IMG/VR virus record: IMGVR_UViG_3300023179_005195
Span: 1-64,000 of that record
Length of the DNA: 64,000 nucleotides
Strand: one strand, 5' to 3'
DNA from: an uncultured virus (IMG/VR IMGVR_UViG_3300023179_005195)
Taxonomy: Duplodnaviria; Heunggongvirae; Uroviricota; Caudoviricetes
How positions within the stretch are numbered: position 1 is the stretch's first letter; each line of letters starts with the position of its first letter. Made by a program: the position numbers and the translations under genes. This document shows, one piece after another, positions 1-64,000 of this stretch. The notes under the pieces were generated by a model. The model was given only the letters and a program-made list of their open reading frames with translations. It ran no database searches and was not told where the DNA came from.

Positions 1-1640
1 TTTACTTGTCCGTTTTTGAACATCATTTCATATCGTTGTTTCTTACCATTGCCTTGTAGAGCAGGGTCATACAATGGTCCCGACCATCCGCCAACGCCTT
101 CCGCCACACCTTGCTCTGGTTTTTTCTTTTCAGGTTTCTTAACAGGCTTGGCCACGTCCTTATCACTAACTGGATAATCTCTTAAATGACGAGTAGTAGC
201 ATTAGGTTTCTTCACTGCCTCTCCCACGCTTTCTGAGGGCCTAGCTCCTGTAGGATAAACTTCTACTTCTTTGCCTTTCATTTTAAGACTTCTAGCAATA
301 TTCATAGCTTGCCTTTGATCGGCAAACACTTTCCAAGGCCTACCATTTATGCTTACCTGGTAGTTATTTCTTTCATGTTCAACTCCAGCATTGCGTTCTC
401 TATTGCGAAAATCGTCGTCTCTTTCTAGTCTGCCTCCGAGGCTAAACTGATCGTCATAGCCACCTTCTGTGAACTTACCACCCTGGCCGAATATCTGTCC
501 GAACTGTTGATCACCCATTTTTGCCAGTAATTGATCACGCTGTTGTTTGCTCAATACAATTTGACTACCATCTACCTTAAAGCCCATTGAGCGTAGTTTA
601 GGACCTAGTTCTGTTTTCTTAAGTTGGTAGGTAAATGTTTTAGGTTGTTCTACAGCATGACCTCCCATTTGACTACTTGGCTTTCCTGGTATAGGCACAC
701 GACGACGCTTGCCATCTGGACCAACAACAAAATGATCTACACCTTTAGGTTTGGTCTCTGGTTCGGAACCTACTTCTGGTTCTTCATAGTTCTTAAATCT
801 TTCGTCCGCACCACTTCGAATTAGATCATTTAGTTCCCTCACCTCATCTTCTATGTCTGTTTCAAAAGCAGAATTTTTAAATACGAACTCGGCCTTTTCT
901 CCGCCGATAAAATCTACATCTGCTAGTGCTTTGTCTAATTCTGCTAGAGCCTGGCTGGCACTAGTCATTAGAAAATTAACTTTTAGAGGACGCTCTTTGC
1001 GACCTTCTTTATCCTTAATACCTACCTTGCTGGCACGGGCCTGCACTTCTGCTGGAAATGTCCCAAAGTCTCCTACTACACGAACAGATTCTGTTCTGTC
1101 TCTTAATAATATTATATAAAGTGTTCCGCTGGGTTTTTCTAATTCTGATAGAGCTTGCTCACCAATATGACCGTCCATGTCTACATCGTGATTGAGATTT
1201 TTGTAGACAGCATTGATATAGTCTGCTGCCTTTGTGATCTTAGCCTGTTGCCAACCTTCTAGACCCTGCTCTTCACTGGCACGCATTAGAATTTTATGTA
1301 GTTCTGCAGCCTGTTTGGCCAACTGGTATGTATCACTCTGCGCCATTTCCACTTCATGATCTGTATGTTGCTCATAGAAAGGCTTGCGATGTTTTTCTTT
1401 GCCCTGTTTTTGATCTCGCTTTTTATCTTTGTGTGCGCCTGCACCTGTCTGTGGGCGTAGGGGACCTTGACGTGGCTTTTGAGGCACCTTGTCATCTTTG
1501 GCTTCTTGTTGACGCTTGATAGTCTTGCCTATAGTGCCCATCGATGTGGCAATATTTGCAGAACCTGTGGCACCTGCGGTCATAGTTTCTAGAACGAAAC
1601 GAGTTAAAGTGGGTGTAGTTATTTTCTTATATTCGCTCAT
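1..1640 (-). CDS. Large multi-segment protein, truncated by the window edge; probable head internal polyprotein
   Basis: Missing from the ORF track. Hand translation from ATG 1640 (MSEYKKITTPTLTRFVLE...) is open to position 1 and contains Glu-ended linkers such as ALSE, SVGE and QGVAEG. Confidence 0.75.
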   Translation of the reverse strand, partial: MSEYKKITTPTLTRFVLETMTAGATGSANIATSMGTIGKTIKRQQEAKDDKVPQKPRQGPLRPQTGAGAHKDKKRDQKQGKEKHRKPFYEQHTDHEVEMAQSDTYQLAKQAAELHKILMRASEEQGLEGWQQAKITKAADYINAVYKNLNHDVDMDGHIGEQALSELEKPSGTLYIILLRDRTESVRVVGDFGTFPAEVQARASKVGIKDKEGRKERPLKVNFLMTSASQALAELDKALADVDFIGGEKAEFVFKNSAFETDIEDEVRELNDLIRSGADERFKNYEEPEVGSEPETKPKGVDHFVVGPDGKRRRVPIPGKPSSQMGGHAVEQPKTFTYQLKKTELGPKLRSMGFKVDGSQIVLSKQQRDQLLAKMGDQQFGQIFGQGGKFTEGGYDDQFSLGGRLERDDDFRNRERNAGVEHERNNYQVSINGRPWKVFADQRQAMNIARSLKMKGKEVEVYPTGARPSESVGEAVKKPNATTRHLRDYPVSDKDVAKPVKKPEKKKPEQGVAEGVGGWSGPLYDPALQGNGKKQRYEMMFKNGQV

Positions 1641-2017
1641 GATTTATTCCAATTTGGTATAGGGCTTACGGTGTTTGTATCTTTAGGTTCTTTACTTTTA
1701 TCATCAGCAATACGTGTACCTTTGACTCCCATTAATTTATCTGCCATGGAAACAACATCTGCATCTTCTGGAGTATATCCTACTATGGTTAAATTTTCAG
1801 CCCATGGACTTTCTTGTTTAAATTCTATTTCACCACTTTTATCTGCCCTTGCTGCTGCCACAGCAAGTGCATATCTATATTGCATATATGGATCAGTATT
1901 TCTTAATTGTCTTTGTACCCATACACCAGGAAGTGCCGCATCTGCGTCTGCTGATAAACTTGTAAATTTACCATGTGTTTTAGCAGATCTTTCCTGCAAA
2001 AATTCCTTTGCTCTCAT
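1637..2017 (-). CDS. Hypothetical protein, paralog of 2017..2358
   Basis: Start moved to MRAKEFLQE; shares Y-x-x-YR and TNTVSP motifs with its neighbour. Confidence 0.75.
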   Translation of the reverse strand: MRAKEFLQERSAKTHGKFTSLSADADAALPGVWVQRQLRNTDPYMQYRYALAVAAARADKSGEIEFKQESPWAENLTIVGYTPEDADVVSMADKLMGVKGTRIADDKSKEPKDTNTVSPIPNWNKS

Positions 2018-2358
2018 TATCTCATCCATTGTGCTACGGGGCTAACTGTGTTTGTTGAAGGCAGTTCTTCACTCTTACCTTTTTTTATAATTACCTTACC
2101 GGTCGCACCTTGATTTTTAAGTGCTTTTTCTACCTTTTGTGCATCTGCATCGGAATATGGCCAAATAGTAGGGGAATCTTTGGCTGGACCTTCTTTCGGA
2201 GTTCCGTCTTCAGGAGCTCCTGCCATGGCCAATCCTAATCTGTAAAAATCATAATATTGATCAGATCCATCTAATCTTAGCGCATATGGTAGAGATAATC
2301 TCGATGCCATACGAATTTTCTTTTCTTTATCTTCGTTTATAAATTCTTTAGCTCTCAT
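2017..2358 (-). CDS. Hypothetical protein, paralog of 1637..2017
   Basis: Start moved to MRAKEFINE (ATGA overlap with the dps stop); ends TNTVSPVAQW. Confidence 0.75.
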   Translation of the reverse strand: MRAKEFINEDKEKKIRMASRLSLPYALRLDGSDQYYDFYRLGLAMAGAPEDGTPKEGPAKDSPTIWPYSDADAQKVEKALKNQGATGKVIIKKGKSEELPSTNTVSPVAQWMR

Positions 2359-2792
2359 CTTTTCATTGATGCTCTTAACATCCATCCATGTTTACGATGA
2401 GCGTCCATACGTCCTGCTATAAAATCACTAAATCCATGTTCATGTTCAGCTTCACTGGCATCGAACACCTGTTTGAAAATAATTAACATTCGTTCGTTAT
2501 CTTTCATAAGTTCAGATACCATTTGATCTTTAGGAAGTATTTGATCTTCATCTTCTATTTTACTCAACATACTGTAACGTGTATAACTGCCTGGCATGTA
2601 AGACCCTAAGCTGCGAATTTTTTCTGCAAAATCATCTATACTTCCATATACTTCTTCATAAATTTTACCGAATAAGTCGTGATATTGTAAGAAATCTTCA
2701 CCCTCTACGTTCCAATGAAATTGGTGTGCTTTTAAGTAAAAACTGAATTCACTGGCAAAAGCAATTTTAGCTATTTCTATTAGTTGTTTCAT
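2355..2792 (-). CDS. dps: Dps-family ferritin-like DNA protection protein
   Basis: HQFHWNVEG, H..F..IYEE and D..AEKIR ferroxidase motifs; C-terminal H.KH.WML. Confidence 0.92.
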   Translation of the reverse strand: MKQLIEIAKIAFASEFSFYLKAHQFHWNVEGEDFLQYHDLFGKIYEEVYGSIDDFAEKIRSLGSYMPGSYTRYSMLSKIEDEDQILPKDQMVSELMKDNERMLIIFKQVFDASEAEHEHGFSDFIAGRMDAHRKHGWMLRASMKR

Positions 2793-2802
2793 AATAATAT
2801 AT

Positions 2803-4962
2803 TTATTTTTGTTCGTTAATTAAAATTGTGTCTAATAAACTCTTGTAGATACTGGCTACATCCTCACTGAGTGGTACAAATTTATCTTCTTTAACCGCAC
2901 CCGGAAATACAGGTGCTAGTCCTTGTCCACTGCCCGGTTTATATCCTGGCGCCATAGGTGCTAGACCTGGTTTCATATTAGATTTCGCACTACCATCACT
3001 ATTCCATACTGCGTCAGGCCACCTAGACATAAAGTCTGCTTTCCATGTCTTATAGGCTTTTAACTGTTGAGCATATTCGTCGTCTGGTAAATCTTGACTA
3101 GGTGCCTTAAATTTGCCGTCTGGAGTAACAGGAATACCATACTCTAATTTCTGTCCCATGCTGTCTTTTGTAACAGGACCGGGTGCTGTGTAGTCTATTT
3201 TTTGTTGCTGTGCTATAGGAGCCGGAGCACGATAACTATCTGGGTCATCTATGTTTACTCTAGCATCTGATTTACCTGGCGCCATAGCCGCAGCAGCCGC
3301 TAATCCAAGTCCTGCTAGTTTAGATTTCCAACCTTCTTCTACACCTTCAGCAAATCCAGATACACGAGATTTGATATCACCTACAGTATAATATCCTTTT
3401 TTATCTTTGTCGAATACTGAATTTTGAGCATATAATTTTCCTTGGTTCAGACCAAACAAAGGTTTGTCACCATTCTTTACACCAATTACAAAGTCATCTG
3501 GTTTGCCCACTGCTGCCGGCATGAATGTAAACATATATAGGTCACCTATGTCTTTGGCCTTGCCTGCTATAGGTTTAAAATAACGCTCTACATAATCTAA
3601 TTGGTCTAATGCACTCATGGTGCGGAGTTCGTCTGTTGAAGTTCCTAGACTCTGCGCTGTGCGTGGCATAAACTGTATTAGTCCTGTAGCACCTGATTGC
3701 TGATTCACTGCTGCTGGATTCATACGTGATTCATGTTTCATTACACCTAATAAATCATTTGCGTTAATCTGTAGATTGTCTGCAACCTGTTTTAGTTTTT
3801 CCATGAATCCAGGTTCTTGTAAGGCATTAGACTTTTGCGGTATTGATGCTTTAGGTTTGTCTAAAGGTGCTACCTGTGCCTGTGCTCTTGCTCTTGTATC
3901 TGGCCTGATATTTGTGTTAGGACCGGATCTTACTGAACCTTTAGGATCACTGCCTTGACTAGGAACATTTAGTGTAGCGCCTGCTTGTATACGATTAGCA
4001 TCTTTTATTTGTGGATTGGCCTTCATTAGAGCATCTACCGTTGTGCCAAATTTCTTAGCCAAAGTGGATAAATTATCTCCGGGGGCAATTTTGTATGAAT
4101 CTTCTTCTATACTTTCTTGAGCATCACCTACAAGATCACCTGCTCTGGCAGGTCTTTTCATTTTACCTTTTAAATGAGCAGCAGCGCCAAGTTTGTTTTT
4201 TGGATAGCCTGCAAATGTGCTAGGTGGTAGCATACGTTCTTTTACGCCACGCTTACCAGCAGGAACCATGCTCATACGCTGTTTAGCCTTGAGCATGAGA
4301 TCCATGACTTCTTCATCACTTAAATTATCTGGCATGTCTCTGCGCCATATGGCAAATTGTTCTTGTTCACTCTTTGAGGGATCCATTAGGACCTGCCGCA
4401 TAGGTGTGGCTCTAGGTCCTTCTTGATATTCTGGACTGCCTCTCATACTGCTGGGTTCTGTAGTATCTTGCCTACTGATAATTTCTAATTGATCTATTCC
4501 TGCTTCTTTATATGGTGGAACGCCTGTTGATTTAGCAGGACGAGTTAGATATCCCATTGAGTCTTTTTGGTCTTCACCTACAACCAATATGACTTTATTA
4601 AATCCTTCACGGGCAATTTTTGCCATGACCTGTTCTAACTTAGTAGCATCTGCCGTGGCCACACTGAATACTTCTGCATTTTGTGGGAATACCTTGCGAT
4701 AAGTATTGAGTTTTTCGTCTGGTGTAAGAGGATCATCTTTGGTCTTGGTAAATGTGGGTTTATCTGCCCAGGGTTGACCTGTGCTAGGATCTACTAGACT
4801 AGTTCTACTGACCACAAAGAAAGGTTTAGCTTGATTTTCTTGAGCATGATGCAGTACAGCTTTGGCCAATAGCATATGACCTTTGTGTCCCATACCTCTA
4901 CCCCATCCTAACACTGCGGTTTTAGGTGTTGACGTATTTTCAAATAATTGTCTTAATAACAT
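2803..4962 (-). CDS. Fusion of HIGH-superfamily (cytidylyltransferase-like) nucleotidyltransferase, LysM, SLT lytic transglycosylase and an unknown C-terminal segment
   Basis: GRGMGHKGH (HxGH); YKIAPGDNLSTLAKKFGTTVDALMKANP (LysM); MKHESRMNPAAVN..SGATGLIQFMP (SLT). Confidence 0.85.
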   Translation of the reverse strand: MLLRQLFENTSTPKTAVLGWGRGMGHKGHMLLAKAVLHHAQENQAKPFFVVSRTSLVDPSTGQPWADKPTFTKTKDDPLTPDEKLNTYRKVFPQNAEVFSVATADATKLEQVMAKIAREGFNKVILVVGEDQKDSMGYLTRPAKSTGVPPYKEAGIDQLEIISRQDTTEPSSMRGSPEYQEGPRATPMRQVLMDPSKSEQEQFAIWRRDMPDNLSDEEVMDLMLKAKQRMSMVPAGKRGVKERMLPPSTFAGYPKNKLGAAAHLKGKMKRPARAGDLVGDAQESIEEDSYKIAPGDNLSTLAKKFGTTVDALMKANPQIKDANRIQAGATLNVPSQGSDPKGSVRSGPNTNIRPDTRARAQAQVAPLDKPKASIPQKSNALQEPGFMEKLKQVADNLQINANDLLGVMKHESRMNPAAVNQQSGATGLIQFMPRTAQSLGTSTDELRTMSALDQLDYVERYFKPIAGKAKDIGDLYMFTFMPAAVGKPDDFVIGVKNGDKPLFGLNQGKLYAQNSVFDKDKKGYYTVGDIKSRVSGFAEGVEEGWKSKLAGLGLAAAAAMAPGKSDARVNIDDPDSYRAPAPIAQQQKIDYTAPGPVTKDSMGQKLEYGIPVTPDGKFKAPSQDLPDDEYAQQLKAYKTWKADFMSRWPDAVWNSDGSAKSNMKPGLAPMAPGYKPGSGQGLAPVFPGAVKEDKFVPLSEDVASIYKSLLDTILINEQK

Positions 4963-4963
4963 A

Positions 4964-6094
4964 TTAGTCTTTCCTTGGTGCCCATGTTGCTTGATCTATG
5001 GCCTTGACAAATTGCCCAGGTAGATCACTCTTGAATTTGCCACCTGGATGTGCTTGAACATAACCTTCTGGTTTAGTCTGTCTAATACCTGCATGTGTTC
5101 CTGAACTTAGTTTAGTGATTAGATCTGTTTTAGCCTTGCTCAATAACTCTACAGCATCTAGCACAGTTTCTAGACCAGGATCGTTTAGAACCTTTGCAGC
5201 TTGCGATTGGCTGAGATTTTGTGCTGCCCAAGCCTTAAACTTTTGTTTTGTTCCTTCTATGCGCAGATTTTGGTTATAGAATTTGTAAAGTATATCACCT
5301 ACCTTACTTAATCCTGGTTTGGGTGCTAGGAATTGATCTATGCGTTGACCGTTCTTTTCAATAAAACCTTCTGCTTGATCTACTAATGTATCATCTATGC
5401 CAGGTGCCTGTGCCACATAGGTAGTGCCTTGAACAATTACGTCTGGTGTAGATAGTTTTTCTGCATCTGGAAAACGTCCTTCATCTGAACTGCCTAGACT
5501 ATCATAATAACCTGTAACAGCTACCATAAGTTTGGCCTTGGAAATACGCTGTCCTAGCTCACTGTCTTTATGAATATGGAAGCTGGTAATGTTTGGAGTA
5601 AAGTCATACTCCATAGTTTTAGAATTTAGTTGAGCAGGTTTTTCTGGACTGAACAGTATACCACCTTCTACATAACCTCGAGGTGGACTGGCTTTTTCAA
5701 AGTAGGGCCATAATTCTGCCATGCTGTTGGCAAAGGCCTGTCGCTGTTTTTCTTGACCGGGTTCTACTTTGCCTGTGCCCAACACAAACTTTTTAATGTC
5801 ATCTGGACTATACATCGCAGTAGGAACACCTGGGGCAACTTCTGATTTGCCACGCTTGAGATATTCCCAGGCATTTTTAGGAATCATTGAAAAGCGACCT
5901 TGTTCATCACGCCCCCAGTAGACAACAGGGCTACCGTCCCACTTAATTTCAACAGTGCCACCAGTTGATGCCATGCTGCGCAGGCGTTCTGCGGCATGAA
6001 GTCCACCTTGACTACCATTGGTAAACACAAGGTCTTCTATGTGTTGATATTTGCGACCAACTGCTGCCGCTTCTAGTAGTTCCCTAATTCTCAT
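4964..6094 (-). CDS. DUF6267-like protein with ligase/capping-type nucleotidyltransferase motifs
   Basis: HIEDLVF, KWDGSP (KxDG motif I), YVEGG, PEGYV and FVK resemble covalent nucleotidyltransferase motifs. Confidence 0.65.
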   Translation of the reverse strand: MRIRELLEAAAVGRKYQHIEDLVFTNGSQGGLHAAERLRSMASTGGTVEIKWDGSPVVYWGRDEQGRFSMIPKNAWEYLKRGKSEVAPGVPTAMYSPDDIKKFVLGTGKVEPGQEKQRQAFANSMAELWPYFEKASPPRGYVEGGILFSPEKPAQLNSKTMEYDFTPNITSFHIHKDSELGQRISKAKLMVAVTGYYDSLGSSDEGRFPDAEKLSTPDVIVQGTTYVAQAPGIDDTLVDQAEGFIEKNGQRIDQFLAPKPGLSKVGDILYKFYNQNLRIEGTKQKFKAWAAQNLSQSQAAKVLNDPGLETVLDAVELLSKAKTDLITKLSSGTHAGIRQTKPEGYVQAHPGGKFKSDLPGQFVKAIDQATWAPRKD

Positions 6095-6984
6095 ATTAGA
6101 TCCAGGACGATCCTAAACCATTGAGGTGTGCCCACAGCATGACTTTCTTTTAGTCTATACTGTGTGTTATATTTTTCCAGTCCAGCATTGACATTTTGTA
6201 CAACATCATTATAGTGATTAGGATGTGTCTGTTTAAATTTAGCCAGTATGGCATTAATGTTGTCTAGATCGCTGGCCTTGCCACCGAATAGGATATTGGC
6301 TACTTCATTAGGATCTTTGCTAACTACCTGTTTGGTAGCACGGTCAAATAGGCCATTCTTAAAACTCCAACTAAGGCCCTGTGGATGTTCTGGACTGATT
6401 AACTTACTACCTATGGCCGCTAGCAGAATATGACGAAAGGCACCTTTGGCACGACTGTCTTTTGGTGTGCCAGGTTCATTAGGTTCACCACGTTTGCTCC
6501 ATACTGAAAACTTACCTTCTCCAGGTTCTGCTATGTCCAGGTCTACTTGTAGCCATTCTTCTGTGCCTGGTATTTGCACACAGGCTGTGAGTCCATCTCC
6601 GGATATCTTATAGAATCTTCCTGGTTGGTCTACTGTGGCTTTCTTTTCAAGAAATTCATAACCTGCTGTCTGTAGTTTTTTGGCTAAAAATTCTCTAAAT
6701 TGATTCTGCACATCTTTAGGTTTGGCACCTTTATCTACAGGTATAAATTCTACAGGATCTAACAGTGTGTCTGCGTCACCTGTTTCTGCACCAGGATATA
6801 TAGCACTGCCTGTTTTATATTTAGGTTTGTTTTCTAGATCGTTGGCCAGTAAGTCTATGCCTATTTCTTTGCTCAATGCACCTAAGACTGCATCTACTTC
6901 TTCCGTAGACGCTGACTGTTTAGTGGCATTGCTACCATCTGCAAGTTTAAATTCATTGCCACCTTCTGCTAGAAACATAATCAC
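6091..6984 (-). CDS. Pol-beta-superfamily nucleotidyltransferase-like protein
   Basis: TGSAIYPGAETGDADTLLD (GS..DxD) plus a downstream QVDL carboxylate. Confidence 0.65.
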   Translation of the reverse strand: MIMFLAEGGNEFKLADGSNATKQSASTEEVDAVLGALSKEIGIDLLANDLENKPKYKTGSAIYPGAETGDADTLLDPVEFIPVDKGAKPKDVQNQFREFLAKKLQTAGYEFLEKKATVDQPGRFYKISGDGLTACVQIPGTEEWLQVDLDIAEPGEGKFSVWSKRGEPNEPGTPKDSRAKGAFRHILLAAIGSKLISPEHPQGLSWSFKNGLFDRATKQVVSKDPNEVANILFGGKASDLDNINAILAKFKQTHPNHYNDVVQNVNAGLEKYNTQYRLKESHAVGTPQWFRIVLDLI

Positions 6985-7337
6985 CCCAGCCTATATTTGC
7001 CCGCACGAACGTCTTCATAGTAGTGATCGTATAGACGTTGACAAAGCTCCTCTCTCATTTCTTGAGGAAATAATTTACTTAATCTACCCTCCATTTTTTG
7101 ATTATGATAATATTCTTTACAGCCCTTAATAACCATAGGCATAAAAATTTCTATTATTTTTTTATCTGTGTTTTCTTTTAAATGTTTTAATTTTTTTGCA
7201 ATTGGAAAAAAATAATCTTTATGCAGCTTGTCATGATCTAAAATATAATGAAACAAATCATCTTTATATGTAGACGATTCGTGGTTTTCTTTTCTATGTA
7301 AATTTATAGGATTATTAAAAAATTCGTTAAGTAACAT
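6981..7337 (-). CDS. Hypothetical protein
   Basis: Co-oriented ORF overlapping the next start; N-terminus MLLNEFF. Confidence 0.75.
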   Translation of the reverse strand: MLLNEFFNNPINLHRKENHESSTYKDDLFHYILDHDKLHKDYFFPIAKKLKHLKENTDKKIIEIFMPMVIKGCKEYYHNQKMEGRLSKLFPQEMREELCQRLYDHYYEDVRAGKYRLG

Positions 7338-7340
7338 GAT

Positions 7341-7832
7341 TTATTCCCATGCCCTACATGACCAATAACGTGCTTTCCAACGTGGTCCGGGATTTTTGCA
7401 ATTATGACGAGCTCTAAAACTCTTTCGGCGTTTTGGATTAGACTTTTTAATTTTCATTTTCTTGTCGCCGAAATTTACCTTGACTACCCTACCACTTGGT
7501 CCCTTAACATAGACTTTAGACTTTTTGACATCCCCCGCCATAGGCTTACCTAAAGGGACATTACGACCTTGATATTCTGCTTCAGATAAGTCACTAATAT
7601 CACCACCGCCTTCCATAACTGCCAGTTCCATACTGGTAAACTTTGTGATAGATTCATTAAAAGGTTCATATTTTAGATAAGAAAGAATAACAGAGTCTCC
7701 TTGTATTACTACGCCGTCGTTCATAAATCCTACTATGGTAGATTCAATAAGTAGTCCATTATCACATTCTATAGCTAGAACATCGCCGGTTCTTAAATTG
7801 TTATCTTCTGTTAAAATATCTATTATTCTCAT
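7341..7832 (-). CDS. Hypothetical protein with a basic, conserved-looking C-terminal domain
   Basis: VNFGD...RRKSFRARHNC...ARYWSC after an LSE|AEY junction; N-terminus MRIIDILTE. Confidence 0.75.
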   Translation of the reverse strand: MRIIDILTEDNNLRTGDVLAIECDNGLLIESTIVGFMNDGVVIQGDSVILSYLKYEPFNESITKFTSMELAVMEGGGDISDLSEAEYQGRNVPLGKPMAGDVKKSKVYVKGPSGRVVKVNFGDKKMKIKKSNPKRRKSFRARHNCKNPGPRWKARYWSCRAWE

Positions 7833-7852
7833 AATAATTTTTCCTAATATAC

Positions 7853-7858
7853 TATTTA
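7853..7858 (-). promoter_or_regulatory. T4-late-like promoter core TAAATA
   Basis: Sits in the 32-nt gap upstream of the 7832 start and heads the left operon. Confidence 0.55.
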
Positions 7859-7864
7859 ATGAAA

Positions 7865-8593
7865 TTATAGCCCATATGTGGATCTATAGACGTTGAAATT
7901 TTGAGCGACTTCTATTGGATTTAAGGCTCTATTATAAATCATAACCTGAGCTATGTTACCATCCCACCTTTCATAGTTTGCAGGATCGGTATAAACTTGT
8001 CTACCAACATTGGCTGTTTCCGCCACTGTGCTCCATGATCTTGAAACTGGACCTATTACTAGTTCGCCATTTACATATATACTGGCATAACTTCCATCAT
8101 ATACTCCGGTAAGATTGAACCAGGTATTTAATGGCACTATAGTATCTGAAAAAATAGCACTGGCACCAAACCCACCAAAATAAAATTCTCTATTTTTAAT
8201 TCCTATGTATCTAGCCTGATTTTCCACAGCTCTTCCATAACTTACAATTATTCTAAAAGAACTAGGTGATTTTGGCCCAGGAGTAATTATATTTGTTTTT
8301 GCCCAGGCAGATAAAGTAGAGGGTGAACTTACATAGGGAAAGTTTGTTGAACCTATAGGAGCTATATCATCAAACCCATCGAATAAAAAACTGCCACCAT
8401 TTAATGAGTTGTATACAGGACCATTAGTTAGTATAGCATGATTTCCTTGCCCGCTGATATCGTTCCAAACATTACCAGTTCCTGAATAGCTAGATAAGTT
8501 ATTCGCATTTAGATAAAAAACTAACCCCGATGCGACTACGTTAGAAGTTTTTCCTCTACCAAATTCTTTTGTGGCAACGAATCTACTATACAC
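7865..8593 (-). CDS. LamG/concanavalin A-like domain virion protein
   Basis: GLVFYLNA..SYSGTG..WNDISG, WFNLTGVYDG...IYVNG, GNIAQVMIYNRAL...EVAQNFN. Confidence 0.85.
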   Translation of the reverse strand: MYSRFVATKEFGRGKTSNVVASGLVFYLNANNLSSYSGTGNVWNDISGQGNHAILTNGPVYNSLNGGSFLFDGFDDIAPIGSTNFPYVSSPSTLSAWAKTNIITPGPKSPSSFRIIVSYGRAVENQARYIGIKNREFYFGGFGASAIFSDTIVPLNTWFNLTGVYDGSYASIYVNGELVIGPVSRSWSTVAETANVGRQVYTDPANYERWDGNIAQVMIYNRALNPIEVAQNFNVYRSTYGL

Positions 8594-8594
8594 A

Positions 8595-11264
8595 TTAGAA
8601 TCCTGAAAGTTGACCTAATACAGTATAACTTCCACCGTTATTAAAAATACTAAAAGTTACAACATCGATTCTATTTGGACTTGGGACAGGTACATAAGTA
8701 CCTTGCCAATTTATTGTTTGAGTAACACCATCTATTTGAACAACATTAGGTATATAAGCAACAGGTCCTTGTGTAATTACTACACTTACTGCTGTGACAT
8801 AACTTGTATTAAGGTTGAGATTTATAAAATTAGCAGTATAATTAGAAGTTGGTAGATTTTGTCTAAATACATGTCCTAATGAACAATTATGTGTAATTAC
8901 TCCGGTAGCTCCTGACTGTGATTGAAAGTTTTCATGTACGCCTACGTTAATTTTTAGAATATTTAAAGTTGGGCTGGTAGTAAACGCAGTGTTTTGTATG
9001 GTATTATCTGCAAACTGCATATATCCTGTAACGGTGCTATCAAATTTTACGGCACCTAGTGTGTTAATATCACCTCCGAACTTTCCGCCTGCTTGTACAA
9101 CTAACCATCCTGCATAATCTGAATTTAATCCTGCGTTGTTATTTGGTAAATTTGTTCCTACAAATAAACTACCTTCTACTCCAACACTCATGTTGCCATT
9201 GCCACTGGCTCCAAAAGTAAACAAGGCATTGGTCGAAGCTGTTAGAGTTCTATAAAATCCTGCCATGCTAATACCAGCTTGAGCAACTCCTGTTTGCCCT
9301 GCCCAGTAAAGAGAACCTAGTCCTCCATCTAAAGATATTAGAGAAGAATTTCCTAAGGTTAAGGCGTTAAATGTAGGATTAACTGTCAGTGCTACTGAAT
9401 TACCTGATCCTGAATATGCTGTAAGTGAATTACCTTGAATTTGAAAAACATTGCCTGTACTGGTTTGTATATTAATAGTTTTATTTGTTAATGTTGAAAC
9501 TGATACTGCTGTGATGTCATAATTGCTCTTGAAGGCTGTATCTTGTATAGTCCCATCTGGAAATACTAAACTACCCGATGTAGTAATAGCAATAGTATAC
9601 GTTCCGTAGGATAACGAACCTGCTTTACTAACAGGCATAGAATTTATTAATAAATCTGATCCTGAACCTGTAATATTTAAACCGTTAAGATATAAATTTC
9701 GCCATGTATTAGATGAACTACCTAGGTCATAATTATTATCTGTGTACGGAATTGCATGAGTATTGAAACTAGCCGATGATGTAGTAAGTACAGCTATTGT
9801 AGCAGATGAAACACTTTCGAATATATGTACATTTGAATTGTACGAGTGTCCATCGCTATCTAAATGGAGTCTTGTTGATAATATGGTTGTTCCACTTGTA
9901 ACAGTTCTTAATTGAAAATTAGATCCTCTTGCTGATGCTGTAGCATCTTCAAGCATGTATACCGAAAATTCAGACACAACTGAGCCTGATCCTGATGAAT
10001 TATCAGTAAATTGACTAGCAAAGGTGTAGGACCCGACTCTGTCGCCTGTTTTTAATGCATTACGACGACCAGCTACTCCACTTCGTCTGCCTGTAATGTG
10101 TCCTATCGTTGAACCGTTACTGCTATATGTATGATTATCTGGACCCGAGTATAATGTTGTTGAACTAACAGTTTGACTCTGATTTATTGTATATGTGCCT
10201 GTTAATCCCGAACCTGTTCCATACCCTGTAATAACAGTACCGACTAAGACAGATCCCCATGCTCCTGCTGCTACGGAGAATATTCTTTGACCAATGCTTA
10301 TTCTGCCTGACACCACAGATGTTACATTTAATGTTGAGTTTGAAATATCTCCTACAAATGTTGCAACTTCATTGTTTGGTGTAGAAAAAAGATAGAAATT
10401 TGAATTAACACCTTGGATGAATGTTGTTCCAAATCCAGTATGAGTAAATGATCCGGTAGATCCTACTAAGGTTGGTGTAATAGGGCTACCATTTCCTAGA
10501 ATAAGATTAGAAGTAGGAGGAGAATTTACTGTCGCCGAGTTTGTTCCAACTCCCCAAGTTAATTGCAAAATACGTTGTCTTGAAGTAGAATCTAATCTAA
10601 TATTTGGAGGTTGGAGGTTGATACCTATATTCGTGCCAACGTTTGTTGCTGTATTGCTTCCTGTTCCTAAACTATTAGTCCAGTTTTCAGATGCTGCAAA
10701 AAATATTGCTCCGGTCGGGGTAATGTTTGTAGTGGGGTTATTATCGTACTCTGTAATCCATTTATTACCGTCGTATCCCCCTACTGAAATTGATCCTAAA
10801 ACATGTGTATTACTTACAGGTAACAGGTTAGAAGGTAAACCTCTACTGCTTTCAAAATGTATAAAGGGTATGCCGTTTGTTGAAGTGGTACCTTGAGTTC
10901 TATTTTGACCATAACCTCTTATAAGTAAACCACCTTCAGTACCTGTATTATAATTGCCTACAACTAAAGTAGTTGACAGAGTGCTATAAATTGAAGGGAA
11001 AATTCCTTTATCATTTAACGGAAATCCTCCTACAACGAGACTATTGGTCACTGTTAAACTTGCAAACTTTACAGTGTTTGTAGTGTTTAGAAGTTGATCT
11101 GCACTGATACCTGCAGGTCCTTGTGGGCCAATTGGGCCTGTAGGACCTATTTTTTCACCATAAAGTTCTGTAAAATTTGAGTTTATTTTTTGAAAGGCTG
11201 AACGTAGACTTTCACCATCTCCAGTTAGTTCTCCTGATCCTACATTGATAGTTTGCTTTGACAT
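8595..11264 (-). CDS. Baseplate-attached fibre/structural protein
   Basis: N-terminal QTINVG...GDGESLRSAFQKINSNFTELY resembles T4 gp9/gp10 N-termini; short collagen stretch; Ser/Thr/Gly-rich body. Confidence 0.75.
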   Translation of the reverse strand: MSKQTINVGSGELTGDGESLRSAFQKINSNFTELYGEKIGPTGPIGPQGPAGISADQLLNTTNTVKFASLTVTNSLVVGGFPLNDKGIFPSIYSTLSTTLVVGNYNTGTEGGLLIRGYGQNRTQGTTSTNGIPFIHFESSRGLPSNLLPVSNTHVLGSISVGGYDGNKWITEYDNNPTTNITPTGAIFFAASENWTNSLGTGSNTATNVGTNIGINLQPPNIRLDSTSRQRILQLTWGVGTNSATVNSPPTSNLILGNGSPITPTLVGSTGSFTHTGFGTTFIQGVNSNFYLFSTPNNEVATFVGDISNSTLNVTSVVSGRISIGQRIFSVAAGAWGSVLVGTVITGYGTGSGLTGTYTINQSQTVSSTTLYSGPDNHTYSSNGSTIGHITGRRSGVAGRRNALKTGDRVGSYTFASQFTDNSSGSGSVVSEFSVYMLEDATASARGSNFQLRTVTSGTTILSTRLHLDSDGHSYNSNVHIFESVSSATIAVLTTSSASFNTHAIPYTDNNYDLGSSSNTWRNLYLNGLNITGSGSDLLINSMPVSKAGSLSYGTYTIAITTSGSLVFPDGTIQDTAFKSNYDITAVSVSTLTNKTINIQTSTGNVFQIQGNSLTAYSGSGNSVALTVNPTFNALTLGNSSLISLDGGLGSLYWAGQTGVAQAGISMAGFYRTLTASTNALFTFGASGNGNMSVGVEGSLFVGTNLPNNNAGLNSDYAGWLVVQAGGKFGGDINTLGAVKFDSTVTGYMQFADNTIQNTAFTTSPTLNILKINVGVHENFQSQSGATGVITHNCSLGHVFRQNLPTSNYTANFINLNLNTSYVTAVSVVITQGPVAYIPNVVQIDGVTQTINWQGTYVPVPSPNRIDVVTFSIFNNGGSYTVLGQLSGF

Positions 11265-11274
11265 CTATCGTTCC

Positions 11275-11709
11275 TTAATAATTGTACCTGATGCCATTTA
11301 CAGATCCAGAAGTAAACTGATGAATTTTACCTCTAACCCAAACGTAATTGCCTACAAAATTAAATGCCTTTATTTCAGATGTTGCTGTATTATATACTAG
11401 TGTTGAAGTATTTCCATTTTGTATAAGGCCTGTTGTATCTACACTCATAATATTTGTGTAAAGAGTTACAGGGAACCAATCAGTAGATCCAGGGTTGAAC
11501 GCTAGACTAGCTTCTATGTCAATTTTGCCTAGAAAATTTGTAGTTTGAATTTGTACAGTGTGATTACCATCACTGCCACTGAAATATCCATCTCCTTTGA
11601 CCTTTGTGCTCAAAAGAGTAAGGGCACCTGTACCAGTATTCGGGTAGTTTACCGATACCGTACTAGTTGAATTTATTGTAAAAGTTAGATTTTGACTCTG
11701 TGCTGGCAT
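11275..11709 (-). CDS. Putative virion structural protein
   Basis: Beta-rich; GDGYF...HTVQ and NFVGNYVWVR motifs; lies between a late-like promoter and the fibre gene. Confidence 0.6.
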   Translation of the reverse strand: MPAQSQNLTFTINSTSTVSVNYPNTGTGALTLLSTKVKGDGYFSGSDGNHTVQIQTTNFLGKIDIEASLAFNPGSTDWFPVTLYTNIMSVDTTGLIQNGNTSTLVYNTATSEIKAFNFVGNYVWVRGKIHQFTSGSVNGIRYNY

Positions 11710-11729
11710 AATACGATATTTATGCCAGC
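11702..11729 (-). promoter_or_regulatory. Hairpin covering the start codon, with an embedded TAAATA late-like promoter
   Basis: Perfect 10-bp stem GCTGGCATAA/TTATGCCAGC; ATG 11709 lies in the 3' arm; TAAATA at 11717-11722. Confidence 0.7.
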
Positions 11730-11755
11730 CTAGAGTTATTCCTTACACTGAATTA

Positions 11756-14029
11756 TTATTCAATTTCCGTTGTAACGCTTTGTTTTTTAGTTTTTACAGG
11801 CATTATATCTAATATATTGAATACAATTTTATCATCTATAATATCTAATTCTACAAGCCCGCCGTTATTAAGTTTTCCGAAAAGAATTTCTTTACTAAGG
11901 GGTTTCTTGATATGTTCGTCAATAGCTCGTGACAAAGGTCTAGCTCCCATTTTTGAATTAAACCCTTTGGCGATTAAGAAATCAGTCGCAGCTAAATTAG
12001 GTCTAACATGAATATTTTTTTCTTTAATTAATACATTTAGATCATCTATAAATTTGTTTACAATTTTTACCATGGTAATTTTATCAAGTTTTCCAAATTT
12101 TACCATACCATCTAAACGGTTTCTAAATTCAGGCGCAAAAAATCTGTTCACAGCATCTTTAGGGTCGCCGTCTCTTTCTAGACTACCAAACCCTACAGAA
12201 TTGCGTTCAGCATCTGCAGCACCTAAGTTTGAAGTCATAATAATTAAAGCATTACGTCCATCTGCTTTTTTACCATTGCTGCCTGTTATAAATCCATTAT
12301 CCATAAGTTGTAATAAGATACTAAGTACGTCGGGATGTGCCTTTTCTACCTCGTCGAGCAATAGTACGCAGTTAGGATTTTCTTGTAGACTGGTAATAAG
12401 TTGACCTGCATTTTCTTCAAACCCAACATATCCTGGCGGACTGCCTAAAAATTTAGCCACTGAATGTTTTTCTTGAAACTCACTCATATCAAATCTTATT
12501 AGTTTAATCCCTAGCCCAGTGGCTAGTTGCTTTGCTGTTTCAGTTTTACCTACTCCAGTTGGCCCAACAAACAAAAAGCTACCAATAGGTTTATCAACTG
12601 CTTTAAGACCTGCTTGACTAATATAGATTTTATCAACTAAACTTTCTATGGCCTTTTCTTGCCCAAAGATTTTTTGACGTAGTGTTTTGTCCAAGTTTTC
12701 AAGATTTACTGATTCTTTAGCACCTACCTGTTCTATAGGAAGATTTGCTATCTTAGCAACTTCAAAAACAATTTCCTCATGGTCTACTACACCGTTTTCT
12801 TCGTCTTTTACCTTAAACCGAGCACAAGCACAGTCAATAAGGTCTAATGCTTTGTCTGGCAATTTTTTATCAGGAATATACTTGACTGAATAACTTACTG
12901 CATCTAACAATGCTTGATTAGTAATTTTTACACCGTGATGTTTTTCGTAATATTTTTTTACACCTTTAAGAATTTTTATACAAGTATCCTCACTAGGCTC
13001 ATCAATTACTACACGTTGAAAACGTCTCATCAATGCACGATCTTTTTCAAAATGTTTACGAAATTCTTCCCATGTAGTACTAGCAACTACTTTAATAGTT
13101 CCTTTTGTTAGTATTGGCTTTAACATATTAGCCATATCATTGCTGTTGCCGCTGGCTGCGCCTGCACCATTCATCATATGAGCTTCATCTATGAACAATA
13201 TACAATTTTTCTTTCTTTCTAAGGCAGTTAAAACAGTTTTTAATCTTTCTTCAAAATCACCTCTATATTTTGAACCGGCAAGTAGTGAACTAATATCTAA
13301 ACTGTAGACACTGTGTTCTTTAATAAAAGAGGGAACATTATCTTCTACAATATTTTTAGCAAGTCCTTCTGCTATAGCAGTTTTTCCTACTCCTGGGTCT
13401 CCTATTAAAATTACGTTACTTTTATTACGTCTTGCCAACACTAATTGAACTTCTTCAATTTCTTTTTCTCTTCCTATAACAGGATCTATTTTTTTATTTT
13501 TAGCTTTTAATGTCAAATTTACGCAAAACTGATTTAGAAGTTTTTCTAAGTGTGGATGTAATCTTGTTTCACCTGTTTCATCCTCTACCACTTCTTTTAT
13601 ATTTTCTTTTTGTAAAAAGTTAATCAATTTATCTTTATCTATTTTTGCTCGTTTAAGAAAATAATGAGCATAACTTTTCTTTTCTGTAAATATTGCAAGT
13701 AAACAATCTATTGGTTCGATGACAGTTTTTCCGCCAAAAAGAACTGTAGTAAATGTTTTGTTTAATACTCTGTCAAATGTTTGAGTTTTCCTAGGTTTTT
13801 GTATCTCGAGATTGACAATATTAGATAGTTCTTCTTCTAAATATCTATCTAAATCGCTATTTAAACTAGTTAGGTCTGCCCCAAAGTCAGTTAAAATTTT
13901 GTTAAGTTCTTGACTATTAATTAAACAATGTAAAAAATGCTCTAAAGTGATATACTCATGATGCATTTTCATAGCTTTTATTACTGCCTGTTCAAAAACT
14001 CCTTCAAGTTCTTTATTTGGTGAAATCAT
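11756..14029 (-). CDS. clpA: ATP-dependent Clp protease ATPase subunit ClpA
   Basis: Two AAA+ modules (GDPGVGKT, GPTGVGKT), Clp N-domain HEYITLEH and ClpP-docking SVGF loop; start moved to MISPNK. Confidence 0.93.
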   Translation of the reverse strand: MISPNKELEGVFEQAVIKAMKMHHEYITLEHFLHCLINSQELNKILTDFGADLTSLNSDLDRYLEEELSNIVNLEIQKPRKTQTFDRVLNKTFTTVLFGGKTVIEPIDCLLAIFTEKKSYAHYFLKRAKIDKDKLINFLQKENIKEVVEDETGETRLHPHLEKLLNQFCVNLTLKAKNKKIDPVIGREKEIEEVQLVLARRNKSNVILIGDPGVGKTAIAEGLAKNIVEDNVPSFIKEHSVYSLDISSLLAGSKYRGDFEERLKTVLTALERKKNCILFIDEAHMMNGAGAASGNSNDMANMLKPILTKGTIKVVASTTWEEFRKHFEKDRALMRRFQRVVIDEPSEDTCIKILKGVKKYYEKHHGVKITNQALLDAVSYSVKYIPDKKLPDKALDLIDCACARFKVKDEENGVVDHEEIVFEVAKIANLPIEQVGAKESVNLENLDKTLRQKIFGQEKAIESLVDKIYISQAGLKAVDKPIGSFLFVGPTGVGKTETAKQLATGLGIKLIRFDMSEFQEKHSVAKFLGSPPGYVGFEENAGQLITSLQENPNCVLLLDEVEKAHPDVLSILLQLMDNGFITGSNGKKADGRNALIIMTSNLGAADAERNSVGFGSLERDGDPKDAVNRFFAPEFRNRLDGMVKFGKLDKITMVKIVNKFIDDLNVLIKEKNIHVRPNLAATDFLIAKGFNSKMGARPLSRAIDEHIKKPLSKEILFGKLNNGGLVELDIIDDKIVFNILDIMPVKTKKQSVTTEIE

Positions 14030-14031
14030 TT

Positions 14032-14520
14032 TTATTTCCTTTTCTTTTTTAATGCTAGGTCCCATTTAAGGCGACTCACACGATCTTTAAACACAATCCC
14101 ATCTAAATGATCGAGTTCGTGTTGAAAGCATTTACTACCTAAGTCAGTAAATGTACCTACTTGAAATTCTCCTTTACTATCTTGCCAAGAGCAATGTACA
14201 AACTTACTACGTTTTATTTTAACAAAAATATTCGGAAAACTCAAGCATCCTTCAGGTAAATCCTCTATTTCTTCTTCAAAATCTATAATTTTTGGATTAA
14301 AATATGCCTGGGAATCACCCTGTATAGCATAATCACCCATGACGAACACTCTGGCTTTTATCCCAACCTGATTAGCTGATAATCCTATACCCTTGTTTGT
14401 AATCATAGTTGATATTAAATTCTTTTCTAACTCTATAGGATCTACTATAGGATTAGCAAAATCGAATTCCGGCATTTTTTCAGACAGAATAGGATGCGGG
14501 AAAGATAAAATTTTGTACAT
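14032..14520 (-). CDS. def: Peptide deformylase
   Basis: GIGLSANQVG, EGCLSFP and QHELDHLDG motifs. Confidence 0.95.
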   Translation of the reverse strand: MYKILSFPHPILSEKMPEFDFANPIVDPIELEKNLISTMITNKGIGLSANQVGIKARVFVMGDYAIQGDSQAYFNPKIIDFEEEIEDLPEGCLSFPNIFVKIKRSKFVHCSWQDSKGEFQVGTFTDLGSKCFQHELDHLDGIVFKDRVSRLKWDLALKKKRK

Positions 14521-14523
14521 AGA

Positions 14524-15351
14524 TTATTTAAAGGCTTGTTTTAATAAAGATTTTTGTTGATCTGTAACATATGTAGGTATGGTAATTTGAACATTAATCA
14601 GAAGCCTGCCCCTCATGTTAGAGTTACTCATATTCGGCATTCCTTGATTAGGAATACTTAATAATTGGCCATGTTGTGTTCCTGGAGGGATAGCTACTTC
14701 TATTGTTTTTCCATCTATACAATCTATATCTTTAGTTTTACCTAATATAGCATCTATGCAGTTTAATTTCAAATCGTAGTATAAATCATCTTCTTCTCTT
14801 CTAAAAGTGTTATGATTTTTAATAATCACTGTTAAATGTATATCACCTTTAGGTATTCCTTGTATAGAGTCGTCACCCATGTTAGCCAAACGTAACACAG
14901 TACCAGTTCTAACACCTTTGGGAATTTTAACTTCTACGGTTTGATTTCTGCCGCTTGGTAATTGAATATTCGCAATAAGGTCTTTACTAAAAAAAGCATC
15001 TTCTAATGTAATTTCTGTTTGTAAATTTATTGTTCTGTTTCTAACGGGAGCCTGTCGTCTAAAAGGACCACCGAACATATCTCCGAATGGATGATTAGTA
15101 AAAAACTGTTCAAATCCGGGGGGAACATTGTTTGAAAATTCAAAATGAAATCCCTGAGGTTGAGGATTATCGTATTCCGCACGTTTTTGTGGATCGCTTA
15201 ATACATCATATGCTGCTTGTATTTCTTGAAATTTACCTTTGTCACCTCCTCTGTCAGGATGATGTTTTGCAGCTAATTGTCTATAGGCTCGCTTAATAGT
15301 TTCAGGATCTGCTGAGCGATCTACTCCTAGGGTTGAATATAAGTCTGTCAT
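14524..15351 (-). CDS. dnaJ: DnaJ/CbpA-type co-chaperone without zinc finger
   Basis: J-domain with HPD; DnaJ C-terminal domain; no CxxCxGxG repeats. Confidence 0.9.
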
Positions 15352-15366
15352 AATTGTTATTAATAG

Positions 15367-15398
15367 AAAAAAGGTATAGTAAATTATACTATACCTTT
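15367..15398 (-). terminator. Intrinsic terminator-like hairpin
   Basis: 12-bp stem AAAGGTATAGTA/TACTATACCTTT with a 5-nt loop, running into a T-tract on the minus strand. Confidence 0.6.
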
Positions 15399-15411
15399 AT
15401 TTAAGTGTCAA
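15383..15411 (-). promoter_or_regulatory. Consensus sigma70 promoter upstream of dnaJ-def-clpA
   Basis: TTGACA-17 nt-TATAAT. Confidence 0.8.
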
Positions 15412-15418
15412 CTAATTA

Positions 15419-15649
15419 TTACTTTTTATCTTTGGCTGGTGGAATTTCTGTTGATTCAAGCTTTTTACGAACTTTAACTTCTTTACAAACTTCTACAACT
15501 TTTCCACTTTTATCTTTCACTTCGTTTCCATCTTTATCCTTTTTTGGATGACATACTTTTTTCATCTCGCCTTTACCTGCATGATCGTCTGATGCATAGG
15601 CACCATGTGCTATTGCTAGGCTGGCTAATATTGCTATTAGGTACTTCAT
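15419..15649 (-). CDS. Small secreted protein
   Basis: Signal peptide MKYLIAILASLAIAHGAYA; two Cys; SD AGGAG upstream. Confidence 0.7.
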   Translation of the reverse strand: MKYLIAILASLAIAHGAYASDDHAGKGEMKKVCHPKKDKDGNEVKDKSGKVVEVCKEVKVRKKLESTEIPPAKDKK

Positions 15650-15659
15650 TTTTCGCTCC

Positions 15660-16280
15660 TTAAATTTCTGGTTCCGGTGGTTGGACAGGCATAGGTTTTC
15701 CACCGGGTCCTACTAATACTTCATTACTGGTAAATGGAACTGCCATAGCTGCCGCAGCTCCTAGTCCTGCTGCTACGGCAACTGGCGCTGCACTACCGAA
15801 GCCACCTGCTGCTGCGCCTGTGTTACCTGCGGGTGGCTGCTGAAAACCCTGGCTAGGTGCGCCTCCAAAGCCGCTTCCGCCAAAGCCTGTTCCTGAGGAT
15901 CCAAATCCCCCTGTCGGTGCTTGGCCAAATGATGTAGGCATACTGCTTGGTGTAGGTGCTGCGCCGCCATTATTTGCTCCGTTTAATTTTTCCTGTGTAC
16001 GACCCCATGCTGCTAATCCTAGAACCGCACCCATGGCAAGGTGAAATAATCCTGCACCTTGTAAAGTTAATGGGTTCCATTGACTTGGATAACCTTGAGG
16101 CAGTTGTCCTTTGAACATTAGTGATGTCATAACTGCATACATGACAGGAAATGCTACAAAGTCTGCGAAACATACTAACATATATAGCCACCCCATCATA
16201 GGACGCCATTTGGAATTCATCCAATCTTCTTTTTTCTTTTCACTATCGCTCATTTTAGCGTAGTCATCTGCTGTTCCCAT
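15660..16280 (-). CDS. Putative holin (3TM, gene-transfer-release family-like)
   Basis: KWRPMMGWLY, WNPLTLQGAGLFHLAMGAVLG; hydrophobic helices; near the endolysin. Confidence 0.75.
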   Translation of the reverse strand: MGTADDYAKMSDSEKKKEDWMNSKWRPMMGWLYMLVCFADFVAFPVMYAVMTSLMFKGQLPQGYPSQWNPLTLQGAGLFHLAMGAVLGLAAWGRTQEKLNGANNGGAAPTPSSMPTSFGQAPTGGFGSSGTGFGGSGFGGAPSQGFQQPPAGNTGAAAGGFGSAAPVAVAAGLGAAAAMAVPFTSNEVLVGPGGKPMPVQPPEPEI

Positions 16281-16302
16281 GTTCACTCCTTGTTTATTCT
16301 AT

Positions 16303-16866
16303 TTAAAACCAAAGGTATAGTCCATTTAAACTTAATATCAATCCTGCTCCTGCTACCAGAAAACTACCATAAAATAATGGCATACTCACAGCAAGAATAC
16401 TAGCAGATAAAAGTACAATACTAAGTTGGTAGGCTGTTGAAGCATACCCAATCCATGGGCTACGTTTCTTAGCTTCATCACGTTCAGCCTCGAGTGCTTT
16501 GGCTTTTACCATGATTTCTTCTTTATCATGATGCATACGTTTGGCCTCTTCTTCAAATTTTGCTTTATTTTCAGGAATACGAGTGTCCATTGCAGAAGTT
16601 GTATAAAGAACCTCTCTAATGTTTTTAGCCTGATACCATGACCACTGATTATTTGCAGCTATTGTATTGTTTAAAACAGTTGAACTTAATTTTCCACCAT
16701 ACCATGCGTTTACGGCTAACAATAAGGCAAAGATATTAATGACAAGACCTGCCTTATCTTTAATCTTAGCTTCGCGTTCAGAACGTGAACCAGGAGGTGG
16801 TTTAGGAGCATTGGGATCCTTTGCTTCCTTGGTAAAAAATCTTAACATTGTGTCTACTGCGCTCAT
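16303..16866 (-). CDS. DUF4337-like membrane protein
   Basis: N-terminal TM, NQWSWYQAK, coiled coil, QLSIVLLSASIL and a C-terminal TM. Confidence 0.7.
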   Translation of the reverse strand: MSAVDTMLRFFTKEAKDPNAPKPPPGSRSEREAKIKDKAGLVINIFALLLAVNAWYGGKLSSTVLNNTIAANNQWSWYQAKNIREVLYTTSAMDTRIPENKAKFEEEAKRMHHDKEEIMVKAKALEAERDEAKKRSPWIGYASTAYQLSIVLLSASILAVSMPLFYGSFLVAGAGLILSLNGLYLWF

Positions 16867-16867
16867 T

Positions 16868-17491
16868 TTATGCTCCCATTATATGTAAGGCGTGTTGATA
16901 GTGTTTTGTACGATCTGCAAGGCCAATAGTGCCTCCGTTAATACGTTTAGTCGCATTAAGTACATCTCCTTGATCTGCAAAGTTATTTAACTTATTAGAT
17001 TCCCAAAACCAGCAGGCTGACTGAACTGCACCTTCGAATGTTTGCAGGTATGCAGGAATTTCTTCAATATCAGTTTCTATACTATCTGCAAATGCCTGAT
17101 AATTATTACGACCTGTCAACTGTATGAGCCCTCTTCCACAAAATTTCCAACCGTCTCCTGTATGTTCAGGACCATTGCCCATGCGACCACCATATGCTCT
17201 ATTAGCTATCATTTCTTGTTTATTAGCATACTGCTGAGCTACCTCCATGGTAGGGAAATACCTAGGCCATACTTTTACAAGACTCGCTGCTTTGTAATTT
17301 AAATTTTCTTTCAAAAATTTAAATCCTCCACTTTCGTGAATACACTGAGCTAAAAACATAGCTATTCTTTGTGGGGTGTTTATATCATAATCTGGTAAAC
17401 AACGTTCCATAGCATGATGCCAGTGATCTATATAAGGATTTCCTGGAAGTAGTTGTGCTAATTGTTCTTTAGTTAAAATAAAATCAGACAT
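16868..17491 (-). CDS. GH19 chitinase-like endolysin
   Basis: FLAQCIHESGGF, ENLNY, GDGWKFCGRGLIQLTGRNNY, TKRINGG. Confidence 0.92.
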   Translation of the reverse strand: MSDFILTKEQLAQLLPGNPYIDHWHHAMERCLPDYDINTPQRIAMFLAQCIHESGGFKFLKENLNYKAASLVKVWPRYFPTMEVAQQYANKQEMIANRAYGGRMGNGPEHTGDGWKFCGRGLIQLTGRNNYQAFADSIETDIEEIPAYLQTFEGAVQSACWFWESNKLNNFADQGDVLNATKRINGGTIGLADRTKHYQHALHIMGA

Positions 17492-17501
17492 ATTTGCTCC
17501 G

Positions 17502-17759
17502 TTATATCATAGAAGCAATACTTATTAAACCAGTAATTGCTATATGTAATTTTTGTTTTGCATCAAAACTATCCATATGACTATCTATATTTGCCTGTCT
17601 TTGTATATCAGACATTAGACTCATATATTCTTCTTTTGAAAGTTCACCACGTTTCATCATTTCTGTAAGCTCATTAGCCTGTTGAGCAGCATTCATAATG
17701 ATAGGATCACCTGTACCTAAACACTCGTATAAACTATGTTGGTGTTGTTCTACGCTCAT
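17502..17759 (-). CDS. Hypothetical protein, tandem paralog 1
   Basis: D..I..A....L......GELSKEEY pattern. Confidence 0.7.
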   Translation of the reverse strand: MSVEQHQHSLYECLGTGDPIIMNAAQQANELTEMMKRGELSKEEYMSLMSDIQRQANIDSHMDSFDAKQKLHIAITGLISIASMI

Positions 17760-18118
17760 TGATTTCCTCCTGGAACTCCTCCGGTGATTTTTAATCTAGA
17801 TACTTTATATTCCCCAACTTTTTTAGGAAGATCGCCTTCACCGAATGGATCAGTTAAATCCCAACCCATAGCTTCACTTATATAAAGTATAAAAAATTTA
17901 TTGCACTCAGGTCTACCATCTATACCTGGTATATTTTGTAATACTCCTAATGTGTTAACCCCTAAGTCTGTAGCAATATCAAAGAATTCATCGTTAGTAA
18001 TTTCTCCGTTTGTTAAACTAATTTTTAGTTTAACAAGCTCGTTGGCTGCAAATTTAATTCTTTCGTCGGTAGAATTAATACTCTTATTATACCATTCTTG
18101 CCAAATTTCGTTACTCAT
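17756..18118 (-). CDS. Hypothetical protein, tandem paralog 2
   Basis: MSNEIW...DERIKFAANEL..LK...GEITNDEF. Confidence 0.7.
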   Translation of the reverse strand: MSNEIWQEWYNKSINSTDERIKFAANELVKLKISLTNGEITNDEFFDIATDLGVNTLGVLQNIPGIDGRPECNKFFILYISEAMGWDLTDPFGEGDLPKKVGEYKVSRLKITGGVPGGNQ

Positions 18119-18132
18119 GATTTTTACCTTAA

Positions 18133-18462
18133 CTAATTAATTTTTTTGTATTCTTCTTGAATTTTCATTAGAGCTTCGATCTTTGAAGTATATGAAATGT
18201 TTTTTACATGACATAATATTTTAATAAACAGATCAGTTACATTTTCTAAAGCTATAGGATCATGTAATTTGCCATTAGGTACGGGTTTACTGAATGTGTT
18301 TTTTGTTATATTGTCAGTTTCTAAATAAAAATCAGTTACTGAAATTTCTTGATTATCAAACTTTTGTTTTAAATTGTAAATTTCTTGGCTGGCAATTCTA
18401 ATAATTTCTATATCACAATTCATACAGTATTGATAATTTTCTTCCCAAATTTCGCTACTCAT
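18133..18462 (-). CDS. Hypothetical protein, tandem paralog 3
   Basis: MSSEIW...DIEIIRIASQEI..LK...QEISVTDF. Confidence 0.7.
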   Translation of the reverse strand: MSSEIWEENYQYCMNCDIEIIRIASQEIYNLKQKFDNQEISVTDFYLETDNITKNTFSKPVPNGKLHDPIALENVTDLFIKILCHVKNISYTSKIEALMKIQEEYKKIN

Positions 18463-18863
18463 CTTGGCCTACTCCCTATTATAGATTGCATACGTTTTGA
18501 ACTATTTTCTATATTATCAAATTTTAATTTACAAAATATAATACTAACAGACCCTTTAGTATATCTTTCATGCAACTCTTTGGCTATTTCATTTAACTCT
18601 TTAGAGGCTGCTTGAACATCTTTATTTCTTGGTACGTGCTCGCTATACATCATAAACAACTCAGTTTGAGTAAAAATATGCCTAGCATGATCTTTACTTT
18701 GTTCTACATTAGCGCACTCTTCTTTATATCTATGTGCCTGTGATCGTATATCTGTAATTAATTTATATTCATTAGGATCATATTTAGTCATTAAGTATGC
18801 ATCTAATAGTACACATCCTGAAAGAAAGCTCGATAGTACTAATGCAAAAAATATTCTAATCAT
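18459..18863 (-). CDS. Lipoprotein
   Basis: Signal peptide with LSGC lipobox. Confidence 0.75.
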   Translation of the reverse strand: MIRIFFALVLSSFLSGCVLLDAYLMTKYDPNEYKLITDIRSQAHRYKEECANVEQSKDHARHIFTQTELFMMYSEHVPRNKDVQAASKELNEIAKELHERYTKGSVSIIFCKLKFDNIENSSKRMQSIIGSRPR

Positions 18864-19195
18864 TTTGATCCTGTTATCGCTGCCTTGCTTTTATTAACAG
18901 TTTCTTCGTAATTATTCTTTTGATCCTTATACCATTGTTGCCAACTATCGTTTTTCAAAGAACACTTATAATGTAATGTATAATTCTCAACTAAGTTATT
19001 AAGTAAATCATTTAATCGTACAGGTTCACCTTCTTTTCCAGCTTTTAGTTCTTTTAATTCTTCACATTTTTTCATTAGTTCGACACTGGCAGGTGGCCAA
19101 TCCGGAGGAGGTACTGGCACACGTATTACTTTAGGTTCAAATAACCCACAACTAGAAATTAATAAAGTGCAAAAGATAATACCAAGCATTCTCAT
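18860..19195 (-). CDS. Lipoprotein, candidate o-spanin
   Basis: ISSC lipobox; Pro-rich segment; extra Cys residues; follows a TM/coiled-coil gene. Confidence 0.6.
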   Translation of the reverse strand: MRMLGIIFCTLLISSCGLFEPKVIRVPVPPPDWPPASVELMKKCEELKELKAGKEGEPVRLNDLLNNLVENYTLHYKCSLKNDSWQQWYKDQKNNYEETVNKSKAAITGSK

Positions 19196-19815
19196 TGCTT
19201 TTCTCCCTTCACTACTTTATTAATTTGGTCAACTACGGCGTTTGGAATAGGACACTCTTGATTAGCTCTTCTAGCATCTTCAAGTTCTTTCTGATGTTTT
19301 GCTTCTTGTTCTTTAAACTTATTATTAAAAGCTTCTTTCTCTGCCGAACTCATCTTATTAAAGTTAACAGATGCTTCTGCCGCTTTTCTACGTTCTTCTG
19401 CTGCTTTAGCTTCTAAGTCTTTTGTTTTACCAAAAAGAGCGCCGACCTGATCTTTTAATTGATCTTTCTCTTTATCTATTTTTTCTTCTTCTTGTTTTAC
19501 AGTTGAGTCTGTTTCAGCGGTAATATTTTCTGCTTTTTTATTACCTTCTTCTATTATGTTTATTACTTCTTCTGAAGTTCTATAGTTCAAGGCCCCTTCA
19601 ACATAAACTGACCCCAATAGTACAACAAAACTTAATATTCTAATAGGTAATGCATAAATTCCCATAAAAGGAATTAATCGCATAACAAATGTTAAAAAAT
19701 ATCCTAAAAATCCTGCAATAACTAATAGATGCCATACACCAGCTGGTATCCAATCCATAGTTGTCTCTAACATCCATAACAAAAGGTTAACTTCAGGTTC
19801 TGATTGTTCGGACAT
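19192..19815 (-). CDS. Membrane-anchored coiled-coil protein, candidate i-spanin
   Basis: N-terminal TM helices, long periplasm-type coiled coil and a C-terminal C-x-I-P motif. Confidence 0.55.
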   Translation of the reverse strand: MSEQSEPEVNLLLWMLETTMDWIPAGVWHLLVIAGFLGYFLTFVMRLIPFMGIYALPIRILSFVVLLGSVYVEGALNYRTSEEVINIIEEGNKKAENITAETDSTVKQEEEKIDKEKDQLKDQVGALFGKTKDLEAKAAEERRKAAEASVNFNKMSSAEKEAFNNKFKEQEAKHQKELEDARRANQECPIPNAVVDQINKVVKGEKQ

Positions 19816-19817
19816 GT

Positions 19818-20561
19818 TTACCACCTATTTTTTTCTAAAACAACTGCACGATCCCCATTTCTAATTAAAAACACATTACCAATTTTGTCAATATCGTAGT
19901 TTCCGAGATACTTTGCTAAAAATATAACTTGGCTTTGACTACTTTCATCTAATCTCAAAGCACCAGGAAATGCTTTTAGTACATTATTATAATCTCCTAT
20001 TGCTAGAAAAGTTGTTTCAATGTCATTAGCAAATGGTTTTCTAAATGTTAATCTATTATTTTCTGTTAATTGTAATTCCACAGATCCTTGATCAAAAAAA
20101 TCATTTAAATCTGATTCTTTTATTTCTAACATAGCAGATTCATAGGATTGTGGTGTTAAAGGAACATTTTCTGTTAATGATTCTTTGGTAAATTCTACAC
20201 TGTGATTTGCTTTTTGGTATCTGAACCTCCAATTTTCGCAATCGCATAATTTAGTTACACCGTCTAATAGCTCTTCAAGTTGTTCAGCAAGTTGAGGAGT
20301 TCTTTGAATTTCTACAAATACTTGGTATTTGCCATCGTGCTCTTCTCCTGCGCTCATGTCTGCATCTAATATAAAATCATAACCTTTTTCTATAAATTCT
20401 ACCAGATCTATAGCAGGATGTTTTTCTTTAACTTTAAATCCTATAACAACAATATCTTTGTCTTCGCCCATCTTACTTTTATATTGGTCTACTGTAAAAA
20501 GTTTGTCTATATAATTCTTTAAATCTCCAGATCTCAATCCTTCTTTAAGATGTTTACGCAT
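19818..20561 (-). CDS. Hypothetical phage protein
   Basis: 247 aa co-oriented ORF; no recognised catalytic motif. Confidence 0.75.
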   Translation of the reverse strand: MRKHLKEGLRSGDLKNYIDKLFTVDQYKSKMGEDKDIVVIGFKVKEKHPAIDLVEFIEKGYDFILDADMSAGEEHDGKYQVFVEIQRTPQLAEQLEELLDGVTKLCDCENWRFRYQKANHSVEFTKESLTENVPLTPQSYESAMLEIKESDLNDFFDQGSVELQLTENNRLTFRKPFANDIETTFLAIGDYNNVLKAFPGALRLDESSQSQVIFLAKYLGNYDIDKIGNVFLIRNGDRAVVLEKNRW

Positions 20562-21075
20562 TAGCTGGTGCCTCCTGTGGTGCTTGTTGCGCTGCTGCTT
20601 CTTGAGTCATATCCATACTATTGTATTTCATTAATTCTGCTCTTCTAGCAGATTCTTTATTTTCTTGTCCAACTGCAACATCCTGCATGAGTTTTTTAGG
20701 CATCGTAATTGTAACTATCCACACTGGATGAGCATCTATTTTACCTTTACGTGTTCCGGGCCTGAAATCTCCAGGATCTTTTATTTTTCTTGGCATAAGA
20801 ATATGGTCTTTTTTATATGTAATATCGCAACCATAGTCAACTAATCGTTTTGCTCCTTTTGGATCCGGAGCAGACTTTAATGGCCACATAAATTGACAAG
20901 TAATATCATGTCTGTTAACATGCGGGCCCTCTACTAATTCTCCATCTTCCCAATTATCAAATACATAAATGTCTAATTCGTCTAATACTCTTTCAAAATC
21001 TTTGACCACAGAAAAAGCACCGTTATTTTCACTTATAACTTGTAGGTTTTTAATAATGTCTAGAACGTCATGCAT
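20554..21075 (-). CDS. Hypothetical phage protein
   Basis: 173 aa; SD AAGGA and TAAATA (21093-21098) upstream. Confidence 0.75.
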   Translation of the reverse strand: MHDVLDIIKNLQVISENNGAFSVVKDFERVLDELDIYVFDNWEDGELVEGPHVNRHDITCQFMWPLKSAPDPKGAKRLVDYGCDITYKKDHILMPRKIKDPGDFRPGTRKGKIDAHPVWIVTITMPKKLMQDVAVGQENKESARRAELMKYNSMDMTQEAAAQQAPQEAPANA

Positions 21076-21215
21076 ATGATTATCCTTGTCTGTATTTAGT
21101 TTTTTTTTGAGTGATTATATACAATGATTAAAATTAGGCTATTTTATTGCCTTTTTAAAATCATATTTTAAATACATTTGCAGGTTGATCATTATATTAT
21201 GATCAGGAGAGTAAA

Positions 21216-21971
21216 TTGCCTAGAACCAAGCGTCGTGAACGGAATTCTTTTTTAGAAAAGGATCCTAGATTTTCAAAAGAAATGAGCAATAACCTTATAC
21301 AGATTAAGCCTTACCTAAAACGTAAACAGCAAGTTAGTATAATTCCCAGAAACCTGTCTCAAGAAAAATATTTTGAACTGTTAATAAATCCAAAAAAATA
21401 TATAATATTAGCTATCGGTCCTGCGGGAACAGGCAAAACGATGTTAGCTGTCCAGATGGCTATAAAATTACTTAAAGAAGGTATAACCAGTAAAATTATT
21501 GTTACCCGACCAGCTGTTTCAGTTGATGAGGAACACGGATTTTTACCAGGCACATTAATTCAAAAAATGGAACCTTGGACAAGACCAATATTTGATGTTT
21601 TCGAGGAATACTATCATCCTCGAGAAATATTAAGTATGTTGGAAGATGGAGTTATAGAAATTTCGCCGTTGGCTTATATGAGAGGGCGTACTTTTAAAAA
21701 TGCTTTTGTCATAGCAGATGAAATGCAAAATGCCACACCTTCTCAAATGAAGATGTTATTGACCAGACTCGGAGAAAATTCTAGAATGGTAGTTACGGGA
21801 GATTTATGTCAGGCAGATAGGCCTCGAGAAAACGGTTTGTTTGAATTTTGCAAATTACAAGAAGAAGGAGGTGATTTAAAAATGATCGCTATGGCAAAAT
21901 TCGAAACAAAGGATGTAGAAAGGCATCCTGTTGTAAAAGAAGTTTTAAAAATATATAAAGAAGTGGTTTGA
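21216..21971 (+). CDS. phoH: PhoH-family ATPase
   Basis: GPAGTGKT, RPAV, GFLPG, AYMRGRTF, DEMQN, LLTRLG, GD..Q.D, RHPVV. Confidence 0.95.
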   Translation: MPRTKRRERNSFLEKDPRFSKEMSNNLIQIKPYLKRKQQVSIIPRNLSQEKYFELLINPKKYIILAIGPAGTGKTMLAVQMAIKLLKEGITSKIIVTRPAVSVDEEHGFLPGTLIQKMEPWTRPIFDVFEEYYHPREILSMLEDGVIEISPLAYMRGRTFKNAFVIADEMQNATPSQMKMLLTRLGENSRMVVTGDLCQADRPRENGLFEFCKLQEEGGDLKMIAMAKFETKDVERHPVVKEVLKIYKEVV

Positions 21972-21974
21972 AAT

Positions 21975-22022
21975 AATAAATCGAGCAAACGATCAGCCTG
22001 CTTTTATACTGCTCGATTTATT
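21975..22022. terminator. Inverted repeat between convergent genes, possible bidirectional terminator
   Basis: 13-bp arms AATAAATCGAGCA/TGCTCGATTTATT with a 22-nt loop. Confidence 0.55.
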
Positions 22023-22023
22023 G

Positions 22024-22944
22024 TTATAGTCTTGACAACTTGACTAGACAGGCCGCAAGATTTATTTCTGGATCTGCAATGAGAGCATGATCTACCAGAC
22101 CTTGTTTAATAATAAGCAAGGCTTTATCTTTTGTCTCATCTGTTTTTCCAAACAATTCTAAATTATCGTACATCCAACGATAGATTTCTTCCATTTCTTC
22201 TGGTCTAACTTTACCGCAGAGTAATTTTCTAGCATCTTGTATTTTACCCTGTTTAAATAATTCAACCATGTCTATTTTATAATCACTAGACTCTCTATCG
22301 TTGGTACTTGGTAATAAAAGTTTTTGGTTAGCACAATGTTGTTGAATCATGTTTATACATTTTCTAAGATCAGGATAGGTAACCTTAACAAAAGTATCTA
22401 ATACATCTAATTCAAAATCTATTTCTTCTTCGACTAAAATTGTTGCCACCCTAGCAGTAAATTCTGTTTGGTCAGTACGTTCTACATGAAAGCCCTGACA
22501 TCGACTATGTATGGCAGGAATAATTCTGTTTGGATAGTTACATGTAAGTATGAATCTACTATGGTTGCTGTAAGTTTCCATTACACCACGAAGTATGGCT
22601 TGAGCATTTGGAGTTAGATAATCTGCTTCATCTAACAAAACAATTTTAAAAGGACCAAACGGAATCATTTGAACAAAATTAATAATTTTGTCTCTTACTG
22701 TCTCTACATTGTTTTCTCGTGATGCATTAATTTCTAATACATCGTAATCTTCGATCCCGAGCTCATTTATGAGAACTTTTGCCAATGTTGTTTTGCCAAT
22801 GCCTGCCGCACCACTTAGTAACAGATGAGGAATAGACTTTTCTTTGATCCATAATTGAACTTGTCGTTTTTGTGCTTTATCTTTAAAGACATACTGATCT
22901 ACTGTTTTAGGTCTATAACGCTCTGTCCAAAGTTCTTTAGCCAC
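22024..22944 (-). CDS. Sliding-clamp loader ATPase subunit (RFC/T4 gp44-like)
   Basis: LWTERYRPK, GAAGIGKTT, INAS, LDEAD, SRC motifs. Confidence 0.93.
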   Translation of the reverse strand: MAKELWTERYRPKTVDQYVFKDKAQKRQVQLWIKEKSIPHLLLSGAAGIGKTTLAKVLINELGIEDYDVLEINASRENNVETVRDKIINFVQMIPFGPFKIVLLDEADYLTPNAQAILRGVMETYSNHSRFILTCNYPNRIIPAIHSRCQGFHVERTDQTEFTARVATILVEEEIDFELDVLDTFVKVTYPDLRKCINMIQQHCANQKLLLPSTNDRESSDYKIDMVELFKQGKIQDARKLLCGKVRPEEMEEIYRWMYDNLELFGKTDETKDKALLIIKQGLVDHALIADPEINLAACLVKLSRL

Positions 22945-23302
22945 GTAATGACTCCATAGTTACAATCTTGCTTAGACTTTCTCCTAGGTTTTGTTCATGA
23001 GTGACAATATGTAGGTTTTGGTTATTTCGATCTTTAAGACGATCATAGGTTCGTGTTTCTACGACCATACCACCTGCTGCTCTGTGAATAGTAATACGCA
23101 TAGGCTGATTTGAGTCTAATTCTGTAGAATCCACTAGTCTTGAGCCTGATAATGCCTCTACTTGCTCTTCATTGAGCCAGTTGCGAATCCAGCGTTTAAA
23201 TTTTGATTTCATGGTTGCCTTTTGTTTTGTTACATTTCGTCGTCTATTATATTCTGCACTATTGTTAATGGTAAGTATAGTTATGGGATTACTTGATGTC
23301 AT
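22937..23302 (-). CDS. Hypothetical protein
   Basis: ORF downstream of a consensus promoter; start uncertain. Confidence 0.65.
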   Translation of the reverse strand: MTSSNPITILTINNSAEYNRRRNVTKQKATMKSKFKRWIRNWLNEEQVEALSGSRLVDSTELDSNQPMRITIHRAAGGMVVETRTYDRLKDRNNQNLHIVTHEQNLGESLSKIVTMESLRG

Positions 23303-23326
23303 TTCTAACCTATTATCATATAATAG

Positions 23327-23355
23327 ATTATAAGATTTTCTTTAATAGTTGTCAA
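23327..23355 (-). promoter_or_regulatory. Consensus sigma70 promoter
   Basis: TTGACA-17-TATAAT, upstream of the clamp-loader unit. Confidence 0.8.
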
Positions 23356-23375
23356 ATGATATTATTAAATTCTGA

Positions 23376-23708
23376 TTAATTTCGTAGTACATCAGAAGGT
23401 GGATTTTCTGATACTGCAAGTATAGATTTACCTTCGATCATTCTTAATTCTTTTGTGTTACCGTCTTTATCTTCCCATTCTACTGTTCTTGTCCACCGAC
23501 CGTGTTCTACCAATACCCATTCCCCAATTATCACATCTTTTTGATCTTTTCCGATAGCAAATACTCTTCCCCATCTAGGATGTATACCAGATGTTTTACC
23601 GTTGTCACTGGCTATGAATAATCCGCTTTTTGTAATTTCATGATCAAAATTCATGTCGCTAACAATAATGTTATCCCTCAATGGAATAACTTTTCCTTTA
23701 AGTTTCAT
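23376..23708 (-). CDS. groES: GroES-like co-chaperonin
   Basis: PLRDNIIV, TKSGLFI mobile loop, GRVFAIG, IGEWVLV. Confidence 0.8.
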   Translation of the reverse strand: MKLKGKVIPLRDNIIVSDMNFDHEITKSGLFIASDNGKTSGIHPRWGRVFAIGKDQKDVIIGEWVLVEHGRWTRTVEWEDKDGNTKELRMIEGKSILAVSENPPSDVLRN

Positions 23709-23718
23709 ATTTTTCCTC

Positions 23719-23967
23719 TTATACTCCTGTTGGTTTTTTATCTTTTTTTTCTATTGGTTTAATTTCTTCACGTTGTTTAGCAGGTGTTTTTTCGTAATAA
23801 TCTGCTACAATTTGTTCTCTTTTTCTTATTATCTTTCCACCTGGACCTAGCTCATCGCCTCTTGCATTAACACGTACGTTACCTACAGCAGGCATAAGTT
23901 CATTATTGCGCATGATTTTTTCCATGTCAACTTCTTTTCCTTGAAACGATTTATATGTTTTATTCAT
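23719..23967 (-). CDS. Hypothetical protein
   Basis: AVGNVRVNARGDELGPGG motif; overlaps the upstream stop. Confidence 0.7.
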   Translation of the reverse strand: MNKTYKSFQGKEVDMEKIMRNNELMPAVGNVRVNARGDELGPGGKIIRKREQIVADYYEKTPAKQREEIKPIEKKDKKPTGV

Positions 23968-24490
23968 TTTTTAACTCCTTTAGAAATTCATTTATATCTA
24001 ACTGATACTTCAAAGAATCTATTTTATGTACTCCTATTAAGTATAATACATAACTGGCAACGCAACTACCTCTGCCTACACCCCACACAATATTGTTTTC
24101 TCGCATGGTATCTACCAAGTATTTAAGGTAATATAATAGGTCATACATTTTATGCTGAGTAAATAATTTTAATTCTTTTTCTACTCTATTACGTTTTTCT
24201 TCAGTGTCACAAGACTGATATAACATTTCAATAAGATTCGGACAATAATTTTTTGGCATAAACCAATGGCCTTGATTATGTAGATCAAATTCTTCCATTG
24301 TTAAGTTATTCGATTGGATGGACCTTATACATGCAATATTATCTTTATTTTTGTTTAACGCATGATTAAACTGTGATACTACAGATTCTTCAAAGAAGAA
24401 CCTGCCTAAATCTTGTGTTTTTGTTGAATATATAACTTGAACAGCTTCATCCTCGCTTAAAGTAACCTGACCATATGAATTTATTTCCAT
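23960..24490 (-). CDS. Stand-alone DNA polymerase III alpha (DnaE) fragment
   Basis: RVEKEL, GVGRGSCVASYVLYLIGVHKIDSLKYQL..EFL match the DnaE GRGS region; ends before the PDID catalytic motif. Confidence 0.8.
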   Translation of the reverse strand: MEINSYGQVTLSEDEAVQVIYSTKTQDLGRFFFEESVVSQFNHALNKNKDNIACIRSIQSNNLTMEEFDLHNQGHWFMPKNYCPNLIEMLYQSCDTEEKRNRVEKELKLFTQHKMYDLLYYLKYLVDTMRENNIVWGVGRGSCVASYVLYLIGVHKIDSLKYQLDINEFLKELKNE

Positions 24491-24495
24491 AATTT

Positions 24496-24524
24496 ATTAT
24501 ATTATAGATAGGGCTAAATGTCAA
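24496..24524 (-). promoter_or_regulatory. Consensus sigma70 promoter, near-leaderless
   Basis: TTGACA-17-TATAAT; the -10 box ends 5 nt before ATG 24490. Confidence 0.78.
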
Positions 24525-24763
24525 CGGTCTATGTTAATTAAGTCGTCAAAATCTTTATTTTTTTCTTGTAGTTTTTTGTGATTTTCTATGTGCCTATTGG
24601 CTTGCTCATTTCTATAATGTGATATGGCAATATTGAGCTGTTCGCAAACTAAGCCTTGACCCATTTTAGCAGCTATTGTGTATTTTTTAAAAAGTTCTGC
24701 TATTTTTAGTTCTATATCATCGTCTTTTAATTTGCTCAGATCTTTTATTAATGGGTTATACAT
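24521..24763 (-). CDS. Hypothetical protein
   Basis: Probable start MYNPLIKDLS; coiled-coil-like. Confidence 0.65.
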   Translation of the reverse strand: MYNPLIKDLSKLKDDDIELKIAELFKKYTIAAKMGQGLVCEQLNIAISHYRNEQANRHIENHKKLQEKNKDFDDLINIDR

Positions 24764-25518
24764 TAACTTAATCCAACTTGTTTCCAACTTCCGTTATAAA
24801 CATAAATCTTGTTATTGGTAGAATCGTAATATAAAGGAACTGTTCCTGCTATACTAGTTGGTACACCTGTTGGTGCCCCAGCAGCAGACGGTATGCGAAT
24901 AAATCCGTCCTTCATTGCTGTCGTGCCGGATTTGGTATACACATTGCCATTACCGTCTGTTTTAATTGCCATATTCACCAATTCAGCTGCAAATACAGTA
25001 TTACCGCTGTCATAACTCCATAAATTCCAAATCACAGGAGTAGTTTGAGTATAGCTTACAGGAAATCCTGTTCTTGTTAATAATGTTGTAATACCGCCTA
25101 AGTTAATGTTTATAACACTGGAAGTACTTGGAGTTATTTCTAAAGTTACCACACCACATTTATTGTCACTTGGCCAATTTACCACAGTGAATGTATGGGT
25201 ATTCACGTTAACTGAATATTTTTGGTAACTACCAGTTTGATAATCTACTTCTACTACTCCACTGACTGATCCATTGTTAACAGTTAATAAACTTGGGGCC
25301 TGTAAAGTTGCTCTTTTTACAATATTTTCACCAAAGTCATTTGTTGTGGTTAGGCTAACTGATCCATTTTGTAGCCCTGTTATTTCTTTGCTAGCAACTC
25401 CTAGAGCAGACTGTATTTTAGAAAAGTTGTTCCTAAACCCCTGTGAGTCATTATCTTCTCCTGGAACAGGAAAATTAACATTTATAGAATTGCTATAATT
25501 TGTAATAGTACTAGCCAA
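24763..25518 (-). CDS. Putative virion structural protein
   Basis: FPVPGEDNDSQGFRNNF N-terminus; fibre-like C-terminal LYYDSTNNKIYVYNGSW. Confidence 0.65.
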   Translation of the reverse strand: MASTITNYSNSINVNFPVPGEDNDSQGFRNNFSKIQSALGVASKEITGLQNGSVSLTTTNDFGENIVKRATLQAPSLLTVNNGSVSGVVEVDYQTGSYQKYSVNVNTHTFTVVNWPSDNKCGVVTLEITPSTSSVININLGGITTLLTRTGFPVSYTQTTPVIWNLWSYDSGNTVFAAELVNMAIKTDGNGNVYTKSGTTAMKDGFIRIPSAAGAPTGVPTSIAGTVPLYYDSTNNKIYVYNGSWKQVGLS

Positions 25519-25531
25519 AGTCTAACTCCGC

Positions 25532-28500
25532 TTATTTCTTTAAGTTATTTTTTAAATTTTCTACTTCTGACGCAAGATATTTAACTGATTCAATAAGTAA
25601 TGGAATAATTTTTCCATATTGAATAGCTTTATGCCCGTTTGGTTTCGTAGCGACAAGTTGCGGAAGTATTTTTTCTATCTCTTGAGCAATAACACCAACA
25701 TCTTGCTTTCTTACAAAGAACCCGTCTTCTCCGCCACGACTTTCAATAAAATCTTCCTTCCAGTCAAAATAGTAACCGTGAATTTGGTTTATCAGTGTAA
25801 TTGGGTTGTCAATTAATCTTATGTTTTCTTTCAAACTGGCATCTGAAGTATAATAGGCTGTGACATCTCCAGTGGCTCTGATTTCACCATTAACATATAA
25901 TGAACCATTTATTGATGCTGTTGATCCTGCTTGTGGACTGGTATAACCTACTTGGAAAGTTCCTGTGGTAATATAAACTTGATCATATTTTGCCACAAGT
26001 ATATCATTAGTAATATATGTGCCGTAGGTACGTTTAAATCTAAATCTTATAGATTCATTCTGATCGTAATCGTTTTCTGATTGTAAAATAAAGTTACTTG
26101 TTTCGTTTCCTGCCGGGCTTTCGCCATAGATTTTCCAGCCGTCTGTGTTACCAACAGTTTGACCAATATAATATGTTGGTTCACCCGAAACTCCGAAGTA
26201 ATTTGTACCTACAGTATTTTGTGGTAAAGAAACTCCATTGGCTGTGAAAAATCCACTGTTTGGGTTAACAGAAACACTGCTAGTAGTATATAATAATTCA
26301 CCACTAGAAGAAGCATTGTTTGAATCTACAAAAGTTGGATAATATGTACCTGAAATAGGTAATGAAACTGTATTAACCTGGCTGGCTGTATTTACAGCTA
26401 CACCAAGGTTACCTACAATATTGCCACCTACATATAAATTACCACCTATGCCTACGCCACCTTGTGTAACTAAGTCGCCTGTTATAGTTGATGTAGCTTG
26501 TGTACCAAAAACTGTTCGCATACGACTAGCATATAAATCTCCTCCTATGCCAGCTCCACCCCTTACTTGAAAAGCCCCTGTCAAAGTACTTACAGAAACA
26601 GTTAATCCATCCAACGTCAGTGTATTAAAAAATGCAGGTCCTCCTGATCCTCTACTGACCATTACTTCGCCGGCATTACCTGGACCTGTGAAAACGGTTC
26701 TTCCGGGACTTTGTTGATAAGGTGTCTGTCCGGCTACCCCACCATTTAAATTTGTAGCTGTTGAAATAATACCACTGGCATTACCATAGATGGTTCCTCC
26801 TACAAATATGTCTCCGCCAACTCCTACTCCGCCAAACACATTAAATGCACCAGTTATTGTTGAAGTAGCTGATGTAATATTAGTAATAGTCGTGCGTCCG
26901 CCTACAACTAAACTTTGACCTATTCCAACTCCTCCTACTACCTGTAGTGCGCCTGAATTGGTAGAGCCTGCATTTGTTGCATTTACTACGGTGTTAATTC
27001 CTGCTAGATTAGTCTGTCCACCTACGTATAAATTTGCGCCAATACCAACTCCACCGGTTACAATAACTGCACCACTGTTAGTAGAACTTGCATTAGCACC
27101 GTTGGCAAATAATCCTTGCCCGCCAACTGCTACGTTTTGTGCTATGCCTACTCCTCCCAAAACTCTTAAAGATCCTGTGTTGGGTGAAGGAGAACCAATA
27201 GTGCCATTTATAACAACATTTGTTACACTGAATAAATTATCGTTGTACCAATATTCAAACCCGTATTCAAATGTTGTACTACCTGGACCTGTTTGGTAGG
27301 GGATTAAGTATTGGTCACCAAATGACAAGTTAGAAGCCGTTGTACTTGCGCCAGAACTTAAGTTGTTAGGATTTAACCATGTTGCTGTACTACCGTTTGA
27401 AACTAGGATATAACTACTTGTGCCTATTGGAATAAATGCTGTTTGACCTATGTTAGTCTGGTAAGGTATACTTCCTTGGGCACCACCTGATAAATTAGCT
27501 GCTGAAGTGGCATTGGTAGCTGTACCAAATATAGTACCTCCGACATATAAATTTCTACCTATACCAGCACCGCCCGCTACTTTTAATGCTCCCGTCGTGG
27601 TGCTTATTGCCTGTGTTGAATTCGTAGTTTCTATAACGTCGTCTGTTACTACCAACGTGGTAGTAACAGTGGTGTATTGAATAGTTAATTTATCTGCTAC
27701 GATCTCACCAGCTACATATAGATTACCACCAATTCCTGCACCCCCAGATACTACTAATGCGCCTGTTAATGTAGATGTAGCTTGGTCCGTGCTTAAAGAA
27801 ACAATTTTACCGCCTACCCACAGAGCTTGACCTATTCCTGCACCACCTCTAACTTGAAAAGCACCGGTAAACTGATTAGTAGAATTTGCTAAACCGAATA
27901 ATGTTAATGTATTATTAAACGTCGGCATAGCTGAGCCATTGGCAACTAAAACATTACCGTTACTACCCGGACCAAAAAAGCTAGTTTGTCCTGTTGATGT
28001 TTGATATGGTATAGCTCCTGCTACACCTCCTGCCAAATTAGTAGATGTATTAACATTATTAACGCTAAGATTAGTTCCTATGTTTAATGCACCTAGTATA
28101 CTTACATTTCCGCCAATGAATACATCTTTCGCCACTGCCATACCACCAGAAACTGTAAATGCGCCTGTAGTGGTACTGGTAGAATTTGTTGTTGATGTTA
28201 CTGATACTACTCCGACTGAAAGTTTCTGTTTAGAAAGGTCGTAAAATAAATTTGCGTTAACAGAGACATCGTCAAACGCATTTGGTCCTGCCGAAAGCGC
28301 CGGATATCTTACAGCAGGTATAGCATCATCTAAAACATTATTAATATATAATTGTTTGGCTTGTGTAGCAAATCCAACTTGTACAGTGCCACTTGATGCC
28401 CAGGTTGGTATACTTCCGTTAGATCTTAAAATTGCATTATTAGCGCCGATACCTAAAAATACTGTAACACTAGATGCATTTTGATATGGAATGCTACCTA

Positions 28501-28969
28501 GGGCTCCTCCTTCTAGGTTGTTGGTTACTGTACTATACGGACCTGTTGGTCCTGTAACACCTGCTCCTGTGGGACCTTGTGGTCCTATTGGGCCCTGTGG
28601 TCCTGTAACTCCAATTGGACCTTGTGGTCCAGTCACGCCTTGTGGTCCACTTGGACCCTGTGGTCCAGTTACGCCTTGTGGACCTTGTGGACCTTGTGGT
28701 CCAGTTACGCCTTGTGGACCTTGTGGTCCAGTTATACCAATTGGTCCCTGCGGCCCTGTTATACCCTGAGGACCACTTGGTCCTGTAGGGCCAGTAATAC
28801 CTTGTGGACCCTGAGGCCCTGTAGGACCTTTTTGTGCTAGTAAAGTTTGTGCTAAAGTTACAGATAAGGTTTGATTAACTGCTGAATCCTGCACAATAAA
28901 CAGCGTTGTAGCCGGATCTGGATCAGTTAAAACAGGTAAATCAACAAGATTAGGACGGGCGTTACTCAT
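25532..28969 (-). CDS. Tail fibre with collagen-like repeat and C-terminal S74 intramolecular chaperone
   Basis: (GPQ)n; repeated STTTGALxVxGGxGIG units; SDASLKEN...GVIAQE...PLLIESVK. Confidence 0.88.
28538..28828 (-). repeat. Collagen-like Gly-X-Y coding repeat
   Basis: About 30 triplets; near-identical 9- and 27-nt units (ggaccttgtggtccagttacgccttgt). Confidence 0.9.
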
Positions 28970-29039
28970 AATATAGTTATTGGATAAACTATTTATTTGA
29001 ATAAAATAAAATCATGATTAGGGCTAATTTACTTTTTTA

Positions 29040-29243
29040 TTAGTGTAGAGTCCTTGGTTCTAATTGATTTAGATCTTTTATGCCGAAGATTTTACAAATA
29101 CGTTTAACTTGTCTAGGTGGTTCGTCAAATAGATCTTCAGGAAACATTATAGATTTTAATTGTCCATTGGCACTGATAATAAACCCAAAATCTCCATCTT
29201 CCATTTCATCATAGTCCTCAAAGTTTTCGTATTGCTCGGACAT
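29040..29243 (-). CDS. Small acidic hypothetical protein
   Basis: SD AGGAG and TAAATA (29266-29271) upstream. Confidence 0.65.
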   Translation of the reverse strand: MSEQYENFEDYDEMEDGDFGFIISANGQLKSIMFPEDLFDEPPRQVKRICKIFGIKDLNQLEPRTLH

Positions 29244-29309
29244 CTCATTCTCCTAAATAACAATGTATTTATTGGTTAAATATATAATCAACCTTAAAGG
29301 ATTTATTTT

Positions 29310-29702
29310 ATGGAAATTATTATTTTAATAGTAGGTATTGTTGCAGGAGCAGTTTGGTGGTTTTATAACAAAAATCCAAAAATACAAGAAGCAACTTCAA
29401 GTTTAATTAACAAAGCCGGAGAAGTTATACCTAATACAATGGACGTAAACAAGGACGGAAAGGTAAATTTATCTGACGTAAAGGCTTTAACGTCCAAAGC
29501 GGAAGAAGAAGCCAAACAAATCGCCACAAAAGTAGAAGAAACTGTTAAAAAGACTAGAGGCAGAGCTAAAAAACTTGCAGATTTAGACGGTGATGGTAAA
29601 GTGACTCTTTCAGATGCTAGAGTAGCAGCTAAAAGAGCCAAGACTAAAGTCGAGGAAACTGTGGTTAAGAAAACTCGTGGCAGGACGAAAAAGGCTCAAT
29701 AA
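29310..29702 (+). CDS. Membrane-anchored protein with two DxxxDG calcium-loop motifs
   Basis: N-terminal TM; DVNKDGKVNLSD and DLDGDGKVTLSD, each followed by KVEETV..KTRGR. Confidence 0.75.
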   Translation: MEIIILIVGIVAGAVWWFYNKNPKIQEATSSLINKAGEVIPNTMDVNKDGKVNLSDVKALTSKAEEEAKQIATKVEETVKKTRGRAKKLADLDGDGKVTLSDARVAAKRAKTKVEETVVKKTRGRTKKAQ

Positions 29703-30731
29703 TTAAATTAAGCCATTGGTTTCGGCAAACTCAAACAAGGCAAAACTGGCAATATTTTTACCTTTACTTTCGCACATGATATCGAATTGATCAGCGAATC
29801 TAAGAACATATCTATTCACTGTGTGATTCCAGAAAAAATCACTGTGAGCACGTAATTTTTGTTTTGTTATACCTCGTCTTAGTATTGATTCCATAAAAGG
29901 AGCTCCGCCCGGATCGTGTCCTACCAATACATCTTCTCTACTTATACTGTAATGAAGAACAGGCCTTTCTCCTCGCCAACTTTCTAATACTTTGTAAACA
30001 AGAGGATCTTCTGGTTGAATATACTCTCCTTCTCTAACCCAAAAATGATGTACATCTAGTACAATAGGCAAGATATCTGCTAATTCTAAACAATCAGCTA
30101 GGCCGTACTTTATTTCTTCATTTTCGATGGTAATTGTGTTACGTGCTTCTGGAGACAATCTTGAAAAGACGTTTCTAATGCCTTGGGGACCGGCGCGACC
30201 CGCGATGTGGACATTGATTTTAAAGTCTTGAAATTTCTTACCGTATCCCATCCAACGGGCCATATCCACATGATATTCAAATTCCTCTATTGACCTATTA
30301 ACAATTTCTGGATTATCAGAAGCAAGCACAGTATACTGGCCAGGATGAAAAGACAAGCGAATATTATCCCTACGAGCAATATCCCCAATAGTGAGAAAAT
30401 GGCGTTCAAGATACTGGCGAACGGTGTTATCTCTATAGAAATAGCTCCAACTTGGTTCAGTATAAACAGGGAGAATGTCACTGCTAAGACGTACCATACG
30501 AAGTTTTTCATTTAATTTCCCAACCCTTTCAACTAATAAACGTGTAGATTCAATATTGTTTTTAAGTAGATCCCACAGTTTTTTTTCAGCAACATCTTTA
30601 CTTTGTCTATTTAACCAAGCTACGGTAGTCGTGCCTGTATTATATTTTTTACAGTCGTCTTTAGCCTTAATTCCGTTTACTTGATCAGGCCTATCAATCC
30701 ACTTACACGCAAAACCAATTTTTTTTGTCAT
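29703..30731 (-). CDS. uvdE: UV-damage endonuclease UvdE
   Basis: IGFAC, RLSSD, RLSFHPGQY, INVH, TIENEE, LDVHH, RAHSD, DIMCESK. Confidence 0.92.
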   Translation of the reverse strand: MTKKIGFACKWIDRPDQVNGIKAKDDCKKYNTGTTTVAWLNRQSKDVAEKKLWDLLKNNIESTRLLVERVGKLNEKLRMVRLSSDILPVYTEPSWSYFYRDNTVRQYLERHFLTIGDIARRDNIRLSFHPGQYTVLASDNPEIVNRSIEEFEYHVDMARWMGYGKKFQDFKINVHIAGRAGPQGIRNVFSRLSPEARNTITIENEEIKYGLADCLELADILPIVLDVHHFWVREGEYIQPEDPLVYKVLESWRGERPVLHYSISREDVLVGHDPGGAPFMESILRRGITKQKLRAHSDFFWNHTVNRYVLRFADQFDIMCESKGKNIASFALFEFAETNGLI

Positions 30732-30750
30732 GTTATCTCCGATTTATATT

Positions 30751-30779
30751 ATTATAGCATTATTTTTCATATTTTACAA
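30751..30779 (-). promoter_or_regulatory. sigma70-like promoter for uvdE
   Basis: TTGTAA-17-TATAAT. Confidence 0.6.
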
Positions 30780-30791
30780 GTACAAATGGTA

Positions 30792-31463
30792 TTATCCGTG
30801 CCATTCTATTGTAGGAAACACTTCAATATTACTAACATATGTATTATCATTTAAATTTAATATTAAATCTATTATTTTTACGATTTCGGTTTTTGATAAT
30901 GCTTTGTTATGATCACCAAGAGGGTATGGATTAGATTCGTTCCACAACGGTGTATTAATTCCTCCTGGATGAATACTGAATACTTTTATTTTATCTTTTC
31001 TTAATTCTTTACCAATGATCTTGGCAAAAGATGTAAGAGCGTGTTTACTTGCACAATACACTGACTGATTATCTAAATTATAGAGTCCTGCTACACTGTT
31101 TATAAAGATAATATGACTGTTTTTACTTATATAGGGTAAAAGTAGTTTAGTAAGTATTACAGGTGATTTGATATTGACATTTAATATATTACAAATTTCT
31201 TCTATGGACAGATTTTCTAGTGTTGACTGTTTAAATCTTGCTGCATTATGTATAACCAAATCTACCTGATAAGGAAAGTTATTGAACAACTTAGCTAACT
31301 GATCATGGCATGACAAGTCTATTGGAATATGAATAAAGTTTTTATGTTCAATATTGCCAACAGTTCTAGAAAGTCCTATCACCTTAAAGTTATTTTGTAA
31401 AAAGTATTGGGCTATATCCTTGCCCAGTCCTTGACTAGTTCCTGTGATTAATGCTGTTTTCAT
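30792..31463 (-). CDS. Short-chain dehydrogenase/reductase
   Basis: TGTSQGLG, HNA, NS, YCASK, PGGINT. Confidence 0.92.
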   Translation of the reverse strand: MKTALITGTSQGLGKDIAQYFLQNNFKVIGLSRTVGNIEHKNFIHIPIDLSCHDQLAKLFNNFPYQVDLVIHNAARFKQSTLENLSIEEICNILNVNIKSPVILTKLLLPYISKNSHIIFINSVAGLYNLDNQSVYCASKHALTSFAKIIGKELRKDKIKVFSIHPGGINTPLWNESNPYPLGDHNKALSKTEIVKIIDLILNLNDNTYVSNIEVFPTIEWHG

Positions 31464-32529
31464 ATTCTAAGAATATTTCAATGGTTTTTTTTAAGTCGTC
31501 TGAAGTGACACCATTAGTAATGATATTCTTTCCTAAAGTTTTTGGTAAAGGAATATTTTGATAACCGTCTCTATGTAGTGTTGTCTCTTCTAGTGACATT
31601 AGAATTAAATTTATGTCTGCGAAATCCGAATGAAAAGTTGGCAGTTTGTATTTTCTTATACAATTGTATATACGATTTAGGTCTTGTTTGGTTATAAAGT
31701 TTTTATAATAACTTAAGCAACAGGAAAAAAAGCAATCTAACATTACTGCTTCACCATGTAACATAGAAGGTAGATTTTTCATTTCAATCATAGGACTAAA
31801 TGTATGTCCAAAATCTACTGGTCGTTTTAAGTTTCTTTCATACAGATTGTTTTGTAGTTCGTTAACCATGGTATCTATAGATTGAAATAATATTTCATCG
31901 CTATTTTGTAATGAGTTTGAAACGATATTATTACCTTGTTCAATAAGTTCGAATAATTTTAAATTGCTAATAATAGCGAGTTTTAAAATTTCACCAATTC
32001 CATTTATAATCTGTTTTTCTTCTTGAGTTTTGAAGAACTTTTTGTCTAATAAGACTTTAGAAGGGGGATAATAGCTACCCAATCTATTTCTTTTACCTAA
32101 GTAATTAATTCCAACCTTAGTACCTATACTTGCATCTACGTAGGCAAGTAAAGTAGTAGGAATTTTTATATACGGAATTCCTCTTCTATATATACTACAT
32201 GCAAATCCTACCAAATCCAATAACACTCCTCCTCCTATTGCAATTACTTCTTCTCTTCTTAAAAGATTATTATGGTTGAAAAAATTAATAATCTTTTCAA
32301 TACTTTGCAAATTTTTTTGAGTTTCTTCGATTTGAAGTTTTAGTATTACAGCATCTGGAAATATATCAAGAAAGTCGGAATATAATAAACTAATTTTTTT
32401 ATCTACAATAATAATTTGTCTTTTATTAAAATCTATATGGTTTTTTAAAAAATTATTATTAGTAAGATCATATGTTTCTATTATCGAAAATTCTTGTTCT
32501 AATTGGCAATTTATATTCCAAGTATTCAT
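31435..32529 (-). CDS. Sedoheptulose-7-phosphate cyclase, 2-epi-5-epi-valiolone synthase-like (DHQS superfamily)
   Basis: GGGVLLD, YRRG, PTTL, NRLGSY, MVNELQNNLYE, RPVDFGHTFSP, LHGEAV. Confidence 0.8.
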   Translation of the reverse strand: MNTWNINCQLEQEFSIIETYDLTNNNFLKNHIDFNKRQIIIVDKKISLLYSDFLDIFPDAVILKLQIEETQKNLQSIEKIINFFNHNNLLRREEVIAIGGGVLLDLVGFACSIYRRGIPYIKIPTTLLAYVDASIGTKVGINYLGKRNRLGSYYPPSKVLLDKKFFKTQEEKQIINGIGEILKLAIISNLKLFELIEQGNNIVSNSLQNSDEILFQSIDTMVNELQNNLYERNLKRPVDFGHTFSPMIEMKNLPSMLHGEAVMLDCFFSCCLSYYKNFITKQDLNRIYNCIRKYKLPTFHSDFADINLILMSLEETTLHRDGYQNIPLPKTLGKNIITNGVTSDDLKKTIEIFLEYENSINHRN

Positions 32530-33485
32530 TTAAAAATCTTATTAAATAGGTAACAAGCATGTACGAAGAAATATTTAGCCTTGTCTATTTCTCCTGCATA
32601 ACATTTAAATGGCAACATTCTTATAAATTGACTAGCTTCTAAAATATCTATAAATGTTAAATCTTTTTTATTAATATTATTAAGAAAACATTCTGTAAAT
32701 TTCAAATAATTTTTTGGAACTACTTGGTTATAAAATACTGAGTTACCATTGATATTGACTTCTCTATCATTAATAAATCCATAAAAGCTTCTAGAACATT
32801 GTAATACCTGACTATAGTCTAAAAACTTACTATCTATTATACTTTCTTCATATAAATCTATAAATTTTATTTTGTCTTCATCTATTGAATACATGGTGTT
32901 TTCAAGTGTGGGATTGCCATGAATAAAGTTTTCATATTCTAAATCTATAGATGAAAAATATTTTTCTAATACATGCAGCTCATTTACAATATTAGGAACT
33001 TTTTGACCATTATAAAAATATGAATTATGTTTAAGAAAATTGTTAAATCCTTCATTTTTTCTTGCATCTAAAATTTTTTGAAATATTTCTTCTTGAAAGT
33101 AAAGAAAAGTTGCTCCTTTGTTTGCAATTAACTTATTTGCATGAATTTTATTAAATGCTTGCCAAAGTGAATTATTAATTTTTAAAATGAGATTATCTGA
33201 TATATGATCTCTTGAAAAAATAGTTTTTATGTCTGTATATCCCTGTAAAAATTCTAAATCAAAATAAGCGTTGCCATTTTCTACTCCAACGCTTAAAACT
33301 TTAGGGACAAGATTTGGCCACATTGTCGTAAATCTCTGCAACTTTTTTAACTGAGAATACCATCTTACATACCCGTATTCTCTAGACGATGAAAGATTAA
33401 TGGTTTTCCTTACAAATTCAAAATTATTATCTTTATGATGATTAGTTGAACTTAAACTTCCTCCTTTTAGCGGTATAATTTGCAT
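32526..33485 (-). CDS. APH/choline-kinase-like phosphotransferase
   Basis: LKGGSLS glycine loop; IHGNPTLEN (Asn at the usual Asp); KFIDL. Confidence 0.65.
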   Translation of the reverse strand: MQIIPLKGGSLSSTNHHKDNNFEFVRKTINLSSSREYGYVRWYSQLKKLQRFTTMWPNLVPKVLSVGVENGNAYFDLEFLQGYTDIKTIFSRDHISDNLILKINNSLWQAFNKIHANKLIANKGATFLYFQEEIFQKILDARKNEGFNNFLKHNSYFYNGQKVPNIVNELHVLEKYFSSIDLEYENFIHGNPTLENTMYSIDEDKIKFIDLYEESIIDSKFLDYSQVLQCSRSFYGFINDREVNINGNSVFYNQVVPKNYLKFTECFLNNINKKDLTFIDILEASQFIRMLPFKCYAGEIDKAKYFFVHACYLFNKIFK

Positions 33486-33487
33486 AT

Positions 33488-33685
33488 TCAGTCTGCAAGG
33501 TGCTGAGTCAATAACACTATTTCTTCTTTGGTCAAGAAGAAACTATAGGTACTGGTAAAAGTTTTGTCTCTAATTTGCTGCCCCTCTAATTCTATATGAT
33601 ATAGATTTTTAGGGGAGTCGCACAAAGTTTTTTTTAAAATTAAACGAAAATCTTCAGTTTGTCTAATAATTTTTTCAGTTTTCAT
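33488..33685 (-). CDS. Hypothetical protein
   Basis: Short co-oriented ORF with overlapping start/stop. Confidence 0.6.
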   Translation of the reverse strand: MKTEKIIRQTEDFRLILKKTLCDSPKNLYHIELEGQQIRDKTFTSTYSFFLTKEEIVLLTQHLAD

Positions 33686-33876
33686 TTTGAAAAATCCTCG
33701 AACATTAATTTTCTTCCTCGTGTACCTATTTCTTGATCTAGTAAATCTTTACAGGTAATCATTAAACAGCTAGCTAACATTATAAGTTCGTTTCTATCAT
33801 CGCACATCATTATTTGACGATCTATGGGCCCCATTAGTTCTTTCATACGGTTTTTTATATCATCGTTATTCATCAT
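33682..33876 (-). CDS. Hypothetical protein
   Basis: Short co-oriented ORF with overlapping start/stop. Confidence 0.6.
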   Translation of the reverse strand: MMNNDDIKNRMKELMGPIDRQIMMCDDRNELIMLASCLMITCKDLLDQEIGTRGRKLMFEDFSK

Positions 33877-34178
33877 GTTCTCTTTAATAAGACAAATAAA
33901 TCTTTTTTATTTTTAGGTGACCAAAATTTTCCTTCCGGCCCACATCTAGTTTCATCTTGAAAAATTTTTAATCTTTCAAATCTTGCTGACCTATATCTTC
34001 CTGGTTCGTACCTTATACCTACTACAGGATCGTGTTCTTCGGTCGCTTCTGTATATGCTTTTTTACAATACAAATAACTGGATTTATCAAACCATGCCAT
34101 GGGATAATCTTGCCATCTAAAAAATCCATGAATACAGTCTTTGCATAAAACATTATCTGACATATCAAATTCTATCAC
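33873..34178 (-). CDS. Hypothetical Cys-containing protein
   Basis: CKDC..H and CGPEGKFW motifs; start may be MSDNVL. Confidence 0.65.
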   Translation of the reverse strand: MIEFDMSDNVLCKDCIHGFFRWQDYPMAWFDKSSYLYCKKAYTEATEEHDPVVGIRYEPGRYRSARFERLKIFQDETRCGPEGKFWSPKNKKDLFVLLKRT

Positions 34179-34383
34179 TTAGTAATAGTTTACACATGAA
34201 GGCATCATGCTCATCTTCGAACTCAAATAGCATGTAATCATACTCTGGCTTATAAATGAACTTATCGCCGGGTAGTCCGAATACTTCAAGGACCATGGCA
34301 CAGGTTTCATTCCACCAGATATTTCCCTGATCGTCGGACCAGTTCACTCTGATTTTGTGCTGATACTTTTTTCCAATGTCCAA
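34165..34383 (-). CDS. Hypothetical protein
   Basis: FGLPGDKF...FEDEHDAFMCKL. Confidence 0.6.
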   Translation of the reverse strand: MDIGKKYQHKIRVNWSDDQGNIWWNETCAMVLEVFGLPGDKFIYKPEYDYMLFEFEDEHDAFMCKLLLSDRI

Positions 34384-34532
34384 GAACCATCTCCGTTATC
34401 CTGCCATTTTATGGTGTCTCCCTCATTCCACCCAGTTTTAGCTAAAAAATCTGGAGGAAATTGAATCATAGCATCACCTGTTTGAGGGTCTTCTTGTACT
34501 TCCAATGTCCATTTATAATTTAAATTATTCAT
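34344..34532 (-). CDS. AbrB/MazE-like small protein
   Basis: IQFPPDFLAKTGWNEGDTIKW swapped-hairpin pattern. Confidence 0.6.
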   Translation of the reverse strand: MNNLNYKWTLEVQEDPQTGDAMIQFPPDFLAKTGWNEGDTIKWQDNGDGSWTLEKSISTKSE

Positions 34533-34555
34533 ATTTTCTCATCTATAAGTCTATT

Positions 34556-35488
34556 TTACAGTCTATATTTAAAATAGTCAATGGTATATGATAATCCTGT
34601 ACCTAAATCAATACTAGGTTCCCATTTTAATATCTTTTTGGCCATGTCTATATTTGGTCTACGTTGCAATGGATCGTCATCCGGTAGTTTTTTATATACT
34701 ATTTTGCTTACACTATGAGTCTTTTCTAAAATAATCTTGGCTAATTCCAGTATTGTAAATTCACCGGGGTTACCTAAATTTATCGGCCCGCAGGTATAAA
34801 AATCGGTGTCCATCATAGATACCATGCCACGTATTAGATCATCTACATAACAAAAGCTCCTGGTCTGGTTACCGTTACCATATATGGTAATATCTTCTCC
34901 TCTTAACGCTTGTACTATGAAATTACTGATCACACGGCCGTCGTCAATACCAACTCTTGGTCCGTATGTATTAAAAATTCTAACAATTTTTGTATCCACG
35001 TGATGTTTGCGTCTATAGTCCATAAACAGAGTTTCTGCTGAACGTTTGCCTTCATCATAACAAGCACGAGTCCCAATAGGGTTAACATTGCCCCAATAAT
35101 CTTCTGTCTGTGGGTGAATTTGAGGATCACCATAGACTTCACTAGTACTGGCTTGTAAAATTTTCGCACCTGTGCGTTTGGCCAATCCCAACATATTGTA
35201 AGCACCTAATATGCTGGTCTTCATGGTCTGTATAGGATCTAGCTGATAATACTTAGGACTAGCAGGGCAGGCCAAGTTATAGATTTCATCTACTTCTACA
35301 TACAATGGAAAACAGATATCTTGTCTTAAAAATTCAAAATAGGGATTAGGTAATAAGTGCTGGATATTTTGTATACTTCCAGTAAAATAATTATCTACAC
35401 ACAATACGTGATTACCTTTTTTTAAAAGATATTCACATAAATGGCTACCTAAAAAACCTGCTCCACCTGTTACTAATATTTTTTTCAT
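34556..35488 (-). CDS. UDP-glucuronate decarboxylase (UDP-xylose synthase-like)
   Basis: [46 protein letters not shown]. Confidence 0.92.
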
Positions 35489-36669
35489 TATGTTCCTTTA
35501 ACAATTCTTACTAATTCTTTAGCAGTAGCACTGGCTAATGTCCATCCTAAATGGCCATGGCCTACATGATAAAATATCTTAGGATTTTTACCTTGTTTTA
35601 CAATAGGCAGCATGTTAGGGGTCATGGGTCTAAGACAAGCCCAAGGTTTGTAATATCTTGTTGAAATATCAGGAAAATTATTGTTAACCCATTTCAATAG
35701 TGGATTGATTCTATCTTGCCTTATGTCCCAATTATCACCTATTATTTCTGCTGTACCCGCTACCCTGAGATGATTACCCAGTCTGCTGGTTACTATTTTA
35801 GATTCGTCGTCTAAAAGGCTTACGAATGGAGCAGATTCTGATGAGCTCAAAGTATCTAACTTAATTGTTATACTATAGCCTTTTACTGGATAGATAGGTA
35901 AATTATCACCTAGCATTTTACTGGTATGTCTAGCATGACTGCCGTTGGCTATGATGATATGATCGTAATCTAATAATTTTTCAATAGATAGTATTTCAGT
36001 ATTAAAGAAAAATTTAACATCATATTTTTCTTCTAATTTTTTGTATAATTCGAAACAAAATTTATGAATATCTCCGGTATAATCGCTAGGCGTATATATA
36101 CCTCCAACTAGGTTATCAAATTTTTCAAGTGCGGGTTCAATTTTAAGTAATTTACTATAATCGTTAATAATTTGCCATTCGCACCCATTGTGGGCATAAA
36201 GTTCTTGTAACATCATGGCTTCATTGAAATAATTTGCATTTTTATAGATATGTAAAATACCCTTGTTCAACCGATCATATTTTATATTTTCTTCTTTTTC
36301 GATCTCACTATACAATTTACGTGATTCTAATCCTAGTGTAATTGTTTTAATTGTATTTCTAGCGAATTCATTATTTGCTGTATGATATAAAAACTTAGCT
36401 AGCCATTTGGCTTTATCCCAATCTAAACTAGGTCTTAATAAAAGCGGAGCATCTTTACGAGCCAACCATTTAATACCCTTATAGACATTTGACCAAGTAT
36501 TCCATGTTTGGCTATTACTTACAGAGATTTGCCCGCCATTTGCATAACTACATTCCATAGCAGGATAAGATTCTTTTTCATAAACTTTAACATTGTAACC
36601 TGCTTGTGTCAAATAATAAGCAGCGGTTATTCCTGCTATTCCTGCTCCAATTACTGCTACATTTTTCAT
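35488..36669 (-). CDS. dadA: FAD-dependent D-amino acid dehydrogenase-like protein
   Basis: [46 protein letters not shown]. Confidence 0.85.
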
Positions 36670-36679
36670 ATTTGCCTAA

Positions 36680-36859
36680 TTATTTTGTTTTACGCCACCA
36701 ACGTTCTGTATCTGCCCATGATTTATCACTGCAATCTCTGCACTCGTAAAAACCATTAGGCAGATCTGGTGTAATTACAATATTCAGCCAAAATCCTATA
36801 ACACATCCAAGGATTACGAGTATTACTGCACCTATTAATGAGAAAATAAAATCCTTCAT
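36680..36859 (-). CDS. Small membrane protein
   Basis: Hand-translated MKDFIFSLIGAVILVILG...; ATGA overlap with the queD stop. Confidence 0.5.
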   Translation of the reverse strand: MKDFIFSLIGAVILVILGCVIGFWLNIVITPDLPNGFYECRDCSDKSWADTERWWRKTK

Positions 36860-37419
36860 TCAAAGCCTGCAAATAAATCCTCATTCCATTCTCTATGACC
36901 TTCTCTAAAAGCCATGTTAGCCTGAGTTTCTCTTACTTCCACACGATAACACCATAGTCTGTCTGCTTCGCCTGGACCCCACATATCAGGAATATAAACA
37001 GCGTTGACATACTTGTAAAGCATGTCTGCTAGACTTTCGCAACCTAATTTAGGTAATATTGTAAGTTTCGCTAATTTTTTCTCCTGAAGTAATTTAAATG
37101 TTTGAAATTCCGGATCATCTTGTGCCACCAGTAATGTATGATCGAATTTATCTTCTAAAAATTTTTTTAATTCTTTTAATCCGCCATAATCAGCAGCCCA
37201 GTTCCTTACATCTAAATCATTAGTTCCAAAATAGAATTTCATAGAAAATGAATAACCGTGTATCATATTACAATGGCTGTCAGCTCGCCATTGACGATAT
37301 GCACAAGGAAATGCGTCATGATATTCTTTTGTACTGGTATATTTGTATGTTACAGGATAATATGTTGAAAAGCTTGTTTCAGAATTTTGTTTTAGTTCTA
37401 ATGTTGATGATCTTGTCAT
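36856..37419 (-). CDS. queD: 6-carboxytetrahydropterin synthase (QueD/PTPS family)
   Basis: HCNMIHGY, DYGGLK, FDHTLL, CESLA, EVRET. Confidence 0.85.
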   Translation of the reverse strand: MTRSSTLELKQNSETSFSTYYPVTYKYTSTKEYHDAFPCAYRQWRADSHCNMIHGYSFSMKFYFGTNDLDVRNWAADYGGLKELKKFLEDKFDHTLLVAQDDPEFQTFKLLQEKKLAKLTILPKLGCESLADMLYKYVNAVYIPDMWGPGEADRLWCYRVEVRETQANMAFREGHREWNEDLFAGFE

Positions 37420-37445
37420 CTCTTGCCTCCTTGAGTAAGTTTGAT

Positions 37446-37488
37446 GACATGCAGAATATTTAAAGTGGGGTGAATGTCTAAGTCCACT
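37446..37488 (-). ncRNA. Candidate preQ1-I-like riboswitch / H-type pseudoknot in the queD leader
   Basis: P1 AGUGG/CCACU; loop GACAU pairs with downstream AUGUC; CACCC before the P1 3' strand; begins at the predicted TSS. Confidence 0.45.
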
Positions 37489-37493
37489 GAGTA

Positions 37494-37841
37494 CTAATTA
37501 TATGTATCTTTTATATGTTTGTCAATACTCATGTTTTGATGAACTGATTTTTTAATATCTCTAATATCAGCAATTAGCATCTTAAGTAATTCAGTCTCGT
37601 AATATTTATGGTTAATAATTTCTTTAACAACTTGCATTGTCCAATACCACCAAATCACTGCTATGATAAATCCCGAACTTATTAAAAAGTAATGAAAATG
37701 ACTAGTATCTTTTAAAAAATAGTCTAGCAATATTATACTTACAATTATAACAACTAATATACTTAATCTAATCCATACTCCTCTTTGTCTATTAAATTGT
37801 TGTAGTTTTTCTATGTGCCTATTCAAAATAAAGTTGACCAT
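37494..37841 (-). CDS. Two-TM membrane protein
   Basis: Start MVNFIL with SD GGGAG; two hydrophobic helices. Confidence 0.7.
   Translation of the reverse strand: MVNFILNRHIEKLQQFNRQRGVWIRLSILVVIIVSIILLDYFLKDTSHFHYFLISSGFIIAVIWWYWTMQVVKEIINHKYYETELLKMLIADIRDIKKSVHQNMSIDKHIKDTYN
37497..37525 (-). promoter_or_regulatory. Consensus sigma70 promoter for queD
   Basis: TTGACA-17-TATAAT. Confidence 0.8.
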
Positions 37842-37900
37842 GATGTTCTCCCATAAGCACAATTATTTAATTACTCTTAGAGGAGAATTTTCTTGTAAGT

Positions 37901-38485
37901 TTATCTGGAGGCTACGATCCTATCACATAGTCCATAAACAAATGCTTCTTCTGCACTCATAAACTTATCGCGATCCATGTCACGCTCAAAGTCTTCATAG
38001 GTCTTACCTGCGGTATTATGTTTCACATACAGGTTGGTTAACATATGTTTCATGGCCATAATTTCTTTATAGGAAATTTCAATATCTGATGCCATACCTC
38101 TAGCACCTCCACTGGGCTGGTGAATCATATGGCGTGCATGGGGCAACATATAGCGTTTACCCGCAGTGCCTGCCTGTGCTAAAAATGACCCCATAGAACA
38201 GGCTTGCCCTAAAACATATGTGGCAATGTCTGGTTTAACAAACTGCATGACATCATAGATAGCCATGCCTGCTGTAATTATACCGCCTGGGCTATTGATA
38301 TAAAAATTAATATCTTTGTCAGAGTCTTGACTTTCTAAGTGTAGAATTTGAGCGATGATTAAATTACTTACATTGTCGTCTACTGGACCATTTAGAAAAA
38401 CAATACGTTCGTTTAAAAGTCTACTGTAAATGTCAAAGGCACGTTCACCTTGACTGGTCCGTTCAATTACCATAGGTACTAGCAT
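37901..38485 (-). CDS. clpP: ClpP protease proteolytic subunit
   Basis: [24 protein letters not shown] (Ser), MIHQP (His), MDRD (Asp). Confidence 0.96.
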
Positions 38486-38494
38486 TTTTTATCC

Positions 38495-38842
38495 TTATGT
38501 TATTAATGGTTGTTGAGTGCGTCTTGCTGAAAAGAGTTTGTGTCCACGTTCTCTAATAATGTCTGCCATGGCCTGCGGATCTTCTGCCCAAGATCTACGC
38601 CAGAATTTTTCATCCATTTCCTTTTCACAGTCTATGGCATATATTTCATAATGCCGTTGGGCGTTGACCTGAGCACGAAGTATGAGATTGCGAACTATGA
38701 GGTCTAATGGATTACGCCGTCTAGGTTTATCTTTCAACATTTCCATTAGTTGCTGCTTGTCCCAGTGTTCGTATTCGGTAATGGGCACAATGCTTTCAAT
38801 ACCGAATTCATCCCAGGCAAAGATAAAAGCATTAGTTGTCAT
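38495..38842 (-). CDS. Hypothetical protein
   Basis: LRAQVNAQRHYEIYA motif. Confidence 0.7.
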   Translation of the reverse strand: MTTNAFIFAWDEFGIESIVPITEYEHWDKQQLMEMLKDKPRRRNPLDLIVRNLILRAQVNAQRHYEIYAIDCEKEMDEKFWRRSWAEDPQAMADIIRERGHKLFSARRTQQPLIT

Positions 38843-38845
38843 AAA

Positions 38846-39181
38846 TTACCAGTTTAAATTTTCTTGGTTGTGAGGGTCTTTAGGTTGTGTTACTTCTTCA
38901 TTAAGTTCTTGTTCACGCTGTTTGACCATGCGATATAGTGGCTCCATTTCTTTGGCAAAGTCATGAGGCATGTCTATGGTCATCTTTTCTAAATGGTAGT
39001 TATCGGGCCAGTGTCTCAATAACGAACGAGCACGTTCACGGATCACTCGTGGAACTTTTGGAGTTGCATGTGGACTAAGAAGTGTCATAAGAAACTTCTT
39101 AGTTTCAACGAGACTGCGATAACGTTCGTCTGCAAGTGTCACTGGTTTAAACCTCGAGTTTGCCAGCAGTCTTTTTTTCAC
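38846..39181 (-). CDS. Hypothetical protein
   Basis: Likely start at VTLADERY; TPKVPR...LRHWP. Confidence 0.65.
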   Translation of the reverse strand: MKKRLLANSRFKPVTLADERYRSLVETKKFLMTLLSPHATPKVPRVIRERARSLLRHWPDNYHLEKMTIDMPHDFAKEMEPLYRMVKQREQELNEEVTQPKDPHNQENLNW

Positions 39182-39677
39182 GATCTATAGCAGCCTGTAT
39201 GGCCTCACGGCAAAGTTGATTAAAGGTAATGTCTCGTTCGTGAGCCATTTTCATCAGAGCGAATAGTTCATCATCATCTAACTCTAACGGAAGAATGACA
39301 TCAGTGCTGTATTCCTTGTCAGCAACAATGCTACGGGCCTTTTCAATCCAATCTTCTTCAACTTCTAGGTCTGTAAAGTCAACATTGTCCCAGGCTTGAT
39401 TGTAGTAGTCTGCATGTTTGGTCTTACCATAGGTAATATAGGTTTCACGATGATCTGGATTGAGATAACGATATGCACGTTTACGCTTATAGTCACAGGC
39501 TTCTACTGAATAAACAGTTTGGTCACGAGTATCGAACACCATGTTAAAACTCCAACCATCGTGATCTCCATTCCATGCGCTGAGGTTGTAGGCATGCTCA
39601 CCAAAGCAGGTCCAACCAAATGTGTCACCTTCTGTGATACGATAGTTAACCACTTCTAAATAGTCTTTAATGTTCAT
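39147..39677 (-). CDS. Hypothetical protein with a C-terminal ribbon-helix-helix-like segment
   Basis: LELDDDELFALMKMAHERDITFNQL. Confidence 0.7.
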   Translation of the reverse strand: MNIKDYLEVVNYRITEGDTFGWTCFGEHAYNLSAWNGDHDGWSFNMVFDTRDQTVYSVEACDYKRKRAYRYLNPDHRETYITYGKTKHADYYNQAWDNVDFTDLEVEEDWIEKARSIVADKEYSTDVILPLELDDDELFALMKMAHERDITFNQLCREAIQAAIDREKKTAGKLEV

Positions 39678-39891
39678 AAGATTCCTTTGTGTAGTTTAGA
39701 TAATTTTGTGATGTTGACGTTCAAATCTAGTAGAAGCCTTACGCCATTTTATCTGTATAGGCCTAGGAGCATGTCTACTTTTATAGTGTAACATACTAAA
39801 CACATGAAGTAAATAGTCTTTGGGCGACCATTTAGATCTAGGTTGCCAGTTACTATGCTTAATACTAAATTTTCTATGAAGCTGTTGAGGT

Positions 39892-40179
39892 CTAAACTTC
39901 ATCCCTGGGTTTGAGTCCATTGCTGTGCCTATCGTTTGGAGTATCTGCGTCTTGAAATAGTCTGCGTTCTTGTGCAGTAGGTTCTTTAAATATTTTCCTT
40001 GGGTTAGCACACATATGACATTTAGGGTTACCGCAGTTGGTGGCATGATGTTTTGCTAACTTGTGAGGTTCTTCTACAGGAATATTATATGCTTTGGCTA
40101 TCTTAACCTGTTTAGCCACAGCATTTTCATCTTTTTGACGTCTAATACTGTTCTTGATTTTGTCTAATTGATTGCTCAT
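39892..40179 (-). CDS. Small Cys/His-cluster protein
   Basis: HHATNCGNPKCHMCANPR. Confidence 0.65.
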   Translation of the reverse strand: MSNQLDKIKNSIRRQKDENAVAKQVKIAKAYNIPVEEPHKLAKHHATNCGNPKCHMCANPRKIFKEPTAQERRLFQDADTPNDRHSNGLKPRDEV

Positions 40180-40308
40180 CGGCTAATACCTTTCTTTTCT
40201 TTTTGTCTTGAGCTTTAAGATCGTAATAAATTTTTGGTAAAGTCTCCGTACTAAACAACTTAGATTGGGTTATTCTTGGATCTGTTGTAAAAACTTGATT
40301 ATCTTGTT

Positions 40309-40533
40309 TCATTCTATCGGTTTGGTTAATAAAAAAAGAGCATCAGCACTGAGAGTTATAATTGCTGCTGGATGTACCTGAATAGGTACGTGAACAGGTG
40401 CATTTATATCAGTGTAACTTTTATTCAATGGAGCAGATCCTATATCGTTTACCAGTGTGTCTTGACTAAAAACCATGTAATCATACCTATGTATTAGACT
40501 AGGATAGTAATGGCTGATAGGTAATATGCGCAT
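40309..40533 (-). CDS. Hypothetical protein
   Basis: TAAATA (40538-40543) immediately upstream. Confidence 0.45.
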   Translation of the reverse strand: MRILPISHYYPSLIHRYDYMVFSQDTLVNDIGSAPLNKSYTDINAPVHVPIQVHPAAIITLSADALFLLTKPIE

Positions 40534-40554
40534 ATTGTATTTAAAAGATTATAA

Positions 40555-42528
40555 TTATTTGAATATATAATTATAAAATAATCCCATTTTATAAGAATCT
40601 GAAGAACCAGACCAAGATATGCCGATATTGCTTACATGTGATAAAGATCGTTTATAACTTAAAGATAGTATTGGCTTTATATTATTTTGAGCTAAATTTA
40701 TGCGCTCTTTTCCAATAACAGGTGATGCTGTAAAATTGCCTTCTGCATCTTCCTCATAAGTATATCCTGTTACTGCCGTAATCTGTGCATAGCCCTTAAC
40801 GATATGCACAGGATTAGCTATTTTCAATTGTAAAACATCTTGCTCATAAAATATATTATTAGATTTGAGCCCGACACTCCATGTTGCAGATCGTAATCCA
40901 GGTTCGGTATAAATCATGCTGTAAGTTGAATTCAAAATATCTGTCATACCTTGACCATAGTTTGCTACTAGATTAGTTGTATCAGTTAACTTTCTTTCTA
41001 TGCCTAACATCATCCAATTTGTATAACTACTGCCCAAGGATAGAGATCCATATCCAGAATTACCTAGATAGCCATTGAAATCTTGCTGATTACCTACCTG
41101 TAGGTTATAAAACCAGTTATGCTGATAAATGTTCAGTTCAGTAGCTAATCCATTATAAGACTTATGTATGGTTAAGTCTTTATTTTTATCAATCGGTAAT
41201 TTAATCATGCTAGAAAATGATAACCAAGGACTATCTGGATTATACACAACAGGTAATTTGGCAATAGCTCGAGTAAAGTCTGCTGTATAATTTCTATCAT
41301 AGCTGTCTATCACCTGAGCAGTCTTAAGTATATTGCTTGAAACCAGTAATGATGTAAAATTACCCTGACCTAATAATTTTGTTCCGTCAATATTATTAAT
41401 AACATTACTAGGTTGCGGTATATCGGATCCTAGTTTCATATTAGCAGAGGCTAGTTTTATTATACCTTGAGATTTAGCAGCATTGGCAAAGTCTACCATA
41501 CCTCTGCCATATATATTATCTGTGCCAGGAGCTCCGAGATCTTTAGTTGTACTCAATACTAATTTAACTAATTGTTCAGAGCGTAGTTGAGGCCATGCTT
41601 GCCTTAATAATGCTATACCACCAGTGACTAATGCTGCACTTTCACTGGTTCCAGATCCATAAATTGTAGAATTTCCTAAAGCCTGTGCCTGGGGAATTTT
41701 GTTTCCAGGTGCTACAACAAAAAAATCAGTAGTTTTAACAAGATCTAAGCAAGTATTAGCAACAGGCATTGAACAAATGTGGCCAGCTCTATTGCTAAAA
41801 GTGCTGATTGTTCCGTCATCAGAAACACTGCCTACCACTAACATTTTTCCACCTAAGATTAGATTACCGTAGATATCTAGTCTCGAAGCAAACTGCGCAG
41901 GAAAACTAGCATATGGTAATGATTGGTTGCCTGCGCTGATAACAATAATAGAATTACGGCCTGTTGCCACGGCCAATGAATCAGTCTTAGTTACAGTTCT
42001 TAGCAGAGATTGGTCTACAATATAAGTATTTGTCTTAGTATCATATCGGGCTGATTTAATAAAATTATCATCATATGCATACCCTAGACTAGCATTAATC
42101 ACAGAAGCACTCCATGAGCTAGCCCAATTTAGTGCTAAATTAAATGCTGCCGTGCTCATAAGTGGACTGTACTGGCCAGCGCCTATTTGCGCTAACCATA
42201 GATGTGATTCTGGCGCTACACCTACTACTCCACCATTGCCTGCCTTAGCTCCAATAATACTAGCCATGCCAGTTCCATGGCCTGCCCATTTAACATTACT
42301 AGTAAGATCATAAAAATTGCTTGCTTTCCAAAATCTTCCTTCAAGATCTTTATGATTTAAATCAAAACCGTTATCAATAACTGCAACTCTTACTCCAGAA
42401 CCTTTGTACCCATATTGCCAGACTGTGTCTATTCCTACGACCTTATAACTATTTGGTAAAGATTCTACCTGTGAATATGCTACTGAATTAAACAAAAGTA
42501 AAGCAGGCAAAAGTTTTTTTAAGTTCAC
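40555..42528 (-). CDS. Exported subtilisin-like (S8) serine protease with a putative C-terminal beta-barrel
   Basis: Signal peptide; VAVIDNG (Asp), HGTGMA (His), SAGN, SGTS (Ser); alternating beta-strand C-terminus ending YNYIFK. Confidence 0.85.
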   Translation of the reverse strand: MNLKKLLPALLLFNSVAYSQVESLPNSYKVVGIDTVWQYGYKGSGVRVAVIDNGFDLNHKDLEGRFWKASNFYDLTSNVKWAGHGTGMASIIGAKAGNGGVVGVAPESHLWLAQIGAGQYSPLMSTAAFNLALNWASSWSASVINASLGYAYDDNFIKSARYDTKTNTYIVDQSLLRTVTKTDSLAVATGRNSIIVISAGNQSLPYASFPAQFASRLDIYGNLILGGKMLVVGSVSDDGTISTFSNRAGHICSMPVANTCLDLVKTTDFFVVAPGNKIPQAQALGNSTIYGSGTSESAALVTGGIALLRQAWPQLRSEQLVKLVLSTTKDLGAPGTDNIYGRGMVDFANAAKSQGIIKLASANMKLGSDIPQPSNVINNIDGTKLLGQGNFTSLLVSSNILKTAQVIDSYDRNYTADFTRAIAKLPVVYNPDSPWLSFSSMIKLPIDKNKDLTIHKSYNGLATELNIYQHNWFYNLQVGNQQDFNGYLGNSGYGSLSLGSSYTNWMMLGIERKLTDTTNLVANYGQGMTDILNSTYSMIYTEPGLRSATWSVGLKSNNIFYEQDVLQLKIANPVHIVKGYAQITAVTGYTYEEDAEGNFTASPVIGKERINLAQNNIKPILSLSYKRSLSHVSNIGISWSGSSDSYKMGLFYNYIFK

Positions 42529-42561
42529 AGAACTTCCTTAATTATAAATTAATATAATTTT

Positions 42562-42590
42562 ATTATACAGATTTTTTATTTTAAAGTCAA
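42562..42590 (-). promoter_or_regulatory. sigma70 promoter for the subtilase
   Basis: TTGACT-17-TATAAT. Confidence 0.7.
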
Positions 42591-42913
42591 GGCCATACCC
42601 TATGACGTTCGGCTATCCATTCTCTACCATCGTATTCTTCTATACACCATTCTACATCATTGGGTATTTCTACAACCAAAAGTTCAGCAAATTCTCCAAA
42701 CGATTTTTCCTTTAACATCTCTACAGCTACTACGAGATCAGGATCATCCCGTGGAATATCATAATCAGTAATCTCTCCTCCATCTGGTGACATAAGTGAA
42801 TAATGTCTAGATTTCAAAATACGAGTCCATCCTTTACGATTAGCGATTTCAAGCATGGCTAAATCGCTCAAACCAAAACCACCAAAGCAACGATTAATAA
42901 CAATTTTGGTCAT
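42587..42913 (-). CDS. Conserved phage hypothetical protein
   Basis: KIVINRCFGGFGLS...RDDPDLV...EYDGREW. Confidence 0.75.
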   Translation of the reverse strand: MTKIVINRCFGGFGLSDLAMLEIANRKGWTRILKSRHYSLMSPDGGEITDYDIPRDDPDLVVAVEMLKEKSFGEFAELLVVEIPNDVEWCIEEYDGREWIAERHRVWP

Positions 42914-43359
42914 GCTGTTTCCTTCAAATATTTCCAACCTGTAAATTGTTCCCACTCTGATTCCAAGGCTTGAATCTGTTTGCGCATTTCTGTCTGCTTC
43001 CAGTTACGCCATTCTTGAGCGATTCGAGCAGTTTTTTCACTCTGCACCACATCTGCCACAAAGCCATCAATGCTACCATAGGTCACGGCCCGTCGAATCC
43101 ACTCGTGATCCACCAGCATACTCTTTGAGTAGTCAAAGCCCCAATGACCGTTATCCACTTCGATCTGTGCGTTAAGTTCATCTTTACGAGTAAAACTTTT
43201 AGGCCCACCCAAGCAACTAAGCACACGGAATTTATCACCTTCCTTGTTCACTATGACAAAGTAGGGACAGAACATTTCGTGCCAATAGTCTCCAATCTGT
43301 GGAAATGCCAAGGCTTTTTGATTTTTCAAGTCTTGTTCTCTAATTTGTTCATTAGTCAT
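42910..43359 (-). CDS. Hypothetical protein
   Basis: PQIGDYWHEMF; ATGA overlap with the next gene. Confidence 0.7.
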   Translation of the reverse strand: MTNEQIREQDLKNQKALAFPQIGDYWHEMFCPYFVIVNKEGDKFRVLSCLGGPKSFTRKDELNAQIEVDNGHWGFDYSKSMLVDHEWIRRAVTYGSIDGFVADVVQSEKTARIAQEWRNWKQTEMRKQIQALESEWEQFTGWKYLKETA

Positions 43360-43536
43360 TTTCTATCTGCTATTAGTGTCAAAATAATTAGTAACCCAAA
43401 AAATATCACGATTGAGATATTAATAACGATGTCTAAAGTGTTCATTTAAATTTACTATATTTCCAAAGGAATACAAATATTAACAATATTAATACAAAAA
43501 ATAACGCATTACCTATCATTACCTCAATAGTATCCA

Positions 43537-43965
43537 CTACAGCCCTTCCTCTCTTTTCCAACTGTAATCAGCTAAACATTGCCTAGGAGTAATTTTTTTA
43601 TCTACAGTAATTACTACAATATATTCACACATTCTTTTTAAAAGTTCTGTATGAGCCTGTATTCTCTTTTCTAACTGTTTATTGGCTGTGATAAGTGTTT
43701 CTTGTTCTGTAATTAATTTTTTGTTTTGTAATATTTGTTTTTGTAGTTCTAAGTTATTTTCTAAAGTTGTTTTTTCTAATTTGTCTAATTTAGTGTTTAA
43801 TACAGATAATTCATTTGCAGTTTGATCAATATTTTTAACTTCGTTCAAATATATAGTTTTATAAATTGTAAAAATTACTGCAAAAAATAAAATTATAAAA
43901 TAGATAAACATCCAATATTTTTGAGTATTTCTACACCGTGAGAAAAGATTTTTTATGAAATTCAT
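43537..43965 (-). CDS. TM-anchored coiled-coil protein
   Basis: One TM helix followed by heptad repeats. Confidence 0.65.
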   Translation of the reverse strand: MNFIKNLFSRCRNTQKYWMFIYFIILFFAVIFTIYKTIYLNEVKNIDQTANELSVLNTKLDKLEKTTLENNLELQKQILQNKKLITEQETLITANKQLEKRIQAHTELLKRMCEYIVVITVDKKITPRQCLADYSWKREEGL

Positions 43966-44095
43966 TATTCTATCTCTATTTCAACTTTAGTTTTAGGTGC
44001 AATATATGGCTGAACTACATAAGCATCTGCCACACCCCAACCTATGGCTGTAAAAAACCCTACAGCAACTAATTTTAGTATCCACATATTATATC

Positions 44096-44341
44096 CTAAG
44101 TTTTAGTATCACATACATCAGATTTAAATTCTTTATAATCCAACAACATACGGCTACATCTTCCATCGATTTTGGAAAATGTTTTTTCTTTGTTTGAACG
44201 TAATCGATCTTCCATCGTTCCTAGTTCTTGGCGACATTCTTCATCGCTCCTTAGAGGATTAGATGTAGTTATCATACCACAGTCGTTTCCGCTACAGAAA
44301 TATATAATTGCAGTATAAAGTGCAAGTTTTTCAATTATCAT
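44096..44341 (-). CDS. Small Cys-rich exported-like protein
   Basis: Hydrophobic N-terminus; five Cys. Confidence 0.55.
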   Translation of the reverse strand: MIIEKLALYTAIIYFCSGNDCGMITTSNPLRSDEECRQELGTMEDRLRSNKEKTFSKIDGRCSRMLLDYKEFKSDVCDTKT

Positions 44342-44497
44342 TATGATGCTCTTTATTTTCGTCTAAATGGTGATTTAAAATTCTGGCTATTTTTTCTAAC
44401 TCATGTATTACACCAAGTCCAATCATTGCTATTACAAATAGCATAACTCCTTCTTGAAACCAACTCATAATATCTCCTATGTATAGTATATTTCTTT

Positions 44498-44526
44498 ACT
44501 ATAATATAAATCCGTATTTGTGTCAA
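44498..44526 (-). promoter_or_regulatory. sigma70 promoter
   Basis: TTGACA-17-TATAGT; SD AGGAG downstream. Confidence 0.7.
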
Positions 44527-44556
44527 TGTTAAATGAGAAAATAAAAAAACTATAGA

Positions 44557-44757
44557 TTAGGCCTTAAAATTTACCAATACCTGTAGGCATTCCCACTGCC
44601 CCCAAGTGTATGAAACAATACGATTGTTTATAGTCACATCAAATCCTTCACCATTGTGCCATTCGCAGACTTCCATAAAGTCATCTTTGTCGGCAAATGG
44701 ATCATATGGCTTTAGTTCAGCAAAACGAGCCTTGCGGTTGTAAGTATCAATAGTCAT
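44557..44757 (-). CDS. Hypothetical protein
   Basis: DFMEVCEWHNGEGFDV motif. Confidence 0.65.
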   Translation of the reverse strand: MTIDTYNRKARFAELKPYDPFADKDDFMEVCEWHNGEGFDVTINNRIVSYTWGQWECLQVLVNFKA

Positions 44758-44994
44758 TTATTTTTCCAGTCCAAAATGGTTTTTTAGTATAAAGCCACAA
44801 GTCACCTGTGGAGTAGTAACGTTGACAATTCTATTATCACAATCCAATCTGTTAGCACATTCGTTTATTATTAGTTCTGCGAATCGAATTAGGTCAATTA
44901 AACTGGGTTCACTATGAACTCCATATTTAGGAGCAGCATATTCAGTTCTCAGCACATTTGCTTCACGAGCCAGTTCTATAATTTTGCCATTCAT
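44758..44994 (-). CDS. MN..I.ELA / FAELI..EC / HFG family paralog
   Basis: Shared N-terminal, central and C-terminal boxes. Confidence 0.7.
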   Translation of the reverse strand: MNGKIIELAREANVLRTEYAAPKYGVHSEPSLIDLIRFAELIINECANRLDCDNRIVNVTTPQVTCGFILKNHFGLEK

Positions 44995-45230
44995 TGTTCA
45001 ATTCCAAAATGTCTTTTAATTTTTTTAGCACTGCGACGATAGAACTTTTCTTCCACATCATAGTCTATCTCCGGTGCCATGGAATCAGGTTCAAGTGCTA
45101 ATAGGCAATCTTGTATAATGAGGTCAGCAAACTTTTCTATAGCCCTGTGATCATAGTCGTCCATGCTATCCCAACAACCCTGGGCGGTTAGTCCTGCTCG
45201 ATACATTAAATCCTCTAGGCGATTGTTCAT
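44991..45230 (-). CDS. MN..I.ELA / FAELI..EC / HFG family paralog
   Basis: EKFADLIIQDC...IKRHFGIE. Confidence 0.7.
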   Translation of the reverse strand: MNNRLEDLMYRAGLTAQGCWDSMDDYDHRAIEKFADLIIQDCLLALEPDSMAPEIDYDVEEKFYRRSAKKIKRHFGIEQ

Positions 45231-45231
45231 A

Positions 45232-45546
45232 TTACCAATCTCTGTGGTCAGTTATTGTCACAGTAAATTCACCATCTGTGTCTTTGTGAGTAATCTGGAA
45301 GGTGGCTCTAAGTTCATAACCAATACCAGAGTCTTCATCATTTTGCGTAAGAAGGACAAATCCAACATTACCGGTTTGGTGTATGGTATCAAACAGTTCT
45401 TTAATTCGTTCTACTTCTCTCTTACATAATCTAATAGTGTTCATTCTTCTAATCCTAATTCTTTTTGCCAGCCCCAAACAAAACCAGTGACAAAACCTAT
45501 CACATAACAGGCCAGCAGTGCCAAACCAATCTCGTTCATTCTTCAA
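45232..45546 (-). CDS. Hypothetical protein
   Basis: Co-oriented ORF; start uncertain. Confidence 0.55.
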   Translation of the reverse strand: MKNERDWFGTAGLLCDRFCHWFCLGLAKRIRIRRMNTIRLCKREVERIKELFDTIHQTGNVGFVLLTQNDEDSGIGYELRATFQITHKDTDGEFTVTITDHRDW

Positions 45547-45769
45547 CTCCGAAATGTAGTCTAATCGCTAGCCCACAAGTTCTACTTCCGCGATGGATGT
45601 AATTCTCATCGGCGACATTAGCACATTCTTCTACAATCAACTCGGCGAACTTTTCTAAGTCAACCTTAATGCTGCTATAGTAATCACCATTCTTCAAAGC
45701 ATCGTAAGGGTCGCATAGACTGTCATAAATGCCGCTAGAAACGGCTAATTCTTCAATACGTTTATTCAT
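45536..45769 (-). CDS. MN..I.ELA / FAELI..EC / HFG family paralog
   Basis: MNKRIEELA...EKFAELIVEEC...HFGVEE. Confidence 0.7.
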   Translation of the reverse strand: MNKRIEELAVSSGIYDSLCDPYDALKNGDYYSSIKVDLEKFAELIVEECANVADENYIHRGSRTCGLAIRLHFGVEE

Positions 45770-45995
45770 AATCTAGTTCCAAGAAATTAGTGGTCTCGGG
45801 CATGAGTTGTATGGTAGAGGTAGTGTTGTTTTTCTGAAGATCAGTAAGAATGGAGCCAGTAAGATAATTTGTACGATACGAGTTCTTATGAACTCTGTAA
45901 CGACTACCACTTGACCCAGTAAACACCAGGAAATCGCCATCTGCATTTACTTTCAATCCAGCCTGTCGAGCAAGTTCTCGAATTCGTTCGTTCAT
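45762..45995 (-). CDS. Chimeric-looking ORF with the family N-terminus only
   Basis: MNERIRELARQAG followed by an unrelated FTGSSGSRYRVHK segment. Confidence 0.6.
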   Translation of the reverse strand: MNERIRELARQAGLKVNADGDFLVFTGSSGSRYRVHKNSYRTNYLTGSILTDLQKNNTTSTIQLMPETTNFLELDYE

Positions 45996-46106
45996 TCCTT
46001 ATCTCCATATAGAGCATGATGTAATCTTTCCATTCTTTCAGCCGCCATAATCAATAACATCTTCAATGCTATGTTATCTTGGCTTTCACTGGCCTTACGC
46101 AGGGTA

Positions 46107-46340
46107 TTAATTAGTTCTTGATTGGTCATATTTCTCTACCTCTAACTCTACAAGTTTAGTATAATAGGCATCCCTATATATGGCACCCGCTATGACTAAA
46201 ACAAACATTAATGTAACCACAACGAACAAATAAAATAGATCGATGTAGCCTATAACAAATAAGGTGGCTATGATGCTGATGTATACCAAGATTAACTTTA
46301 GGGCATACCACCTTGCCTGTCGTTCAAAATCACTGTTCAT
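46107..46340 (-). CDS. Two-TM membrane protein
   Basis: Two hydrophobic helices. Confidence 0.65.
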   Translation of the reverse strand: MNSDFERQARWYALKLILVYISIIATLFVIGYIDLFYLFVVVTLMFVLVIAGAIYRDAYYTKLVELEVEKYDQSRTN

Positions 46341-46546
46341 TTCTCTAATCCAAAGTGTTTACGAATACGATATTTGGCCCAATCACCGTCACTGTATTGA
46401 CCACGGTCATATAGTTGTGAGCAGCATTCTTCTACAATCAATTCAGCAAACCTACTCATAAAGTTTTCTTTAGTCTGCCAACTTGTGTCAGCCTGTTCAT
46501 GACTTGATGCTGCCTTGTTCCAAATGGCTTTAACTATTTCGTTCAT
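46337..46546 (-). CDS. MN..I.ELA / FAELI..EC / HFG family paralog
   Basis: SRFAELIVEEC...IRKHFGLEK; start MNEIVK. Confidence 0.7.
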   Translation of the reverse strand: MNEIVKAIWNKAASSHEQADTSWQTKENFMSRFAELIVEECCSQLYDRGQYSDGDWAKYRIRKHFGLEK

Positions 46547-46565
46547 AATACTTCTCCCAACAAGG

Positions 46566-46778
46566 TCACACACCGTATCGTTTTTTAATCTCTTCCGAAA
46601 CTGCTTTTACAGCCCGTTCCCAACCTTCATCATCGCCCATCCATTTGACCTTGGCGAATTCTGCGGTAAGGTCTTTGACGATGTGTTTGACAATAGCATT
46701 TGGAAAAGCATCTCCGGGGTAGGCAAGATCAATATCTCTAGCGGCTCGTTCTGCTAATGACCTAAGATGACTGTTCAT
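46566..46778 (-). CDS. Distant member of the short paralog family
   Basis: MNSHLRSLAERA...IKKRYGV. Confidence 0.55.
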   Translation of the reverse strand: MNSHLRSLAERAARDIDLAYPGDAFPNAIVKHIVKDLTAEFAKVKWMGDDEGWERAVKAVSEEIKKRYGV

Positions 46779-47118
46779 CTGGTAATTTGCCTTCTTTAAT
46801 TATTTTCATTAATTGTTTGTTGCGTAGATCTTGTTCTTTGCGTTCTCTATTTTTGTCATGTTTGACACCAAACAGCATACGATCATATCTACGAGCCCAC
46901 TCCAAGCCCATGAGCCACGATTCTAACTCTGAGAGTGTGCCTACAAATACCTCGGCATCACGACTGAATACAGGTAGACTTTCCAAATCTTTGGGCTTTA
47001 GGGCGACTACATCACCAAATTCTTTACTATATATGCGAGCATGGCACATGGTAAAGCCCAATCTATCACACTCTGTTTCCAGATGTTTGACTTTACGAAC
47101 TAAGGTATAACCACTCAT
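46762..47118 (-). CDS. Hypothetical protein
   Basis: LPVFSRDAEVFVG...GLEWARRYD. Confidence 0.7.
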   Translation of the reverse strand: MSGYTLVRKVKHLETECDRLGFTMCHARIYSKEFGDVVALKPKDLESLPVFSRDAEVFVGTLSELESWLMGLEWARRYDRMLFGVKHDKNRERKEQDLRNKQLMKIIKEGKLPDEQSS

Positions 47119-47127
47119 TGTTGTCTC

Positions 47128-48309
47128 TTATTTAAAAACTTTTAAAATTACGGTATCTTCATTTAATCTGCCATTTAACTTAATTGCAGTGGTTTTAATT
47201 ACTTTATCAAACCAATTTTCTACTCTTTTTTGGGTGTTCAATTCCTTGAGCTCTTTTAACTGTTCTAAAGGTTTACGTAACGTTTTTTGTACACTTTTTT
47301 CTGTAAAGTTTTCAAGAGTAGTTCCTTTAACAGATAGTCCTTCTAAGTTTTTAGCTATATAATAACCCATTTTACGTGTTTTTACATTATAAATCAATAC
47401 ACTTTGCGATTTAATAATTTGTCCAGGGGGAACACTAACAATACCAAGTTTGTCATCACTGGTTTTAAATTTAAGTTTTTTAACTAGATCTTCTGCAGGT
47501 TTGACTTTTTTAGCACGCGGTTTTTTGTTAATTTTTGCCTCTGCACTAATTTGGTCACAACTATCCATTATAATTTGGTAAAATTCTATTAACTTCTTTA
47601 CATGTTTACGTGGCAGATGCTTATATGCTTCTCGCAATTGTTCGTCAGCTTGGCCAGAGGCAAGTTCCAACAATTCAGAATGACCAAATTCATAAAACCC
47701 CTTTATATATCTAGCATGAGCACTTTTTACACCTTTACCGCGGAATACCTTGACTAAACTAAATTGTTTTGGGTCAAAAGCCTCTGGATTAGTAATAAAT
47801 GAATCGATAGCAATATCTATTTCTTCCGCCATTGCTCCTGCTTGTTCTCTTATACGATCTTGTATAGTAACAATTGGGTTATGAACTTTTACAACCGTCG
47901 TTTCACGTTCTTCTTCAAAATCTCCAGTGTTAATTACCTCCATTATCTGGGCCTTTAACCATATTCCGCTATCTTTACCATTATTGAATTCAGGATGTAA
48001 AGCTGGCATGCCACGCATCATACAAGATGCTAGAGCACACATGGTCATTCCGCTACGAGAATCTTTGGTTTTTTTGTATTGGGCTATTGTTTCTTTTGTA
48101 AACCCTTCACGAGCCATCCAATTAATTACCTGTGGTTTTAGGTCCTTACTGGTTTTATTTTGGCTATACCACATCATAGAATCACGAAAATGTTTGGTGA
48201 ATTTCTCGCCTGACCAAGCATCTGAACCATCCCATTTTGGGCTGTTATCTTTATTTGCTTTGGTTAAGGCAGCATGGTTTTTAACACGCTTGGCAGTAGT
48301 TGTAGCCAC
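47128..48309 (-). CDS. Conserved large-phage hypothetical protein
   Basis: LSVKGTTL, KTLRKP, NGRLNEDTVIL; own promoter and SD AGGAG. Confidence 0.8.
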   Translation of the reverse strand: MATTTAKRVKNHAALTKANKDNSPKWDGSDAWSGEKFTKHFRDSMMWYSQNKTSKDLKPQVINWMAREGFTKETIAQYKKTKDSRSGMTMCALASCMMRGMPALHPEFNNGKDSGIWLKAQIMEVINTGDFEEERETTVVKVHNPIVTIQDRIREQAGAMAEEIDIAIDSFITNPEAFDPKQFSLVKVFRGKGVKSAHARYIKGFYEFGHSELLELASGQADEQLREAYKHLPRKHVKKLIEFYQIIMDSCDQISAEAKINKKPRAKKVKPAEDLVKKLKFKTSDDKLGIVSVPPGQIIKSQSVLIYNVKTRKMGYYIAKNLEGLSVKGTTLENFTEKSVQKTLRKPLEQLKELKELNTQKRVENWFDKVIKTTAIKLNGRLNEDTVILKVFK

Positions 48310-48339
48310 AAATTGCTCCTAAAAATTTACTATACTTAT

Positions 48340-48368
48340 AGTATACTATCATTTTTAGGAGATGTCAA
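48340..48368 (-). promoter_or_regulatory. sigma70 promoter
   Basis: TTGACA-17-TATACT. Confidence 0.72.
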
Positions 48369-48630
48369 TGTTATACTTGTTCAATATTTCAGAAAATTTA
48401 AGTATAAACATGGTTTTCTTTTTAGTGTCGTAAAAATCCAACACTATATATTCATTAAAATGAACCATATTAGGTTCCCAATCTCTGTAAGTTCTAACGG
48501 TAAACCCTAATACCTCTTTCATTTTATTTCTTAAAAGAATTACACTAGATGGATACTCTTTAGATAACCTTTTGTGTATAACTGGCCAAACACTTAACGG
48601 TAAACAGATACTTTTAATTGTTTGATTCAA
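48355..48630 (-). CDS. Hypothetical protein
   Basis: LGFTVR...LDFYD...TMFILKF. Confidence 0.65.
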   Translation of the reverse strand: MNQTIKSICLPLSVWPVIHKRLSKEYPSSVILLRNKMKEVLGFTVRTYRDWEPNMVHFNEYIVLDFYDTKKKTMFILKFSEILNKYNIDIS

Positions 48631-49150
48631 TTACGATCCATCCTAGGCGTGTTAGGTCTTTACGTATTTCATCTGTAACGACACTTTCATTTACCCAGGT
48701 AGGATGTGGATCCTCTTCAATGCCACCACCAAGATCTATGTCGCCCTTAATACCAGAGCAATACCAATCTATGTAGTCACCTTTCTCTCTCATATCAGCC
48801 ACTATACCACCTGCGTATCTCCATGAGCAGTGCCAGCGCTTATCTGTAAGAATGGGCCAGGTATCTAACTTTTGAAAGTCATTGTTACACATTGCCGCAT
48901 ACAAATTTTGAGCATATGACTCGCTGGCCTTTGCCTTATCACAGATCCATTTAGTAGAGCGTAGATCGTATTCTAGGTTATCTTTTTGCCATTCTGGGTT
49001 CTGTTCTTGTTCTCTGCGTTGCTCTAACTCCGAGGTGAGAAAAGTGATGTATTCATTTTGGTCAGGATCTTCACCTTTTTCCTCTGATCTACGGCGAGCA
49101 TTATTCATAGCAAAAGAATTGCGTTCCGGGCTTTTGTTTAGATTACTCAT
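48614..49150 (-). CDS. Hypothetical protein
   Basis: YAQNLYAAMCNN, SWRYAGGIVA, GDYIDWYCSG. Confidence 0.75.
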   Translation of the reverse strand: MSNLNKSPERNSFAMNNARRRSEEKGEDPDQNEYITFLTSELEQRREQEQNPEWQKDNLEYDLRSTKWICDKAKASESYAQNLYAAMCNNDFQKLDTWPILTDKRWHCSWRYAGGIVADMREKGDYIDWYCSGIKGDIDLGGGIEEDPHPTWVNESVVTDEIRKDLTRLGWIVIESNN

Positions 49151-49151
49151 T

Positions 49152-49994
49152 TTAAGTCCAAAGACTATCGCGGATCTTAATCAAACGAATCATCATTTGG
49201 GTATCTTCGTCTTTTTGCTCTTGCTCAATTTTGTGGCATAGGTCCAAAATTTGCATAGTTTCCTTACGTTCATCTTCGGTTTCGCTTTCGCTACCCAAAA
49301 ATGCCAAATCATCTAAACCTTGCGCTCTGGCCTTCTCTCTACCCAATTCACAGCGAGCACTCCAACCACTGGCATCGTGTGGGTCTGGACGGTTGGGATA
49401 GACTTCCTTCCACCAAGTGTATAGTTCAAGGATTTCCTTTGCGGATATTGCTTGCTGGGTTGGTTCTTCCTTTTGGCCTTCTTCAATAAAGTCTTTATTG
49501 GTCAATGTCATTGCCCATTTAAGATGATCTACACCGGCTTCTGGACAACGCCAAGTACGCCAACGAAACCATCCTGTAGCATACCAAGGGCTTTTATATT
49601 TGTCACGAGCCTCCTTGTCCCAGGCTATGTGACTCCAAGCAGACTCAACTTCAACAAAATCAACGAGCTCATTGAAAAGGCAAGGGAGAAAACGATAGCC
49701 CACATCGCGCCATTGACCTCTAGGAATATCTCGTGGGTGAGCAGTAAGGCAGTGAGTTCTAGTGACCCAACGATTATTAATATAATACTTAATGTCATAA
49801 ACACGATCAATGGGCCACCATAGGAAATTTTGTACATAGTCTAACCCTTCCTCGGCGATCCAATATCTAATGGGATGTGTTTCCTTTGAGGCCTTATGCC
49901 ATTTAGCCCAACCCAAACTGGTCTCCGCACTAGGCTTATCTGTGCCACGTAGCCAATCAGCGAACCTGCTACAACTCCAGTAATGTTTCCTCAT
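49152..49994 (-). CDS. Trp-rich hypothetical protein
   Basis: Start moved to MRKHYWSC; ends IRLIKIRDSLWT. Confidence 0.75.
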   Translation of the reverse strand: MRKHYWSCSRFADWLRGTDKPSAETSLGWAKWHKASKETHPIRYWIAEEGLDYVQNFLWWPIDRVYDIKYYINNRWVTRTHCLTAHPRDIPRGQWRDVGYRFLPCLFNELVDFVEVESAWSHIAWDKEARDKYKSPWYATGWFRWRTWRCPEAGVDHLKWAMTLTNKDFIEEGQKEEPTQQAISAKEILELYTWWKEVYPNRPDPHDASGWSARCELGREKARAQGLDDLAFLGSESETEDERKETMQILDLCHKIEQEQKDEDTQMMIRLIKIRDSLWT

Positions 49995-49995
49995 G

Positions 49996-50280
49996 TTACG
50001 CCTTTTCGTATGTCTGCCAAAAAATATCGGGTTTACAGGGATAGAACTCTCCTTGGACACCTTTTATTATGTAATCACCTTCTGTGGCAATATGCTTAAC
50101 GGTAAGATGAACACCATCTTCTAATGTGCCAATTTCTGCTTCACCTAGAGCGTCTGGGTGACGTTCTTTGTGCGTATTACCCAAAGCAGATCCACAGAAT
50201 TCGCGGAGTTGTTCTATCCCTTCTTTACTATAAACAAATTCTAATGCTTCTATTGTAACAGGTTTCTTTCTATATTTCAA
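49996..50280 (-). CDS. Widespread phage hypothetical protein
   Basis: KYRKKPV.IEA...GDYIIKGVQGEFYPCKPDIF..TYE. Confidence 0.75.
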   Translation of the reverse strand: MKYRKKPVTIEALEFVYSKEGIEQLREFCGSALGNTHKERHPDALGEAEIGTLEDGVHLTVKHIATEGDYIIKGVQGEFYPCKPDIFWQTYEKA

Positions 50281-50975
50281 TCTTTCTTCTCGCCAAATAG
50301 TTGTAGTAGATTTAAAAATAAGTTTATAAAATCCAAATAGAGTGTTAGAGCGCCACTAATTTCCACTGCATCTGAGGTATCTACACTTAGCATTTCTCTT
50401 ATCTTTTGAGTATCGTAAGCAGTTAGTCCCAAAAATATAATGATAGCAAGAGCGCTAATGACCATGCCGAGTACACTGCTACCAATGAAAATATTGACAA
50501 TACTGGCAAGAATAATAGCGATAAGACCAACAAACATAAACTTTCCGACACTATCCAAGCTCTTCTTTGTGAAGTATCCGTATCCACTCATAACTCCAAA
50601 TAAAATTGCAGCACCCATAAAGGCACCAAATATACTACCCATTTTAAATATTATAAAGATAGTAGCAAAACTAAGCCCCATTAACGCAGCAAATCCGTGA
50701 AGTAAAGCAATAGCCACAAGCTTACTAGGCTCATTATTCAATGCGTATGAAATACCAAATACTGCAACTAATGGTAAGAACATGGTTATCCATTTCATCC
50801 AGCCTGTGAAGAAAAAGGCCATTAATGCTGGACTAGAACTTACAAATAAACTAACTATCATACTTGTCAAAACTGCTAGTGCCATATGTCCATAGACACG
50901 GCCCATGGCAGAATTAATCTCTTCCGCACTTCTATATGTAAAACTATTGTATGTTAAAATGTCTGTTCCAAACAT
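50277..50975 (-). CDS. Bax inhibitor-1/YccA family membrane protein
   Basis: About seven TM helices; AYDTQKI; ALTLYLDFINLF. Confidence 0.9.
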   Translation of the reverse strand: MFGTDILTYNSFTYRSAEEINSAMGRVYGHMALAVLTSMIVSLFVSSSPALMAFFFTGWMKWITMFLPLVAVFGISYALNNEPSKLVAIALLHGFAALMGLSFATIFIIFKMGSIFGAFMGAAILFGVMSGYGYFTKKSLDSVGKFMFVGLIAIILASIVNIFIGSSVLGMVISALAIIIFLGLTAYDTQKIREMLSVDTSDAVEISGALTLYLDFINLFLNLLQLFGEKKD

Positions 50976-50977
50976 GA

Positions 50978-51346
50978 TTACTCCTTTGGTAAAAATGGTT
51001 GTAGATGAGGAGGACTCCAACCATCGGGTTTCAATACTTTGCCATCCTCTCTCTTATTTACTTTTCCAGAGTTTACATCTATTTTTGATAGATTACTACG
51101 CATGACTTCTCGCCATGCACCTTCTGCATCTGCTCCCATTGAATGAATAGCACCGATGGTAACAACCAAAATGTCAATCAATGCATCTAATTGGTCTAAC
51201 TGTGTTTTAGATTCTTGCAGTTCAAGAAACTCTTCTGTTATTAATTTAAGATAGAGAGTAAACTGGCGCGAATTTATTTCGCCAACAGTTTGATCACAGG
51301 CTAACATAAATCGTTCTTGATCTTTAAAAGGATTAGACACGGTCAA
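50978..51346 (-). CDS. MazG-like/PRA-PH-like NTP pyrophosphohydrolase
   Basis: LITEEFLEL, DALIDILVV, EVMRSNLSK, REDGKVLKP. Confidence 0.8.
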   Translation of the reverse strand: MTVSNPFKDQERFMLACDQTVGEINSRQFTLYLKLITEEFLELQESKTQLDQLDALIDILVVTIGAIHSMGADAEGAWREVMRSNLSKIDVNSGKVNKREDGKVLKPDGWSPPHLQPFLPKE

Positions 51347-51641
51347 TTTTCCCCCATCTTAAATAGTATTCTGCTAGTTTTTTCTTTTCTAACTCACACA
51401 TTATAACACATTTATATCCATAGGCGTTATAGTCTACGCCAATTTGATAATTGACATCTTTACCATGTTCCATAATGAATTTTCCTTTATCTGTTTGCTG
51501 CCATTCCCATAGAGCAGCACCTGCATATATTTCTGGATCTTCTACATCACCCATATTGAAACGGTGAACACGAATCTTGTGCCACTCTTTCATCACATAT
51601 TGATCTTCCTCAAAGGTTTCAACCCAAATTATTTTGCCCAT
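51333..51641 (-). CDS. Hypothetical protein
   Basis: GDVEDPEIYA...YYLRWG. Confidence 0.65.
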   Translation of the reverse strand: MGKIIWVETFEEDQYVMKEWHKIRVHRFNMGDVEDPEIYAGAALWEWQQTDKGKFIMEHGKDVNYQIGVDYNAYGYKCVIMCELEKKKLAEYYLRWGKIDRV

Positions 51642-51958
51642 TTTAAATTAAACAAAGTGACAAATTTCTCTGCATCTTTCTTAGTTTTAAAATTCCACTG
51701 ATCCCAGGCCATCCTGCGAACATTTTTCCAATTACGTAGTTCATCTTGAACATGGGAAACGATGTCGTCGAATCTAACTGTGTGCTGATCAACATCCAGT
51801 ATCTCTTTGCGATGCTCATAGTGTTCAACCAGTACCAACCTAGTTTCTCTACCTTCTTTAGATAATTCGCATCTAATCGATGGACCGTTTATAAGCATTC
51901 GTCTAAGTTCATCATAATCTGGATTAAATGCCTGCAGGATATGAGTCCACGTAGTCAA
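51629..51958 (-). CDS. Hypothetical protein
   Basis: RMAWDQWNFK...AEKFVTLFNLKW. Confidence 0.65.
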   Translation of the reverse strand: MTTWTHILQAFNPDYDELRRMLINGPSIRCELSKEGRETRLVLVEHYEHRKEILDVDQHTVRFDDIVSHVQDELRNWKNVRRMAWDQWNFKTKKDAEKFVTLFNLKWAK

Positions 51959-52404
51959 GTTTTTTTCTTCCTATTGTAGAACTTACGTTTAGGTTTTTCC
52001 GGTTTAATCATTAACGGAGTATGCTTGTTTGCCTTTTGTGATTTTTCAATAGCTGCATGTATCTGTTCGGCAGTGGGTTCTTCTAAGTCTTCAGGATTTG
52101 TATCTGAGGAAAAATTATATCCTACCTTTTTCATAAATCTATCAGTAACCGATTTACTTGTACCAAGACTTCTATACATGCCAATTGGACCATGTTGATC
52201 TTGACTCATATTTTCCCATTGTCTTATTTCTAGTAATGGTTCTATATGAGTTGGAATTTCTACAATATAGTAATAATCATTTGAGTAATTAGGATGATCC
52301 ATGACAAACTTCTTAATAACTTCACCTTTTACCAGTCTATTATCTCTGTGGATACCATGTATCCATACTGGATCACCTAAAATGTAATCTTTTTTAATAT
52401 CCAT
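51955..52404 (-). CDS. Hypothetical protein
   Basis: IPTHIEPLLEIR motif. Confidence 0.7.
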   Translation of the reverse strand: MDIKKDYILGDPVWIHGIHRDNRLVKGEVIKKFVMDHPNYSNDYYYIVEIPTHIEPLLEIRQWENMSQDQHGPIGMYRSLGTSKSVTDRFMKKVGYNFSSDTNPEDLEEPTAEQIHAAIEKSQKANKHTPLMIKPEKPKRKFYNRKKKT

Positions 52405-52413
52405 ATTTCAATA

Positions 52414-52578
52414 CTAACCTTGCGGTTGAATGTCTTTATTTTTAGCCTCTAATAAATCTTTGACAAATTTTATGGCTTTCCTAGCACTATCATAGACATA
52501 TTCTTCATCTTCATCTTCAGTCCGCAATACAACAATGACACCGTTCATACATTTGCGAATTTCAATAGATTCGAACAT
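52414..52578 (-). CDS. Small hypothetical protein
   Basis: Hand-translated MFESIEIRKCMNGVIV..., 54 aa, SD AAGG. Confidence 0.55.
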   Translation of the reverse strand: MFESIEIRKCMNGVIVVLRTEDEDEEYVYDSARKAIKFVKDLLEAKNKDIQPQG

Positions 52579-52589
52579 AATTTTACCTT

Positions 52590-53312
52590 TTAATTTTTTG
52601 GCACACTTAAGTTATAATTAAAGTGGAAGATACCTATATGAGCAACTTCTTTACTTAATTCTTGATCACACCAAATTTCATATCCTGCCTTTTGTGCCTG
52701 TTGACAGAAAAATATATCTTCTCCAATTTCTAAATTTAAACTGGGAATATATTCCTGTAAATAATGTGGTTGTGGTATACGTTCGTATACTTCCCTATGA
52801 ACTAAAACTAATCCATGCGGCAAAACGTCGATTAACTCCATCGGAGGACTGTTGTCAGTGGTATGAAATTCACTAAACTGTCCTGCATTACCCATCATCC
52901 CTGTGAAGTTTGGATTAGGAAATCTACGTCTACGATAGTTACAGCCTACAATGGCCTTGTTTCTTTTTAGTAGTCTAAGGGGAGTATCAACAGGAAATTT
53001 CATATCTGAATCTACCCACCAGATATAATCAAAATCGCTCTTTAGAAAAATGTCAACTAAGTTTCTACGTGCAATTGTTATAACGCTTCCAATGTTAAAT
53101 GCACAATTAATACGAACGCCGTGTGCAACCATATTAGCACAGGCCATGGCTAAGTGTTGTGCGAATTCGGCATTTACCATTTCCATTGCAGGTACTGCTA
53201 CCATTACACTTGGTGGACGACCTTGTGAATCTGTTTGTGCTGGTGTTTGATTGATATTAGCTGATGCCGGAGTCTGAATTCGACTGGGAATATTTAATTT
53301 ACCTTTTTTCAT
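52590..53312 (-). CDS. GT-A/GT2-like glycosyltransferase
   Basis: ARRNLV, WVDSD (DxD), GEDIFFC, HIG. Confidence 0.75.
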   Translation of the reverse strand: MKKGKLNIPSRIQTPASANINQTPAQTDSQGRPPSVMVAVPAMEMVNAEFAQHLAMACANMVAHGVRINCAFNIGSVITIARRNLVDIFLKSDFDYIWWVDSDMKFPVDTPLRLLKRNKAIVGCNYRRRRFPNPNFTGMMGNAGQFSEFHTTDNSPPMELIDVLPHGLVLVHREVYERIPQPHYLQEYIPSLNLEIGEDIFFCQQAQKAGYEIWCDQELSKEVAHIGIFHFNYNLSVPKN

Positions 53313-53326
53313 TTGTTACCTTTAAG

Positions 53327-54016
53327 TTATCGTTTCTGGCAAGAATTTACAATATTCATAAATTCTAATCGTACACTGGGATCTGATTTAAATACTCCTC
53401 CCAATTTACTAGTTGTAGTAGATGAACCTGTGTCCTCAACTCCTCTACTTTTGACACAATAATGTTGGGCGTCGATAACTACCGCAATATTTTCTGTATC
53501 TAAAATATAGGATAACGCATGATATATCTGTTCAGTAAGTCTTTCTTGAATTTGAGGACGTTTACTAAAATATTCTACTACTCTATTAATTTTACTCAAT
53601 CCTAGTACTTTTGTTCTTGGTATGTATGCTACTGTGGCCAATCCGTCAATAACAACAAAATGATGCTCACAATTGGATTGAACATTAATATTACGTTCTA
53701 CGACCATTTCATCGTATTTCATTTTATTGTCCACTGTGGTACATTTAGGAAATGCTTCCCAATCTAACCCCCAGAAGATTTCATTTACATACATCTTGGC
53801 CACACGCTTTGGTGTTTCTGCTAGACTATCATCTGATAAATCTAGATCAAGAGCCTTCATTATTTGAGAAAACAATTGCTCAATTACTTCAATTTTACCT
53901 TTACGATCTATTATAAAGGTTCGTTCACTAGTAGGAGTTTCTACTCCGCATTTTACCAAATGTTCATGAATACGACGACCAAGATCAGGGTCTGTTTTAG
54001 TTTTATTATAAGACAT
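53327..54016 (-). CDS. folE: GTP cyclohydrolase I
   Basis: ETPKRVAKMY, SNCEHH, GLSKINR, RPQIQERL, HYCVKSRG; start MSYNKTK. Confidence 0.95.
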   Translation of the reverse strand: MSYNKTKTDPDLGRRIHEHLVKCGVETPTSERTFIIDRKGKIEVIEQLFSQIMKALDLDLSDDSLAETPKRVAKMYVNEIFWGLDWEAFPKCTTVDNKMKYDEMVVERNINVQSNCEHHFVVIDGLATVAYIPRTKVLGLSKINRVVEYFSKRPQIQERLTEQIYHALSYILDTENIAVVIDAQHYCVKSRGVEDTGSSTTTSKLGGVFKSDPSVRLEFMNIVNSCQKR

Positions 54017-54085
54017 TATATTTCCTTCCTTACGCGGTACGCTTAATTTGTCACCGTTATGTGACATTCATATTTATTTGTCAGA

Positions 54086-54337
54086 TTAATAGTCATTCAG
54101 TAATCCTGAAATCATCATCTCACGTTCTGTCATATGTGCGACAGGTCGAAGCCAACCTTTACCAAGACATTCTAAAATTATGTCTTTATATTTCTCTGGA
54201 CATTTTCGGGCGATTTCAAAACTTGCTCTTGGAGACACTGTCATTTCATCATTGATTAAAAATGCAGGGTTATCTGTCTTGATTGAAATAATCTGAGATT
54301 GATAAGTTTTAAAGTTCATACTTGATTGTAACATCAA
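54086..54337 (-). CDS. Hypothetical protein
   Basis: PRASFEI..CP...GWLRPVA. Confidence 0.6.
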   Translation of the reverse strand: MMLQSSMNFKTYQSQIISIKTDNPAFLINDEMTVSPRASFEIARKCPEKYKDIILECLGKGWLRPVAHMTEREMMISGLLNDY

Positions 54338-54349
54338 GTTATATGAGTG

Positions 54350-55063
54350 TCAATACCAGATATAAAAATTATTTTTAAACGGCTTTCCATTTTTTGCCTT
54401 ATTGAGATTTTTTTGAATTTGCTTTTTGAGTCGTTGCATCACAGGATGGTTCCAATCTTTTTTAAAAACCTGTAAGTATTTCCTTAAACATGGCATTTTG
54501 GTTGTATGGCATTTAATTTTACCATCTAAAAAATCTATAATACGTAGATTATCATTTTTAAACTTCATTAGTAGTTCACAGGCAATGTTAAAACTGTAGG
54601 CATCTATCTCATCTCTATGTCCAAGATAATTTTGTTCTTCTCTTAATTCAGTATGTTTTACTACACTTATATAATTAGGAATGTCTTTATAATTTCTTTT
54701 TCTATATTGCCTCATATGGATAATTTCGTGTAACATAACATCACTTATTAAACTAGCTAAAGAAAATAAATTCGATGTGCATATGCTGATTTTTTTATAT
54801 CTTTTAGCATAATAACAATCTATTGTGATAGATTTTTTTCCTAATTGATCTGATTCGGCACAATAAGAGCCCCCTATATAAATTTCATTTTTTGGAACTT
54901 TAGGTGTATAGTGAGCTTTTACAATAACTGGTGCAATTGACTTTATATGCCTAGATAGACGTTTATGAAATAAGGTTACAGGTAGATCATCATCCTGCAA
55001 ATTATATGTTTGATATATACTGTCTATAATATGGTTTCTAGATAAATTAGCCCAGATAAACAT
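54350..55063 (-). CDS. HExxH zincin-like metallopeptidase
   Basis: LHEIIHMRQY...DEIDAY; start MFIWAN. Confidence 0.65.
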   Translation of the reverse strand: MFIWANLSRNHIIDSIYQTYNLQDDDLPVTLFHKRLSRHIKSIAPVIVKAHYTPKVPKNEIYIGGSYCAESDQLGKKSITIDCYYAKRYKKISICTSNLFSLASLISDVMLHEIIHMRQYRKRNYKDIPNYISVVKHTELREEQNYLGHRDEIDAYSFNIACELLMKFKNDNLRIIDFLDGKIKCHTTKMPCLRKYLQVFKKDWNHPVMQRLKKQIQKNLNKAKNGKPFKNNFYIWY

Positions 55064-55071
55064 CAAAATAT

Positions 55072-55773
55072 TTATAATATTAATTTTTTTGGAATCATAT
55101 ATAACCAATTCATTACACCAGGCCTACCTTCACTCAATAGCAAATTTTTTTCTTCTTTGGTTAGATCTTTAATAGCATGATGATCCGATGTTTTGTTTAA
55201 ATCATCTAAGATATTAAAGACATGATGTGAATCATTAAATCTTTCATTTAAAATTTGCGTAATAGGAATACCTTGAAAATCGTGGCATTCAACAATAATA
55301 CACGATTTTACCAATTCGCTGTTTATGTTTTGATCTAAAAAAGTTATCTCATACCCTTCAACATCTATGAATAAAAAAGGTTTCTTGTACTTGCGCATAA
55401 TATATTGTATTACATCTATATCAGCATAGTTCCATAATTCTACATTAGATAACTTATTTGATTGAAGATTATACAAAGCATTAATTAGCTCGTGTTCTGC
55501 ATTATCTATAAGAATGTTTCTGACATTGGGGAGTCGTTTAGCTAACCCTAACCCGTAATATCCTTCACCACACCCTAAATTTATAACTAAATCTGGTTGG
55601 TAGTTTATTGTCTGTTCAATGGCAGCGTAAAGTTGCGATTCATAACTTCCTAATAATTTATTTCCTAAACATCCATTGTCGTAATTGCATAATTTTAAAC
55701 CAGTAAAGGGTCCTTGTTGAACAATCCCTTGTGTTCTTTCATGTACAATATTATTTAAATATGTTCTATTCAT
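55072..55773 (-). CDS. Class I SAM-dependent methyltransferase (FkbM-like)
   Basis: GSYE, INLGCGEGYYG, IDVEGYE, IVECH; start MNRTYL. Confidence 0.75.
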   Translation of the reverse strand: MNRTYLNNIVHERTQGIVQQGPFTGLKLCNYDNGCLGNKLLGSYESQLYAAIEQTINYQPDLVINLGCGEGYYGLGLAKRLPNVRNILIDNAEHELINALYNLQSNKLSNVELWNYADIDVIQYIMRKYKKPFLFIDVEGYEITFLDQNINSELVKSCIIVECHDFQGIPITQILNERFNDSHHVFNILDDLNKTSDHHAIKDLTKEEKNLLLSEGRPGVMNWLYMIPKKLIL

Positions 55774-56524
55774 ACAATAATCTTCCATCTTTACTGGTAT
55801 ATCTTTTATTAGGGTCAAAATGACCGTATGTTTCAAACCCAGGTTCTCCTGGTAATATACGTTTGCCTGTGAACCATTCACCGATATGGTTTATAAGTTT
55901 AAGTCCAAAAAAGTTTTTAACATTGGCAGATACCATGCCGTATTTGTCATTTAAAATTTTACCAATTGTCCCTTCATTAATATTATGAGAAATTAATTCT
56001 TTCCAGGGATACTTAATTATATTATGGCTATAAAGACTGGCCATAGGTGAAAATATGCAACTATTTTTTTGGTACCTAAAATTCTTGTAAATTATATCAT
56101 CGTTGTTTGCACTAGGATCTTGCTCATTACTGTACCAAGCCTGTCTAGATAATGTAACCTGACTGATTTGTTTGTCTTTTTCTAAAATTTCAATTAAATC
56201 ACTTATACAAATAGGTTCTAGAAAGACCACATCATCCTCTTGATGAAATATATAATCATACTCTCTATCTCTTATCATATTCCAAAATTCTGTCCAGGTA
56301 GCACTTAGACCAATATTGTTCTTATGAAAAATTATTTCGTTATAGTTATAGTAAGTTAAAAATGATCTTAACATAAGATCATTTCTTGTCCTGGGATAAT
56401 CATCTATAAAAATCTTATCAACTTTACATCCGTACCAATTTAACATTCTTTGACTATTCAAACTTGGGATTAGATATTCTAGTCTGTTAGTGCTAAAAAT
56501 GATGTGACAAATTTTATAACTCAT
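55766..56524 (-). CDS. GT2-like glycosyltransferase
   Basis: FIDD, NIGL, FHQEDD, HIG. Confidence 0.7.
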   Translation of the reverse strand: MSYKICHIIFSTNRLEYLIPSLNSQRMLNWYGCKVDKIFIDDYPRTRNDLMLRSFLTYYNYNEIIFHKNNIGLSATWTEFWNMIRDREYDYIFHQEDDVVFLEPICISDLIEILEKDKQISQVTLSRQAWYSNEQDPSANNDDIIYKNFRYQKNSCIFSPMASLYSHNIIKYPWKELISHNINEGTIGKILNDKYGMVSANVKNFFGLKLINHIGEWFTGKRILPGEPGFETYGHFDPNKRYTSKDGRLLYE

Positions 56525-57063
56525 TATGTATCAAAGAAAAAAGTTTGAAAAAGTCTTCCATTGTGTAGATTATCACCAAAATAATCTATACTCGCATGAA
56601 ATAAGTCTCCTCTATACAAGATTAATCTATTATACCTATTTCCTATTTTATCGAACAGATCCCATTTGGTAAAATCATACCCTTCATAGTCGGTATCTAC
56701 TCTTCTATAATTTTTAGATAGTTTGTGTTGGTAAAGAGCAGTTCCTGCACTTACAGGAGCATCTGGGCTAAGATAACATACTCCTGCCCATTTGTTAAAG
56801 TAGTCACTGTGTATCCAAGTTCTATCTTGTGCAGTAGCTATTTGAAAAGCCCCTGTATATCCGTAATTTTCAAACCAATTAGTAATACGTCCTACAGGAT
56901 TCATCCAATGTTGGATTGAAAATTTTACATCTTCGGGCAAATATGGTCTTGTTCTAGCACCCGGAAAATTACCAGTGACATTAAAAGGCAGGCTCAACGC
57001 ATAATTTCTAACTATATCAGGATTGGTATAGAAATTATCTACAATAATTAAGGTAAGATCCAT
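56524..57063 (-). CDS. 2OG-Fe(II) oxygenase-like protein (DUF6445-like)
   Basis: VDNFY..PD, WIHSD (HxD), YNRLILY..FH, RLFQ. Confidence 0.78.
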   Translation of the reverse strand: MDLTLIIVDNFYTNPDIVRNYALSLPFNVTGNFPGARTRPYLPEDVKFSIQHWMNPVGRITNWFENYGYTGAFQIATAQDRTWIHSDYFNKWAGVCYLSPDAPVSAGTALYQHKLSKNYRRVDTDYEGYDFTKWDLFDKIGNRYNRLILYRGDLFHASIDYFGDNLHNGRLFQTFFFDT

Positions 57064-57824
57064 TAATATTTTAAATACCTTCCATTAACACCGTCCCATC
57101 CATTTACGGTCCATGGAACATGAATTATATCTTGTTCAAATTCTCTTGTAAAGAAATATAATAAAGTTTCTATATCGTAATGTGTTGAATTTTCTTTGCC
57201 TGTTATTTCGCAGATTACTCGATTTATGTCTAGCATTTTATCTAGATATTGTGATCCCCAACCATATAATACACTAGAGTATTGATAAAGTTTATTATCA
57301 CCTTGTAAAGCTCTTCTATCTACCATTTGATAACCCCAGTTATCATTCCAGTCAAAGCTAAGATGATTTTTAAAGAATAGTTTATCTGTGTTTTCTGGTG
57401 TAAAATATTCTAAGCTAAAAGATCCATCTATAAAATACCTACCACTAAGTTTACATATATAATCGTAATGTCTAAGTTCGTCATAAAATTTTTCCATAAA
57501 TGTTTTTACTATTGTTGTTTCGCAATGACTTTTATTATTATGAGTCCTTACCTTGTGATATATTTCTGGAAATAATTTTTTTACACTGATAAATTTACAG
57601 CGTCTTTGCCAGTTTATCACGCCTTCATAAGAGTCGTAATTATCTGACGCATCTATTACAAAAATATCTAGTTCGGGATTTCTTACTAGGTCTAAAGAAT
57701 TAACAGTGAATAGTGTTTGTCGAAGTCTTTCTTCTGATGAGAAATGAGACCTAACCTGGCTATAAGTTAATGGATACTGATTGTCAACATCTATACTACT
57801 TGTTACTATAAAAGCAATTTTCAT
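57063..57824 (-). CDS. Hypothetical glycosylation-island protein
   Basis: ERLRQT, KLSGRY; GT-A-like appearance. Confidence 0.6.
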   Translation of the reverse strand: MKIAFIVTSSIDVDNQYPLTYSQVRSHFSSEERLRQTLFTVNSLDLVRNPELDIFVIDASDNYDSYEGVINWQRRCKFISVKKLFPEIYHKVRTHNNKSHCETTIVKTFMEKFYDELRHYDYICKLSGRYFIDGSFSLEYFTPENTDKLFFKNHLSFDWNDNWGYQMVDRRALQGDNKLYQYSSVLYGWGSQYLDKMLDINRVICEITGKENSTHYDIETLLYFFTREFEQDIIHVPWTVNGWDGVNGRYLKY

Positions 57825-58840
57825 CTATAGAAATCTTTTGATTGTAATTTGACCAAATAGTCATGATATTTTTTATATATCACTTCTTCTCCGTAATTAT
57901 CTTCAGCAAATTTTCTGCAAACATGTGGGTCAATAGTATGTATATTTTTCAAAGCATCTACGAACTCTCTCATTTCTCTACATCTAAATCCTGTAACACC
58001 ATGTACTACTGTATCTATAAAACCACCCCAATCAGTGGTTATCGATGGTGTACCAGATAAGTATCCTTCAATTACCATATTTCCAAAAGGTTCTATATAG
58101 TATGTAGGTCCAAATATTGCTTTGGCATTTTTCATTAGTTCTTTTCTTTGTCGTGCGTCGCACAATCCTACACAGGTAACATGTTCGGGTATTTCTTTAT
58201 ATCCTAGATCTTCTAGAGAACCTGGTCCTGCTATTATTAATTTATCACCCGATAATTGAGTAGCCTGTATACAAACATTTATTCCTTTACTTTCTATTAC
58301 TCTTCCAAAATAAAGAACATAGTTTTCTTTTTTGGCTGTAAATTCAAATTCGCTTGGAGTAAATCCATTAGATATTACAGCATCAAACCAGCTAGGAGTC
58401 ATTAACATCTTATGATGCCCATAGTACATATGTTGTACAGCATAAGAAGAGAACACTCTAAAAGGGGCAAATACAGCAGTATGATCATAGGCTATGTATG
58501 GTTCTACAATAGTTAAGTCAATGTTCATTTCTGCTGCTTGCTGGTTGCCCCATCCATGAAAACACATGATCATGTCTCCAGGTTTTTTACGTTGTTGAAT
58601 TTCTTTACCTGCGTTGACATTGTATACTCTCATGTTTTCCTGGTAGTCATTATAGATAAAAGGTAACGCCATGACAGTTTCGCAATTAACTTGGCAACCT
58701 GGTATTCCATAATGTATACAATCCCAACCGTATTTCATCATGTTGTCAATAAACTTAACGGCTCCTACAGCAAACGCATCTATACGATTATCAATGTGTA
58801 CAGGTTTGTCTGGAGCAGAAAGTATGTGTAATGTAGTCAT
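57821..58840 (-). CDS. GT-B (GT4) glycosyltransferase
   Basis: FGRVIESKG, EPFGNMVIEGYLSGTP, VVHGVTGF. Confidence 0.88.
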   Translation of the reverse strand: MTTLHILSAPDKPVHIDNRIDAFAVGAVKFIDNMMKYGWDCIHYGIPGCQVNCETVMALPFIYNDYQENMRVYNVNAGKEIQQRKKPGDMIMCFHGWGNQQAAEMNIDLTIVEPYIAYDHTAVFAPFRVFSSYAVQHMYYGHHKMLMTPSWFDAVISNGFTPSEFEFTAKKENYVLYFGRVIESKGINVCIQATQLSGDKLIIAGPGSLEDLGYKEIPEHVTCVGLCDARQRKELMKNAKAIFGPTYYIEPFGNMVIEGYLSGTPSITTDWGGFIDTVVHGVTGFRCREMREFVDALKNIHTIDPHVCRKFAEDNYGEEVIYKKYHDYLVKLQSKDFYR

Positions 58841-58874
58841 ATTATTAATTATCTTAATACTTAATTACAAAAAA

Positions 58875-59054
58875 TTATTCTGGTCTCCATTCTACTCGAC
58901 CCCATTGATCGACTTTGGCAATACTAGAGATACGTTTGATTTCAACATAATCTTTTTTCTCAACAATTATAACGCCTCCTCTTTTTACTAGGTCTTCTAT
59001 TTTTTGAGTAGCATTAAAATTTAACGGTTCAAATTTTTTTAATTTTTTATTCAC
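58875..59054 (-). CDS. Small hypothetical protein
   Basis: Hand-translated, GTG start with SD GGAG, 59 aa. Confidence 0.5.
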   Translation of the reverse strand: MNKKLKKFEPLNFNATQKIEDLVKRGGVIIVEKKDYVEIKRISSIAKVDQWGRVEWRPE

Positions 59055-59063
59055 AATATTCTC

Positions 59064-59666
59064 CTACATTATAGGCGCATTGCCGTTACGAAATCCTACA
59101 TGCCCTCCTTGTGCTACAATCCTAGCATTAACTTCTTCAAGACTAATTGGAGCAAAGTCAATTTGTTCAACACTTACGTTGAAATAACGTGGGTCGATCT
59201 CGTCACCATATTCAAATTCTCCGGACTTTCGATTAACACCCGTGATCTTCATCACACGGTTGGCGTGAAGGTGTCCGTGAATGTTGGTGCCAAACCTACC
59301 AAGACTTTCTGGATGAATGGGAACGTGACTAAAGATCATACCGTTCTTAACGTCAAAGGCACGAATGTCTCTAAAGTATTGGCTGTAGTCCTCCAGTTTA
59401 AAGATATCGTGGTTACCGCGTATAAGCACTTTGTCTCCATTAAGCCTACCAAGAATGTGTAGGAACTTGCGATTGATAACCACATCGCCACAGTGGTATA
59501 CCTTGTCATTTGGACGAACACGTTCGTTCCAAGCCTTTACCATAAACTCGTCCATTTCTTCAGCACAACTGAAGGGACGAAGTGGTGAGCCGTCTGCCCG
59601 TTTGAATACGGTGCAGGTTTTCTCGTGTCCGAAATGTGTGTCACTGATAAAAAAAGTTGCTGGCAT
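59064..59666 (-). CDS. Calcineurin-like metallophosphoesterase
   Basis: SDTHFGH, GD, GNHD, H, HGHLH. Confidence 0.9.
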   Translation of the reverse strand: MPATFFISDTHFGHEKTCTVFKRADGSPLRPFSCAEEMDEFMVKAWNERVRPNDKVYHCGDVVINRKFLHILGRLNGDKVLIRGNHDIFKLEDYSQYFRDIRAFDVKNGMIFSHVPIHPESLGRFGTNIHGHLHANRVMKITGVNRKSGEFEYGDEIDPRYFNVSVEQIDFAPISLEEVNARIVAQGGHVGFRNGNAPIM

Positions 59667-59917
59667 TATTTTGCTCCTGATGATTTCTTCAATATATACA
59701 TACTAACTACTGGTCCTTCTATCTTTACCAAATCAGATGGATATCTATTGTATGTTAGCGATTGCCACTTTCTTGGAGGTTCTATTTTCTTAATTTTTAC
59801 CATTTTTGGATTTATTTTAACGACTATTCCCAAATCTAAAGAATTATGTAGTGAATATACTACACAATCGCCTATCTTGATTTCTTGGTCAAGTTTATCT
59901 CTAAATAATTCTGTCAT
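59666..59917 (-). CDS. Hypothetical protein (SH3/KOW-like)
   Basis: DKLDQEIKIGDCVVY...PKMVKI. Confidence 0.65.
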   Translation of the reverse strand: MTELFRDKLDQEIKIGDCVVYSLHNSLDLGIVVKINPKMVKIKKIEPPRKWQSLTYNRYPSDLVKIEGPVVSMYILKKSSGAK

Positions 59918-60330
59918 TGAATTTCTTCTTTTGAGGTGCTGGGGAATTTACTACTACCATATCTTATTATTAACAAACTTATTGCTAAGATTAGGGTAGT
60001 ACCGCCAAGGGCTATAATTTCAATTAGATTATCTTTACTATGGGCGACGATATCAACCAAATGCCGTGTCAACGCTGTTATAGCAATATAAATTAAAAAT
60101 CTTACAGGCATATGATTTGTTTTAAAATATATGCCAACCATAGCACCGATTTCAAGATAGATAAACATTAACAAAAGATCTTGTATACTAGCATGGTGTT
60201 TTTTGAACATTTCAAAAAATTCCCATCCCGCTGCATAAACTGTAGCCGCACCGATTGAAAATAATGCCAATCTATGGAAAATTCCAACTAGATCATTACC
60301 TACTTTATCCAAAAGAGAAAATTGTTTCAT
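59914..60330 (-). CDS. psiE: Phosphate-starvation-inducible PsiE-like membrane protein
   Basis: DLLLMFIYLEIGAMVGIYFKTNHMPVRFLIYIAITALTR. Confidence 0.85.
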   Translation of the reverse strand: MKQFSLLDKVGNDLVGIFHRLALFSIGAATVYAAGWEFFEMFKKHHASIQDLLLMFIYLEIGAMVGIYFKTNHMPVRFLIYIAITALTRHLVDIVAHSKDNLIEIIALGGTTLILAISLLIIRYGSSKFPSTSKEEIQ

Positions 60331-60346
60331 GTTCACCTCCTTGTTT

Positions 60347-60375
60347 ATTTTAACAGATTTTTCAAATTATGTCAA
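60347..60375 (-). promoter_or_regulatory. sigma70 promoter with extended -10
   Basis: TTGACA-17-TAAAAT, with TGn before the -10 box. Confidence 0.7.
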
Positions 60376-60376
60376 G

Positions 60377-60401
60377 AAAAATGCAGGACTAGCCTGCATT
60401 T
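60377..60401 (-). terminator. Intrinsic terminator
   Basis: AATGCAGG-CTAGT-CCTGCATT hairpin followed by a T-run. Confidence 0.75.
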
Positions 60402-60426
60402 AAGTTAATTTCATGTATGAATTACA

Positions 60427-60564
60427 CTATTTGCCCTGTCCTCGATATGATTTGTAACTTCTACGTTTAGACTTATTCATTGTACTTGTTTTTGGTGCAG
60501 ACCCGCCTTGACTGGTACTTTTTTTAATAGATTTCCTTTGACTTTGTTCTTTTGCTTTAGCCAT
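60427..60564 (-). CDS. Small highly basic protein
   Basis: Hand-translated MAKAKEQ...NKSKRRSYKSYRGQGK, 45 aa, SD GGAG. Confidence 0.6.
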   Translation of the reverse strand: MAKAKEQSQRKSIKKSTSQGGSAPKTSTMNKSKRRSYKSYRGQGK

Positions 60565-60582
60565 ATATAGTCTCCGTTTGTA

Positions 60583-61581
60583 TTATTTAAGCGATGATAA
60601 AATATTATGTAAACTTTGCTCAAATGTATACTGTGGTGTCCAGTTCAAATCATTACCAATGTTGTTTATACTAGGTACTCTATTACTAACATCTTCATAC
60701 CCAGCACCGTAAAATTCTCCACTGCTTTTTACTTTAATCTGTACGTCAGTTACTAACTTGTGTTCCTTCATTTTTTCAATTAACATCATTGCCACTTCTC
60801 TCACACTGAAATTGTTCCAAGGATTACCAACATTGTAAATTTTTTGGTTACTTATATCTTCATTTAATATCATAGCCTTTAGAGCTGAAACTCCGTCTCT
60901 TACATCAGTAAAACACCGTTTCTGATTGCCTCCATCTACTAAAGTAACTTCTCCTTTAATTTGAGCGTCGTTTATGAGTTGAGTAATTAGTCTACTAGAT
61001 CCTTCTGAGCTTGACTCTAAACTGTCCAGGTATGGGCCTACCCAATTAAAAGGCCTGAACAAAGTAAAACGAAATGGTGACTTTTGATGCATGGCAAATA
61101 CCACCCTGTCCAATAGCTGTTTACTACAGGCATAAATCCATCGGCTATATTTAATTGGGCCATAGGTTAAATCTGTGGTATTTTCGTCAAATGGTGCAAT
61201 TCCTTTACCATATACTTCGCTGGTGCTAGGAAAAATTACACGTTTGTTTAGTTTGTGACATAGTTTCAATATTCTTAAATTTTCTTCAAAATCTAGTTCA
61301 AATACATCCATTGGACGTTCGACATATATTTTTGGTGTAGCAATGGCTACTAGCGGTAATACAATGTCTGTATCTTGTATTAAAGAATCTATGTATTGTC
61401 TAGACTGTAAAATATTAGCTTTATGAAACTGGAACCTGTTAGACGACGGAAGCATGTCTGTGCGCAGTTTATTGGCATCTATTCCTGTAATTGTATATTC
61501 TGCAAATTTTTCATCTTGTAGGATTGAATCAGTTAAATGATAGCCTATAAACCCATCAGACCCTAAAATTAATATTTTCAT
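60583..61581 (-). CDS. ArnA-type UDP-glucuronate oxidative decarboxylase domain
   Basis: LGSDGFIG, PLVAIATP, VFELDFEENL, PSTSEVYG, RWIYACSKQLLDR, FRPFNW. Confidence 0.85.
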   Translation of the reverse strand: MKILILGSDGFIGYHLTDSILQDEKFAEYTITGIDANKLRTDMLPSSNRFQFHKANILQSRQYIDSLIQDTDIVLPLVAIATPKIYVERPMDVFELDFEENLRILKLCHKLNKRVIFPSTSEVYGKGIAPFDENTTDLTYGPIKYSRWIYACSKQLLDRVVFAMHQKSPFRFTLFRPFNWVGPYLDSLESSSEGSSRLITQLINDAQIKGEVTLVDGGNQKRCFTDVRDGVSALKAMILNEDISNQKIYNVGNPWNNFSVREVAMMLIEKMKEHKLVTDVQIKVKSSGEFYGAGYEDVSNRVPSINNIGNDLNWTPQYTFEQSLHNILSSLK

Positions 61582-62298
61582 TTATAACCTTTCTAACTTT
61601 TCTTTTTTATCATTTATTATATGCGAAATTTGTTCACCGAGACAATCTTCGTTGTTTACTACGGTCAAAACAGTTGAACCTCTTTTTAAAGAATTAGTAT
61701 TTCCTAGTTCAATGGTATAATCTGCGGTAGTTGTTTCTATTTCTATAATGAGAGATCTAATCTTGCTCTTGATAATGTTGACCTGGCTGATTGAATCTAT
61801 AACGTAATGTCCAAACTGTTCTACATATAAATCAGAATTATTATTTTTCAAATAATTATCTATAGAAACAATATGGTACATCCATTCTTGAGCTGAATGC
61901 TGTTCTACAGCCCAATTGTATTTTATTCCACAGATTGTTTCTTGTTGTTCTAAAAAGTCTGTAAATATTTCACTAAATCTGTATTGACTTAAAAAAAATA
62001 CCGGAATATCTCCAACTAATTCTTTAGCCTTACGCCTTTCGTTGGCGGAAGCAAATCCTTTTTCTATATAAATTTCTTTAGGTAAATGTGGTAGGCAATC
62101 TTTTAAATCATTTAAATGATTTTCAGTTTTAGAAAGGATAAACAAAGGATATCCCTGAGTAAATTTGGGATATTGAGATCTTGAAAATAACGCTAATCTG
62201 TCATCAGATCCGATATGAACTGGTAAAAGTCCATGGTTCTTAATCTTATTTCCTAATAGCCTGGCCCATTTGCCAGTGCCGTATACTACTGCATACAG
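61582..62298 (-). CDS. Divergent Gfo/Idh/MocA-like oxidoreductase, probable CTG start
   Basis: Frame open to 62298; (M)YAVVYGTGKWA Rossmann start; IEKG motif; SD AAGGAG 7 nt before CTG. Confidence 0.65.
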   Translation of the reverse strand: MYAVVYGTGKWARLLGNKIKNHGLLPVHIGSDDRLALFSRSQYPKFTQGYPLFILSKTENHLNDLKDCLPHLPKEIYIEKGFASANERRKAKELVGDIPVFFLSQYRFSEIFTDFLEQQETICGIKYNWAVEQHSAQEWMYHIVSIDNYLKNNNSDLYVEQFGHYVIDSISQVNIIKSKIRSLIIEIETTTADYTIELGNTNSLKRGSTVLTVVNNEDCLGEQISHIINDKKEKLERL

Positions 62299-63437
62299 AC
62301 AATTTCTCCTTTGTGTCCACGAGACATTAACTTATTCTTAATTTCTTCAAAGAAATTCCAAGCAGTAACAACTACAAGACAATCTTTATTCATTTTTTCA
62401 GGACTTTCTATTACTATGTTTGTTCCTGGGAAATAAAATCCTTGTTTTAGTTCATTGTCATCGTACACCCCAAACAATGAATTTGAAACTAAATCTAACA
62501 TGTATAAACTTGTTACAGCTTTAGCCGCTGCACCGTAGGCTACAAAAGGTCTTCCTAAAATAATAGAGTTCATGTTATTCTTACGTTGAACTATATAATT
62601 TTCTACCTTCGTACGTTGTATATCTATGTTTACAGGTTCAAATGTTGTAATAGATGGTTTATCTACTTTTCTAGCAATTAATCTAAAACTTAAACCATGT
62701 GAGTTTATAAGCTCAAATTCTTCAACAGTCAGGCCATGTTTTGCTAATAATGTGCCAAATGAATGGGGGCTATAATAGTCAATATGCTCATGATAAACAT
62801 TATCTAAATGTGTTCCTTGTAATATAGCATCACGATGGCCGCATTCGACCATTAGAACTCCGCCATCCTTTAACGATCGTGATATGCCCTTTATTACATC
62901 GTCTGTATCTGGAATATGCGCCAATACATTATTAGCACAAACTAAATCAAATTTAGCAGTCCATTCACGTTTATTGACCAGTGCAGTGGTAAAAAACCCG
63001 TTTACCAATGGCATGTTATTTTCTACGTATTCATTTACAAGATATGCACTCGGCTCAACTCCTTGGACCTGGCATCCTTTTTCTTTAAATTGGAGTAACA
63101 AGAATCCATCATTGCTGCCGATTTCTAAAACTTTACTATTATTAGAAAGATTGAATTTTTCAAAAGCATAATTTGCCAAAGCGGTAAAATGATTTCTAAA
63201 TGATTTAGAAACCGCAGATTTATATCTGTAACTGGCAAAAACCTTGTCTGGATCAGGTGCTGCTGCCAATTGCAAATGACCACACTGTTCACAGTAGTTT
63301 AAATCTAAAGGATACTTTGTGAAATTCGGTATCTCAAACAATGCATTAGCTACAGGACTAGATGGCAATGATAACCAGGGATTAATATTATTATTGCCGC
63401 AACATCTACAAGATTGGTACTTAAACATATTGCTCAT
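62286..63437 (-). CDS. NDP-hexose C-methyltransferase-like protein
   Basis: CRCC..CEQCGHLQL zinc site, EIGSNDG, NVLAH, YHEH, YGAAAK, AWNF. Confidence 0.88.
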   Translation of the reverse strand: MSNMFKYQSCRCCGNNNINPWLSLPSSPVANALFEIPNFTKYPLDLNYCEQCGHLQLAAAPDPDKVFASYRYKSAVSKSFRNHFTALANYAFEKFNLSNNSKVLEIGSNDGFLLLQFKEKGCQVQGVEPSAYLVNEYVENNMPLVNGFFTTALVNKREWTAKFDLVCANNVLAHIPDTDDVIKGISRSLKDGGVLMVECGHRDAILQGTHLDNVYHEHIDYYSPHSFGTLLAKHGLTVEEFELINSHGLSFRLIARKVDKPSITTFEPVNIDIQRTKVENYIVQRKNNMNSIILGRPFVAYGAAAKAVTSLYMLDLVSNSLFGVYDDNELKQGFYFPGTNIVIESPEKMNKDCLVVVTAWNFFEEIKNKLMSRGHKGEIVCMQ

Positions 63438-63807
63438 GTAACGGACGAATTCTTACAATGTCTTCATCATAACTTACAGCATCACGCTTATGTTCACTAA
63501 TAACAACCATTACAGATGGACTTGTAAATACCATTTCATGGTCGATTAATGGTCCAGTTTTAAACAACTCCCCTGCAACTATACGTTCTTTATGAATTTT
63601 TGTTTCACCGTGGTCACGCCAATAATAATCCATATCTCCGCTGACTAAGAAACAAACATGAGTGTCTGTTTTATGATAATGGTTGGCCCTAATGGCACCT
63701 GTTTCAGACCAAATCATTTGTACATTGGCCATGTCATGTACTATAGGTAAAATTTTTCCTCTAGCATCGGTATATCCGAGTTCTAGTGGTAATTTATGAG
63801 TTGGCAT
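63421..63807 (-). CDS. Cupin sugar isomerase/epimerase-like protein
   Basis: DARG, RANHYH and a downstream H (cupin metal site). Confidence 0.75.
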   Translation of the reverse strand: MPTHKLPLELGYTDARGKILPIVHDMANVQMIWSETGAIRANHYHKTDTHVCFLVSGDMDYYWRDHGETKIHKERIVAGELFKTGPLIDHEMVFTSPSVMVVISEHKRDAVSYDEDIVRIRPLHEQYV

Positions 63808-63847
63808 TTTTTATCCTTGTTAATTAAGTATGTATTTAATAAACTTC

Positions 63848-64000
63848 TTAAAAGCCTCTATTTCTTTTGACGTTCCATGCTATAGCAGTTTCTAATCCAG
63901 AAGGTTTAGTATCGTTAATTACAATTCTTTCACCAACAGGCAAATCAAAGATAATCTTATCGTATCTTAGATTAAATTTCTTGAGTGCTTGTTTTGTTTG
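63848..64000 (-). CDS. Partial ORF (C-terminus only), possibly HAD-like
   Basis: Hand-translated ...YDKIIFDLPVGERIVINDTKP...RGF*. Confidence 0.5.
   Translation of the reverse strand, partial: QTKQALKKFNLRYDKIIFDLPVGERIVINDTKPSGLETAIAWNVKRNRGF

Follow-up and report, generated by a model that had tools for sequence, protein, structure and literature searches.

Introduction

ASFV Pol X and its DNA ligase form a minimal viral repair pair in which gaps are filled and then sealed. A related logic operates on RNA, where RlaP adds NMP to damaged 3'-OH ends and is encoded beside RNA ligases, according to two reports (PMC12776372, PMC7824862). The T4 prohead protease recognizes the motif L/I-X-E (PMC9026906), and cyanomyoviruses have been described as carrying no recognizable g30 ligase (PMC2984593). 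Here, we describe a locus from an uncultured giant freshwater phage in which a PolX-like gene, a ligase-like gene of family DUF6267 and a HIGH-superfamily nucleotidyltransferase gene follow one another, each beginning with a short leader of the kind found on head cargo. The analysis covers a window of 64,000 nucleotides, positions 1 to 64,000 of IMG/VR record IMGVR_UViG_3300023179_005195. Our literature search found neither this trio as a module in print nor any paper under the name DUF6267.

Results

An ORF check placed three minus-strand ORFs at the limits given by the first-pass annotation: gene 1 (6091..6984; 297 aa counted from a GTG, or 295 aa if the ATG at 6978 is the start), gene 2 (4964..6094; 376 aa) and gene 3 (2803..4962; 719 aa). 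Genes 1 and 2 overlap by 4 nt, and a single nucleotide separates genes 2 and 3. ORFs and locus comparison place two upstream leader-bearing genes of 118 and 163 aa (6981..7832, minus strand) in the head-cargo block as well, the shorter of them overlapping gene 1. The trio is not an assembly artefact, since contigs of sequencing runs not flagged as possible sources span the gene junctions (X7, 3938-7039, with 8 differences; X13, 3215-6162). Fold and profile searches bore out the proposal of adjacent nucleotidyltransferases of three unrelated folds, and the GS..DxD, KWDG/EGYV and HxGH motifs named in it were located in genes 1, 2 and 3, respectively. In genes 1 and 2 these active-site motifs are not chance occurrences, as they are invariant across homologues.

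Profile searches assigned gene 1 to no Pfam or PHROG family; among 51 gene-1 members, no PolX Pfam profile was matched and a weak NTP_transf_2 match was seen in 3 alone. The AF2 model (pLDDT 92.9) resembles a minimal family-X DNA polymerase made up of palm and thumb, with neither a lyase domain nor an HhH fingers domain and with a C-terminal helical domain at aa ~223-294. Pol mu was the best Foldseek match (E 7e-4). VIA comparisons gave Z 9.4-9.7 against TdT, Pol beta and ASFV PolX (the last with Z 9.5, rmsd 3.3 and 162/176 residues), as against 6.8 for the next non-PolX structure and at most 6.8 for CD-NTases and TUTases; the PolX alignments cover residues 9-242 of the model, palm plus thumb, those of other nucleotidyltransferases ending at ~160-179. 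The residues G57-S58, D68-x-D70 and D146 are invariant in all 51 aligned homologues. Judging by alignment against the Pol beta numbering, the Arg of the GSxRR(G) motif and an equivalent of R283, the helix-N Arg, appear to be missing. Because both the profile match and the conserved Arg are missing, we class gene 1 as PolX-like and not as a PolX member. The fold is unlike that of an RNA-tailing enzyme: it includes the thumb of PolX enzymes and matches DNA polymerases X with much higher scores than CCA, TUTase or PAP enzymes; the terminal nucleotide addition first suggested for gene 1 thereby gives way to a PolX-like fold.

This classification bears on an alternative that we consider unlikely, RNA (tRNA) repair in the style of RlaP plus Rnl, in which gene 1 would restore lost 3' nucleotides and gene 2 would religate RNA cut by host anticodon nucleases. 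Such repair does not readily accommodate a gene 1 with a PolX thumb, and the RlaP profile (PF10127) matched none of the 51 members in Pfam. Gene 1 being PolX-like, the balance moves from tRNA repair, as first suggested, towards duplex gap filling.

Gene 2 matches DUF6267 (PF19782; Pfam E 1.7e-17, 64.3 bits against a cut-off of 27) and nothing else in Pfam, where no ligase family was matched; the PDB gave no sequence match. The family is restricted to viruses and very large, with 2,515 clusters at 50% identity; its ESM Atlas clusters are 96-100% viral. The AF2 model (pLDDT 94.0) points, at modest strength, to the covalent-nucleotidyltransferase (ligase/capping) fold without an OB domain. All of the first 14 VIA rows are ligases (Z 4.9-6.2, 144-189 residues aligned). 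NgrRnl, a nick-sealing enzyme, and TbREL1 head the list, both at Z 6.2, a modest value below the VIA guide of ~8 (rmsd 4.8 over 183 residues and rmsd 5.0 over 175 residues, respectively), and the best Foldseek match has an E of 7.6e-3. The motifs comprise K51-W-D-G (motif I), K73, E343-G-Y-V (motif IV) and K364 (motif V), with K51, D53, G54, E343, G344 and K364 invariant in 106/106 aligned homologues. A helical insertion of ~95 residues (~235-331) lies between motifs IIIa and IV, and the chain ends 12 residues past K364. The 376-aa model and the Pfam scan contain none of the NAD-dependent DNA ligase domains (Ia, OB, Zn finger, HhH), and gene 2 carries neither a family profile match nor a family-specific terminal domain of Rnl2/Rnl5 RNA ligases. 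RNA repair finds support in the closest ligase matches of gene 2, which are RNA ligases that lack an OB domain.

Within DUF6267, the motif III acid is Asp in 63/63 distant members and Gly in 21/21 of the window's clade; motif IIIa is mostly Phe(-His) in the former and Ala/Val-Thr in the latter (Ala/Val in 21/21), both positions being putative assignments by alignment, not superposition. Because motifs III/IIIa are replaced, the window's clade, which keeps E49 and E143 instead, may have a modified ligase chemistry or none. The clade also has a shorter basic helical extension (median 49 versus 76 aa, net charge +2 versus +6). The altered motifs and the missing OB domain would suit anti-defence chemistry, in which DUF6267 would move NMP from Lys51 onto a protein or nucleotide (by NMPylation, capping or formation of a dinucleotide) and the HIGH domain would make donor or acceptor. 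We regard this as improbable: it leaves the fusion of a PolX palm-thumb to DUF6267 in many lineages unexplained, and the CD-NTases reach only Z <=6.8 against gene 1.

By its sequence and by PHROG and NCBIfam profiles, the N-terminal part of gene 3 (aa ~14-240; 4243..4923, minus strand) is a NadD/NMNAT-like nucleotidyltransferase of the HIGH superfamily. Its motifs are H26-K-G-H29, G-E-D-Q at 129-132 and R-A-T-P-M-R at 184-189, and the G-H of (H/T)xGH is invariant in 19/19 aligned HIGH members. Gene 3 matches the cytidyltransferase family phrog_3041 (E 8.6e-9) and, weakly, NadD in the PDB (E 0.21); TIGR00482 NadD is matched by 6 of the 19 members (best E 6.8e-8), the window's own protein giving no match to this profile. 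The initial reading of gene 3 as a HIGH protein holds for this domain; it had overlooked a cargo region (3358..4095, minus strand) with LysM (aa 290-334, E 2e-12) and a lytic transglycosylase (aa ~380-535; SLT at 394-444, E 2e-9). The cargo is flanked by I/V-x-E sites, and gene 3 is probably a polyprotein cut at several Glu sites. The slot is hypervariable: among the loci compared, LysM-SLT similarity was found only in L001 and L054, both identical to the window, and relatives carry GNAT, VanY, PG-binding or RimK-like cargos. Such effector-type domains favour anti-defence chemistry, resembling in this the head-packaged effectors described in PMC9503650.

The HIGH domain also raises the question of a NARP2-like NAD+ salvage that would counter NADase defences, this domain acting as an NMNAT. 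HIGH members are nearest to NadD/NadR-type profiles, HIGH-kinase fusions look like NadR, and a NAD-salvage role has been proposed for the cyanophage protein (PMC9602691, PMC10665884). Yet the fused kinase is AAA_33/Zeta/PNK-like, all HIGH matches fall below curated cut-offs, and genes 1 and 2 are left unexplained. NadV is reported in every NadM phage (PMC9503650). Searches for NAMPT/NAPRTase (NadV) found none in five genomes other than the window's own (17% complete), among them the 400-kb relative G001. Since NAMPT is absent from 5/5 genomes, the salvage originally put forward is highly improbable.

Short Glu-ended leaders had been credited to all three proteins and are present on each: MFLAE on gene 1 (6964..6978), MRIRELLE on gene 2 (6071..6094, ending L-L-E) and MLLRQLFE on gene 3 (4939..4962, ending L-F-E), all on the minus strand. 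The latter two, of 8 aa, resemble capsid-targeting leaders; that of gene 1 has 5 residues (L-A-E, then G-G-N, from alignment and cleavage contexts), lacks the M-x-I/L-x-E-L part and predicts a cut at E5/G6, followed by G7-N8. T4-type sites were confirmed before each domain: of the distinct contexts, 36/36, 48/48 and 44/44 have hydrophobic-X-E ahead of the domain, a pattern that occurs in 9% of 9-residue windows taken from ligase cores. Of the PolX-like domains, 23/24 start at an E/G site, leaderless forms beginning M-G-G or M-S-G, and the near-complete relative G001 (400 kb) encodes a gp21-type prohead protease. The head packaging first proposed is backed by virion proteomes for homologues of genes 1 and 3, namely the PolX-like gp65 of Atu_ph07 (10 peptides, 36.8%, with an agreeing mass of 32.16 kDa; PMC6102473 Table S5), the PolX-like gp231 of PA5oct (GenBank note ESI-MS/MS) and the HIGH proteins of S-SZBM1 and S-CREM2 (published proteomes). 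It is not backed for the ligase-like protein, found in 0/4 of these virion lists (Atu gp66, PA5oct gp228, S-SZBM1 gp141, S-CREM2) and bearing no clear leader in these four cultured phages. Because these homologues are leaderless and undetected in virions, co-packaging and co-injection of all three proteins are suggested, from the leader sequences, for the window's clade only.

In a redundant survey of 83 loci of this clade, the genes co-occur in conserved order, consistent with the module first envisaged. PolX adjoins DUF6267 in 72/79 loci with enough flank, HIGH adjoins DUF6267 in 65/65, and fusions include 28 PolX-ligase, 7 ligase-HIGH and 5 triple; gene 1 is missing in 4/79 close-relative loci. 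Across clusters at 50% identity, the best 150 representatives include 22 with a PolX-like domain, 25 with HIGH and 7 with both. PolX is missing in 63/63 cyanophage-type loci and 68/69 loci of a third set, HIGH being missing within the flank in 22/65 of the latter. Non-redundant third-set loci carry a PNK-like kinase (15/23) and a HAD phosphatase (4/23); the kinase of distant relatives falls in Pfam AAA_33/Zeta and in a PHROG annotated 'polynucleotide kinase'. These neighbours match a T4 Pnkp-type healing set, in favour of RNA repair, and anti-defence chemistry leaves them unexplained. Against RNA repair, the cluster of the window's clade has no kinase or phosphatase gene (0/52) and no 2H gene, and nuclease-like genes fill the corresponding slot in cyanophage-type loci. 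The constancy of HIGH as a partner (65/65 above, and 67/67 ligase-HIGH adjacencies where just one partner bears a leader) suits anti-defence chemistry.

The same data address the quite improbable case of no shared pathway, in which independent head cargos would sit in a late operon and fusion would reflect polyprotein packaging only. Every fusion linker contains a cleavage site, the unrelated LysM-SLT is fused in the same fashion, DUF6267 and HIGH lie ~65 kb apart in S-CREM2, and in cyanophages the HIGH protein bears a leader and is packaged, the ligase-like protein being leaderless. Independent cargo does not explain the 67/67 adjacency with a leader on one partner only, nor the KxDG ligase-fold gene of Atu_ph07 and PA5oct, adjacent to or <=1.3 kb from a leaderless PolX-like gene.

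Discussion

The first-pass interpretation as a whole is partly supported. We tentatively favour, at slightly less than an even chance, a fill-and-seal kit for duplex breaks, most likely in the phage's own incoming DNA; because of the folds and the T4-style head-loading tag on each protein, delivery with the phage DNA is probable for such a kit. The proteins would be late products whose leaders direct them into the prohead, where a gp21-type protease would release them at hydrophobic-X-Glu sites. After injection, the PolX-like enzyme would extend the 3'-OH of a break, gap or nick by one or a few nucleotides; like Pol mu and LigD-POL, it might use ribonucleotides for this. DUF6267 would form Lys51-NMP and then act on the nick as the sealing ligases Rnl2 and Rnl5 do. 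The HIGH domain may adenylate a phosphomonoester, either a nucleotide resembling NMN or an end bearing a 5'-phosphate, supplying or recycling an activated pyrophosphate-linked intermediate; this step by itself is possible, though on the doubtful side. We infer the packaging in the window's phage, each enzyme activity and each substrate.

The PolX and ligase folds, linkage, fusions, end-processing neighbours, virion homologues and cleavage motifs all favour the kit. Weighing against it are the modest ligase fold, the altered motifs III/IIIa, the missing OB domain and the shorter basic extension; the ligase-like protein being in none of four virion lists and PolX or HIGH being absent from distant loci; and the clade cluster without kinase or phosphatase, the apparent Arg gaps of gene 1 and the gp30-type DNA ligase that G001 already encodes.

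A known DNA ligase is absent in 7/7 cyanophages examined, and DUF6267 is a candidate for their missing ligase, offering a directly testable answer to the published cyanomyovirus gap. A broader joint reading, which we think unlikely to hold in full, is that DUF6267 represents a new family of ligases, lacking the OB domain, which shares its ligation chemistry with a HIGH adenylyltransferase; that it is the missing ligase of cyanomyoviruses; that these jumbo phages combined it with a PolX-like enzyme and rebuilt it as a genome-mending kit delivered by the virion and acting right after entry; and that the PolX-like enzyme is armed only by the prohead protease cut that uncovers its Gly-Gly N-terminus. 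If true, a head-carried kit could allow survival of restriction or CRISPR cuts before phage gene expression, and a compact new polymerase-ligase pair could serve as a tool. Enzymology and knockouts are feasible, since relatives occur in cultured phages (PA5oct, Atu_ph07, S-PM2, P-TIM40 and DLP_6).

The individual parts of the trio have recognizable counterparts. The gene 3 HIGH domain shares (H/T)xGH, GxD and C-terminal SxTxxR-like motifs with NadD, NadM and NadR, and its direct homologue is the cyanophage 'cytidyltransferase' (phrog_3041, phrog_395) present in virions; it differs from the Nad enzymes in matches below curated cut-offs, GWGRGMG in place of GxFNPP, a variable C-terminal cargo and no NAMPT partner. 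With NgrRnl (Rnl5, 5cot), Trypanosoma REL1 and T4 Rnl2, gene 2 has in common the covalent-nucleotidyltransferase fold, the KxDG lysine, the EG(Y/F)V motif IV, the motif V lysine and the lack of an OB domain, but it carries the ~95-residue insertion and an invariant N-terminal H-x-E-D, has motifs III/IIIa changed in the window's clade, and is 10-13% identical. T4 head cargo (IPI-III, Alt) likewise bears a short N-terminal leader ending in hydrophobic-X-Glu, and internal polyprotein sites are shared, with a gp21 homologue in G001; unlike IPI-III and Alt, the predicted cargo here would be three nucleotidyl-transfer enzymes.

As an assembly, the trio is best compared with two repair pairs. ASFV Pol X (PDB 5hr9) has the palm-and-thumb-only family-X fold and three catalytic Asp of gene 1, and is likewise paired with a ligase fold; gene 1 is 15% identical to it and adds a C-terminal helical domain, and the window's ligase-like partner is OB-less and comes with a HIGH enzyme, head-targeting leaders and no AP endonuclease in the gene cluster. 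RlaP (PF10127) with its RNA ligase joins, in phages as here, a Pol-beta-superfamily nucleotidyltransferase to an ATP-grasp ligase. The trio departs from it in a PolX-like gene with a thumb, in DUF6267 as the ligase and in an added HIGH partner and head leaders, and shares with it the same logic of adding nucleotides and then sealing.

Results

The trio of adjacent genes is real. As called, the ORFs run along the minus strand as gene 1 (6091-6984), gene 2 (4964-6094) and gene 3 (2803-4962, 719 aa), with one 4-nt overlap and one 1-nt gap at their junctions, and contigs of other studies span these junctions. The motifs that the first-pass annotation had read in the three genes were recovered and are conserved across aligned homologues. 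The record containing the window is a 73-kb fragment, estimated to be 17% complete, of an uncultured T4-related jumbo phage whose reads and contigs come from freshwater metagenomes. After the trio lies a Dps/ferritin-like gene (2355-2792, minus strand), a common downstream neighbour in the loci of relatives, and past it two paralogous genes of ~125 aa (1637-2385, minus strand) with an internal M-R-A-K-E-F leader. Judging by their motifs, genes at 11756-15351 and 37901-38485 (minus strand) may encode ClpA-like ATPase, deformylase-like, DnaJ-like and ClpP-like proteins; many relatives also have the ClpA-like gene two to four positions ahead of the trio.

Gene 1 has no fitting family in Pfam or PHROG, and PDB sequence searches gave no solved relative. 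Its AlphaFold2 model is confident (pLDDT 92.9, built on 51 sequences), and when it was compared with 48,161 PDB representatives all nine rows with Z >= 8 were family-X DNA polymerases, the best being TdT (9.7), Pol beta (9.5) and ASFV PolX (9.5; 162 of 176 residues), with palm and thumb both covered. Foldseek gave the same verdict. CD-NTases, TUTases and CCA enzymes matched the palm only (Z <= 6.8), and on this ground an assignment as a CD-NTase/cGAS was rejected. Residues D68, D70 and D146 are invariant in the homologue alignment, as is K178-G179, and the usual PolX arginines (by Pol beta numbering) appear not to be retained. Given the fold match and invariant aspartates, but no family fit and arginines apparently not kept, we describe gene 1 as a minimal PolX-like enzyme and do not file it as a PolX member. 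The domain starts at E|G in 23 of the 24 PolX-like domains among 150 representatives (the 24th begins M-S-G), and leaderless forms in Atu_ph07, PA5oct and a Flavobacterium phage begin M-G-G or M-S-G; the mature protein thus has its N-terminus at a constant position, which may be important for activity. Distant phages (P0246, P0249, P0296 and L255:6908-9631) have another PolX-like paralogue, which begins E|GGW or M-S-G and is fused to DUF6267 or HIGH; in Flavobacterium phage immuto the two paralogues occur together with HIGH, and PF19782 gave no match.

Gene 2 belongs to the Pfam family DUF6267, which forms 2,515 clusters when grouped at 50% identity, and PDB sequence searches found no solved relative. 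The 14 best structural matches of its model (pLDDT 94.0, 106 sequences) are all polynucleotide ligases, headed by NgrRnl and TbREL1 at a modest Z of 6.2, and Foldseek against the PDB returned nothing below E 0.001. This uniform list, together with the invariant K51-x-D-G, E343-G and K364 of the family alignment, places gene 2 in the ligase superfamily. An OB domain is absent. RNA repair had been among the functions first offered for the trio; repair of the RlaP/Rnl type (PMC12776372) is kept as an unlikely rival. The PA5oct protein gp228 is tied to DUF6267 by Foldseek only (446-aa PA5oct entry, E 2.9e-6); profile comparison was weak for it (E 0.0012, probability 19%) and for Atu_ph07 gp66 (E 0.039, probability 1%), and a PF19782 search of both genomes gave no match. 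Atu_ph07 gp66 is a KxDG ligase-fold protein only, labelled RNA ligase in the profile library. At the motif III position, as placed by alignment, the window's clade has Gly in 21/21 sequences, whereas distant members have Asp in 63/63; motif IIIa reads Ala/Val-Thr instead of Phe-His, Glu is carried at 49 and 143 unlike in distant members, and the helical insertion is shorter and less basic. Motifs III and IIIa are both retained in a cyanophage orthologue, P-TIM40 gp182. The nucleotide pocket of the window's clade has probably been remodelled. That the trio transfers NMP outside repair altogether is an unlikely reading.

Gene 3 had been described by its HIGH (NadD/NMNAT-type) domain, which indeed occupies aa ~14-240; the rest of the protein had been overlooked. 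It comprises LysM (aa 290-334) and a lytic transglycosylase (aa ~380-535), a module at 3358-4095, and a C-terminal segment, all on the minus strand. Sites of the form I/V-x-E divide these parts, and the cell-wall module would be freed inside the head as a separate enzyme. The last segment, from a V-E-E site, matches no family; after that site, aa ~545-568 (~3260-3330, minus strand) form a basic-hydrophobic-AxA, signal-peptide-like stretch. The C-terminal slot is hypervariable, with 14 clusters among 63 cargos of the window's clade, including LysM-VanY, PG-binding and GNAT domains (Pfam scan of 11 of the 14). In L239:7050-9095, HIGH forms a fusion with two further domains, a RimK-like ATP-grasp and one of the ATP-dependent Zn-protease family. 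The N-terminal domain is a homologue of the cyanophage "cytidyltransferase", and the best profile scores of its relatives, below cut-off, are NadD/NadR-type. NAD salvage, another option of the first-pass annotation, would agree with such scores, but no NAMPT was found in five of five genomes searched, a complete 400-kb relative (G001) among them, whereas every NadM phage is reported to carry NadV (PMC9503650). This disfavours salvage of the NARP2 type, which we regard as very improbable.

The synteny survey showed that the genes co-occur. Among the loci of the window's clade (83, redundant), PolX lies directly upstream of DUF6267 in 72/79 (three further off, four absent) and HIGH directly downstream in 65/65; fusions comprise 28 PolX-ligase, 7 ligase-HIGH and 5 triple. 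Four close relatives (L005, L006, L033, L037) are natural deletions: they keep DUF6267 and HIGH, and the slot upstream lacks a PolX-like gene. In the 80 cyanophage-type loci, HIGH follows DUF6267 in 67/67 and PolX is missing in 63/63. Loci of distant members were gathered with single distant proteins as queries. Among 65 loci of a third, distant set, HIGH adjoins DUF6267 in 35, lies a little further off in 8 and is missing from the flanks of 22; a PNK-like kinase accompanies 15 and a HAD phosphatase 4 of the 23 non-redundant loci with HIGH, and neither was found in the window's clade (0/52). The most frequent link is that between HIGH and the ligase, whereas PolX can be exchanged for other partners. 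That the three are independent cargo is quite improbable. In the cyanophage-type and cultured loci, and in some of the third set, the upstream slot is taken by many unrelated genes (21 clusters among 108 genes). None of the cyanophage-type ones is named by Pfam or PHROGs; they may be nuclease-like, on a loose D...[SE]xK pattern of PD-(D/E)xK type present in 10 of 15 family representatives. The unnamed PD-(D/E)xK-like proteins of this hypervariable slot (L089-L168, L173-L249, PA5oct gp229, DLP_6 gp065) could be free-standing homing endonucleases or members of the module. One lineage (L208-L235, L170-L172) has DUF6267 with a leader, but neither HIGH nor PolX lies within 6 kb of it; a conserved gene of ~220 aa follows, resembling by eye Atu_ph07 gp64, a virion protein.

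The T4 prohead protease gp21 cleaves after L/I-X-E, and a 10-residue leader is enough for head loading (PMC9026906). G001 encodes gp21. In the window's clade, counting fusion linkers, a hydrophobic-X-E precedes the domain in 36/36 contexts for PolX, 48/48 for the ligase and 44/44 for HIGH; the background is 9%, the sequences being related and the HIGH window wider than that of the background. The leader pattern, drawn up from these genes and hence partly circular, matches 4 of 103 window ORFs, all within 2803-7832. Packaging of the trio in the head, as first proposed, holds for homologues of two members. PolX-like proteins are in the virions of Atu_ph07 (gp65, 10 peptides; PMC6102473 supplement) and, according to GenBank notes, PA5oct (gp231), both arriving there with no leader; HIGH proteins are in those of S-SZBM1 (gp140; PMC9146016) and S-CREM2 (ORF154; PMC10665884, whose authors allow for contamination). 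The neighbouring S-CREM2 ORF153, considered as a DUF6267 protein, was rejected as a late sigma factor. The ligase-like protein is missing from all four virion lists. In cyanophages leaders track packaging, since HIGH has a leader and is in the virion and the ligase-like protein has neither. Co-packaging of all three in the window's clade is no more than plausible.

Discussion

Our preferred reading, a tentative one at a little under an even chance, is that duplex breaks undergo fill-and-seal repair as infection begins. In this scheme the PolX-like enzyme would extend a 3'-OH, DUF6267 would seal through Lys51-NMP, and the HIGH enzyme would supply or recycle the adenylated intermediate, the weakest step. 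Neither DUF6267 nor a PolX-ligase-HIGH trio was found described in literature outside the subscription journals, and PolX is unmentioned in main-text passages of a jumbo-phage survey (PMC7824862).

G001, PA5oct and DLP_6 also carry a gp30-type ligase (PF01068), so that the role of DUF6267 in the window's clade would be accessory, and the notion that it replaces gp30 everywhere was rejected. Cyanomyoviruses are reported to be without g30, unless a distant homologue escaped notice (PMC2984593). PF01068 was absent from seven of seven cultured Kyanoviridae tested and NAD ligase from three of three, and DUF6267 is present in all seven; in six, its gene sits among the replication genes of the uvsX/gp41 region. 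With searches covering PF01068 and NAD ligase, DUF6267 is a candidate for the missing cyanomyovirus ligase.

Follow-up and report, generated by a model that had tools for sequence, protein, structure and literature searches.

The DNA analysed here (the window) is a 64,000-nucleotide stretch of an uncultured virus, and its minus strand carries three intact linked genes, as first described, next to a gene for UvsE:

29703..30731, minus strand: UvsE UV-damage endonuclease (PF03851), downstream flank, outside the cassette
30792..31463, minus strand: classical SDR, 223 aa (PF00106, E 6e-37)
31435..32529, minus strand: EEVS-type sedoheptulose-7-phosphate cyclase, 364 aa (PF01761+PF24621)
32526..33485, minus strand: KIN, an APH/protein-kinase-like fold protein, 319 aa (fold match)
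33488..34532, minus strand: five small conserved phage ORFs, upstream flank, three or four with homologues in the phage loci L167 and L168
57063..57824, minus strand: GT-A-fold protein, part of a second glycan module of low GC (HMM E 1.3e-4; structure match)

All three frames are intact, with overlaps of 4 nt (KIN/cyclase) and 29 nt (cyclase/SDR). The cassette has a GC content of 27.2%, against 35.6% for the 64-kb window, and lies at the position of the lowest-GC 2.7-kb sliding windows; by low GC its genes rank 1, 2 and 7 among the 46 genes of the window. The initial description of three overlapping, very AT-rich genes thus agrees with both the ORF calls and the composition.

Insertion and conservation of the cassette

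The surrounding phage is a large one of the myovirus type, with baseplate, late sigma factor and DNA polymerase genes (PHROGs); the sequence available for it is 138 kb, in a record that is 35% complete. No tRNA genes were found, and the promoter/terminator scan was at chance level (31 against 24.1 +/- 5.1). Contigs from X7, a run of a different study, match 30656-31924, 31879-32468, 32549-32992 and 32975-33891 with 0-1 differing letters. They bridge UvsE, SDR and cyclase, and also the kinase and upstream genes, with 32469-32548 (the kinase-cyclase junction) lying outside the listed pieces. Runs X10 and X11 contain near-identical pieces on the cassette flanks and, among the listed pieces, none within the cassette; at a depth of 2-5, and with no contig linking the two flanks, this gap is not read as an empty allele. 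In X12, at low stringency, a single contig links 30725 with 34449; another phage may be its source.

The trio is found at none of the 79 other UvsE loci, and in L167 and L168 the homologues of the small upstream ORFs sit directly before UvsE. These arrangements mark the trio as inserted: it came in as a unit, at a site that is empty in related phages. The five small ORFs occupy the spot where most relatives have a nucleotidyltransferase.

Co-conservation of the three genes had been put forward as a check on the original prediction, and it is found in the relatives. Of 80 viral cyclase loci, 78 have the KIN gene (the other two are cut off at the contig start), and 80/80 KIN loci have the cyclase. 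Near-copies inflate such locus counts, the 80 viral cyclases falling into 25 clusters at 90% identity and into 7 at 70%. In P0154 KIN and cyclase are naturally fused. Among 80 cellular loci, 21 have the trio as well, often amid surface-glycan genes. In relatives the trio genes are under purifying selection, with a dN/dS of 0.04-0.23 in all 15 gene comparisons (five phage pairs). The metagenome scan, made with the single KIN protein, matched this phage only and so offered no close relative against which to take a dN/dS of this copy. GenBank phages gave 15 records, none above 30% identity and none with a KIN match, and PHROGs has no family for KIN or the cyclase. A tree of concatenated KIN and cyclase places this copy inside a 29-row, mostly viral clade (100/99) with no settled position, so that the donor cannot be named.

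The present copy is about 50% diverged from its nearest relatives, with frames intact; it retains 64/68, 37/38 and 28/31 of the family-conserved positions, the changes at the others being conservative. These figures, and the near-identical DNA in other studies, argue against a stranded, incomplete cassette that has no current function, which we consider very improbable in spite of the failure to find the fourth gene, the atypical GC and a long terminal branch.

Cyclase and reductase

The cyclase has the two Pfam domains of a DHQS-like two-domain fold, and the stretches NRLGSY, MVNELQNNLYE and RPVDFGHTFSP, pointed out at the outset, are all located in it. Its key residues are M221, L225, D239, H242, P246, H258 and H319, with Arg147 at the position of a ValA Lys. 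L225, D239 and H319 align with ValA L267, D281 and H360, allowing for a single constant shift in the numbering of the 4P53 chain, and this triad is invariant in 80/80 viral cyclases. According to the available part of PMC4426668, Leu267, Asp281 and His360 are the residues setting EEVS apart from DDGS; the DDGS residues Glu254/Ala268/Thr347 are not present in the cyclase, which has L/D/H there instead. Among solved structures the best match is 4P53 (E 1e-67), followed by 5TPR (1e-55) and DHQS (2e-43). Of 17 positions of our own choosing (a list other than the published 14-residue fingerprint), 16 agree with two Streptomyces/Burkholderia homologues, the difference being R147 for K. That position is Lys in ValA and in 53 of 59 KIN-less homologues, and the substrate or product of the phage enzyme may therefore differ.

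It is extremely unlikely that the protein is an ordinary AroB of the shikimate pathway. The DHQS Pfam domains would fit such an enzyme, and several of its database relatives are automatically named 3-dehydroquinate synthase. However, it scores 215.7 bits against TIGR01357 (aroB), under the 305-bit cut-off, has M/D/P at positions 221/239/246 where 4/4 AroB references have K/N/H, and has no shikimate neighbours that we could find. The proposed tree check, run quickly on 112 rows that left out ValA itself and EVS, groups the protein with SH7P cyclases and separates the cyclase clade from four AroB proteins and EboD with an SH-aLRT of 100. The prediction of an EEVS-type cyclase rather than AroB is thus upheld by triad, aroB score, best structural match and tree. 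In that tree the cyclase of this phage sits on a long terminal branch; a grouping with Prochlorococcus (support 82) is not trusted, the branches being long and AT-rich.

The SDR has an intact TGxxxGxG together with S123, Y136 and K140, and its R33 presumably indicates NADP(H); S123, Y136, K140 and R33 are invariant in 87/87 cassette SDRs. No match to solved SDR structures was obtained at E 1e-20. In four cellular loci (L084, L088, L091, and L101 by membership of the same cluster) an aldo-keto reductase takes the place of the SDR, which suggests that the conserved need is carbonyl reduction.

The kinase-fold protein

The AlphaFold model of KIN (pLDDT 94.6) superimposes on APH(4)-Ia with a Z of 19.2 and an rmsd of 3.1 over 263 aligned residues, and the fold also matches methylthioribose kinase, N-acetylhexosamine 1-kinase (NahK) and LicA. 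The kinase label rests on this fold, with no support from Pfam, NCBIfam or PHROGs. In APH kinases the motif HGDxxxxN carries the catalytic Asp. KIN keeps K27, N196 and D210, and has Asn191 at the catalytic position (HGNPTLEN); of the features of the APH/ELK family, the fold, Lys, loop Asn and metal-binding Asp are therefore present, and the catalytic Asp is not. In the cyclase-linked family Asn is found there in 97 of 97 core hits and in 96 of 97 readable loci, with one nested member, L085, having Asp, whereas the sister family has Asp in 36/36. The original prediction of a kinase, and of a possibly phosphorylated product, thus gains from the fold and loses from the lack of the usual catalytic residue, and since the family has HGN for HGD, phosphorylation is less secure than was first implied.

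KIN might instead be no ordinary kinase, acting either as a partner that binds nucleotide and serves the cyclase without catalysis of its own, or in other ATP-using chemistry, for example a phosphorylation-elimination that would supply the missing dehydration and give an unsaturated valienol-type donor. Such a role would suit the Asp-to-Asn change dividing the cyclase-linked family from its sister family, the constant company and one fusion of KIN with the cyclase, and the lack of a dehydratase in the cassette. We nevertheless think it unlikely: 44/44 aligned KIN proteins show no variation at the Gly-rich start, at K27, N196 and D210, or at many residues on the acceptor side, the L085 member with Asp works in the same gene context, and the linked nucleotidyltransferase requires a phosphorylated substrate. 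AcbM and ValC are ROK-type kinases; a search of five phage records, which include the 138-kb record and one that is 95% complete, found a ROK kinase in none, and this leaves KIN as the obvious phosphate source.

Possible product, its use and known systems

Of 80 viral loci, 70 have a nucleotidyltransferase (the cognate one in 53, a more distant paralogue in 17), and so do 21/21 KIN-bearing cellular loci. This enzyme resembles sugar-1-phosphate nucleotidyltransferases somewhat better than IspD/TarI, which points to an NDP-activated carbasugar. PF00483 and PF12804 missed the known gene in a control record (G007), and a family-specific profile was used instead; it found no nucleotidyltransferase in the 138 kb of this phage (35% complete), with four positive controls detected. 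No homologue of the neighbour c4 was found in the 138 kb either. Only this phage, among the 10/80 viral loci that lack the nucleotidyltransferase, has the full 6-kb upstream flank. The neighbour c4 occurs in 63/80 viral loci and folds as a GT-A protein (Z 12.2), and 11 of 16 scanned cellular loci adjoin glycosyltransferase or polysaccharide-assembly genes, 5/16 showing neither. This phage has several further glycan genes and glycosyltransferases elsewhere. The protein at 57063-57824 is distantly related to the product of the gene placed after the SDR at 48/80 viral loci, with Atlas structure matches to GT6 and GT8 clusters (TM 0.66 and 0.62), and is a candidate acceptor enzyme; profile comparison shows no relation to c4. 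No transaldolase was found in 5/5 records.

The three genes of this large freshwater phage probably serve to convert a sugar phosphate common in the host into a ring-shaped, seven-carbon mimic of a sugar, whose most likely use is to decorate a glycan. There are strong grounds to expect that the cyclase converts host sedoheptulose 7-phosphate to 2-epi-5-epi-valiolone; this step is very likely. The SDR, with NADPH, would probably reduce the ketone to a valiolol-type polyol, in keeping with the reduced C7 carbasugar originally predicted. With somewhat less assurance, we favour phosphorylation of the cyclitol by the HGN protein, by an atypical mechanism that dispenses with the usual base; the new C1 hydroxyl would be the likeliest site, by analogy with AcbU. 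In the family, the RmlA/GlmU-like nucleotidyltransferase would give an NDP-cyclitol, which GT-A-fold enzymes would attach to a glycan on the host surface or on virion proteins; activation and transfer in this phage would require a gene outside the 138 kb or a host enzyme. It is about evenly balanced whether the trio forms the constant core of a C7-cyclitol (carbasugar) cassette that is mobile and has inserted beside uvsE, belonging to a family that feeds NDP-cyclitol to a glycan. As the cassette has no epimerase or dehydratase, the product would be saturated, and a saturated NDP-cyclitol should on chemical grounds be a poor glycosyl donor. For acarbose the logic of kinase, nucleotidyltransferase and transferase is established, and the characterised transfer step uses GDP-valienol (PMC9200736, in the part available).

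The trio could also be the whole pathway here, making free valiolol or valiolol-phosphate as a small-molecule sugar mimic (to inhibit a glycosidase, a glycosyltransferase or a heptose/LPS enzyme of the host), or draining sedoheptulose 7-phosphate from host LPS-core synthesis. The 138 kb and full flank that lack a nucleotidyltransferase, the 17 loci with just the distant paralogue, and the trio's entry as a unit and continued conservation would agree with this, and free C7-cyclitols such as streptol are bioactive according to the accessible part of PMC12904256. We hold it to be rather unlikely, in view of the incompleteness of the genome, the glycan genes elsewhere (including the relative of the usual downstream GT-A gene) and the nucleotidyltransferase kept in every cellular KIN locus.

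Of the four uses originally proposed, that in glycans is favoured, by the nucleotidyltransferase and GT-A-fold neighbours in relatives and by the cellular loci. Decoration of phage DNA, with the cyclitol on hypermodified bases as a guard against restriction, drew no direct support and is improbable. Modified DNA as such is plausible, since the phage has 7-deazaguanine genes (QueD, FolE, QueE) and several glycosyltransferases, but the recurrent neighbour clusters scanned contain no recognised DNA-modification gene, and the cellular copies adjoin surface-glycan genes. The UV/antioxidant use is disfavoured, synthesis of a gadusol or mycosporine sunscreen being highly improbable. EEVS is the entry step to gadusol (PMC4426668, available part) and uvsE is adjacent, but that adjacency is peculiar to this phage, the DDGS residues E/A/T are absent, and kinase and nucleotidyltransferase play no part in gadusol or mycosporine routes. 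A PF01596 (MysB-type) O-methyltransferase was found in none of 5/5 phage records, all incomplete, among them the 138-kb record, and neither an O-methyltransferase nor an ATP-grasp ligase lies on the cassette flanks, nor an MT-Ox partner adjacent to it.

C7-cyclitols are known as secreted metabolites of actinomycetes and symbionts, and also as sunscreens. Our literature search found, in line with the original remark, no paper placing C7-cyclitol synthesis in a virus, none pairing a carbasugar cyclase with LPS synthesis, and nothing relevant on the cassette or on an HGN kinase; in the accessible part of a 2026 review (PMC12904256) the words 'virus' and 'phage' occur nowhere. We tentatively suggest, as a possibility short of an even chance, that aquatic phages and planktonic bacteria share a minimal, hitherto undescribed pathway that makes a nucleotide-activated C7 carbasugar and puts it into glycans of the virion or the cell surface. 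The link might be a phosphodiester, on the model of CDP-ribitol, and the resulting coats would resist glycosidases; the pathway would use the Asn-bearing kinase-fold family, which would be new, and the three-gene form in this phage would borrow its activation step. If the cassette has been read correctly, it would give viral and bacterial glycobiology a further building block, offer a three- or four-enzyme route to activated pseudo-sugars, and define a kinase-fold family with an unusual active site; phage genes automatically named 'aroB' would then not be shikimate auxiliary genes.

The closest known system is the ValA/AcbC-type EEVS, with which the cyclase shares the fold, the triad, the His/Glu/His metal positions and the best solved match; the phage cyclase, a predicted enzyme, differs in being viral, in Arg147 for Lys and in its separate KIN-tied clade. 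DDGS/MysA (5TPR), gadusol EEVS with MT-Ox and the ebo operon have the sugar-phosphate cyclase superfamily in common with it, but it lacks the DDGS triad, EboD falls outside its clade, and the partner genes are wholly different, the trio having nothing of the ebo set (EboD with EboA/B/C/E/F). With APH-fold small-molecule kinases (APH(4)-Ia, methylthioribose kinase, NahK, LicA) KIN shares the whole-chain fold (Z 14-19), the Lys, the catalytic-loop Asn and the metal-binding Asp, at 9-15% identity and with Asn for the catalytic Asp.

The GDP-valienol branch of acarbose/validamycin (AcbC, AcbM, AcbO, AcbL, AcbN, AcbU, AcbJ, AcbR, AcbS; PMC9200736, available part) shares cyclase, reductase and kinase with the phage, and nucleotidyltransferase and transferase with its relatives. 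The core here is only three or four enzymes, without the second kinase (valiolone 7-kinase), epimerase, dehydratase or phosphatase of those clusters. AcbR is described there as glucose-1-phosphate adenylyltransferase-like, whereas the family nucleotidyltransferase is 4EVW/RmlA/GlmU-like, and acarbose is a secreted pseudo-oligosaccharide, whereas the cassette family has GT-A neighbours and a surface-glycan context. The CDP-ribitol (TarI/TarJ) and LicA/LicC/LicD systems differ in that the family nucleotidyltransferase is somewhat nearer to sugar-1-phosphate enzymes than to IspD/TarI and that no LicD was found among the scanned neighbours; their logic, in which a reductase or kinase and a nucleotidyltransferase give an activated polyol-phosphate for a surface polymer, is shared, and would suit a saturated cyclitol.

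The cassette and the phage that carries it

The cassette consists of three intact reading frames:

32526-33485, minus strand, kinase-like protein (KIN), 319 aa
31435-32529, minus strand, cyclase, 364 aa
30792-31463, minus strand, SDR, 223 aa

They overlap by 4 nt (KIN/cyclase) and 29 nt (cyclase/SDR), and their GC content is 27.2% against 35.6% for the window, whose lowest-GC 2.7-kb sliding windows coincide with the cassette. The original observation of three overlapping AT-rich genes is borne out, and the motifs it named (NRLGSY, MVNELQNNLYE and RPVDFGHTFSP) all lie within the cyclase frame. The window covers the first 64 kb of a virus record 73 kb long. All 2694 cassette bases are identical, letter for letter, in G001, a 138-kb IMG/VR record rated 35% complete, and contigs of sequencing run X7, from a separate study, extend over the larger part of the cassette at 0-1 differences and run across its two outer junctions. 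The metagenomic runs containing this stretch come from lakes, ponds and other freshwater sites. PHROGs matches among the 61 proteins scanned (baseplate wedge and hub, late sigma factor, DNA polymerase, clamp loader) point to a large myovirus-type phage.

Other genes of the phage and its relatives are as follows:

2803-6094, minus strand, LysM/transglycosylase and DUF6267 proteins, distantly related to cassette-flanking genes of T4-like carriers
23960-24490, minus strand, free-standing 176-aa piece that matches part of the NTPase domain of DNA polymerase III alpha; the replicative polymerase sits apart from it
34556-36669, minus strand, NDP-sugar epimerase/decarboxylase-like gene adjoining a D-amino-acid dehydrogenase, a pair also present in locus L167
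36856-37419 and 53327-54067, QueD and FolE (7-deazaguanine synthesis)
L161:17332-18198 (a further locus), QueE (7-deazaguanine synthesis)
L161:9240-13030 and 13256-14356, unannotated proteins near QueE that could serve an insertion or modification step
64550-71280 of phage record G000, membrane-protein cluster with fatty-acid desaturase look-alikes and a ketoacyl-synthase-like gene (translations judged by eye)

Identity of the cyclase

Pfam places DHQS domains in the cyclase, and its score falls below the aroB family cut-off. Among solved structures the best match is 4P53 (E 1e-67), followed by 5TPR (1e-55) and DHQS (2e-43); PMC4426668 and PMC10666671 give the first as the EEVS ValA and the second as the DDGS MysA. 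According to PMC10666671, EEVS residues His360, Asp281 and Leu267 become Thr, Ala and Glu in DDGS. By the 4P53 alignment (constant offset of six) they correspond to H319, D239 and L225 of the phage cyclase, and the same positions read T, A and E in L247, the DDGS of a mycosporine cluster. Sunscreen synthesis is effectively excluded, the T/A/E of DDGS being replaced by H/D/L and the adjacent uvsE gene being apparently incidental (see below).

At positions 221, 239 and 246 the phage cyclase has M/D/P where 4/4 AroB references have K/N/H; EboD also departs from it at the residues compared. A tree of 112 rows places the protein within the SH7P-cyclase clade (SH-aLRT 100), nested in a 32-row set of KIN-linked cyclases (support 98). 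As originally predicted, it is very probably an EEVS-type SH7P cyclase, judging from these sequence comparisons, and an AroB identity is effectively excluded. It differs from ValA in having Arg147 in place of Lys. Arg147 is found in 47/47 KIN-linked cyclases against 6/59 others, possibly from a single event, because the compared rows share kinship.

Conservation and insertion of the trio

The trio is conserved in related phages. Scanning IMG/VR with a cyclase profile gave 103 relatives; 80 of these, this phage among them, were retained. KIN is present in 78/80 loci and SDR in 79/80, all misses being contig ends. The reciprocal KIN scan (125 relatives, 80 kept) gave the cyclase in 80/80 and SDR in 76/80, with four truncated misses; the two sets overlap and include near-copies, the 80 viral cyclases forming 25 clusters at 90% identity and 7 at 70%. 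The kept viral loci span several unrelated gene contexts. In GTDB, where 251 loci were found and 80 kept, KIN occurs in 21, some MAG contigs being possibly binned phage, and an aldo-keto reductase replaces SDR in four of these 21. Marine picoplankton carriers include Actinomarina (L082) and two Prochlorococcus single-cell genomes (L088, L091), the latter two with the aldo-keto reductase. In locus L048, KIN is broken into two ORFs (923-1839).

For all three genes dN/dS is 0.04-0.23 (five phage pairs). The present copy shares about 50% identity with its nearest relatives and retains 64/68, 37/38 and 28/31 family-conserved positions.

Among the 80 closest uvsE loci, many with short upstream flanks, none of the 79 others has any trio gene. 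Loci L167 and L168 retain QueD, D-amino-acid dehydrogenase and small ORFs upstream of uvsE, one ORF stopping 7-8 nt before it with no trio between. Together with the low GC, these trio-free loci indicate that the trio was inserted in this phage lineage, and that its place beside uvsE is incidental.

The kinase-like protein, its neighbours and the putative pathway

KIN is unnamed by the protein-family libraries searched (Pfam, NCBIfam, PHROGs). Its predicted structure (pLDDT 94.6) matches APH-fold kinases over the whole chain, and K27, N196 and D210 are invariant among 44 aligned members. Position 191, the site of the catalytic Asp in APH kinases, is Asn in 96/97 readable loci (2/99 are cut). 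The sole KIN with a canonical HGD, L085:1234-2328, comes from an archaeal bin without SDR and is nested in the Asn clade; the Asn/Asp tree requires two changes, this being the second. The best 150 matches in a 1.84-billion search comprise 97 cyclase-linked core members with Asn, 36 of a sister family with Asp, and 17 fragments without the loop. Sister proteins carry fused membrane, HAD or nucleotidyltransferase domains, and one core member, P0154 (728 aa), is a natural fusion of KIN with the cyclase; by this split and the fusion partners, the Asn form is peculiar to proteins partnered with the cyclase. Another protein, P0128 (480 aa), joins KIN to a GIY-YIG homing endonuclease.

Of the viral loci, 70/80 carry a fourth gene, a nucleotidyltransferase (the cognate form, at >150 bits, in 53 and a more distant paralogue in 17), as do 21/21 cellular KIN loci (18 and 3). 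Among solved structures the enzyme is closest to 4EVW (E 9e-35), with RmlA/GlmU-type enzymes next and ribitol-5-phosphate cytidylyltransferase slightly weaker. Because this linked enzyme acts on a phosphorylated substrate, and searches of five phage records gave no ROK kinase, KIN is most likely an atypical yet active kinase; it may instead be non-catalytic or act in dehydration. The reduced C7 carbasugar first proposed is the likely product, whose possible phosphorylation is made less certain by the Asn in place of the catalytic Asp.

In nine of the 10 viral loci without the nucleotidyltransferase, the sequence breaks off within 2.6 kb on the upstream side of the cyclase; the tenth, this phage, is the one with a complete upstream flank. 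The family profile found no match in G001 (35% complete), while positive in 4/4 control records, and a six-frame search of G000 and the remainder of G001 likewise found none. Two GT-A-type neighbours recur, c4 (DUF7796; fold match Z 12.2, rmsd 3.6, 193 aligned) in 63/80 viral loci and c5 in 48/80. No c4 homologue was found in the available sequence of this phage (138-kb record, 35% complete); a distant c5 relative lies at 57063-57824, within a second low-GC module:

54350-63807, minus strand, second glycan module, in parts equalling the cassette in AT-richness

Its genes (FkbM-like methyltransferase, GT2, GT-A, GT4, C-methyltransferase, cupin, and a UDP-4-keto-pentose/UDP-xylose synthase exceeding the NCBIfam cut-off) suggest branched-sugar glycosylation. 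Glycosyltransferase, Wzx, Wzz or similar genes lie beside 11 of 16 cellular KIN loci scanned (of 21), and none beside the other five (L091, L094, L102, L110, L160). In 19/80 viral loci (L013, L019, L031, L037 and relatives) a RuBisCO-like protein lies upstream of KIN; in loci of this type the trio is also preceded by a small protein resembling cupins and by a more distant form of the nucleotidyltransferase.

In the most likely pathway, the cyclase would convert SH7P to 2-epi-5-epi-valiolone, SDR would reduce this to valiolol, and KIN would phosphorylate the valiolol. Relatives that have the fourth gene would then activate the product as an NDP derivative and transfer it onto a glycan; in this phage, activation might fall to genes in the unsequenced remainder or to a host enzyme. 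We regard the full mechanism as about as likely as not. The pathway here may end instead in a free cyclitol (phosphate), and use of the cyclitol in DNA modification has no direct support.

No viral C7-cyclitol pathway was found in the openly accessible literature, the scope of the search, and GenBank phages have no close cyclase relative and no KIN. The trio is a real, conserved and unstudied variant of known chemistry in an unexpected host. Its parallel is the acarbose route AcbC-AcbN-AcbU-AcbR-AcbS, as set out in PMC9200736, of which route the pathway of the phage and its relatives would be a shortened form. Lacking a dehydratase, it would yield a saturated cyclitol donor, for which transfer of phospho-cyclitol would be chemically fitter than transfer of the glycosyl type.
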